Shown in pieces: positions 1 through 32,601 of a stretch of 32,601 bases of DNA. A model generated the notes under the pieces. That model had not been told where the DNA came from and searched no databases. It was given only the letters and a program-made list of their open reading frames with translations. Each line of letters begins with the position of its first letter. The first letter of the stretch is position 1. Source of the DNA: a virus (taxonomy: Duplodnaviria; Caudoviricetes); IMG/VR virus record IMGVR_UViG_3300012942_000549, positions 1-32,601 of that record; one strand, 5' to 3'. The position numbers and the translations under genes are program-made.

Positions 1-330
1 TCGAAGTGGGCAAGGCGCGTTGGGCCCAGGATACATCACAATGTTGTCAATCTCAACGGCACGTAGCAATCCATAGGTATGGAGCGCATTCATGATGTCT
101 AGACCAATGTCTGGAAGCATACGACGTGAAAGTAGAGTGTGAAGGTGAGCTGTCTGCTGACCCTCAGTCGAATCAATGACATCCATCAGAGCATCATGGA
201 AACGATCAGGTAGGGCATCGGTGTCAACAATGAGGGCGTTATTCTCATTGCCTGGAATCTGCATGTAGATTACGACGCACCGACGATCGGTATTCTTAAT
301 ACGCCCAACATGCTTTTTGAATGTACTCAT
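1..330 (-). CDS. hypothetical phage protein (partial, runs off window start)
   Basis: Manually translated: MSTFKKHVGRIKNTDRRCVVIYMQIPGNENNALIVDTDALPDRFHDALM..., open from ATG 330 to position 1; AAGGAG upstream. Not in the ORF track. Confidence 0.8.
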   Translation of the reverse strand, partial: MSTFKKHVGRIKNTDRRCVVIYMQIPGNENNALIVDTDALPDRFHDALMDVIDSTEGQQTAHLHTLLSRRMLPDIGLDIMNALHTYGLLRAVEIDNIVMYPGPNAPCPLR

Positions 331-383
331 GAGTATGAGTTCTCCTTGGTTTGGTGAATCAGATCAACCATTGATCCTTAGGA

Positions 384-617
384 TCAAGCTGCCGCCTGAG
401 CTTCAGCTGGTTCTTCGGGGGTTTCTCCGGTTGGTTCTTCCTTAGGAGTGACTGATTCGAGGAATGCCGCCAACTTATCACGAACACCGCCTACACTCGT
501 GAGTTCATTGCCACGGAATGCTCCACGAGTAGCCGCTACGTCAATCACCTGTAGGATATTCTGTAGATCAACAACAGTGATCTGAGGCGCTTCCTGGTTG
601 GTGGTCTCTTCTGCCAT
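384..617 (-). CDS. small acidic hypothetical protein
   Basis: 77 aa ORF with AAGGAG SD; CTAAATA motif upstream. Confidence 0.8.
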   Translation of the reverse strand: MAEETTNQEAPQITVVDLQNILQVIDVAATRGAFRGNELTSVGGVRDKLAAFLESVTPKEEPTGETPEEPAEAQAAA

Positions 618-683
618 GGTAGTCTCCTTAGATGGCCAATTTGCCGATCTATGGAGAATACTGAAGGCTCACCAGAACTTCAA

Positions 684-730
684 TATTCTAGCGGCACCCA
701 ACCGTATTTAGTTAAGTGCCGCTAGAACTC
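684..730 (-). promoter_or_regulatory. inverted repeat with a CTAAATA (late-promoter-like) motif in its loop
   Basis: TTCTAGCGGCAC...GTGCCGCTAGAA 12-bp stem directly after the HNH stop; loop contains CTAAATA. Confidence 0.45.
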
Positions 731-1309
731 TCAGAAGGTAGTAGGACGCTTCCTACGCTTGGGCTTGATAGTCACCAGGTCAGGGTTCCAACCAGTGAAC
801 TGAGCCCAAGACTCGTGAGGCACCTCAATGGGCATCTGCTGCGACTTCGCAACCAGCTCATAGTAGGAAGGCCGCTTGGGCGTTCCGCACCTGGGCTTCA
901 TGGTCATGAAGTGAGCCTTCTCAAGGTTACACTTGCCACAAGCCGCCACGACATTCTCCCACCGAGTCTTACCACCGTGGAAACGAGGCACAACGTGGTC
1001 GAGCGTCAAATCCACACCAGTCTTCTTAGCGTCGATGCCGCAGTACTGGCACTTGTAGTCGTCGCGCAACAGGACATTATTCCTGCTGAACTTCACACCA
1101 CGTGCAACCTTCACATACTCACGGAGCAACAGAACCGCCGGCACCTGGATAGTGGTGCTAGGGCTGTGAACCTCCCAATCGTCATAGAAGGCCAGAACCT
1201 CTGCGTTCTCGAGGAACTGTAGCTTGATAGCAGCCTGCCAGTTCAGAGTGCTCAAGGGCACTACGCTCAAGGGCAGACCATCTGCGTTTAGGATTAAGGT
1301 ATCAGACAT
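731..1309 (-). CDS. HNH endonuclease (McrA-like)
   Basis: RDDYKCQYCG...TLDHVVPRFHGG..W.NVVAACGKCNLEK HNH/zinc motifs. Confidence 0.92.
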   Translation of the reverse strand: MSDTLILNADGLPLSVVPLSTLNWQAAIKLQFLENAEVLAFYDDWEVHSPSTTIQVPAVLLLREYVKVARGVKFSRNNVLLRDDYKCQYCGIDAKKTGVDLTLDHVVPRFHGGKTRWENVVAACGKCNLEKAHFMTMKPRCGTPKRPSYYELVAKSQQMPIEVPHESWAQFTGWNPDLVTIKPKRRKRPTTF

Positions 1310-1419
1310 GGGTCACCAATCGTTCTCGCGATATTTAGTAACCCCTACAGATCTACTTATACTGGCCAGACCACAGATCCGTCAACCATTCTATTTGGCC
1401 TGTGCGATTTCCCTATAAC

Positions 1420-2691
1420 TCAATGATACTTAAAGGCTTTTACTGATAGATCCTTACCCTGGAAGATCACATCGGCACTTGTCAGGCGACCACCTTTACC
1501 CGATCCAGTATCCATGAAGTAGGCCTCACCACCAAGGCTTCCTTTCACCACCAAGGGTTTGACAGTGCTCCTGATATCATGACCTACCATGACTCTCTTG
1601 CCCTCAGGAACACGATTTACCCAATCGTAGATGCGGTTTGGATAACCATCCGCTCTTATCTTGGCATTGTTATCAACCTCACCAAATAGAGCCATAGTTT
1701 CGAACCTACCCATTAGACGTGTAGATTCTATATCAAACATCTCCGGTTCAGCCGCTCCATGAGTGAATAGGGTATTGCCTACTAGCCAGTGGTGTCTTGC
1801 CAAGCCCATGAGGGCATTCCACTTTATTTCAAACTTCCGCCTCTGCTCGAAGGGCATAGCTTCTATGATGCGGGTAGTGACCTTGTTACCCTCACTTAGT
1901 CTAACCCTGACATCACCATGCTTTACCTGATCCAACCAGCGTTCAATCTTTCGCTCGTGATTACCCATCACTATAATGCCACGACCTCTTACCACTTGAT
2001 CATAGACTAGATTCACACATTGGATGGGGTCTGGGCCATAATCCACGATGTCACCTAGGAAGACACAAAAGAGGTTTCTGGCAATTGACCACTCGATGGC
2101 ATTCTTGAGTGGTTCGACCATGCCGTGAATATCACCAGCGACCATGAGGCCGCGGTAACCTCGGGCTTGAATAGCTTCTTGGATATCCCCTTTGGGTAGC
2201 TTCTCCACTACTTGGAAGTCTTCATACCTCGTATCAATGACATTGACCAATCCATCCCCTCTAAGGATCTCGCGCTCGTTTGTGCGGAAGACATTGTCAT
2301 GCTTGCCAATGATATGAGTAGGGTTGGCCCTCCATGATTTGCTGGCACAACTCAACTTATCGTCAAGTGATCTCTGGCAGACCAGGTAGTAGATTGGCAC
2401 GCCAACCCTCAGGCCAATTTCGGCTAGACTCGTTCGGTCTTTCTTCCTCAGGTTGGTGGCATCAATGACCGCACGTTCACCCATTTCCAACTTGAGGATG
2501 GTACGTCGGTGAATCTCTCTGAATACGCTATCGTTGATATCCATCCGTTGGTTATCACCGATGAGTTCAAAGCGAATGTCTTCGGCATTTAGGATCTCAT
2601 AGGATTGGAACTTTTGATTAGCCAGTTGGGTTTTGCCGCTATTTGCTGGGCCGACCATGATTACCAGGCTATGGAGGGGAATCTTTTTCAT
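1420..2691 (-). CDS. pnkp: polynucleotide kinase-phosphatase (P-loop kinase + metallophosphoesterase), no ligase domain
   Basis: GPANSGKT P-loop, IDATNL; GDIHG, LGDIVDYGP and GNHE phosphoesterase motifs. Confidence 0.85.
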   Translation of the reverse strand: MKKIPLHSLVIMVGPANSGKTQLANQKFQSYEILNAEDIRFELIGDNQRMDINDSVFREIHRRTILKLEMGERAVIDATNLRKKDRTSLAEIGLRVGVPIYYLVCQRSLDDKLSCASKSWRANPTHIIGKHDNVFRTNEREILRGDGLVNVIDTRYEDFQVVEKLPKGDIQEAIQARGYRGLMVAGDIHGMVEPLKNAIEWSIARNLFCVFLGDIVDYGPDPIQCVNLVYDQVVRGRGIIVMGNHERKIERWLDQVKHGDVRVRLSEGNKVTTRIIEAMPFEQRRKFEIKWNALMGLARHHWLVGNTLFTHGAAEPEMFDIESTRLMGRFETMALFGEVDNNAKIRADGYPNRIYDWVNRVPEGKRVMVGHDIRSTVKPLVVKGSLGGEAYFMDTGSGKGGRLTSADVIFQGKDLSVKAFKYH

Positions 2692-2764
2692 ATCTCAGTC
2701 TACTTGGTAATTGACTCCAGAGTCAATCTAACCACATAATAGCGCATATTAGGTGAGGTCCCCT

Positions 2765-3211
2765 ATGCGCCGTGCTCTTTTACTTGCCGGCATCGCTGCT
2801 GGCGCTGTAGCTCTATTTACAACTGTCTCCTACACGTATTACCAGAATCAACAGACTCATTCAGTCGTTGCATTCAAGACTAAGTTGGCAGATCTGACAT
2901 ACTGCCGAACTGGTTACGATATCGCGAGTTCAATGCCGCATTACCAGAGTCGTTTCGCGGAGAGCTCTGCTGAGAAGATTGATCTTCTCAAGAAGAGTGA
3001 CGAGTTATTGGCTCGGAAGGATCATCTTGATCGCCTCTTGGATCAACACATTGCGAAGGCCAAAGATCTACCAGTGTTTGATCCCGCGACGCTGGTGAAA
3101 GAGGTTCAATGGAAGGCTGAACTTGCTGTGGTCAACACGGCAGGATGGGTCGAGGAGCCCAAAGACTTCCTCGACCATCTTGATTTACGTTGCGAACCAT
3201 ACATCAATTGA
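2765..3211 (+). CDS. hypothetical membrane-anchored or secreted protein
   Basis: Hydrophobic N-terminus MRRALLLAGIAAGAVALF; GAGG upstream of ATG 2765 (ORF track starts at 2753). Confidence 0.7.
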   Translation: MRRALLLAGIAAGAVALFTTVSYTYYQNQQTHSVVAFKTKLADLTYCRTGYDIASSMPHYQSRFAESSAEKIDLLKKSDELLARKDHLDRLLDQHIAKAKDLPVFDPATLVKEVQWKAELAVVNTAGWVEEPKDFLDHLDLRCEPYIN

Positions 3212-3803
3212 TAGTAGCAGAGCCCTGATCGTCGATACTGAGGGTTCCTCGCTTCACACGGAGTGAACCCTTGGTGCTAGGATGCTCAGGAGTCTCTCGG
3301 GTTGTAAAACCAGTCTGGCAATCCATATGGCCAACGTAGTAGGTCTTCCCCCGAGCCTTGACCACCCAAGCAGGAACAAAGTCGAACTCGATTGACTTTT
3401 TGTTGAAGTGGAAGTCGATATTCTTGGCTTCCACCTCGAGGGGAAATTCCCTGGCCTGTTCCTGAATACCTCGTTTCATATCCCTGATTTGCTGCCAACG
3501 GATCTTAGCAGTATCCAGGGCTGTCATGAGCTTACGCGCGATCGCTCGCTTATAACCATGCTCCTTCATCGCCCTAGATAGCTGGCTCTTCACCTCTTCA
3601 AGAGCTGCAAGCTTCTCCTCATTGGAACGATCCAAGATCAGGCTGGTCTGGATCCTATCCAACTCTCGCTGTAAGGCCTTGATCCCATACTTGCTTTGCC
3701 TGACTTCCGAACCAGCGTGAGCATAAAGCTCACGCCAATCGGAACGCCACGCCTGGTAGCCCTTATAATCGGTGAATTTGGGCTGAATACCGTGAACGCT
3801 CAT
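3204..3803 (-). CDS. hypothetical coiled-coil protein, paralog of 3814..4071 with an extra C-terminal domain
   Basis: AGGAGG before ATG 3803 (MSVHGIQ); N-terminus FTDYKGYQAWRSDWRELY resembles the neighbour. Confidence 0.8.
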   Translation of the reverse strand: MSVHGIQPKFTDYKGYQAWRSDWRELYAHAGSEVRQSKYGIKALQRELDRIQTSLILDRSNEEKLAALEEVKSQLSRAMKEHGYKRAIARKLMTALDTAKIRWQQIRDMKRGIQEQAREFPLEVEAKNIDFHFNKKSIEFDFVPAWVVKARGKTYYVGHMDCQTGFTTRETPEHPSTKGSLRVKRGTLSIDDQGSATIN

Positions 3804-3813
3804 CTGTGCCTCC

Positions 3814-4071
3814 TTACGCTGCTTCAGCCTGGCGTGCAGCCAGCTGGGCATTCTTGAACTCCTTGGCCTCGGTGAGCTCGACCATCATCTCGTTGGCCGT
3901 TCTCCGGAGAAGGTAGAGTGAAGACTGCACATAGGAAGTATCCTGGCCCTTCAACGAAGCCAACTGGCGCTTGACCGCGCGAATCTTCTCGCTCTGTGCC
4001 TTGTAACGGGCACGCCAATCGGCACGATAAGCCAGATACTCTTCGCGGGTCGTGAAAGTGAAATTAGTCAT
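3814..4071 (-). CDS. hypothetical basic helical protein
   Basis: GGAGGAG before ATG 4071 (MTNFTFTTREEYLAYRADWRARY). Confidence 0.8.
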   Translation of the reverse strand: MTNFTFTTREEYLAYRADWRARYKAQSEKIRAVKRQLASLKGQDTSYVQSSLYLLRRTANEMMVELTEAKEFKNAQLAARQAEAA

Positions 4072-4378
4072 GTTGTGCTCCTCCAAAAGTAAGTTTGAAT
4101 AGCGCCGCAATATCCCGACGCTCGAAATACCAGCGGCTGCCACCGCCGTTCACCCAATAGGATGAAGATTGCCCATCACACCACCGACGCATCTCGGAGT
4201 AACTGCCTCCTCGAGTATCGACAGTGGTGTATTCGGGCCATGCCGCACGAAGCATCTCGCTCCAAAGCCGATCCTTCATCTGAGTCACAGGATTGGCAAA
4301 GTTGACGTTATGCTTGCGCCACACGCTCAGGTAAGCCTGAGTGGCTTCCTGCATGGCTGTTTGAAACTCCGGTTTCAT
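4064..4378 (-). CDS. hypothetical protein, A-x-x-FKL-T-W/F family
   Basis: C-terminal DIAALFKLTFGG; start overlaps the pth2 stop. Confidence 0.75.
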   Translation of the reverse strand: MKPEFQTAMQEATQAYLSVWRKHNVNFANPVTQMKDRLWSEMLRAAWPEYTTVDTRGGSYSEMRRWCDGQSSSYWVNGGGSRWYFERRDIAALFKLTFGGAQHD

Positions 4379-4836
4379 CAGCCGACCACCGAAAAACGCT
4401 TGGTGATCGCATGGGCCTGCTCCTTGGTACAGGGCCCAATACCGAGCGCCGTCACGATGGGGTTGCCATCGAACGCAGTACCCGGAATGACATGGGTCTT
4501 ATCCACAATGAGCGAGGTGATCAGACCAGCTGCCTTGGCCTCTTCATAAGCGCGCTGGATAGCTGCTTCGTTCTTGGCCTTGAGGATGATCTGAGTGCCG
4601 ATGAAGTCGGGGCCCTGATAAACACGCAGGAGTTCAGGATCGCGTCGGCTCGCGAGGAGCACACAATTCTTGGCCGCGTGACAAGCCTGGCTTGCCATCT
4701 TGCCCGGAGTCATCTCCAGGTCGCCGCGAATGATGCTGTAGATGCGAAGCTTGTTGGAGGCAGCTTCGAAGGCCTCATCGTCATTATCCGCTTCGTAGCG
4801 GGCAATGGCTTCCTACAGGAACGAGTTGGTCAACAT
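4378..4836 (-). CDS. pth2: peptidyl-tRNA hydrolase, Pth2 family, with in-frame UAG at codon 8 (4813-4815)
   Basis: LRIYSIIRGDLEMTPGKMASQACHA and TALGIGP are Pth2 motifs. The first strand lies upstream of the ORF-track Met (4713). The SD-preceded ATG (AAAGGA, 4836) is in frame and reads MLTNSFL-TAG-EAIARY. Confidence 0.85.
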
Positions 4837-4879
4837 TGTGTATTCCTTTCTCTACGTATCCAACATCGGATACCAGTTC

Positions 4880-4907
4880 AACATATGGCAGTTTTCAAAC
4901 GTGTCAA
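4880..4907 (-). promoter_or_regulatory. sigma70-like promoter of the pth2 operon
   Basis: TTGACA-16 nt-TATGTT, followed by a GTATCC/GGATAC hairpin in the leader. Confidence 0.5.
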
Positions 4908-4916
4908 CCGCCAATT

Positions 4917-5267
4917 TCAAATTATTTCACCCAACCCTGAGCCTTTCAGATGAATGACACCATTCTCATCAGGCTCTTCCTTGGGCTCCGGTGATGTACA
5001 ACCGCTTTTGCTGGCATACTTGAGCTTCCACATCATTGCTCCATCTTCATTGCCATTTGGAAATTGGATGTGAAGGCTTTCTGGATGCCATTCACCACCC
5101 CATTCCTTGAGGTCGGCCAACACTTCAGGCTTCAGGTGTGGTGGATCAGCATCTGACCAATGATCCTCGACCGTTAGGCCATCTTCCCAGAGATTGATCA
5201 GGCCATAGTCGAAAACGTGAAGGGTGGGGAGCTCACCATTATGGCCACTCCAGGTCCAATAAGTCAT
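4917..5267 (-). CDS. hypothetical protein (FKL-like motif GAMMWKLKY)
   Basis: ATGA overlap with the upstream gene; 116 aa. Confidence 0.7.
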   Translation of the reverse strand: MTYWTWSGHNGELPTLHVFDYGLINLWEDGLTVEDHWSDADPPHLKPEVLADLKEWGGEWHPESLHIQFPNGNEDGAMMWKLKYASKSGCTSPEPKEEPDENGVIHLKGSGLGEII

Positions 5268-5620
5268 CGCCACCTCAACTTAAACATCATCGCATCCTTT
5301 GGTGATTCGAATATGACACCGACGCTTGAAGAGCAACCGCTATCCCAACCAATCTTCTTGAAATCACCGAACTTGACGTTTTGGTCAAGCCATGGTTTCA
5401 TTTCAGAGAAGGTGGAGGCGATGAAGCCAGTAATCCGAACTAGGAACCAGCCAGGGTATTTGGAATTCACACTATCCACGAAGTCTAGGTCGGGGAAGTC
5501 ATCTTCCGCATAGAGGCTATTGATCTTCGCCTCACCTAGCTTGCCGTCTTGCTCAGGTAGAGTCACATCATCGAACCAAACGTCGACGTGATCATCATTT
5601 TCAGTAGGGTAATAGGGCAT
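5264..5620 (-). CDS. hypothetical protein, FKL family
   Basis: C-terminal FESPKDAMMFKLRWR; start ATG 5620 or GTG 5629. Confidence 0.75.
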   Translation of the reverse strand: MPYYPTENDDHVDVWFDDVTLPEQDGKLGEAKINSLYAEDDFPDLDFVDSVNSKYPGWFLVRITGFIASTFSEMKPWLDQNVKFGDFKKIGWDSGCSSSVGVIFESPKDAMMFKLRWR

Positions 5621-5648
5621 TGAAATCACTCACTTTGTATCAAAGACT

Positions 5649-5714
5649 TTAGGTTGCTTCGATGGTGAGCGGAGGCGCCCTAGGGGCCTAGTGGTGGGTA
5701 AGAACCTTCTTCAT
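5649..5714 (-). CDS. putative leader peptide MKKVLTHH-(UAG)-APRAPPLTIEAT
   Basis: ATG 7 nt after the -10 box (leaderless); TAG at 5688-5690; RAPP at 5670-5681; TAA at 5649-5651. Confidence 0.55.
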
Positions 5715-5721
5715 ATGCCTA

Positions 5722-5750
5722 CTTATACGGATCATGAGCGCGGAAGTCAA
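5722..5750 (-). promoter_or_regulatory. sigma70-like promoter
   Basis: TTGACT-17 nt-TATAAG. Confidence 0.7.
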
Positions 5751-6191
5751 TTAGATCAATCCGCGCTCATGACACTCTTCCAACACACCACGGTAGACGC
5801 GCATGTTGGGCTGATAGGGGCCGCGCCCGAAATACTTGCTATCATCACCGTTGATAGCTTTATCCAGGGCCGCCGCGACACCCGCACTACGACACCTGCC
5901 CATGAGGCAGTGAACGTAGATGACGCTGATGCCGCGCTCACGATGGGCGATCACGAAATCAACGATCCTCTTGGCCATGGTGTTGTCGAAGAGGATCCGA
6001 TCCTCTGTCTCGGGCTCACCATTCTTATAGGCATCGATATCGTGGAACTGCAGGTTCAGCCGCCCGACCATGAATTCATTCTCATGAACCTCGGGGAAAT
6101 CACCCTTCTCACAGATGCTGATCAGCGCCCAATAGGTGTTGGGCGGATTGACTGCCATCATTGTGGCGCGGCTGTAGACTACGAACTTCAT
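5751..6191 (-). CDS. protein tyrosine / dual-specificity phosphatase family protein
   Basis: VHCLMGRCRSAG = HCxxGxxRS signature. Confidence 0.85.
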   Translation of the reverse strand: MKFVVYSRATMMAVNPPNTYWALISICEKGDFPEVHENEFMVGRLNLQFHDIDAYKNGEPETEDRILFDNTMAKRIVDFVIAHRERGISVIYVHCLMGRCRSAGVAAALDKAINGDDSKYFGRGPYQPNMRVYRGVLEECHERGLI

Positions 6192-6257
6192 ATGGCTGAT
6201 CTACAGCGATACACCAGAATGTCAAGCGTCTGGTAACACCAGCTTTGCATTCTCGAA

Positions 6258-7058
6258 TCATGCTTCATCAGCTTCAGGAGGATCGAGGGCAGGTGGTATC
6301 TTGTCAATATCTTCGCGCTGGGCCTGTTGCCAGTTATAGACACAACGATCCAAACCGATAGCAATCTCGAGCACACGAGCGTCTTTCTCGAGTAGCTCTT
6401 TCTTACCCTGAAAGACCAGTTTCTGGGGGAAGTCAGTTCGTAAGCTGATCGAGCAGACTTCCATCCACTTGTCGCCATTCCAGACTTCAACATCCATAGT
6501 CTTCAGGCTATAGGAGGGTAGACGATCACTTTCTACGATCCTAGTGGGGAGATGGATCATCGCTCCAATCATCTTCCTCACCGGTTCGAGCATAGCCGCG
6601 TGATAATCATTTGCCGTATCAGCAGTGAAAATACACTGGAACTCCTGCTGATAGAACTCCTTCAACCGCATGTGCTTGGTTGGCTGGATGATTTCTCGCC
6701 GAAAGCTCTTACCCGCCTGCCACACCACAAGAGGTGGAAAGACGCCCAACTGGCTGTTGAGTAGATATTGGGCATAGGCATAGCTGCCAGGAGTGGTCTC
6801 GGGCCTCAGGGCGAGTTGCCTTCCGCCTTCACCCATCCTTTCCCCTTGAACCCAAATGTCATCCGGTGTGTAATTCTCATTGAGGAGATCGCGCGGATTG
6901 AGTAACGGCGCCTCGATGTAATGGAAGACCCAGCGGCCATTTAGGGCGAGGAGATCAGCCCTGACCCTAGCTGCGAAGAAGTCCCGGAAGGTTTCTCGCA
7001 GTTTGATCTCCTCCTCATTCCAGAAGACCAGACCGTTGATGTTGAAGGGGTTCTGCAT
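6258..7058 (-). CDS. minimal class II aminoacyl-tRNA synthetase, GlyRS (alpha2-type)-like catalytic core without anticodon-binding domain
   Basis: LRPETT; motif 2 QAGKSFRREI...RLKEFYQQEFQ; WMEVCSISLRTDF; motif 3 LEIAIGLDR; ends about 28 aa after motif 3. Confidence 0.8.
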   Translation of the reverse strand: MQNPFNINGLVFWNEEEIKLRETFRDFFAARVRADLLALNGRWVFHYIEAPLLNPRDLLNENYTPDDIWVQGERMGEGGRQLALRPETTPGSYAYAQYLLNSQLGVFPPLVVWQAGKSFRREIIQPTKHMRLKEFYQQEFQCIFTADTANDYHAAMLEPVRKMIGAMIHLPTRIVESDRLPSYSLKTMDVEVWNGDKWMEVCSISLRTDFPQKLVFQGKKELLEKDARVLEIAIGLDRCVYNWQQAQREDIDKIPPALDPPEADEA

Positions 7059-7426
7059 TAGGCGCAGTTCATCTCTACGGCCCGGCCGAACTCAATCCAG
7101 GCCTTGCTCTTTGGTTCACGGATATGGGTAGCAGCCACCGTGCCATTCTCGAAGATCTTGACACGGAAGAAGATCTCGAGCCCCGCATAACGGAAGCCAT
7201 TCGCACAACGATCAGGTAGACCCAGCTCAGTAGCTTCATGGTCATTATCGCTCTTGCTTGTGCCGAGTCTGAATTCATCGGTCTCGATGGGCCATTTGAT
7301 CTCACGCTCCGCTCCACGATGCATTCGTTCAGCTTTGATCTTAGCCTCGAGTTCATCGAGCTCTGCGTCTTTGAAGTTCTTGAATTCTCGATCTGGGTCT
7401 TGACCCATTGTGGCCAATACAAACAT
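7058..7426 (-). CDS. hypothetical protein
   Basis: AGGAGG SD directly after the tRNA; TAATG overlap with the synthetase start. Confidence 0.7.
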   Translation of the reverse strand: MFVLATMGQDPDREFKNFKDAELDELEAKIKAERMHRGAEREIKWPIETDEFRLGTSKSDNDHEATELGLPDRCANGFRYAGLEIFFRVKIFENGTVAATHIREPKSKAWIEFGRAVEMNCA

Positions 7427-7445
7427 GACATGCCTCCTATTCTAG

Positions 7446-7519
7446 CGTCCCTGCCGGGGATCGAACCCGGAACCTGCAGATTTAGAGTCTGCCGCTCTAG
7501 CCAGTTGAGCTACAGGAAC
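7446..7519 (-). tRNA. amber suppressor tRNA, anticodon CUA
   Basis: GTTCCTG TA GCTC AACTGGCTA GAGC G GCAGA CT-CTA-AA TCTGC AGGTT CCGGG TTCGATC CCCGG CAGGGAC G: full cloverleaf; anticodon at 7485-7483; followed by CTA rather than CCA. Confidence 0.93.
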
Positions 7520-7527
7520 ATGGCTCC

Positions 7528-7556
7528 TATTTAGGGCTTTTTCCCTAAAGAGTCAA
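7528..7556 (-). promoter_or_regulatory. promoter of the tRNA-ORF-synthetase unit
   Basis: TTGACT-17 nt-TAAATA; the -10 is also a CTAAATA motif; TTTAGGG/CCCTAAA inverted repeat. Confidence 0.6.
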
Positions 7557-7573
7557 CCGTTCTCATCCGATAT

Positions 7574-7607
7574 GGAGATGGCGGAACCTGCGCTCCGCCA
7601 TCCACCA
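7574..7607 (-). terminator. stem-loop after gene 7609..8208
   Basis: GATGGCGGA/TCCGCCATC inverted repeat next to the stop codon. Confidence 0.5.
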
Positions 7608-7608
7608 A

Positions 7609-8208
7609 TTAGTCGAGTTCGCTATACTTGCTGGCCATACCATCCGACATACGCTGGAACAGGCCGGCCACCGCATTGTAGAGCGACGCGAATACTCGCT
7701 GGAGGAAATCGCCCAGGAACGTCTCGATGAGCGAGAAGATCCAGAAGACCATCCACGTAGTGATTCGCGCCTTGTTATGCCTGACCATGCGGGTGTAGGT
7801 CACATCCACACCAGCACCCCTTACAGCACTCGCGAATAGATCTCGAGTCTGCTGGTCAGCTGGCATATCCTTCAAGCCTTTCTGAGCCAACCATGACTGG
7901 CGGAACTCATCATAGGCGTCGAAGATCTTGGGCAGGTAAAAGAGGCGCCATTTGATAGTGGCCCAGACGACCGCTAGGGCCAAATATCCCAGGAACCCAT
8001 AAACGATATACCAGGGGTGCGTGGTAATCACCCCTCCTAGTGAGGTCTTCGCATCGGTAAATGCGAAGATTGCCAAGGCCGAACCGATCAGGGTTACTGA
8101 TGCCATTCCAACCTTTTCATCGTTGATCTCGGCCGCGATGACCAGAGCAATAACACCGACGATGATCCAGAAGAGGATCCCGCCGAACGTGATAAAATCA
8201 TAGACCAT
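7609..8208 (-). CDS. hypothetical multi-pass membrane protein
   Basis: 3-4 hydrophobic segments; GGAGGA and TAATG overlap with cysS. Confidence 0.8.
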   Translation of the reverse strand: MVYDFITFGGILFWIIVGVIALVIAAEINDEKVGMASVTLIGSALAIFAFTDAKTSLGGVITTHPWYIVYGFLGYLALAVVWATIKWRLFYLPKIFDAYDEFRQSWLAQKGLKDMPADQQTRDLFASAVRGAGVDVTYTRMVRHNKARITTWMVFWIFSLIETFLGDFLQRVFASLYNAVAGLFQRMSDGMASKYSELD

Positions 8209-9560
8209 TAGGTCCTCCTCCATTCGGTGCCGTGAATACCATCGGCAAGCGTGATCCCCATAAGTGTAAGTTGCTGACGGATCCTATCAGCTTCAGCATA
8301 ATCCTTGTTGAGTCGTGCCATACCTCTAGCGGCGATTAGAGCCTCAACCGCTTCTTTGTCAACATCCAGAGTGCGCCATTGGTGAGGTGTATGTGAAAAC
8401 AATCCTAGCATTCTGCCACATGTGAGCAGCTGAGCCTTAGCCATAGCTCTATTGGATTCCGACCCATTCAGGTCATCCGTAAAGCTATGAAGGAGGCTTA
8501 GAGCCAAAGGCGTGTTTAGATCCCCGTAGAGGGCCTCCATGAATGCCTCATTGGGTCTTACTACCTCAGGGTAGTTAAGATCGTCGGCTGCGTACAGAGT
8601 ATCGTAGAGCCCAGATAGAGCCCTGTGTGATTGTTCCAATTTATCCCAGGTGAAATCCATGGGGCTGCGGTAGTGGCTCCGCAAGAAAAAGTATCTAACT
8701 GACTCAGCTGGATAGCGCTCAAAGAGCTCATTCAACAGGATCACGTTACCGCGACTCTTTGACATCTTTTCGCCATCAACGGTCAGGAGACCATTGTGGA
8801 GCCAATAGCGAGCCAGGGGCTTATCCAGGGCACAATGGCTCTGGGCGCACTCGGCTTCATGATGGGGAAAGCGTAGATCCTGACCACCTCCATGAATGTC
8901 GATGGTTTGCTCCTGGAACTCTTTGGCGATCATAGCCGAGCATTCAATATGCCACCCTGGCCGACCTTTACCCCAGGGCGAATTCCACCAGGGTTCGCCA
9001 GGTTTGGCTGGCTTCCAGAGCACGAAATCCCTTGGATCCTTCTTCTTAGGATCAATGGCAACTCGACCGCCTGAATCCAAATCCGTATGATTAGCCAGAC
9101 CAGGGTGGGGATTGCTAGGAACGTGAAAGAAGACCTCACTGTTCCTCACGTAGGCATGTCTGGAGACTACCAGCCGTCTGATCAAAGTGATCATAGCCTG
9201 AACCGATTCAGTAGCCTTGGGCTCAAGAGTAGGAGGCAGGCAGTTCAGAACCTGAAGATCGGCATGATAGGCCGCAAGAGCTGGTTCAGTAATCTCACTG
9301 ATCTCCATGCCTTGCTGATTAGCCGCCATGATGATCTTATCATCGATATCTGTGACATTCCTCGCATAACGAACGCTCTGATTACCATAGACATGTCGTA
9401 ATACCCGAAAGAGCTGGTCGAAGACTAGAGCTGGTCGGGCATTGCCAATATGTGCTGGCCCATAAACGGTGGGCCCACACACATACATCGTGACATTTCT
9501 GGAGTCACCCGGCGTGAATGTCTCGAGACTTCTGGTCTGGCTGTTATAGAGTTCAATCAT
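8208..9560 (-). CDS. cysS: cysteine--tRNA ligase
   Basis: MYVCGPTVY, HIGN, NVTDIDDKII, GRPGWHIECSAM, DIHGGGQDLRFPHHE, KMSKS. Confidence 0.97.
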   Translation of the reverse strand: MIELYNSQTRSLETFTPGDSRNVTMYVCGPTVYGPAHIGNARPALVFDQLFRVLRHVYGNQSVRYARNVTDIDDKIIMAANQQGMEISEITEPALAAYHADLQVLNCLPPTLEPKATESVQAMITLIRRLVVSRHAYVRNSEVFFHVPSNPHPGLANHTDLDSGGRVAIDPKKKDPRDFVLWKPAKPGEPWWNSPWGKGRPGWHIECSAMIAKEFQEQTIDIHGGGQDLRFPHHEAECAQSHCALDKPLARYWLHNGLLTVDGEKMSKSRGNVILLNELFERYPAESVRYFFLRSHYRSPMDFTWDKLEQSHRALSGLYDTLYAADDLNYPEVVRPNEAFMEALYGDLNTPLALSLLHSFTDDLNGSESNRAMAKAQLLTCGRMLGLFSHTPHQWRTLDVDKEAVEALIAARGMARLNKDYAEADRIRQQLTLMGITLADGIHGTEWRRT

Positions 9561-9599
9561 ATAGCCAACCTAAATGACATCTTCCTTCCGTCAACCACA

Positions 9600-10019
9600 T
9601 TATCGGCCACCAAAGGTTAGCTTGAAAAGAGCAGCCGTTCCTTTATCAGAAAATCGAACTCGTATCCAGGGCTTCTCATCATCAGGCAAGGGCTTATTGT
9701 GAGCCTTCATCATGTAGCCTTCGATCGAGAATCTATGGCCCACAGTCATTTTGACCTTGCCCCGTGTGACCATGGTTTCTATCCATGGCCAGATCTGCTG
9801 ATCATTGTGTATCCAGAGGTTGGATTCGAGGATTTCTTTGAGGCTTTTGGTCTGATCCGCACCGATGCTTTTGTAGGTCAGATCTCGGAGAACTACTTCA
9901 GCCCTATAGGGTCGGAACCTATCCCAGAAGCTGCCTGCCTTGTAGTAGTGGAAGAAGATGCCATGATCGAGTGGATTATCCCCTCCACCACTCCTACGAA
10001 CTTTCTGGCGGAAGATCAT
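9600..10019 (-). CDS. hypothetical protein, FKL family
   Basis: C-terminal FSDKGTAALFKLTFGGR; ATGA overlap. Confidence 0.75.
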   Translation of the reverse strand: MIFRQKVRRSGGGDNPLDHGIFFHYYKAGSFWDRFRPYRAEVVLRDLTYKSIGADQTKSLKEILESNLWIHNDQQIWPWIETMVTRGKVKMTVGHRFSIEGYMMKAHNKPLPDDEKPWIRVRFSDKGTAALFKLTFGGR

Positions 10020-10363
10020 CGACCACCCCACGTAAGTTTGGCCAACATTGCCGTCTTCTTATCGGTGAATCTAACAGTCATGTCAGAGGTGAAAACCAGG
10101 GCATCTTTATCGCTCGGTGTTGGAATTTCAACCTTGAAACGACCACGACCATGATCTTTGAACCATGCTCTCAAGGAGACTCCATTGGCCGAACCAACCA
10201 CCATATCAATGGTGCGTTTACATGGATTGGGTAACCAGATCGCGCTAGCTTCGGGTATGATAAAATCAACGGTATAGCGGCGACGTAAATGAAAGAGGTC
10301 ACGCCATTTCAGAAAGGTGATGTGAATGAAATCATGATCAATCTTCCGATAGATCCACATCAT
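10016..10363 (-). CDS. hypothetical protein, FKL family
   Basis: C-terminal FTDKKTAMLAKLTWGGR. Confidence 0.7.
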   Translation of the reverse strand: MMWIYRKIDHDFIHITFLKWRDLFHLRRRYTVDFIIPEASAIWLPNPCKRTIDMVVGSANGVSLRAWFKDHGRGRFKVEIPTPSDKDALVFTSDMTVRFTDKKTAMLAKLTWGGR

Positions 10364-11198
10364 CTCCTAGGAACTCCCTGATGGCCGCCTTACTCACACT
10401 CTGAACTACTTTGGCCAAATCGCAAGCATAAAGGCCCGCACAGGAGAATCCATTAAGCTCTACCAGTTTGGGGCCACCCTCAAGGAGCGCGACATCACAG
10501 GTATAGGCTATATCGATCTGCCATTCATGCTGGGCAACCTTGCGAGCGAGCGCTTCGCACTCTTCAGGCCAATCGCGACGGATATCCAGCTTATCATCCC
10601 AGCGATACTCTGAACCCGTGACCACTTTGCCATCTGCGATGACGAAGCGGAACTCACCTAGGATATCCTGCGTAGGTGCAACCAAGATGAGAGTATCGGG
10701 CATCACGCCACTTAATTGATCCAGTGTCTTCAGATCATCCGCAATGGTGCCAAACTTGACCAGTTGGCCCGCAAAGGTCTTGAAACCACTATCTGGGCGA
10801 ATGAATAGCTCGTTAGTATCATGGGTATAGAAGAGTGATTTGGCCCGAGTCTTAAACATAGCCCAGGTCATCATATGAGCTTCAGCATTCATGAACCAAT
10901 CCAAAGGTAGATGGCTCATATATTGAGTCGCACGGGTGCGATCATTCACACCTAGACCGCCAGGCTGAAGAAATGCTGGATCGACCTGGTTGTAGATCTT
11001 TTTGACGAATGGATGACCGCCATAGAGAACCACTGGTGTGCTGCCAGTTAATTCCAGATCCTGGAGATCCTGACCCATCTTCCAAGACACCTCTTGAACC
11101 TTGTGACCAGCTTCTGTGATCACTTGGGCCAGCGGCTTACCATGAGGAGTAAGCCGATCGAGTATCTCTTTGTGGATAATCCAGGTGGCTTGGGTCAT
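10338..11198 (-). CDS. ATP-grasp domain protein (DUF4343-like)
   Basis: LFIRPDSGFKTFAG, EFRFVIADGKVVTGSEY, AYTCDVA, LVELNGFSCAGLY. Confidence 0.8.
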   Translation of the reverse strand: MTQATWIIHKEILDRLTPHGKPLAQVITEAGHKVQEVSWKMGQDLQDLELTGSTPVVLYGGHPFVKKIYNQVDPAFLQPGGLGVNDRTRATQYMSHLPLDWFMNAEAHMMTWAMFKTRAKSLFYTHDTNELFIRPDSGFKTFAGQLVKFGTIADDLKTLDQLSGVMPDTLILVAPTQDILGEFRFVIADGKVVTGSEYRWDDKLDIRRDWPEECEALARKVAQHEWQIDIAYTCDVALLEGGPKLVELNGFSCAGLYACDLAKVVQSVSKAAIREFLGDDVDLSED

Positions 11199-11238
11199 CT
11201 AGAATCAATAGACTCAGATGACCAAAGGGTCAACCAGT

Positions 11239-11580
11239 TTATGCTGCTAGACTAGCATCCTGGTATCGCTCTTCGAAGGGTAGCCGAGTATGAACTGGCA
11301 CATCCTCTTCGATTGATTCGACCTTGAGGTTGGCCTCCGCCATCAGCGTGGCCATAATTTTGCGAATCTGTTCAGCCATGCGAATCGATTTGACATCAAG
11401 GTCAATATCTTGGTCACGCCGCACCCGATGAAGCTCTCGGGTAGCATCAGCTCTAGCTGCTTTTAAGACCATGCTCTGGAATGAATCTCGAACTACTTCA
11501 AGATCCGATGCTTCACTACCTAGGGTATCACCCACTAGGTTGGTAAAATCCATATCCATCACAATGCGAAACTTTGACAC
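11239..11580 (-). CDS. hypothetical protein
   Basis: GGGAG before GTG 11580 (MSKFRIVMD). Confidence 0.7.
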   Translation of the reverse strand: MSKFRIVMDMDFTNLVGDTLGSEASDLEVVRDSFQSMVLKAARADATRELHRVRRDQDIDLDVKSIRMAEQIRKIMATLMAEANLKVESIEEDVPVHTRLPFEERYQDASLAA

Positions 11581-11606
11581 GTTCGATCTCCCAGGGGGAC
11601 TTCTAA

Positions 11607-11720
11607 TCAGAAAGGCAAACTCGTTACACCGGTGGCTCTCCAAGCCAGAGGGTTTAGCCACTCAGAGACCGTGACCCAACCGCAACTTTCCGATCTGTGC
11701 CAATAAGCAATATGCTCCAT
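11607..11720 (-). CDS. possible 37 aa Trp-rich small ORF
   Basis: MEHIAYWHRSESCGWVTVSEWLNPLAWRATGVTSLPF fills the gap downstream of a TTGACA; no SD. Confidence 0.3.
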   Translation of the reverse strand: MEHIAYWHRSESCGWVTVSEWLNPLAWRATGVTSLPF

Positions 11721-11772
11721 AGCCAATAACCCAACTAGCAGGTTAGCATATGGTGTCAAGTAGTAAGAACCA

Positions 11773-12081
11773 CTAGTGTATGGTGCGAGATTGTAGGAAT
11801 AGCGGTAAGGCTGGTTTGTGATGTAGGAATGAAGGGCTGAGCTTATAATAGACAGCCTCTCTAGGATCTTGGAAGACCAGTCTGATGTAGGTATGTGGTC
11901 GTTCTTTGGTTATTTGAATTTCTTCGAGATTCCAAGGGCTTCGGCAATGCTTACGTAACCAGATTTCGATCAGGCTGTAGAGCATATCGACATCTGTCTG
12001 CTTGAGGTGTGTAACCTCAAGCACGATGGGGAAGCCCCTAGCTAGCACCGTCTGTTGGTTAGTGGATCTCAGAATATTCAC
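11773..12081 (-). CDS. hypothetical protein (FKL-like motif EAVYYKLS)
   Basis: Likely start at GTG 12081, which avoids overlap with the ligase; TAAATA upstream; ends in TAG. Confidence 0.6.
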   Translation of the reverse strand: MNILRSTNQQTVLARGFPIVLEVTHLKQTDVDMLYSLIEIWLRKHCRSPWNLEEIQITKERPHTYIRLVFQDPREAVYYKLSPSFLHHKPALPLFLQSRTIH

Positions 12082-12130
12082 CCCGTATTTATGGGTCGTG
12101 CTATCAAGGTAACACGACCCAAGGGGTCTG

Positions 12131-13324
12131 TCACTCCTCCGTAGGCGTATCCCTGAAGGCTGACCAGGAACTGCCTCCCCATACCCATCGGAAGGCATTT
12201 ACTTTGGTCTGTGACCCTAGATTATCACCAACCGCATTGGCCAACATGTCGTAAACGGCATCTTCACCATCCTCGATATGGTCCCAGGTCCAGAAGAGGA
12301 AGCGGGCATCTGGGCGAGTCTTCACCCGGTCTGCAAACTTCTTCTTACTACCGTTGAGGTTGTCAAAATCGGCCTGAACTTCCCAGTAGAGATCAGACGC
12401 CCTCTTCTTCAACCCAGTGAAGATTGATTTCGCGAAATCATCGGCTCGACTGACCAGATCCTCCGGTAGGAAGGGTTTGGCATCGTCGAGTTTTTCATCG
12501 AGGATAAGCCGAATCACATCCTTCTCAAAGTTGAGGTGTTCGAGAGTCTTGTGAATCAGGCAGTAGTGATCACCTTTGAGCTTCAACATGTGACCAGCGC
12601 GATTTCGCCACACATCGCCTTCACGCCCTTCTAGCGCACGAATCTCGGCTACCGCCTCTTCATCGAAGCCAGTGATCTCTGGGCCAGCCTGAACCAAAGG
12701 AATATCGTAGGTATCGGCCTCCTCTCGCATCTCGTCATATGACTTGTAGGTGCCTGTGATGTTCTCCCTAATAGCTGTCAGAACTAGCGCTTCCTCAGGG
12801 TAATCAATCACGATTCGCTGCTGGCGTGAACACCATTCGAAGATAGGCGTGAAACCCTGGTCTATCCAATACTTCGCGAACTCATGGTAGTGGATCTTAT
12901 CCCGAGTGAATTCATCAACAGGTTTAGCAACATCAGTCAAACCCATCTTGGTACACCATCGGATCTCACCATTGATAAGAAGCGGTGTGATCATCGAACC
13001 ATCAAGTTTGTCGAACTTGCGATAAGGCACTGACCAATCGACATTGGTTGGCAAGGTTTCGGGCCGTTCACCCAAGTTGAAGAACTTGTGATACTTGCGC
13101 GACAGGATCTCACCGGTGGAGGTTCTGAATGTGATCCCACGACATTCACGCAGAATCGCCGTTCGCTCATCGGTCACCGGAGGAAAGGTATCCTCGAAAT
13201 TCACCGCATAGTTGACGATCGTATAATCGTGCTCATCCGAAACACGAATCACGAATTCTTCACGACCTTCAATCGCGTCAAGAACTTGGCTCAGATGGGT
13301 GATCACTGGAAATTGGTAAGTCAT
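12131..13324 (-). CDS. RNA ligase, T4 Rnl1-like
   Basis: RECRGI, KFFNLGE, motif I KLDGS, FEW, EGDV, KLK. Confidence 0.9.
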   Translation of the reverse strand: MTYQFPVITHLSQVLDAIEGREEFVIRVSDEHDYTIVNYAVNFEDTFPPVTDERTAILRECRGITFRTSTGEILSRKYHKFFNLGERPETLPTNVDWSVPYRKFDKLDGSMITPLLINGEIRWCTKMGLTDVAKPVDEFTRDKIHYHEFAKYWIDQGFTPIFEWCSRQQRIVIDYPEEALVLTAIRENITGTYKSYDEMREEADTYDIPLVQAGPEITGFDEEAVAEIRALEGREGDVWRNRAGHMLKLKGDHYCLIHKTLEHLNFEKDVIRLILDEKLDDAKPFLPEDLVSRADDFAKSIFTGLKKRASDLYWEVQADFDNLNGSKKKFADRVKTRPDARFLFWTWDHIEDGEDAVYDMLANAVGDNLGSQTKVNAFRWVWGGSSWSAFRDTPTEE

Positions 13325-13479
13325 AGGAAGCCTCTAGGCAGAAATCGATCTGCGAAAGTGGAAGGGGCGACATTGTGTCGCTCACTTGGGCCACGCTATG
13401 AAATCAAAGGAACTGTGGGGATCAGTGATCCCTAGGAGTGTGGCCTTAGAATGCCATGACTTCCAAAACAGTGTTCCTC

Positions 13480-13512
13480 AAAAGTGGAGCCCGCCCTATA
13501 CGAGCTCCACTC
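13480..13512 (-). terminator. intrinsic terminator after clpP
   Basis: AGTGGAGCTCG/CGGGCTCCACT stem followed by TTT. Confidence 0.65.
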
Positions 13513-13519
13513 CAATATG

Positions 13520-14146
13520 TCAAACATCGGCGCGCGATGCGATGATACGATCGGCAAGACCCATATCCACGGCTTCCTGAGCCGAGAGGAAGGTGTCGAA
13601 CTTCATGGTCTCGAAGAGCTCATCATAGGCCTTACCCTTGGTGTTGTGACGCACATAAAGCTCAGTAAGACGCTGATTGACTCGACGACTCTCCTCAATG
13701 GAGCGCTTGACATCCTCGAATTCCAGATCCTGAACGTGAACCGAACCCGAGGTGCCACGAGTGCCAGAACTCACTCGATGAATCATCGTGCGTGATTCGG
13801 GCAACACAAAGCGCTTACCAGGAGCACCAGCCTGGGCCAAGAAGCTTCCCATTGAGCAGGCCTGTCCCATTACGAGCGTGGCAACATCTGGCTTGATGAA
13901 CTGCATGGTATCATAAACCGCCAATCCAGCAGTCACCGCACCACCCGGCGAGTTGATGTAGAGGTAGATATCCTTTTCGGCATCTTCAGCTTCAAGGAAC
14001 AACAGCTGGGCACAAACCAACTGTGCCATGTGATCTTCGACCTCGGCGTTGAGGAAGACGATACGCTCCTTGAGGAGTCGTGAGTAAATGTCGTAGCTGC
14101 GTTCACCACGAGCGGTCTGCTCAACGACCATTGGTACGAGTGCCAT
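13520..14146 (-). CDS. clpP: ATP-dependent Clp protease proteolytic subunit
   Basis: [47 protein letters not shown]. Confidence 0.96.
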
Positions 14147-14208
14147 GTAGTAATTCTCCTTAGTTGCCTAGCTTGGTTACTATGGAGACCACTCTATCAT
14201 CAATATTC

Positions 14209-14520
14209 TTAGGAGCCTTCCCAGGCCTGATGACCACCACGAAGTTTGAACATCAAGGCATCGTTCTTATCCTGGAACCGAACCACCATGATATAGTCAT
14301 TGGATTTACCCTTAGGGTTCTGGTAGGTGTAGGCCTGCCATTCACCTGGCGTATTGCTGGCCATCCAATCTTTGATGGCCTCGCTGGCATCCCATCCATT
14401 AGGAATGGTGAATAAGACCCTCGTCCAAGACGGATTCATTGGCCCCTGAGATCGATTTCGAAATAGTTGGTCCCTGGGGATCTCGAAGTCGGTGAAGACT
14501 AGACTTTCTGGATAGCTCAT
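14209..14520 (-). CDS. hypothetical protein, FKL family
   Basis: FQDKNDALMFKLRGG. Confidence 0.75.
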   Translation of the reverse strand: MSYPESLVFTDFEIPRDQLFRNRSQGPMNPSWTRVLFTIPNGWDASEAIKDWMASNTPGEWQAYTYQNPKGKSNDYIMVVRFQDKNDALMFKLRGGHQAWEGS

Positions 14521-14566
14521 GCGGCTAGCATATAGAACCAGCCATACCAGAGTCTATATTGAAGGG

Positions 14567-14728
14567 TTAGAGACCAGCGCCCGCTAAGAGCTTCTTAGGG
14601 TCTAGTGAGCTATCGCGTTGTTTGGCACCCAGCACAACATGCTCTATCAGCATTCGCGTAGCCACGGGGTCAAGAGGCTCATAGTCTTTGAGGATCTTAA
14701 GCACTTTGATAAGGGTAGGCTTGTGCAT
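14567..14728 (-). CDS. small hypothetical protein
   Basis: MHKPTLIKVL..., TGATG overlap with the upstream ORF. Confidence 0.55.
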   Translation of the reverse strand: MHKPTLIKVLKILKDYEPLDPVATRMLIEHVVLGAKQRDSSLDPKKLLAGAGL

Positions 14729-14907
14729 CAGAGGAACCGATAGGTCAGGAGCATAGCCAGAATTGCTACTATGAGCCTTTGCCAATCAACTAGCGGATAG
14801 TGAATCCATCCGCTGATACATTGGGCTATTATGGCAGCTAGAATTCCAGCACCGACTATGGTCGACATTGGAGGATGCTCTGATTTTGGTTTCTCGATCT
14901 CGGTCAT
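14728..14907 (-). CDS. 59 aa two-TM membrane protein (absent from ORF track)
   Basis: GAGGTG SD; MTEIEKPKSEHPPMSTIVGAGILAAIIAQCISGWIHYPLVDWQRLIVAILAMLLTYRFL. Confidence 0.65.
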   Translation of the reverse strand: MTEIEKPKSEHPPMSTIVGAGILAAIIAQCISGWIHYPLVDWQRLIVAILAMLLTYRFL

Positions 14908-14918
14908 TTACACCTCAA

Positions 14919-14958
14919 TGATTGGCCGGAGAATGAACCTCCACTCTCCGGCCAATCA
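14919..14958 (-). terminator. stem-loop after the VWA gene
   Basis: TGATTGGCCGGAGA/TCTCCGGCCAATCA inverted repeat. Confidence 0.6.
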
Positions 14959-14976
14959 ACTCATCAGGGTTACGGA

Positions 14977-16266
14977 TTACGCCGCCTTACGCTCGTCTTC
15001 CTTGACATAGTAGGCAGTCATACCGAACGGAGCAACGATGTTGGTGTTGCCGTGAACCACGAAGAGCGTATCGCAGTAATCCTCTTCGCCCCAAGTGCCG
15101 CACGGATAACCATCCGTGAACATCACGAACTTCTTGGGCTCGATGGAATCGCCGATACCCTCGACGTCCGCAAAGCCAGAACCTGCGGGGTCACGCATGA
15201 ACTCCCAATTACACTCGAACATCGTGCCGCCACCACCGGCAGGCTCATAATCCAGGATCTCGTCGATGTTGCTCAACGTGAAGACCTTCGGGTTATAGAC
15301 CTGCGTGTCGAAGGTCCAAAGCGTGAGCTTGAACTCATCGAACGTCTCCATGATGCCCTTGGTCTCCGAGAGGAAGTCCCTGAGCATCTCGTCAGTCATC
15401 GACCCCGAGGTGTCAATGCAAACCGCAACGTCGACGGTATCCTTGAAGTTCTGACCCGGCAGGATGACCGAAGCACCACCGCCGAAGCCCCACGAGCGCT
15501 TGCTCGGGCGGGCGAACGTATAGTCATCCTTGATGCTCGACTGGATATGCATCTCGAGCAGGGTGCGCCAATCCATGACCGGGTTAGTGAACGCATCAAT
15601 GAGGCGCTTAACACCGGCGGGGACCTTACCCGCACCAACGGCCTGCGCCGCGTTGATGACAGCCGCCTTGATCTCGTTGCGGATCTTTTGCTTGTCTTCC
15701 TCGGTCAGCTTCGGCGGGCCATCGGGGCCACCCTGAACCGTAACCGTGACCGACTGGCCGCCGCCGTTACCATCGCCGTCATCGTCGCCATCCGAACCGT
15801 CGAGTTCCAGATGCTCATCCAGTGTCATCTGGAATTTGGTCTGGTTCTGCTCCAGCAGGCGATACACCTCCTCCGAGATCATCTCATCAGTATAACGATC
15901 GTCGTAAAGACCGCCCTTGGGCATGTCGCCCAGCTTCTCCTTGACGAGGGTGTAGTTGACGATGTAGTCATTGGCCATGTTCCAGAGCTTGTGCTCACGT
16001 GAGCCCTTACGGCCCAGGTGGTCATAAACGCAATGGAGCACTTCATGGCCAATAAGGAAGAGGAGCTCATCGGGCGTCAGTGACTTGATGAACTCGCGAT
16101 TGTAATAGAGCTTGCGACCATCGGTCGCTGCCGTCTTACACCACTTGGTGGCGTCAACGAGCTCCATCCGGGTTGCGAGGTTTCCGAAGAACGGCTGGTT
16201 GAATAGCAACGAAACGCGCGCTGCTACAATGGCCTGAACTACCGGATCAGACATATTAGCTGCCAT
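14977..16266 (-). CDS. metallopeptidase-like + VWA domain protein (DUF2201-like)
   Basis: TAATDG, HEVLH (HExxH), MIDAS DTSGS, GGGGT, FTDG. Confidence 0.9.
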   Translation of the reverse strand: MAANMSDPVVQAIVAARVSLLFNQPFFGNLATRMELVDATKWCKTAATDGRKLYYNREFIKSLTPDELLFLIGHEVLHCVYDHLGRKGSREHKLWNMANDYIVNYTLVKEKLGDMPKGGLYDDRYTDEMISEEVYRLLEQNQTKFQMTLDEHLELDGSDGDDDGDGNGGGQSVTVTVQGGPDGPPKLTEEDKQKIRNEIKAAVINAAQAVGAGKVPAGVKRLIDAFTNPVMDWRTLLEMHIQSSIKDDYTFARPSKRSWGFGGGASVILPGQNFKDTVDVAVCIDTSGSMTDEMLRDFLSETKGIMETFDEFKLTLWTFDTQVYNPKVFTLSNIDEILDYEPAGGGGTMFECNWEFMRDPAGSGFADVEGIGDSIEPKKFVMFTDGYPCGTWGEEDYCDTLFVVHGNTNIVAPFGMTAYYVKEDERKAA

Positions 16267-16342
16267 GAGATCCTTCCTTATTGGTTTACCTGCTCAGTAT
16301 AGCTGAGCCGTGCTATCTGTCAAGATATTAGGTGAGAGTATT

Positions 16343-16374
16343 GAAGGGGCGGCACGTTGCCGCACCGCCCCTTC
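16343..16374 (-). terminator. stem-loop after the AAA ATPase
   Basis: GAAGGGGCGG/CCGCCCCTTC inverted repeat. Confidence 0.55.
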
Positions 16375-16401
16375 CCCGTTAGGCCAACGGGTAACAGTAG
16401 A

Positions 16402-17613
16402 TCAGGCCTGGAGAATCAGGTCCTGATACTTGTCGGAGAACTCGTCCCAATTCTTCATGCCATTCGGGTCGAAGGTGATCCGGAAGATCGCCAGCGCCGT
16501 GCGCGAGCCCATGATGACCATTTCCGACTGGAAGTTCTTCATCATGAAGCCCAGGAAGTTGTCGACGTTCGAGTTGAACTTCTTCTTGTCCTCGGCCTTG
16601 GCGCCCTTGACATTCTGGGCATCGAAGCGGTCCTTGAGCTCGTAGCACAAGGAGGTGGTCAGCGCATACATGAGGCTGATATCCGCGCCCTTCTTCAGGT
16701 CAGTAACCTTGCCCTCGAGCACGTCGCTCGCCGCCGGCAGATTCGCCGCATTCCTGCGATACTCCAGGAACTTGACTGCGATGCCGTCGCCGACCGCACC
16801 CGCGATGAGCGCCATCTGCACCATCTCCGGAATGTTGGGGTCGCCGCGCAGAATGTCGCTGACGCTCTCCCAGGAACGCGGGGTGGGGAAACCACGCGAA
16901 GCGCTGGTTGCTTCGAACTGGAACAGCTCGTGCTTGAACGCCGAGAGGTAGCCGACCACAGCCGAGTGGAACGAGGCGCCCAGCGCGTAGGTCTGGAAAT
17001 CCTCGAAGTCGACGCGCATCTCGATGTGCGTGAAGCGATTCTGGAGCGGCGTGGGCATCTTGAACGTAGCGCCCTTGTCCGTCTCGCGGTTACCAGCAGC
17101 GATAACCACCACGTTGTCGGGGACGTTGTATTCGCCCAGCGCACCGTCGAGAACCAGCTGGTAGGAACCGGCCTGAACCGAAGGCGCCGCGTTGGGCAGC
17201 TCGTCGAGCAGGATGATTGCGCCGTCATATTCGTGACCGCTCAGCTCATCCTTGAGTGAGCAAACACGCGAACCAGCATCGCGCTTGGGCAGCAGATCCG
17301 GCACAGCCCACTGAACGTAAGCCTTGCCATCGCCGGCCTTCGACTGGAAGGGGACCGGAATACCGCGAAGGTCGGTCGGCTCCATCTGCGTGAGTCGAAT
17401 ATCGATGAGCTTGAAGTTCAGCTCATCACACACCTGCTCGACAACGCTCGACTTGGCGATGCCAGGCGCACCCCAGATGAAAAGGCCGCGCCGCTTCTTG
17501 CCGCGCTTGGCGTTCTCGAGGTTGACGTTGATCATATGCTTGATCGCGATCGCAGCTTCCGACGGCTTTACCGTCAGAGTGTCGATACGATTGTTACCCT
17601 TCGCCTTAGACAT
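16402..17613 (-). CDS. MoxR-like AAA+ ATPase
   Basis: WGAPGIAKS Walker A variant, ILLDELPNA Walker B, AAGNR, NRF, TPRSWE. Confidence 0.9.
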   Translation of the reverse strand: MSKAKGNNRIDTLTVKPSEAAIAIKHMINVNLENAKRGKKRRGLFIWGAPGIAKSSVVEQVCDELNFKLIDIRLTQMEPTDLRGIPVPFQSKAGDGKAYVQWAVPDLLPKRDAGSRVCSLKDELSGHEYDGAIILLDELPNAAPSVQAGSYQLVLDGALGEYNVPDNVVVIAAGNRETDKGATFKMPTPLQNRFTHIEMRVDFEDFQTYALGASFHSAVVGYLSAFKHELFQFEATSASRGFPTPRSWESVSDILRGDPNIPEMVQMALIAGAVGDGIAVKFLEYRRNAANLPAASDVLEGKVTDLKKGADISLMYALTTSLCYELKDRFDAQNVKGAKAEDKKKFNSNVDNFLGFMMKNFQSEMVIMGSRTALAIFRITFDPNGMKNWDEFSDKYQDLILQA

Positions 17614-17826
17614 GTTTGCTCCTTCTAAATGGCCTAACGGTTTAACCTAAACCTCAGCCAACGTAACACCAGTCGAATGCCTGTCAACCAACTTTCTGAT
17701 GGCCAGGAGTCTTCCTGATTTGCTACGCTTTGACCTCCGTTTGGGTGGCCCCGCGCTAAAGGCTGGTTAGCGTGGCATCCGAGAATGCGCAATAAAAGAA
17801 ACGGCCCAAGGGCGAACTTTTTCTGG

Positions 17827-18222
17827 TTAATTGGTGAACGCTGTAAGGAGCACGTCGAGATCGCCGACTAATTTGGCACGCATTGCCAGGTCGGGTTCGA
17901 AGAAGGTAATCGTCACAGGCAACATTGCAGAAGCACTCCAGGGCATGGAGCACATTCTATCCAGGTAGAGGATGTGTCGTGATGAGAATGTCTGCTGATC
18001 GGGGAAGACGACTGGATAGGATTTGAAGAAGCTCTCCATGATAGCTAGGCCGCCTTGGCTCAACTGTAGGCCCCTGTAACTACCATCACCAGTTCTCAGA
18101 TTCACAAACATCATCCGAATGACCTCATGATCGGTCATGGTGTCAATGTTTGTAGCTGCCGGAGCGGGCTTTGCTTTGTGTGCGCTTCTTATGGCACCTA
18201 GGAGTGATTGGTGGATAGTCAC
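17827..18222 (-). CDS. hypothetical protein
   Basis: 131 aa; GTGA overlap; C-terminal FFEPDLAMRAKL. Confidence 0.7.
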   Translation of the reverse strand: MTIHQSLLGAIRSAHKAKPAPAATNIDTMTDHEVIRMMFVNLRTGDGSYRGLQLSQGGLAIMESFFKSYPVVFPDQQTFSSRHILYLDRMCSMPWSASAMLPVTITFFEPDLAMRAKLVGDLDVLLTAFTN

Positions 18223-18506
18223 TCGGTGATGGGTTTACCACCAGTCAACTCATAGACCTTGAACTTGTCAGTCTTAAAGAGCTTGTTGAGCTTCTCGGCC
18301 AGATTGAAAGCATGGCCTGGATTGCTGAAGCTCACCTTCTTGTATTTGGCGGCTGGGTAGTTGAGGAGGCTATTGATGGAGCGAAGGTTGATTGGCTTGC
18401 CATCATAGAAAACAGCATAGATAGCCTCGGCCTCAAGGATCTGCTCTGACTTGTAAGTCTTAGGATCCGTGTAATCCAAAACAACCTTGGGTTTGGGGCG
18501 CGACAT
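18219..18506 (-). CDS. hypothetical phage protein (MSRPKP...)
   Basis: GGAGG SD; CTAAATA upstream; KYKKVSFSNPGHAFNLAEKLN. Confidence 0.8.
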   Translation of the reverse strand: MSRPKPKVVLDYTDPKTYKSEQILEAEAIYAVFYDGKPINLRSINSLLNYPAAKYKKVSFSNPGHAFNLAEKLNKLFKTDKFKVYELTGGKPITE

Positions 18507-18577
18507 ATCCAACCTCCATTAAGCACATGGATATTTAGCAAACTTGACAGGTGGGCGATCTGTGTTAAGTCAGGCAC

Positions 18578-19168
18578 ATGGATAGTCTTAAAAGGATCGT
18601 TGGTCTTACTGGTGGCATGGGTGCAGGTAAGAGCACCCTCGTTGAGGTCGTAAAGGATCTAGGAATCCCCATCTATGATGTAGATCAAGCCGTTCACGAG
18701 CTTTACCAGAACAGCCAGGTCGCTGATTACATTGGTGCGGAGATTGGTCTTGATGCGCCAGTGACTCGCCAAATGGTCGCTCAACAGGTCACCAAGTTTC
18801 CCAACCTCCTCACTCGGGTTGAGGAACTCATGATGGAGAATCTAGAACTGGATCTCCGGGGCCGTATCATGTTTGGTGATATCTCTCCCTTCCTTGTCAT
18901 TGACGCACCACTGCTCTTTGAAATGGGCTGGGCTAAGCAATGCGATTTTGTTATCGCTATCCAGTGTCCCAGAGAAATCCGCGAAGAGCGTGTCATGAAG
19001 CGGCCTGGTATGACTCAGGAGAAGATGATCCTACTAATGGATCGCCAGATCAGTGAAGCAGATCGTCTGGTCAAAAGCCATTACATCATCCACAATGATG
19101 GCGTGATTGAGTCAGCTCAGATGAAAATGCGCAATATCATCGAACACCTGAAGGGGTTATACTCATGA
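18578..19168 (+). CDS. coaE: dephospho-CoA kinase
   Basis: VGLTGGMGAGKST, DVDQAVHELY, DAPLLFE, RQ, IIHNDG. Confidence 0.92.
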   Translation: MDSLKRIVGLTGGMGAGKSTLVEVVKDLGIPIYDVDQAVHELYQNSQVADYIGAEIGLDAPVTRQMVAQQVTKFPNLLTRVEELMMENLELDLRGRIMFGDISPFLVIDAPLLFEMGWAKQCDFVIAIQCPREIREERVMKRPGMTQEKMILLMDRQISEADRLVKSHYIIHNDGVIESAQMKMRNIIEHLKGLYS

Positions 19169-19692
19169 GCACGGTCGGCCTTTACGCCGGATCCTTTGAT
19201 CCACTTACCAGGGGTCACTTGGATATCCTGAGTAAGGCGGTTCAAACCTTCGAAACCACCCATGTTGCGGTTGGTAAGAACGCCGCCAAGACCGGCTTCT
19301 TCCCCGTTGAGCGACGCCTCGAACTCATCGAGAGCGCCATCAAGGAATGGAAGAACCCGATCCTATCCCAGGCATTAAGCCATGGTCGATTGCTGATGGG
19401 CAAATACTCAGGAATCAGTATCATCAAATACGCGCATGATGTGGGTGCTACTCATATCGTCAGGGGCCTTAGACAGGCCAGCGATTTCAATGATGAGTTT
19501 TCGCTCACAGGTATAGCGGGCCGCTTGGATAGCAGCGTAATCTTCACCCACTTCATCTGCCAAGAGACCTATCTCCACGTCAGTAGTTCAACGGCTCGTG
19601 AACTCGCAATGCTTGGTGAGGATGTCAGCTGGTTGGTCACACCATCGGTTGAGCAAGCGCTCAAGGAACGGTGCTTCCAACCGGCCTATTAG
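19165..19692 (+). CDS. coaD: phosphopantetheine adenylyltransferase
   Basis: YAGSFDPLTRGHLDI, IVRGLRQASDFNDE, VSSSTARE; ATGA overlap with coaE. Confidence 0.93.
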   Translation: MSTVGLYAGSFDPLTRGHLDILSKAVQTFETTHVAVGKNAAKTGFFPVERRLELIESAIKEWKNPILSQALSHGRLLMGKYSGISIIKYAHDVGATHIVRGLRQASDFNDEFSLTGIAGRLDSSVIFTHFICQETYLHVSSSTARELAMLGEDVSWLVTPSVEQALKERCFQPAY

Positions 19693-19943
19693 TATTCGTC
19701 TCGCTCTCGGAGCCCAGCCAGTAACTCCTGGCGAGTAGCCTGACCAAACCATTTGCGGGGATTACCGCAACAATGACCTGAGCAGGGGTGAGGGGTGACC
19801 GCGTTCTTGCGGATAGCTTCTTCACCCTCTGGATCAGACCATCGGGTAAAGGGTTGATTGAACCAGCCGTTATCCTTCATCCAACGGCGAGTGCGGGCGA
19901 TCACGCGCTCCCTCTGAGCACGGCGCCAAGACCTGTTTCGCAT
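19689..19943 (-). CDS. small Arg-rich protein with PCSGHCCGNPRK motif
   Basis: GGAGG SD before ATG 19943. Confidence 0.75.
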   Translation of the reverse strand: MRNRSWRRAQRERVIARTRRWMKDNGWFNQPFTRWSDPEGEEAIRKNAVTPHPCSGHCCGNPRKWFGQATRQELLAGLRERDEY

Positions 19944-19986
19944 GTTGACCTCCACATGCCTAGGCCTCAGCGTCTATTCGCCGAGG

Positions 19987-20025
19987 TCAGGGCATGAACG
20001 GAGGATTGAATATCCAGTGGTTCAT
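19987..20025 (-). CDS. putative leader peptide MNHWIFNPPFMP
   Basis: 12 codons ending Pro-TGA; TGACCTC at its stop is complementary to GAGGTCA at the downstream SD. Confidence 0.45.
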   Translation of the reverse strand: MNHWIFNPPFMP

Positions 20026-20030
20026 ATCGC

Positions 20031-20903
20031 CTACTTAGCAGGAACCTCAATTTGAGTCAAGGTAAAGGGCGGATTCTCCCTTGGATAGCCACGAGCATTG
20101 TTGGCGTAGATGATCCCATCCTTTTGAACCATCTGTCGCTGATGGGTATGACCGTAGATCCAATGACTGATCTTCTTGTTGGTATTCTGGCCTAGAACTG
20201 ACTGAAGGCCACTGTTTACATAGCTTGGTGTTAGGGCATTCCAAACAGCATTGTTGGTCTTCCACTCCATGATATCGCCCCTTGGGCTCATGTGGGTGGT
20301 CAGAACGATGTGATTGATAGCATCATCTTCATTCGCCAGTTTGACTTGCTCAGCCAGATTAACGGCCTGAACCATAGCTAGGAATTCTGGTGAGCCGCAA
20401 TCGAACTTTGGATAGACCGAATCATTGCTGTATTGCTTCCAAGTAACACGAGCGATAATCTCGCTGATACCTCGGTCTTCGAAGCACTTCCAATCATACC
20501 AACCAGTGACGCCAAGAAACGCCACATCATCGACTACCAGGCCCGTCTCTCCATCAAGATGCCAGACATTCGGCAAATGTGAAGTCAGTTGCTTGAGGAG
20601 GGCTCCACCTTTCTCGACACTTACACCGCTATCATAGTGGTCATGATTACCGTCAATGACGGCTACGTATTCATATGATTGAGCCGCTACTTCAAGAACA
20701 GATGCCGTGGTAGTCATGGTATTCGCTGTATCTCCAGCAATGACTAGGATTCGGCTATCTGGGTTCTTGTAAACTTCCCAATCAATATGAACGAAGGTAG
20801 ACTTATAGGGCTCACCAAGCCACATTCTCTCCTTGGGGTCATGGAGTTTGGTTTCATGAAGCCAGGCATCGACATGGAGGTCAGAGCAGAAATCGATTTT
20901 CAT
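20031..20903 (-). CDS. calcineurin-like metallophosphoesterase
   Basis: SDLHVD, IAGD, GNHDHY, THMSP, YGHTH. Confidence 0.9.
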   Translation of the reverse strand: MKIDFCSDLHVDAWLHETKLHDPKERMWLGEPYKSTFVHIDWEVYKNPDSRILVIAGDTANTMTTTASVLEVAAQSYEYVAVIDGNHDHYDSGVSVEKGGALLKQLTSHLPNVWHLDGETGLVVDDVAFLGVTGWYDWKCFEDRGISEIIARVTWKQYSNDSVYPKFDCGSPEFLAMVQAVNLAEQVKLANEDDAINHIVLTTHMSPRGDIMEWKTNNAVWNALTPSYVNSGLQSVLGQNTNKKISHWIYGHTHQRQMVQKDGIIYANNARGYPRENPPFTLTQIEVPAK

Positions 20904-21112
20904 TTGAACCCACCTCCGTTGACTACAATCTCCGTAACCCTATTGGCATTCTTGAGCTCACTGATCTCTTTGAGGAGTTCATTCTCCCTAAGAAGCAACA
21001 AAGCCAAGTCATTGGCTAGATCCTGGGCTTCATCCATCGACATGACTATCTGTCTTGATTGGGCTCTGGATTGTTGCCGAACCCTATCAACAAAACGCTT
21101 TACTTGACTCAC
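20900..21112 (-). CDS. small coiled-coil hypothetical protein
   Basis: 70 aa, overlap-coupled on both sides. Confidence 0.7.
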   Translation of the reverse strand: MSQVKRFVDRVRQQSRAQSRQIVMSMDEAQDLANDLALLLLRENELLKEISELKNANRVTEIVVNGGGFK

Positions 21113-21576
21113 TGACCTGTGCTCGCTCGTAGGTTTTCCTGGGTGACCAATGAACTGATATGGTTGTTCAATTCTAGCTTACTACGGAAGGGGCCACAAG
21201 ACTCGTATTCCTGAGTCGTCTTCTGCTTAGGGCAGAAGGCAGAGGTCCAACCGTTGGGGAACTTGAGGCCCCAATAACCTGCAGCAAAGATCACCTTGCC
21301 ACCAGTCGTATAGAGGGGTGGATCCTCATTTTGAATCACGATGTGCTCGTGCTTCACAGGATAGCCATGAATCTGGCTTACCTCATCTTCATCCTGGCGT
21401 TGCTCAATCTCGAGCTTACCAAACTTCTTCTTAACTGCGTCTAGATCGTCAAACTCTAGACGACTAGCAGGGCTCATAAAGAGGTAGCCCTCTTGGGTCT
21501 TGAATAGGATACCTGATGTGCCTGATGAAGCACGAATCAACCAGCTATTGGTGGTCAGCTGGAGCATTTTACTCAT
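21109..21576 (-). CDS. hypothetical phage protein
   Basis: GGAG before ATG 21576 (MSKMLQL); FAAGYW...FCPK...GPF. Confidence 0.75.
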   Translation of the reverse strand: MSKMLQLTTNSWLIRASSGTSGILFKTQEGYLFMSPASRLEFDDLDAVKKKFGKLEIEQRQDEDEVSQIHGYPVKHEHIVIQNEDPPLYTTGGKVIFAAGYWGLKFPNGWTSAFCPKQKTTQEYESCGPFRSKLELNNHISSLVTQENLRASTGQ

Positions 21577-21580
21577 ATTG

Positions 21581-21629
21581 GAACTCCGGTTGGTCACTCT
21601 ATTTGTAGCAGGATGACCAACAGGAGTTC
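21581..21629 (-). promoter_or_regulatory. SD-sequestering hairpin with CAAATA in the loop
   Basis: GAACTCC-T-GTTGGTCA pairs with TGACCAAC-C-GGAGTTC. Confidence 0.55.
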
Positions 21630-21636
21630 AATAAAC

Positions 21637-22020
21637 TCAGCGCTTCTGGAATAGATCATCAATGGTTTGATGACCCTCAATAGAACCATCAGAATGACGA
21701 TCAACGGTCTCGGGCTTTTTCAAACCCATTGCTTCATAGGCCTTATGGAAGAAGGGGCGGGTGCGATCTCGCTCCTTATCACTATCCATATCGCCTCGAG
21801 CCACCTGAACGCCCTGGATGAAGCCGATCCACCGACTGATCTTATCAGTGGGCCATTCCATAAGATTGACTAGACACTGATCAATCATCCAATGAAGATG
21901 TTCATAACGAGTATCATCGCCTACGAAGCCCGCATCATATTCAGGATCATAGCTTGGAATCTGATCGGCCAGACCCTGTAGGGTTTGCTGAAGAGCTACT
22001 CGAAGAGGAAGGTCGTTCAC
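21637..22020 (-). CDS. hypothetical protein
   Basis: HLHWMI...DKISRWIGFIQG...ERDRTRPFFH. Confidence 0.75.
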   Translation of the reverse strand: MNDLPLRVALQQTLQGLADQIPSYDPEYDAGFVGDDTRYEHLHWMIDQCLVNLMEWPTDKISRWIGFIQGVQVARGDMDSDKERDRTRPFFHKAYEAMGLKKPETVDRHSDGSIEGHQTIDDLFQKR

Positions 22021-22448
22021 TCAGCTTCTTCCATAACGACTGGTTTGTAGTAGTCGCGAGACGCCTTGCTATCAAGGCGGTGATCGTCATTCTTATCATT
22101 GGCCCAGGCACTCACTATGTAGCCCTCGCGAGCCAGCACGTATGAGAAGTCATAATCCTCGTGGAGGTTATGAACCCGGATCAGCATCTTCTGAATTCGC
22201 CCCATAGGTTCACCAAACTCATTACAGAGCTCGTAGAATTCGACAAGGGTGTTGGTGCTATGGAGGAGTTCGTCTCGGGTAGGAAGAGCGATGATACATC
22301 GCTTATCTTCCATGAGTTGTTCAGCGGCATGGTAGGTCAGATCCACATCCTGAATTTGGCCGAAGAACTCCAGACACATCAAGGCCGTGTTTTCGGGGAA
22401 ATGGATCTTGTTGTGGTAACGACGCATATTGAGGCGCGGCTTAGACAT
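22017..22448 (-). CDS. hypothetical protein
   Basis: 143 aa, AAGGAG SD; SAWANDKNDDH. Confidence 0.75.
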   Translation of the reverse strand: MSKPRLNMRRYHNKIHFPENTALMCLEFFGQIQDVDLTYHAAEQLMEDKRCIIALPTRDELLHSTNTLVEFYELCNEFGEPMGRIQKMLIRVHNLHEDYDFSYVLAREGYIVSAWANDKNDDHRLDSKASRDYYKPVVMEEAE

Positions 22449-23018
22449 TCAGGCGATCTCCTTGAGCAATTTCTCCGTGAGACCGCGCTCACAAAGTTTG
22501 CGATTCTTAAACCGACCATCTCCTTCTGGAACTGAATAGATGAGGTGTTTCTGAACCAGTGGATGAAGTCGATCAGGAGGCCCAGAATCAGCTGGAACCT
22601 CAAATTCAGCAAGGGCTAGGTAGATACCGTTGGTATCCTTGAAGAAATCAATTTCCCACACACCCGTATTATACTGACACTCAAGGAGGAATCGCGTCTT
22701 GGTAATCTTGTGATCTGCTTCATTCCACGCCAGATTGAAATCGTCCTCACTTATCGGAGTTTCGATCTCCAGGCATCCAGGTTGGGCAGAAAGATCATGC
22801 TTATAGGTGAAGATGTATTCGACCTTCGCTACCGCAGGTGAGTTGTAGAAGACCTCGCCATTCTTGAGCCACCACTTGCGACTACGAACCCGACCACCTC
22901 GGCTCAAATAACCCTGGTTGATCTCCGCGATCGCCCTGACACCAGATTCCTTATGGAGGGCCTTATAGAGCTTATCCGGTGAACGCAGGATGTATTTGAA
23001 TTCTCTTTCGACGGGCAT
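22449..23018 (-). CDS. CYTH-domain (triphosphate tunnel) protein
   Basis: VEREFKY (ExExK), INQGYL, RVR, EIETPI, KTRF, WEIDFF, LAEFE. Confidence 0.85.
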   Translation of the reverse strand: MPVEREFKYILRSPDKLYKALHKESGVRAIAEINQGYLSRGGRVRSRKWWLKNGEVFYNSPAVAKVEYIFTYKHDLSAQPGCLEIETPISEDDFNLAWNEADHKITKTRFLLECQYNTGVWEIDFFKDTNGIYLALAEFEVPADSGPPDRLHPLVQKHLIYSVPEGDGRFKNRKLCERGLTEKLLKEIA

Positions 23019-23103
23019 GTGCAACTTTCCCCACGTTCGAGCGTTATATTGCTTGGGCAACCTTGTGAGTCAACATCTTTGTTGGTGGCCTGATTGCGAT
23101 TCC

Positions 23104-24147
23104 TCAATTGTACGACGCTTGTAAGAATACTGCGTAATCGTTCGGATGGCGCGCAATATTCACCAGGGCCATTTCTTCGCAGAATCTCAGAAGGTAGATG
23201 CCAACCTGAGCCTTCCTAGGCTGCTGAACGGCATCAAGAATAGTGGCGTCCATGAGGTCTTTAATCTCCTGAGGCTGCTCACGTAGATCAATAAGCTCTT
23301 TGTTCCGCTTATAAGCGTCCTGAACTTTGATCATGTTGCCTTCATGATCTTCCCATTCATCCTGCATGAACATTGTCCAATCAAAACCCCGACCTTGACG
23401 ATCCTCGAAGGCTTCCCTGATACCAGGCTTCTTCGAGCTACCGTTCTCACGAGCTCCTGGCTTGGCGCTCATGATGTTGTCGGATGCATCTCCACGGATG
23501 ATCTTCTTGAATAGCTCATACTGTGGATCGGGCGGGCTGATCGCCTCGGTAACCTTCTTCTTGACCTCCCTGACTTTGCCGGTCTTGCCGATCACTTTCT
23601 CAGTGGTCGTCTTCTCCTTGGAGGCTGGCTTGTCGTTCTCATCAAGAACCTCATCCTTGGTGAACGTCCACTGCTTCACACCGTCGTAGATCTTTACATT
23701 ATCTGCGAGTAGCTGATAGAAATCGGAGTCACCAGAGAAGATGATATGTTGATCATCTGGGTGAAGGTCAATCCACCGTGCGATAAAATCATCGGCTTCA
23801 CAGCCTTTGGCCTCAAGAATGGTGACATTGGTGCGCTTGCGGAGGAACTCCAAGAAGAGCTTCATCGCATCAAAGTAGAGGGCATCCTCCTCACGTTCAC
23901 TCTTAGTCTTAAGAGCATCAGCTACTCGGCGATGAGCCTTATATTCGGGGTAGACTTCACGCCGCCATGAGCCACCATCTACAGCCACAACAATGTGAGT
24001 GGCATGGAACTTGCGCCAGATCTGACGGAGGCTGTTGAAACAGATGTGAAGGGCCATACCAGCCTTAGTGGCCGCGTCTCCCTGAGTCACATGCTTACAG
24101 CGATGGAACAAATTGCTGACGTCAACGATTGCGTATGTGGCAGTCAT
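23104..24147 (-). CDS. rnh: T4 RNase H-like 5'-3' exonuclease (flap endonuclease)
   Basis: IVDVSN, SWRREVYPEYKAHR, EADDFIA, SGDSDFYQL, GDASDNI. Confidence 0.9.
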   Translation of the reverse strand: MTATYAIVDVSNLFHRCKHVTQGDAATKAGMALHICFNSLRQIWRKFHATHIVVAVDGGSWRREVYPEYKAHRRVADALKTKSEREEDALYFDAMKLFLEFLRKRTNVTILEAKGCEADDFIARWIDLHPDDQHIIFSGDSDFYQLLADNVKIYDGVKQWTFTKDEVLDENDKPASKEKTTTEKVIGKTGKVREVKKKVTEAISPPDPQYELFKKIIRGDASDNIMSAKPGARENGSSKKPGIREAFEDRQGRGFDWTMFMQDEWEDHEGNMIKVQDAYKRNKELIDLREQPQEIKDLMDATILDAVQQPRKAQVGIYLLRFCEEMALVNIARHPNDYAVFLQASYN

Positions 24148-24149
24148 AG

Positions 24150-24188
24150 GAACTCCTGAATGTCACACAAGGTAACACCCAGGAGTTC
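24150..24188 (-). promoter_or_regulatory. 17-bp hairpin sequestering the rnh SD
   Basis: GAACTCCTGGGTGTTAC pairs with GTGACATTCAGGAGTTC (three G-U pairs), covering AGGAG. Confidence 0.6.
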
Positions 24189-24203
24189 AAAGCGTCATTA
24201 TTC

Positions 24204-25058
24204 TTAGCGATACTCAGTTAGACCATCATCACGCTTAGTTCGACTATGGCTGGCCAGGGGCATAGGATTCTCCGAACCATCGTCGATAAGATCCTCCTCA
24301 TACACATTGAGCATCTGCTTCATCATGTCTTCGAACCATTTATCCACGATCTCATCGGGCGAGCTTCCAGACCAGCCCTTACTCTCTAGGAACTCAACGA
24401 AGTAGTCGTTCCAATCCAATTCAACGGCTGCTTGAACTGCATCACCAGTGATCTTCTTATCCGCACCAATGAAATCGAACCAAGGCTCCTTATCAAGAGT
24501 CGCAGTCTGCTTCTCGAATTCATTCTCAGAAATCTTGCCCCATTTGCGATCCAGAACCAACTGCTCCTTCTTGTAATCAATTGAGCTCTTATCGTCGAAC
24601 TTATGATCCAAGAGTTCCTGGTCTGCTTCCTGTTCAGTCTTCTTGCCAAACCGAACGTCTAGCTTCAGCTTTTCTTTGAAATATGCCTCGGTATCCTTGA
24701 CTTCATAGGATAACTCAAAGAGCTGGTATTCCAGATCTTCAGCCGTGATCTTACCAAACCTATTCAGATACTTGGCGATCTCTCGGGCTCTAGAAGACTC
24801 TGTGAGCTTCTCATTATTCTCAAGAAGACCCAGACCATAATCAAATTCGCCGACCTTATGGTAACGGTAATCCAGCTTGAGTTTGGCTGTGCGATATTCC
24901 TTGGATTCCTGGTCGTCATGCCTGATATCCAGGAGGCGGTAATCCAGATCCTCACCAGACCAGTAGTATTCGGCTTCAGCCTCTTCTCGGCGTTTGCCAG
25001 CCATTCCCCAATTGGATGGCCAGAAACCAAATGGAATGATGCGACGGATTTTACCCAT
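24204..25058 (-). CDS. hypothetical phage protein with internal helical repeats
   Basis: Recurrent K-L-x-L-D-x-R/K-F/W-G-K-I units; C-terminal ELDWNDYFV...IVDKWF. Confidence 0.75.
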   Translation of the reverse strand: MGKIRRIIPFGFWPSNWGMAGKRREEAEAEYYWSGEDLDYRLLDIRHDDQESKEYRTAKLKLDYRYHKVGEFDYGLGLLENNEKLTESSRAREIAKYLNRFGKITAEDLEYQLFELSYEVKDTEAYFKEKLKLDVRFGKKTEQEADQELLDHKFDDKSSIDYKKEQLVLDRKWGKISENEFEKQTATLDKEPWFDFIGADKKITGDAVQAAVELDWNDYFVEFLESKGWSGSSPDEIVDKWFEDMMKQMLNVYEEDLIDDGSENPMPLASHSRTKRDDGLTEYR

Positions 25059-25067
25059 ATTAACCTC

Positions 25068-25598
25068 TTACTTAACTGGGGTATTTACACCACAGAGGTT
25101 GAGGATCTGGGTGATACGGTCAACCTGTGGATCATTGGTAACTCTGGCGTATGGAATACCGTGATCATTGAGGAAGTTTAGGATCGTGTTGTCGACTTCT
25201 ACGGCTTCATCGGCGGTCTGATTACGGCCAATAGGCTGGTATTCAAAATCACGACCCAATAGGAAGTTGAGGTTCTCATACGAGTTCCAAACCTCCATGA
25301 GCATTGGTTCGAAGTTCTCATAATAGCCATCTGGCTTGTAGATGAGACCCAAGGGCAGAGGGCTATCAGTGACCACCCAATCGACCTTACCCTTCAGACG
25401 GCTTAGTCGGCGGTTCTGTTTGGCTATGATGTACAGCTGGTCATTCAGGATGTTTTGGCGACCTTCCCAGGTCATATCCTTGGCATACTCGGTAACCAGT
25501 TCTACCTCAATACGCCGCTTCTTCATTTCATAGAAGACTGCCGCGGCAGTGGTAGATTTACCAGCGCCTGGCCCTCCGAAAATGTTAATCACACGCAT
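25068..25598 (-). CDS. P-loop nucleoside/nucleotide kinase-like ATPase (NadR/AAA_28-like)
   Basis: INIFGGPGAGKST, ELVTEYAKD, VVTDSPL, GRNQ. Confidence 0.85.
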   Translation of the reverse strand: MRVINIFGGPGAGKSTTAAAVFYEMKKRRIEVELVTEYAKDMTWEGRQNILNDQLYIIAKQNRRLSRLKGKVDWVVTDSPLPLGLIYKPDGYYENFEPMLMEVWNSYENLNFLLGRDFEYQPIGRNQTADEAVEVDNTILNFLNDHGIPYARVTNDPQVDRITQILNLCGVNTPVK

Positions 25599-25629
25599 GA
25601 TCGTCCTCGTTCTCTTGCGGGTTCGATCT

Positions 25630-25652
25630 CTTGGGGAGACTGGCTCCCCAAG
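25630..25652 (-). terminator. stem-loop
   Basis: CTTGGGGAG/CTCCCCAAG inverted repeat. Confidence 0.45.
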
Positions 25653-25654
25653 TA

Positions 25655-25924
25655 TTAGGAACGGAATGGCGCTCCATTCTGCTCCATAGCAGCCACACCC
25701 ATAGCGGTGATTTTACGCAGGGTATTCATCACCATAACCCTAGATTCAGGATCAGCATGTCGTGATGCCTGGCTGAATGCCTCACGCAGGTAATCCTGCA
25801 TATAGACTAACCATTCTGCCGGGCTGTGATAACCACCAGAGGTTGTGGTGTTTTCATTCCAACGAGAATCCTGATAATCACGCTCGCTATCAATGGCTTG
25901 GTAAACTTCTTCTCTAGATGTCAT
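25655..25924 (-). CDS. small MazG-like helical protein
   Basis: AIDSERDYQD..W...EWL...RKITAMGVAAME pattern. Confidence 0.6.
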   Translation of the reverse strand: MTSREEVYQAIDSERDYQDSRWNENTTTSGGYHSPAEWLVYMQDYLREAFSQASRHADPESRVMVMNTLRKITAMGVAAMEQNGAPFRS

Positions 25925-25934
25925 CGCTTTCTCC

Positions 25935-26780
25935 TTATGCCATACCAGCGTAAAGGTGCTGCTGGAGGTTATAAGTCAGACCATGAGCCACACAGTAGTT
26001 GGCCGTGTATTCATGATTGGTCTGGTTGGCTTTCATATCAAGGAGCCCGTCTTCCCAGAAGGAGATAACCTCATCGACATTCGAACGCTCACCGATTTTG
26101 ATGTTATCGGTTGAGTATTCCTCGTCAAACTTCCTTGGAGCCTTCTTGTAGATATTCATCGGGCTGACGAAGATCTCACGACCAGTCTTATCTCGCCAAT
26201 CCATAGCCCACTGAGGAACCGATGAATAAGGTGAATCAGGATCACTACTCATCACGAATTTTAGGCAATTGGCGCGTTCGAGTGTCTGTTGGTTAGGATT
26301 CAGATACTTGACCGCGATACCCTGCTTTTCGAGGCACTTTGGGCTAACCACGAGGCAGGTTTCATCTGGAATCTCAGTGAATACCACGCCGTTGCTCTCA
26401 ATCTGTGAATACCTAAATTCCTGGTTCACTCGTGTGAGTAGCTGGTTGATATTCTTCTGGAGCATTGGTTCGCCGCCAGTAAGCACGAAAACAGCTTCCT
26501 TCTTCTTCCCAGCCATGTAGGGCGGAAGGGTTCCGTTGAAATGATCAACGATTGAAGAATTCACCTCTGTCATCAGCTCATCAACTGTGAACCAGTCACC
26601 GTTATCAAAATAGGTATCGCAGAAGCTACACGCCAGGTTACACTTTGCTAGCCTTACGAAGAACGCAGGATGACCACGATATGGCCCTTCACCCTGGAGA
26701 GTCATGAAGCGAGATACGACAAGCAACCCCTCGGCATCCTTGAAGAACTTCTGACCCACGATTTGATTTTTACCGAACAT
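25935..26780 (-). CDS. queE: 7-carboxy-7-deazaguanine synthase (radical SAM)
   Basis: TLQGEGP..G.PAFFVRLAKCNLACSFCDT, LTGGEPMLQ, IESNG, VSPK, QQH. Confidence 0.9.
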   Translation of the reverse strand: MFGKNQIVGQKFFKDAEGLLVVSRFMTLQGEGPYRGHPAFFVRLAKCNLACSFCDTYFDNGDWFTVDELMTEVNSSIVDHFNGTLPPYMAGKKKEAVFVLTGGEPMLQKNINQLLTRVNQEFRYSQIESNGVVFTEIPDETCLVVSPKCLEKQGIAVKYLNPNQQTLERANCLKFVMSSDPDSPYSSVPQWAMDWRDKTGREIFVSPMNIYKKAPRKFDEEYSTDNIKIGERSNVDEVISFWEDGLLDMKANQTNHEYTANYCVAHGLTYNLQQHLYAGMA

Positions 26781-27393
26781 TCTTTAACTCCAATCCAAAA
26801 CCGAGATCATGAGTGTGTTTGCCACGCCACTCTTTTACCATTCTTCGGCCACCAATATTCAAGACCTTGCCTTTACAGTATTCCTTCAGGGCTCCGGTAT
26901 CGGTAACAACTCTGATGTTACCTTTCTCACGTTCCACTTTAGCAGCATTGGTGGCATCTAGCCAAGTTTCAAACACACCCCAAGGCGTCTTGATAAAGTG
27001 AGTGCTCTGATAATTGTTGCCTGATGAAACCTTCTCATGAGTTAGATGAGCTCTATTTTTAGGCCCCCTCATTCTGGAAGTATCTTTGATTTTCCAAGTA
27101 CGACCAATCTTTCCTCGTCCGCCACCCATTCCATCCTCTTCGCGAAGGTTGGCCCAATTATCATCTTCAACCACATTAAAAAGTCTGGAATAATAGATGC
27201 CAGCTCTCTTGAGTTCTTCATGAGTCTCATAAGTGCCTAGAATGCAGGTGATGATTCTTGGTCTATGAACTCGAAGGTGATTTAACCATCGTTTCCCTGA
27301 TCCCTTATAACTATAAGGATCCTGTCTAGAAGTTTGGCAAAGGTAGAAAAGGCCAGTTGGATAGGCTTTCTTTATCATCAAACAATATATCAT
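26770..27393 (-). CDS. GIY-YIG (Seg-like) free-standing homing endonuclease
   Basis: IY...FYLCQT...YKGSGKRW..HL, WANL..E.G.GG, basic C-terminal DNA-binding region. Confidence 0.7.
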   Translation of the reverse strand: MIYCLMIKKAYPTGLFYLCQTSRQDPYSYKGSGKRWLNHLRVHRPRIITCILGTYETHEELKRAGIYYSRLFNVVEDDNWANLREEDGMGGGRGKIGRTWKIKDTSRMRGPKNRAHLTHEKVSSGNNYQSTHFIKTPWGVFETWLDATNAAKVEREKGNIRVVTDTGALKEYCKGKVLNIGGRRMVKEWRGKHTHDLGFGLELKNVR

Positions 27394-27686
27394 TCAAGTA
27401 ACGCACGAATTGATCTTACAACTGCTTCTTGGGCATCACTACTCTTGGTTTTGCTATCTATAACTGATTGTGCCGCTGATCCTATAACCTCTATTGATTC
27501 AAGCATTTCTTCTTGTGTTAATTCAATGCCTTGAGATCGTTTTGAACTCATAGTTTCTTTGTTGGCCTCTGCTATTTTCATCAACTTGCTTGCTTTGACA
27601 AGTTCATAATGAGCCTTTTTAAGATCGTTGATAGAATCAACGATCTCATCAAATCTTACATCCCAAACTGGAGCCTCGAAACTCAT
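27390..27686 (-). CDS. hypothetical protein (AT-rich)
   Basis: AAGGAG SD; 98 aa. Confidence 0.7.
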   Translation of the reverse strand: MSFEAPVWDVRFDEIVDSINDLKKAHYELVKASKLMKIAEANKETMSSKRSQGIELTQEEMLESIEVIGSAAQSVIDSKTKSSDAQEAVVRSIRALLE

Positions 27687-27695
27687 ATTTTCTCC

Positions 27696-28181
27696 TTATT
27701 GAAACCAATCAAACCGTGTTTTTATGCCATCCTGTTGAGCCTTGATACCAAGATCAGCTATCTTCTGTGTGAAACCTGTTAGATCAATGTGTGGTGCCAT
27801 ACGGAAGTTAAAAATTACAGAAGATTGTAAATCACAAAGGGCGGAGCCCACCTTTTTGCGGTTCCAAAACAACCATCTTCCAATACCGTATGATTTTAAT
27901 CGGAGATTCCTGATACTAGTTTTAATGTTCTTGATTTCTTCCTCAATAGCAAAGCTAATGTCCTGTGAATCTAAACCTGGCTTGGTTCTGATAGAGCTCT
28001 TGGTCACCATCAATTCTATTTCAGAAGCTGAGTGAACCAAATCATCCAACATTATGGATAATGCGTCATTGTAGTCTTTTAGAGATTTCGCGATATTAAA
28101 AATGGTAGTCAATACAATACCGCTAATGAACACAACTAATAGACTAGTTATAAGAGAAGTAATATTCACGCCTTCCACCAC
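27696..28181 (-). CDS. hypothetical membrane protein (AT-rich)
   Basis: N-terminal TM segment; start may be GTG 28169. Confidence 0.65.
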   Translation of the reverse strand: MVEGVNITSLITSLLVVFISGIVLTTIFNIAKSLKDYNDALSIMLDDLVHSASEIELMVTKSSIRTKPGLDSQDISFAIEEEIKNIKTSIRNLRLKSYGIGRWLFWNRKKVGSALCDLQSSVIFNFRMAPHIDLTGFTQKIADLGIKAQQDGIKTRFDWFQ

Positions 28182-28654
28182 TCTTCATAAGGGAAGATAA
28201 CCCAGCGCTCATCCTCAGCGCGGGAAATCTCTCGACCCACATAATCAGCCTCGAATTCATCCTGTGAAATGTTGTTCCACAAGACAGCGGTCTTCACATT
28301 GCTCAAATCAGGATTAACCGGAGGATCGTAGCTGATGTTATTGATGATAATACGCAGGGTAGCACCAGAATCGCAAATATCATCTACCAGAAGGAGCTTC
28401 TTACCTTTTTGGTATTCCTTGCGAAAGGTATCCATAGAATCATGGCCCTGATCAACCTTATCATCACGTAGGCTGATATTCAGGCAAACCAGAGGCACAT
28501 TGAAGTAATGGCTCAACATGGTTGCTGGTACCAGGCCACCACGTGCGATACCAAAGATGATATCAGGGCGAAATCCCTCTAGTGTCATCTGTCGGAGGAT
28601 CTCTTGAAGATCCCCTCGCATCTGTTCATCGGTGTATAGGATCTTATCAGGCAT
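28166..28654 (-). CDS. type I phosphoribosyltransferase (Gpt/Hpt-like)
   Basis: GIARGGLVPA, LLVDDICDSGATL PRPP motif, WVIFPYE. Confidence 0.9.
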   Translation of the reverse strand: MPDKILYTDEQMRGDLQEILRQMTLEGFRPDIIFGIARGGLVPATMLSHYFNVPLVCLNISLRDDKVDQGHDSMDTFRKEYQKGKKLLLVDDICDSGATLRIIINNISYDPPVNPDLSNVKTAVLWNNISQDEFEADYVGREISRAEDERWVIFPYEEWWKA

Positions 28655-29333
28655 TCTTGATCTCCGAGAGAACTGGAGTAGAAAGGGTGATATTCTTGCC
28701 TAGTGGAATGGTCTGCGCATTAGCCACCTGAGTTACTGGCCCAATGGCAAACCGAGCAATCACCTTCTCGAATAGATCGCTACGAACCTCTGGATCATAA
28801 TGGCTGGTCGACTTATCATCAAACATCTGTCGTGAGTAACCGGTCCAACCACATTTGAAGGCGTTGAACTTGGCATCTACCTTTCTGAGCTCCATGACAT
28901 ATTCATCCCAAACCCTGCGGCTCTCTGGAGTCATGATATCATCGGCATGGAAGACGCAGGTCTTCTTGTGCTTATCTGAACTCAGGATGTAGATACAACC
29001 AGGCTTGGGTGGTACACCGTTGTACATGGGCTTGCTACCCTTGGTTGATTTGGCTTCTAGATCCTGATATTGACCAGTATCAAAGCGAATCAAGAAATCC
29101 GGATTACCGTTTGAACCAGCAGGTTGGCAGACGAAATGACCCTTAGGCAAGGCATTACGAACTGAATTGTAGCCAGTCAGATGACCCTTATGGAATTCCT
29201 TGAAGCCATAGCGAATCAGTAGCTGGCGGATGGATTCCTCATGCTTGGAACCAGAATAGCTACCACTTGCGTAGGCTAGATTCTGGAATGCATCTGTGAG
29301 GAAGGCTATGAAAGTATCAACATTAGCGTTCAC
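28647..29333 (-). CDS. PD-(D/E)xK nuclease, putative restriction endonuclease
   Basis: HEE...QPAGSNGNPDFLI...DLEAKS; coupled to the upstream methyltransferase. Confidence 0.65.
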   Translation of the reverse strand: MNANVDTFIAFLTDAFQNLAYASGSYSGSKHEESIRQLLIRYGFKEFHKGHLTGYNSVRNALPKGHFVCQPAGSNGNPDFLIRFDTGQYQDLEAKSTKGSKPMYNGVPPKPGCIYILSSDKHKKTCVFHADDIMTPESRRVWDEYVMELRKVDAKFNAFKCGWTGYSRQMFDDKSTSHYDPEVRSDLFEKVIARFAIGPVTQVANAQTIPLGKNITLSTPVLSEIKNA

Positions 29334-30192
29334 GAGTGTATTCCTTAATTACGTCGGCCTTGCCAAATCCTGGAATGCCGGAGTTGAGTTTGGATAATTC
29401 GGCGAAGTCAATTTGGTTTAATCGCTCTAGAGCTTCAGGCGTGTTTGCCTTGAAGAAGATCCACTGCTTCTTGCGGTCGCAATCTTCCTTCTTGTAAACC
29501 TTCACCGAATAGTCGTAGAAGCCCTGACGAGGAACCGCGAAGTCCCAGTTATAGTCGAAGAACCTCTCCGCTTGTTTGGTGCGATTGTATTGCCACATCT
29601 CAAAGTCAGGATGTGACGTTGGTGGTGCCCTATCCAATCGTAGATCCTTACACAGAGGGTGGTTCCTAGACCAGACCTGGAAGGAGGATCGGATTGAATA
29701 GGGCTTGCCTTCAATGGTGAATGAATCATCGGGTAGATCGGCATCCATGATAAGGCTAGCGCCCTTTTGAATCTTGGATTGAGCTGACCATTTCCTGAAT
29801 TGGATTGGTAGGATGAAACCAACAGTTCCAGATAGATCCAGGCATTTGTTGATGAAGGCGATCGCCGTCGCACCCTTTTTGCCGAAGGGTGGGTTACCCA
29901 GAAAAGCTACATCCTTGATATCGAGGTGTTCCCTGATATCCTGGTTGAGGAAGTCTAGCTCTACAATGCCAGCACCTTCGGGGAGGATATCAAAACCAGC
30001 AATCTTACGGCCAGCTTCTTGAGCGGCTCGTAGGAAGGATCCGTTACCTGCGCTGGGTTCAACCAACATGGCATTCTGGTCAATGAGCGGAAGAAAGAGC
30101 CCAAGACACAGAAGAGCAATGTCATCTTTGGTGTAATACTTGTCGAGGTCTTTGGCCGTCTGAACGGCATTGACCTTCTTATTCCTTGACAT
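29323..30192 (-). CDS. DNA amino-methyltransferase (probably N6-adenine)
   Basis: DKYYT, motif I VEPSAGNGSF, motif IV GNPPFG. Confidence 0.88.
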   Translation of the reverse strand: MSRNKKVNAVQTAKDLDKYYTKDDIALLCLGLFLPLIDQNAMLVEPSAGNGSFLRAAQEAGRKIAGFDILPEGAGIVELDFLNQDIREHLDIKDVAFLGNPPFGKKGATAIAFINKCLDLSGTVGFILPIQFRKWSAQSKIQKGASLIMDADLPDDSFTIEGKPYSIRSSFQVWSRNHPLCKDLRLDRAPPTSHPDFEMWQYNRTKQAERFFDYNWDFAVPRQGFYDYSVKVYKKEDCDRKKQWIFFKANTPEALERLNQIDFAELSKLNSGIPGFGKADVIKEYTRER

Positions 30193-30216
30193 CGCTCACC
30201 AGTTGTTTTTGTTTTA

Positions 30217-30251
30217 GGTGAGTGATCCTAACCCTAGGAATCACTCATCCA
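30217..30251 (-). terminator. stem-loop after folE
   Basis: TGAGTGAT...ATCACTCA inverted repeat. Confidence 0.4.
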
Positions 30252-30276
30252 GTTGATTGGTGGTATTGGGTGCCTG

Positions 30277-31071
30277 TTAGGCGTGACCCTTCATACTCAA
30301 CATGAGCTTGTAGAACTCATCCTTGAGCGAAGGCTCGTCGCGGAATTTACCACGCATAATTGCCGTGGTCATATCACTTTCATGCTCTCGCACGCCGCGA
30401 TTCGTCATACATCCGTGCTCAGCCTTCAATACGACCGCGACATTAGACGTCTCAGCGTATTCAACCAGAGCATCAGCAATCTGAGTGGTCATCTCTTCTT
30501 GGATCTGTGGTCGTTCCGCGATCCAGTGAACTAGACGGTTGAACTTCGACAGACCAATGACCTTATCTTCGGGGAAGATGCCTACCCAGCAATTACCAAT
30601 GATGGGCTGCTGGTGATGAGCACATTGGCTCCTAATACTGATAGGGCCAGCCGTATAGAGATCCTTGTAGCCCACGTTGGGGAAACTAGTGATCTTGGGT
30701 GCTGGTAGGTAACGACCGCTGTAGATTTCATTGACGTACATCTTGGCGACACGACGCGCAGTATCCGCGGTATTGTGATCGTTATCAGTGTCAATGACGA
30801 GGCTCCTTAGAACCTCTTCCATCTTCTGAGTAACCTCATCCACGAGTGCTTCTCGTTCACCTGGTTCGATGTAGTCGGCGATGTTATCGTTACAATGAAA
30901 CTGCTTACCAGCTTCGATGAGGCGTGCTCGAATCTTTTCAGAAACAGGCGGAGAAGAACCAAAGAAATGATCTTCTAGTGTCTCGGTTGATGTGTAAGCC
31001 TCTTGCCCGACGTTCTCATGCTCGCAGCAATTCTGGCCACAGCATTCATCGGTAAGTTTGGTATCGGTCAT
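30277..31071 (-). CDS. folE: GTP cyclohydrolase I
   Basis: TARRVAKMY, SQCAHH, IGLSKFNR, RPQIQE, AEHGCMTNRGV. Confidence 0.95.
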   Translation of the reverse strand: MTDTKLTDECCGQNCCEHENVGQEAYTSTETLEDHFFGSSPPVSEKIRARLIEAGKQFHCNDNIADYIEPGEREALVDEVTQKMEEVLRSLVIDTDNDHNTADTARRVAKMYVNEIYSGRYLPAPKITSFPNVGYKDLYTAGPISIRSQCAHHQQPIIGNCWVGIFPEDKVIGLSKFNRLVHWIAERPQIQEEMTTQIADALVEYAETSNVAVVLKAEHGCMTNRGVREHESDMTTAIMRGKFRDEPSLKDEFYKLMLSMKGHA

Positions 31072-31138
31072 TTACTGACTCTCCTTATAGTTGTTCCACA
31101 CTCTACTTAGACCTGGGTAGGTGCGTCAATATCTGGTG

Positions 31139-32227
31139 TTAATTCGCCAACAGTCTATCGAGCATTGGATTACAGCTCAAATAGCTATCCATTAGTGTTG
31201 CCTTCTGAACTTGAAGTGCCTGTATGTTTGGATCATAGCTATCCAACATGGCATTCATACGGCTAACCAGTAGATCACGGTTTGCTTCATAGGCATCCCA
31301 ACTTTCAGTCCATTTGCTAGGATAGAGGAACCTTGGATCATACATCTCGGAATAGCTGAGGCGGTCTGGAAGACATGGCATACTTTGAACCAATACACCT
31401 TCCATGGCCGAGATACCTAGGGTCTCCTGGAGATTGGCACTGAATACCATTGAAGACCTACCCAATAGATCATGATATTCATCCTTGGTCAGTTTGGTCT
31501 CCTGACAGATCACAAACTTGGTTTCAGGCATATGAAGAGCCAGATCTCGAAAGATCTCAACCTGCTTCTCTGGTGCTAACCTGTGGGGGAAGAGTATCAT
31601 TCGCTCCTTCTGCATACCCTGAAAGGGCTTTAGAGCTTCAATGAGGGCTGAATGTGGTTGCCCGCTAATCACAGTTATATCTCGAGCTACTCGCCTCTCT
31701 GTGGGTTCCTTGGATCGCATCAAGGTATTGATGAATAGATCACAATGGAACTTGGTCGCGAAGTAGTTGAAATGGCTGGCGTAGAAGAGACCACGCTCGG
31801 TGTTGTAGGTCCATCGTTTATCCTGAATGAGTCTTCCCAGGAAATCCTGAGGATCATAGGAGCCGGCGTGCCACATGGAATGGATCTCTACTGGAATCCC
31901 CATGAGCTCACTCATATATCTGACCTGAGTCACACCAGTATGCCAAGCATCAGTAAAGAGAACCTTATCACCTGGCTTCACTAGGCCAGACTGGAAGAAT
32001 CCGACTAGCTTGTTGACTTGGCTATTCTTCCAGATGTTGGTTGCAAAGAAATCCAGGAATGCGCCCTCAGTTGGGGCGACGCTAGTCTGCTCACCCGCGA
32101 TGTTGTGAACGCAAGCCTTGATACCGCGTTCTTGGGCGGTCTTCTGAATCAGTTTTGGAAGACCATTGAACCACTGACCAGTATAACGGGTTTCTAGCGG
32201 CTCAAGGGCCATAATGAAAATGTTCAT
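31139..32227 (-). CDS. GT-B glycosyltransferase-like protein
   Basis: FPHRLAPEKQ and QETLGISAMEG (E-x7-E) GT4-like motifs, PDRLSYSEMY. Confidence 0.75.
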   Translation of the reverse strand: MNIFIMALEPLETRYTGQWFNGLPKLIQKTAQERGIKACVHNIAGEQTSVAPTEGAFLDFFATNIWKNSQVNKLVGFFQSGLVKPGDKVLFTDAWHTGVTQVRYMSELMGIPVEIHSMWHAGSYDPQDFLGRLIQDKRWTYNTERGLFYASHFNYFATKFHCDLFINTLMRSKEPTERRVARDITVISGQPHSALIEALKPFQGMQKERMILFPHRLAPEKQVEIFRDLALHMPETKFVICQETKLTKDEYHDLLGRSSMVFSANLQETLGISAMEGVLVQSMPCLPDRLSYSEMYDPRFLYPSKWTESWDAYEANRDLLVSRMNAMLDSYDPNIQALQVQKATLMDSYLSCNPMLDRLLAN

Positions 32228-32228
32228 A

Positions 32229-32477
32229 TCACATCCATGTCAGTTTGAATAGGGTGGCCACATCGTGATCCATTAGCTCTAGCCAGCAGTAGAGGTATTT
32301 CGTTTCTGCGTCTTTACCTTTACCCAGTTCAGTGGTAAGGTTGAGCTCATAGGTTGGTTCACGTTCCATGAGCCATTCATGCACATCAGGTCTGAGCTCA
32401 TAAACCATCCACGGATATGGTGGCTCTACATCCGTTCTAAGCCTATAGATTGGCTTTTTGAGGCGTATCGAGATCAT
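32229..32477 (-). CDS. hypothetical protein, FKL family
   Basis: C-terminal DVATLFKLTWM; ATGA overlap at 32477 (alternative start 32483). Confidence 0.7.
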   Translation of the reverse strand: MISIRLKKPIYRLRTDVEPPYPWMVYELRPDVHEWLMEREPTYELNLTTELGKGKDAETKYLYCWLELMDHDVATLFKLTWM

Positions 32478-32601
32478 AGCCATGTCAACTTGAATAGAAC
32501 CGCTTTGTTGTCATCTTCGATATTGATGGTGAGGTATTTGGTTCTCATGAACCCTCGGTCATTGTCCGTGAGGAGCGTGAATACTGGATCAATCTTGTGA
32601 A
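32474..32601 (-). CDS. hypothetical protein, FKL family (partial, 3' end)
   Basis: ...HKIDPVFTLLTDNDRGFMRTKYLTINIEDDNKAVLFKLTWL-TGA. Confidence 0.7.
   Translation of the reverse strand, partial: HKIDPVFTLLTDNDRGFMRTKYLTINIEDDNKAVLFKLTWL

Follow-up and report, generated by a model that had tools for sequence, protein, structure and literature searches.

The single tRNA gene in this viral DNA is most probably (we put it at roughly 80%) a phage amber suppressor that reads one conserved UAG, codon 8 of a gene for a Pth2-like hydrolase, with UAG otherwise kept as a stop codon. The window, by which we mean the whole stretch of 32,601 nucleotides that was analysed, belongs to the genome of a jumbo phage that uses the standard genetic code. 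It is syntenic with Sinorhizobium phage Phosso, the order kept being RNA ligase, ATP-grasp protein, CysRS, hydrophobic ORF, tRNA, small ORF, class II synthetase core, phosphatase-like gene and pth2-like gene. Two cultured relatives infect Sinorhizobium and Agrobacterium. An initial annotation of this DNA had described a suppressor tRNA and missed its likely target, the TAG-interrupted pth2 gene 2.6 kb downstream.

The CUA tRNA and its orthologues

ARAGORN called one tRNA in the whole window, on the minus strand at 7445-7519 with anticodon CTA, and the same stretch (7519-7446) matches Rfam RF00005 over all 71 model positions with a score (65.8 bits, E 2.3e-12) that is far above chance. The gene (7446..7519, minus strand) has the cloverleaf of that family with conserved D, T and anticodon loops; its body is canonical type I, with G73 and a short variable arm (a 5-nt loop), and covariation in nine orthologues accords with the call. 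These results bear out the suppressor tRNA previously placed at 7443..7519, and the features listed for it (G1-C72, U2-A71, U3·G70, G73, the short variable loop, and a genomic CTA at 7443..7445, minus strand, where CCA would be) are all read directly from the sequence. The single-strand minimum free energy fold is weakly distinctive (z -1.6), and BLASTN of the tRNA against phage records returned only generic tRNA matches of mixed isotype; in a simple alignment the nearest non-CUA tRNAs were those for Arg, His, Leu and Lys, with similar scores. Logan contigs of run X1 show 0 differences over 6163-7700 and 4726-5268, a match that is not independent because the run may be the source sample. Just ahead of the tRNA lies a putative promoter-like pair, TTGACT-17-TAAATA (7528..7556, minus strand), which is absent from the calls of a consensus promoter scan; a TTGAC motif stands at a similar distance from the tRNA in nine of 12 orthologues.

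A CUA tRNA lies shortly upstream of the synthetase core in Phosso and in each of the seven closest IMG/VR relatives, and three further orthologues were taken from metagenomes. Across an alignment of nine orthologous tRNAs, 100% of the cells are paired and two-sided change is seen in 15 of the 21 pairs. All seven acceptor-stem pairs vary: pair 1-72 is GC in seven and CG in two, pair 2-71 is CG in five, UA in three and GC in one, and pair 3-70 is CG in three and GC, UA and UG in two each. No change is seen in the D stem, in the loop CUCUAAA or at G73; selection evidently keeps the structure, the anticodon and the discriminator. The initial annotation had read the acceptor bases as part of an atypical identity set, a claim that this comparison does not support; of the features listed, the orthologues share just G73, the short arm and the CUA loop, and the acceptor bases it named therefore carry no conserved signal. 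Its expectation that CCA must be added after processing is correct and also ordinary: four of 12 orthologues do not encode CCA and eight do, the nearest relative (L009) encodes it, G005 encodes it in 27 of its 62 tRNAs, and a CCA-adding enzyme is encoded by four of the five relatives searched.

A second type of CUA tRNA, with A73, is present in or near the main tRNA region of six complete or near-complete relatives; it is located at 446731-446806 in W01 and occurs also in G003, G004, G005, G006, G007 and G027. G005 has three CUA tRNAs in total, and in G027 the A73 type is the only one, so the G73 copy may be redundant for the proposed role. In W01 the variable arm is short in several tRNA-Leu genes, and none of the 62 ARAGORN calls is a tRNA-Tyr. 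tRNA genes with intron-like inserts of ~35-50 nt in the anticodon loop were observed in Atu_ph07 (L167, L173, L174) and in G008 (79179-80252).

An early stop codon in a clade of Pth2-like genes

The pth2-like gene (4378..4836, minus strand; 152 codons given TAG readthrough) starts with an ATG at 4836 and runs for seven codons to an in-frame TAG at codon 8 (4813..4815, minus strand), which we refer to as the gate and which is followed by 144 open codons. Gene callers wrongly start it at 4713. There is no ATG, GTG or TTG between the TAG and the Pth2 domain, and the ORF called from the internal ATG at 4713, which matches Pfam PTH2 (E 6e-18, profile positions 13-113), is missing the first beta strand of Pth2; this strand aligns only with the sequence between the TAG and that ATG. 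Including the strand, the protein belongs to the Pth2 family, and solved Pth2 structures match it. The subfamily is mis-started in databases generally, most of the best 120 matches being 105-111 aa long. Ahead of the start on the minus strand are a sigma70-like promoter (4907-4880, 10 of 12 matches), a palindrome between promoter and ribosome-binding site (4873-4856) and the Shine-Dalgarno sequence AAGGA (4848-4844). The palindrome is possibly an operator or leader hairpin; it is conserved with covarying ends in L267-L272, L278, L283-L289 and L294, and in Atu_ph07 the -10 box is bracketed by a similar inverted repeat.

The catalytic residues of Pth2 are Lys, Asp and Thr. The putative catalytic Lys and Asp are invariant in 10 of 10 sequences, and in the Thr region the sequence is D-x-x-H-V/I, with an insertion; the structure model is of low confidence (pLDDT 57.5). 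Across the near clade the Pth2 domain is 69-99% identical, and all 11 close members that were aligned keep the TAG, with synonymous variation in the codons next to it; in Phosso the TAG is codon 4, behind a different leader. The pth2 stop codon overlaps the start of the next gene, and the gate may thus also tune that gene. A second, ungated Pth2-like gene stands beside the gated one in W01 (L070, near 18115) and G004 (L143, near 3565).

An early stop is present in 40 of 40 sampled members of one Pth2 clade, as TAG in 37 and TGA in three; TAA is the early stop in none of the 40. In a tree of 59 Pth2 domains, the 40 stop-bearing sequences lie on one side and 19 ungated ones on the other with support of 94/95, a split to be read with gate labels assigned by hand, a bootstrap that had not fully settled and long, unreliable branches in four ungated rows; the TAG-gated L306, together with L337, L340, L343, L289, L294, short fragments and duplicates, was omitted. 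The stop itself is kept even though its position ranges from codon 3 to codon 10 and the leaders around it are unrelated.

The tree indicates that TGA arose twice independently, and the anticodon changed with it. Atu_ph07, with a pth2-like gene 70% identical, has TGA at codon 7; L299 and L300 have it at codon 8, with a UCA tRNA ~4.3 kb downstream, where their TAG siblings L301 and L303 have a CUA tRNA at 3.1-3.4 kb. A UCA tRNA is found in all three TGA genomes (Atu_ph07, G033 and G034), and in Atu_ph07 it is the only suppressor (PMC6102473). None of the 30 Rfam matches in Atu_ph07, all of which were read, is a CUA tRNA, and none was detected by pattern in G033 (68% complete) or G034; likewise, whole scans of three TAG genomes contained no UCA tRNA. 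ARAGORN calls a CUA tRNA, at the locus or in the genome, for 25 of the 37 TAG rows; two more have an irregular one beside the gene and ten have none, nine of these ten being fragments or short loci. A CUA tRNA is present in seven of eight complete or near-complete TAG genomes; the counterexample is G008, rated complete and TAG-gated, with no CUA tRNA among 67 Rfam matches. CUA tRNAs also occur together with an ungated Pth2 in XacN1, Xoo-sp13, RAS14, RsoM2USA, Phabba and LR756511; the tRNA hence does not imply a gate, and other targets or roles exist. At two loci the reading frame of the Pth2 domain is shifted to +1 downstream of ATG...TAG (L302, near 9960-10000; L326, near 9990-10010), which reflects either a frameshift at the stop or an assembly error, and in L299 and L300 a GTG after the TGA could restart translation. 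The CUA-like tRNA adjacent to the L326 gene is irregular.

Candidate enzymes for charging

The ribosome-binding site of a 122-aa ORF (7058..7426, minus strand) directly follows the tRNA; no family was assigned to this ORF, and its slot is variable among relatives. Next to it is a minimal class II synthetase of 266 aa (6258..7058, minus strand), here termed mini-GlyRS, whose best sequence and fold matches are alpha2 GlyRS (Mycobacterium 8T5N, Thermus 1ATI). Its model (pLDDT 87) has only GlyRS among the top fold matches, and its class II core carries the glycine-pocket motifs, with RPET, the motif-2 Arg, Q-x-E and the motif-3 E...R all kept; the roles of the pocket residues are presumed. Unlike alpha2 GlyRS, to which it is ~20% identical, the predicted enzyme is without an anticodon-binding domain: there is no Pfam match to the C-terminal domain of that kind, and the protein ends ~25 residues past motif 3. 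A complete CysRS with its Cys anticodon-binding domain (8208..9560, minus strand; Pfam) lies on the other side of the tRNA, beyond a 204-aa hydrophobic ORF (7609..8223, minus strand) whose slot in Phosso holds a gene of similar size; as a complete Cys enzyme it was rejected as partner of the G73/CUA tRNA.

A synthetase gene next to the tRNA would be expected of an orthogonal pair, and mini-GlyRS lies within ~2 kb downstream of the tRNA in 12 of 12 G73-type loci. G027, placed with Phosso and L290 by the Pth2 tree, is without both the G73-type tRNA and mini-GlyRS and has kept CysRS. None of 31 further mini-GlyRS loci that were scanned has a CUA tRNA within 5-6 kb, and many of them lie in mixed tRNA arrays; in XbC2 a CUA tRNA is ~21 kb from mini-GlyRS, and W05, W06 and W07 have no CUA pattern match genome-wide (17 of the CUA-pattern loci were read by ARAGORN). 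At 23 more distant gated loci, mini-GlyRS is nearby in none.

ARAGORN labels the tRNA as tRNA-Pyl because of the anticodon alone. We rejected this label: tRNA-Pyl has a 6-bp anticodon stem, a 3-nt variable loop, no GG in the D loop and no TTC in the T loop, and the window tRNA has a 5-bp stem, a 5-nt variable loop and both GG and TTC. Of the bacterial tRNA-Gly set (U73, G1-C72, C2-G71, G3-C70, C35, C36; PMC9976931) it shares G1-C72 only; the tRNAs of L011 and L013 have all three Gly acceptor pairs, but G73. The earlier list of mismatched isotypes is incomplete, leaving out the G73 families (Gln, Trp, Asp, Asn and Ser) and tRNA-Glu. The acceptor determinants of tRNA-Glu include G1-C72 and U2-A71, and its bacterial set adds U35, A37, U11-A24, no base 47, U34 and C36 (PMC9976931); here the acceptor pairs, U35 and A37 agree, and C11-G24, a base 47, C34 and A36 disagree. 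Against the tRNA-Trp set (G73, C34, C35, A36, A1-U72, G2-C71, G3-C70, G4-C69; PMC9976931), G73, C34 and A36 agree, whereas C35 and every listed acceptor pair do not. G73, U35 and A37 agree with the tRNA-Gln set (G73, U35, G36, A37, U38, U1-A72, G2-C71, G3-C70), and the tRNA-Lys set is A73, U34, U35 and U36 (PMC9976931). In E. coli, U35 and G73 favour charging of such tRNAs by GlnRS or LysRS (PMC9976931) and A31-U39 favours LysRS (PMC1483225), so that U35 and A31-U39 of the window tRNA would favour Lys there.

Of 162 phage CUA tRNAs assayed in E. coli extracts, 90 showed strong activity and 42 stayed near background; among 29 active ones that were tested in E. coli, 28 inserted Gln or a residue isobaric with it (PMC12636597). 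The order to which Sinorhizobium and Agrobacterium belong was sampled around a Methylocella genome; of its 41 genomes searched, GlnRS was found in eight and class II LysRS in one. In five relatives, neither a phage GlnRS nor a phage class II LysRS scored over the cut-off, and phage GluRS, TrpRS and AspRS are patchy among relatives and absent from Phosso; host TrpRS (G73, C34, A36) or class I LysRS would remain as charging candidates. Charging by a host synthetase that reads G73 and the anticodon is our first choice, held with a slight lean, and charging by mini-GlyRS is a tentative second. Database Pth2 proteins have Gln at the TAG position; P0100, for instance, does not differ over a stretch of 124 residues from the product of L293, where that codon is TAG. 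We rejected this Gln as evidence of the inserted residue, since it is likely an artefact of translation with table 15, and the residue is therefore not readable from homologues. The phage GluRS of some relatives has ~40-48 profile positions missing (99-137/145) from its catalytic domain within one open frame of 422-439 aa (G003 348891-349706, G004 214127-214909, G007 285531-286343).

A proposed switch, its alternatives and neighbouring genes

We propose that the tRNA would be cut from a transcript running on into the mini-GlyRS gene, receive CCA, be charged and compete with release factor 1. Full-length hydrolase would then be made only as far as the charged suppressor beats termination, the outcome otherwise being a 7-residue minigene product. 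The inserted residue is probably immaterial because the stop lies in a variable leader, a view that fits the free drift of the acceptor stem. The purpose that we favour, which is the least certain step, is that the dosage and timing of a tRNA-recycling enzyme are made to depend on how well translation is terminating: with the stop read against one release factor, weaker termination or a build-up of the phage tRNA would raise the output, which would otherwise be capped. Short minigenes cause an accumulation of peptidyl-tRNA that is relieved by Pth (PMC2490762), and jumbo-phage Pth2 has been proposed to help ribosome rescue after host tRNA cleavage (PMC7824862). A more speculative extension, which we consider doubtful, is a self-contained switch in which mini-GlyRS, blind to the anticodon, would charge an amber tRNA of its own that host synthetases ignore, thereby licensing a Pth2-like counter-defence enzyme, and which could be rewired from UAG to UGA by joint change of codon and anticodon.

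In TAG-recoded (code 15) phages, a phage-encoded CUA tRNA competes with release factor 1. One may postulate that the window tRNA similarly serves partial or late-gene recoding, as in crAss-like or other code-15 phages, and CUA with G73 would fit the Gln insertion seen for 28 of 29 active phage tRNAs (PMC12636597). This scenario is largely refuted and we regard it as very improbable: opening TAG gave no greater long-ORF coverage than opening TGA in most 20-kb pieces of Phosso, G001, G004 and G005, and no release factor gene was found in five relatives. A cross-genome alignment with a coding-score filter left 10 TAG, 11 TGA and 20 TAA matches, with no TAG excess inside genes; pth2 was the only TAG match with an upstream start and no restart, in a comparison that is insensitive, having found the pth2 TAG in one genome pair only. 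A scan for a Shine-Dalgarno sequence and ATG followed by an early stop and a long ORF returned pth2 as the only match common to the window and four relatives, together with nine other matches each seen once. The many in-frame TAG genes and rise in coding density of code 15 phages, and the release factor that they often encode, are thus not seen; unlike those phages, what is involved here is one gene near its start, with no genome-wide or late recoding. An early stop that is merely leaky, through near-cognate readthrough, re-initiation or +1 frameshift, with the tRNA as a bystander, a decoy or a spare against host tRNA nucleases, is unlikely but less so. It would account for G008, for the two loci that continue in the +1 frame and for CUA tRNAs without a gate, yet it leaves unexplained both the twofold joint change of stop and anticodon and the absence of TAA in 40 rows. 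The premature stop and the missing CCA in the window might suggest that pth2 has decayed into a pseudogene and that the tRNA is a functionless mutant of a sense tRNA; this reading is effectively refuted by conservation, namely the 69-99% identity of the Pth2 domain, the synonymous change around an invariant stop, and the 15 compensatory pairs and invariant loop of the tRNA.

A further alternative, which is compatible with the gate, is that the G73 CUA tRNA and mini-GlyRS form a private pair that places glycine or another small residue at UAG without host enzymes. We consider this possible and less probable than charging by the host. The close linkage at all 12 G73-type loci, the absence of both partners from G027 where CysRS is kept, the GlyRS motifs of the enzyme and the rarity of GlnRS and class II LysRS in the sampled order all argue for it. 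Against it, the acceptor stem, which an anticodon-blind enzyme must read, is not conserved; the window tRNA is without the Gly elements C2-G71, G3-C70 and U/A73; the 31 further mini-GlyRS loci and the genomes W05, W06 and W07 lack the corresponding tRNA at the distances scanned; the enzyme is missing near all 23 more distant gated loci; and one gain explains the co-occurrence as one deletion explains the co-loss. A dedicated on-switch for one gene is likely a better description of the tRNA than a ready-made orthogonal tool; orthogonality to host synthetases, originally put forward as a possibility, may still hold. If mini-GlyRS does charge the tRNA, that earlier tool idea gains a real candidate, and with a true private pair, genetic code expansion would have a natural scaffold of 266 aa that works independently of the anticodon.

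Programmed bypass of a stop codon is known as a means of control, as in prfB autoregulation at an early UGA and in RNA-phage readthrough. As in prfB, the output of a gene of translation quality would depend on failed termination at an early stop; unlike both precedents, the predicted bypass is by the virus's own cognate tRNA and not by frameshift or near-cognate misreading. Phage suppressor tRNAs are already known. The accessible parts of the respective reports state that the authors found no target for the CUA suppressor of the standard-code jumbo phage XacN1 (PMC5852040) and named none for the UCA suppressor of Atu_ph07 (PMC6102473), and the CUA tRNA of AP-J-162 was called tRNA-Pyl (PMC11242549). 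The window phage resembles these three in having a suppressor tRNA while keeping its stop codons, and differs from the XacN1 and Atu_ph07 reports in that a specific early stop tracks the anticodon. The XacN1 Pth2 is ungated, which leaves its suppressor tRNAs still unexplained. The protein resembles the archaeal/eukaryotic-type Pth2 of jumbo phages (PMC7824862) in matching Pfam PTH2 and Pth2 structures; unlike other jumbo-phage Pth2, it belongs to a separate clade and has a stop-bearing N-terminal leader and a changed D-x-x-H loop with an insertion. The literature searched, with subscription papers mostly outside it, contained nothing on a stop-gated phage Pth2 or on this minimal GlyRS; what the present analysis adds is a count across the whole clade, two swaps from UAG to UGA that are matched by the tRNAs, and the free drift of the acceptor stem. 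Together they supply a concrete candidate target for suppressor tRNAs reported without one in standard-code jumbo phages, and two cultured systems for tests, Phosso (UAG/CUA) and Atu_ph07 (UGA/UCA). A suppressor tRNA kept for switching on one gene would put stop codons to a use other than genome recoding.

Elsewhere in the window, paralogous small ORFs that end in a similar F/A-K-L-x-W/F-G-like motif are located at 4064-4378, 4917-5273, 5264-5629, 9600-10031, 10016-10363, 14209-14520 and 32229-32483; the five that were scanned had no Pfam match. The region 25935-32227 (minus strand) encodes a QueE-like radical SAM protein and FolE (Pfam) and, by eye, phosphoribosyltransferase-, methyltransferase- and glycosyltransferase-like ORFs, and is possibly a 7-deazaguanine or DNA-modification cluster. 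On the opposite, plus strand, 18578-19692 encodes a dephospho-CoA kinase and a CoaD-like adenylyltransferase; the latter, like the ORFs at 11773-12198 and 20031-20903, has TAG as its terminal stop.
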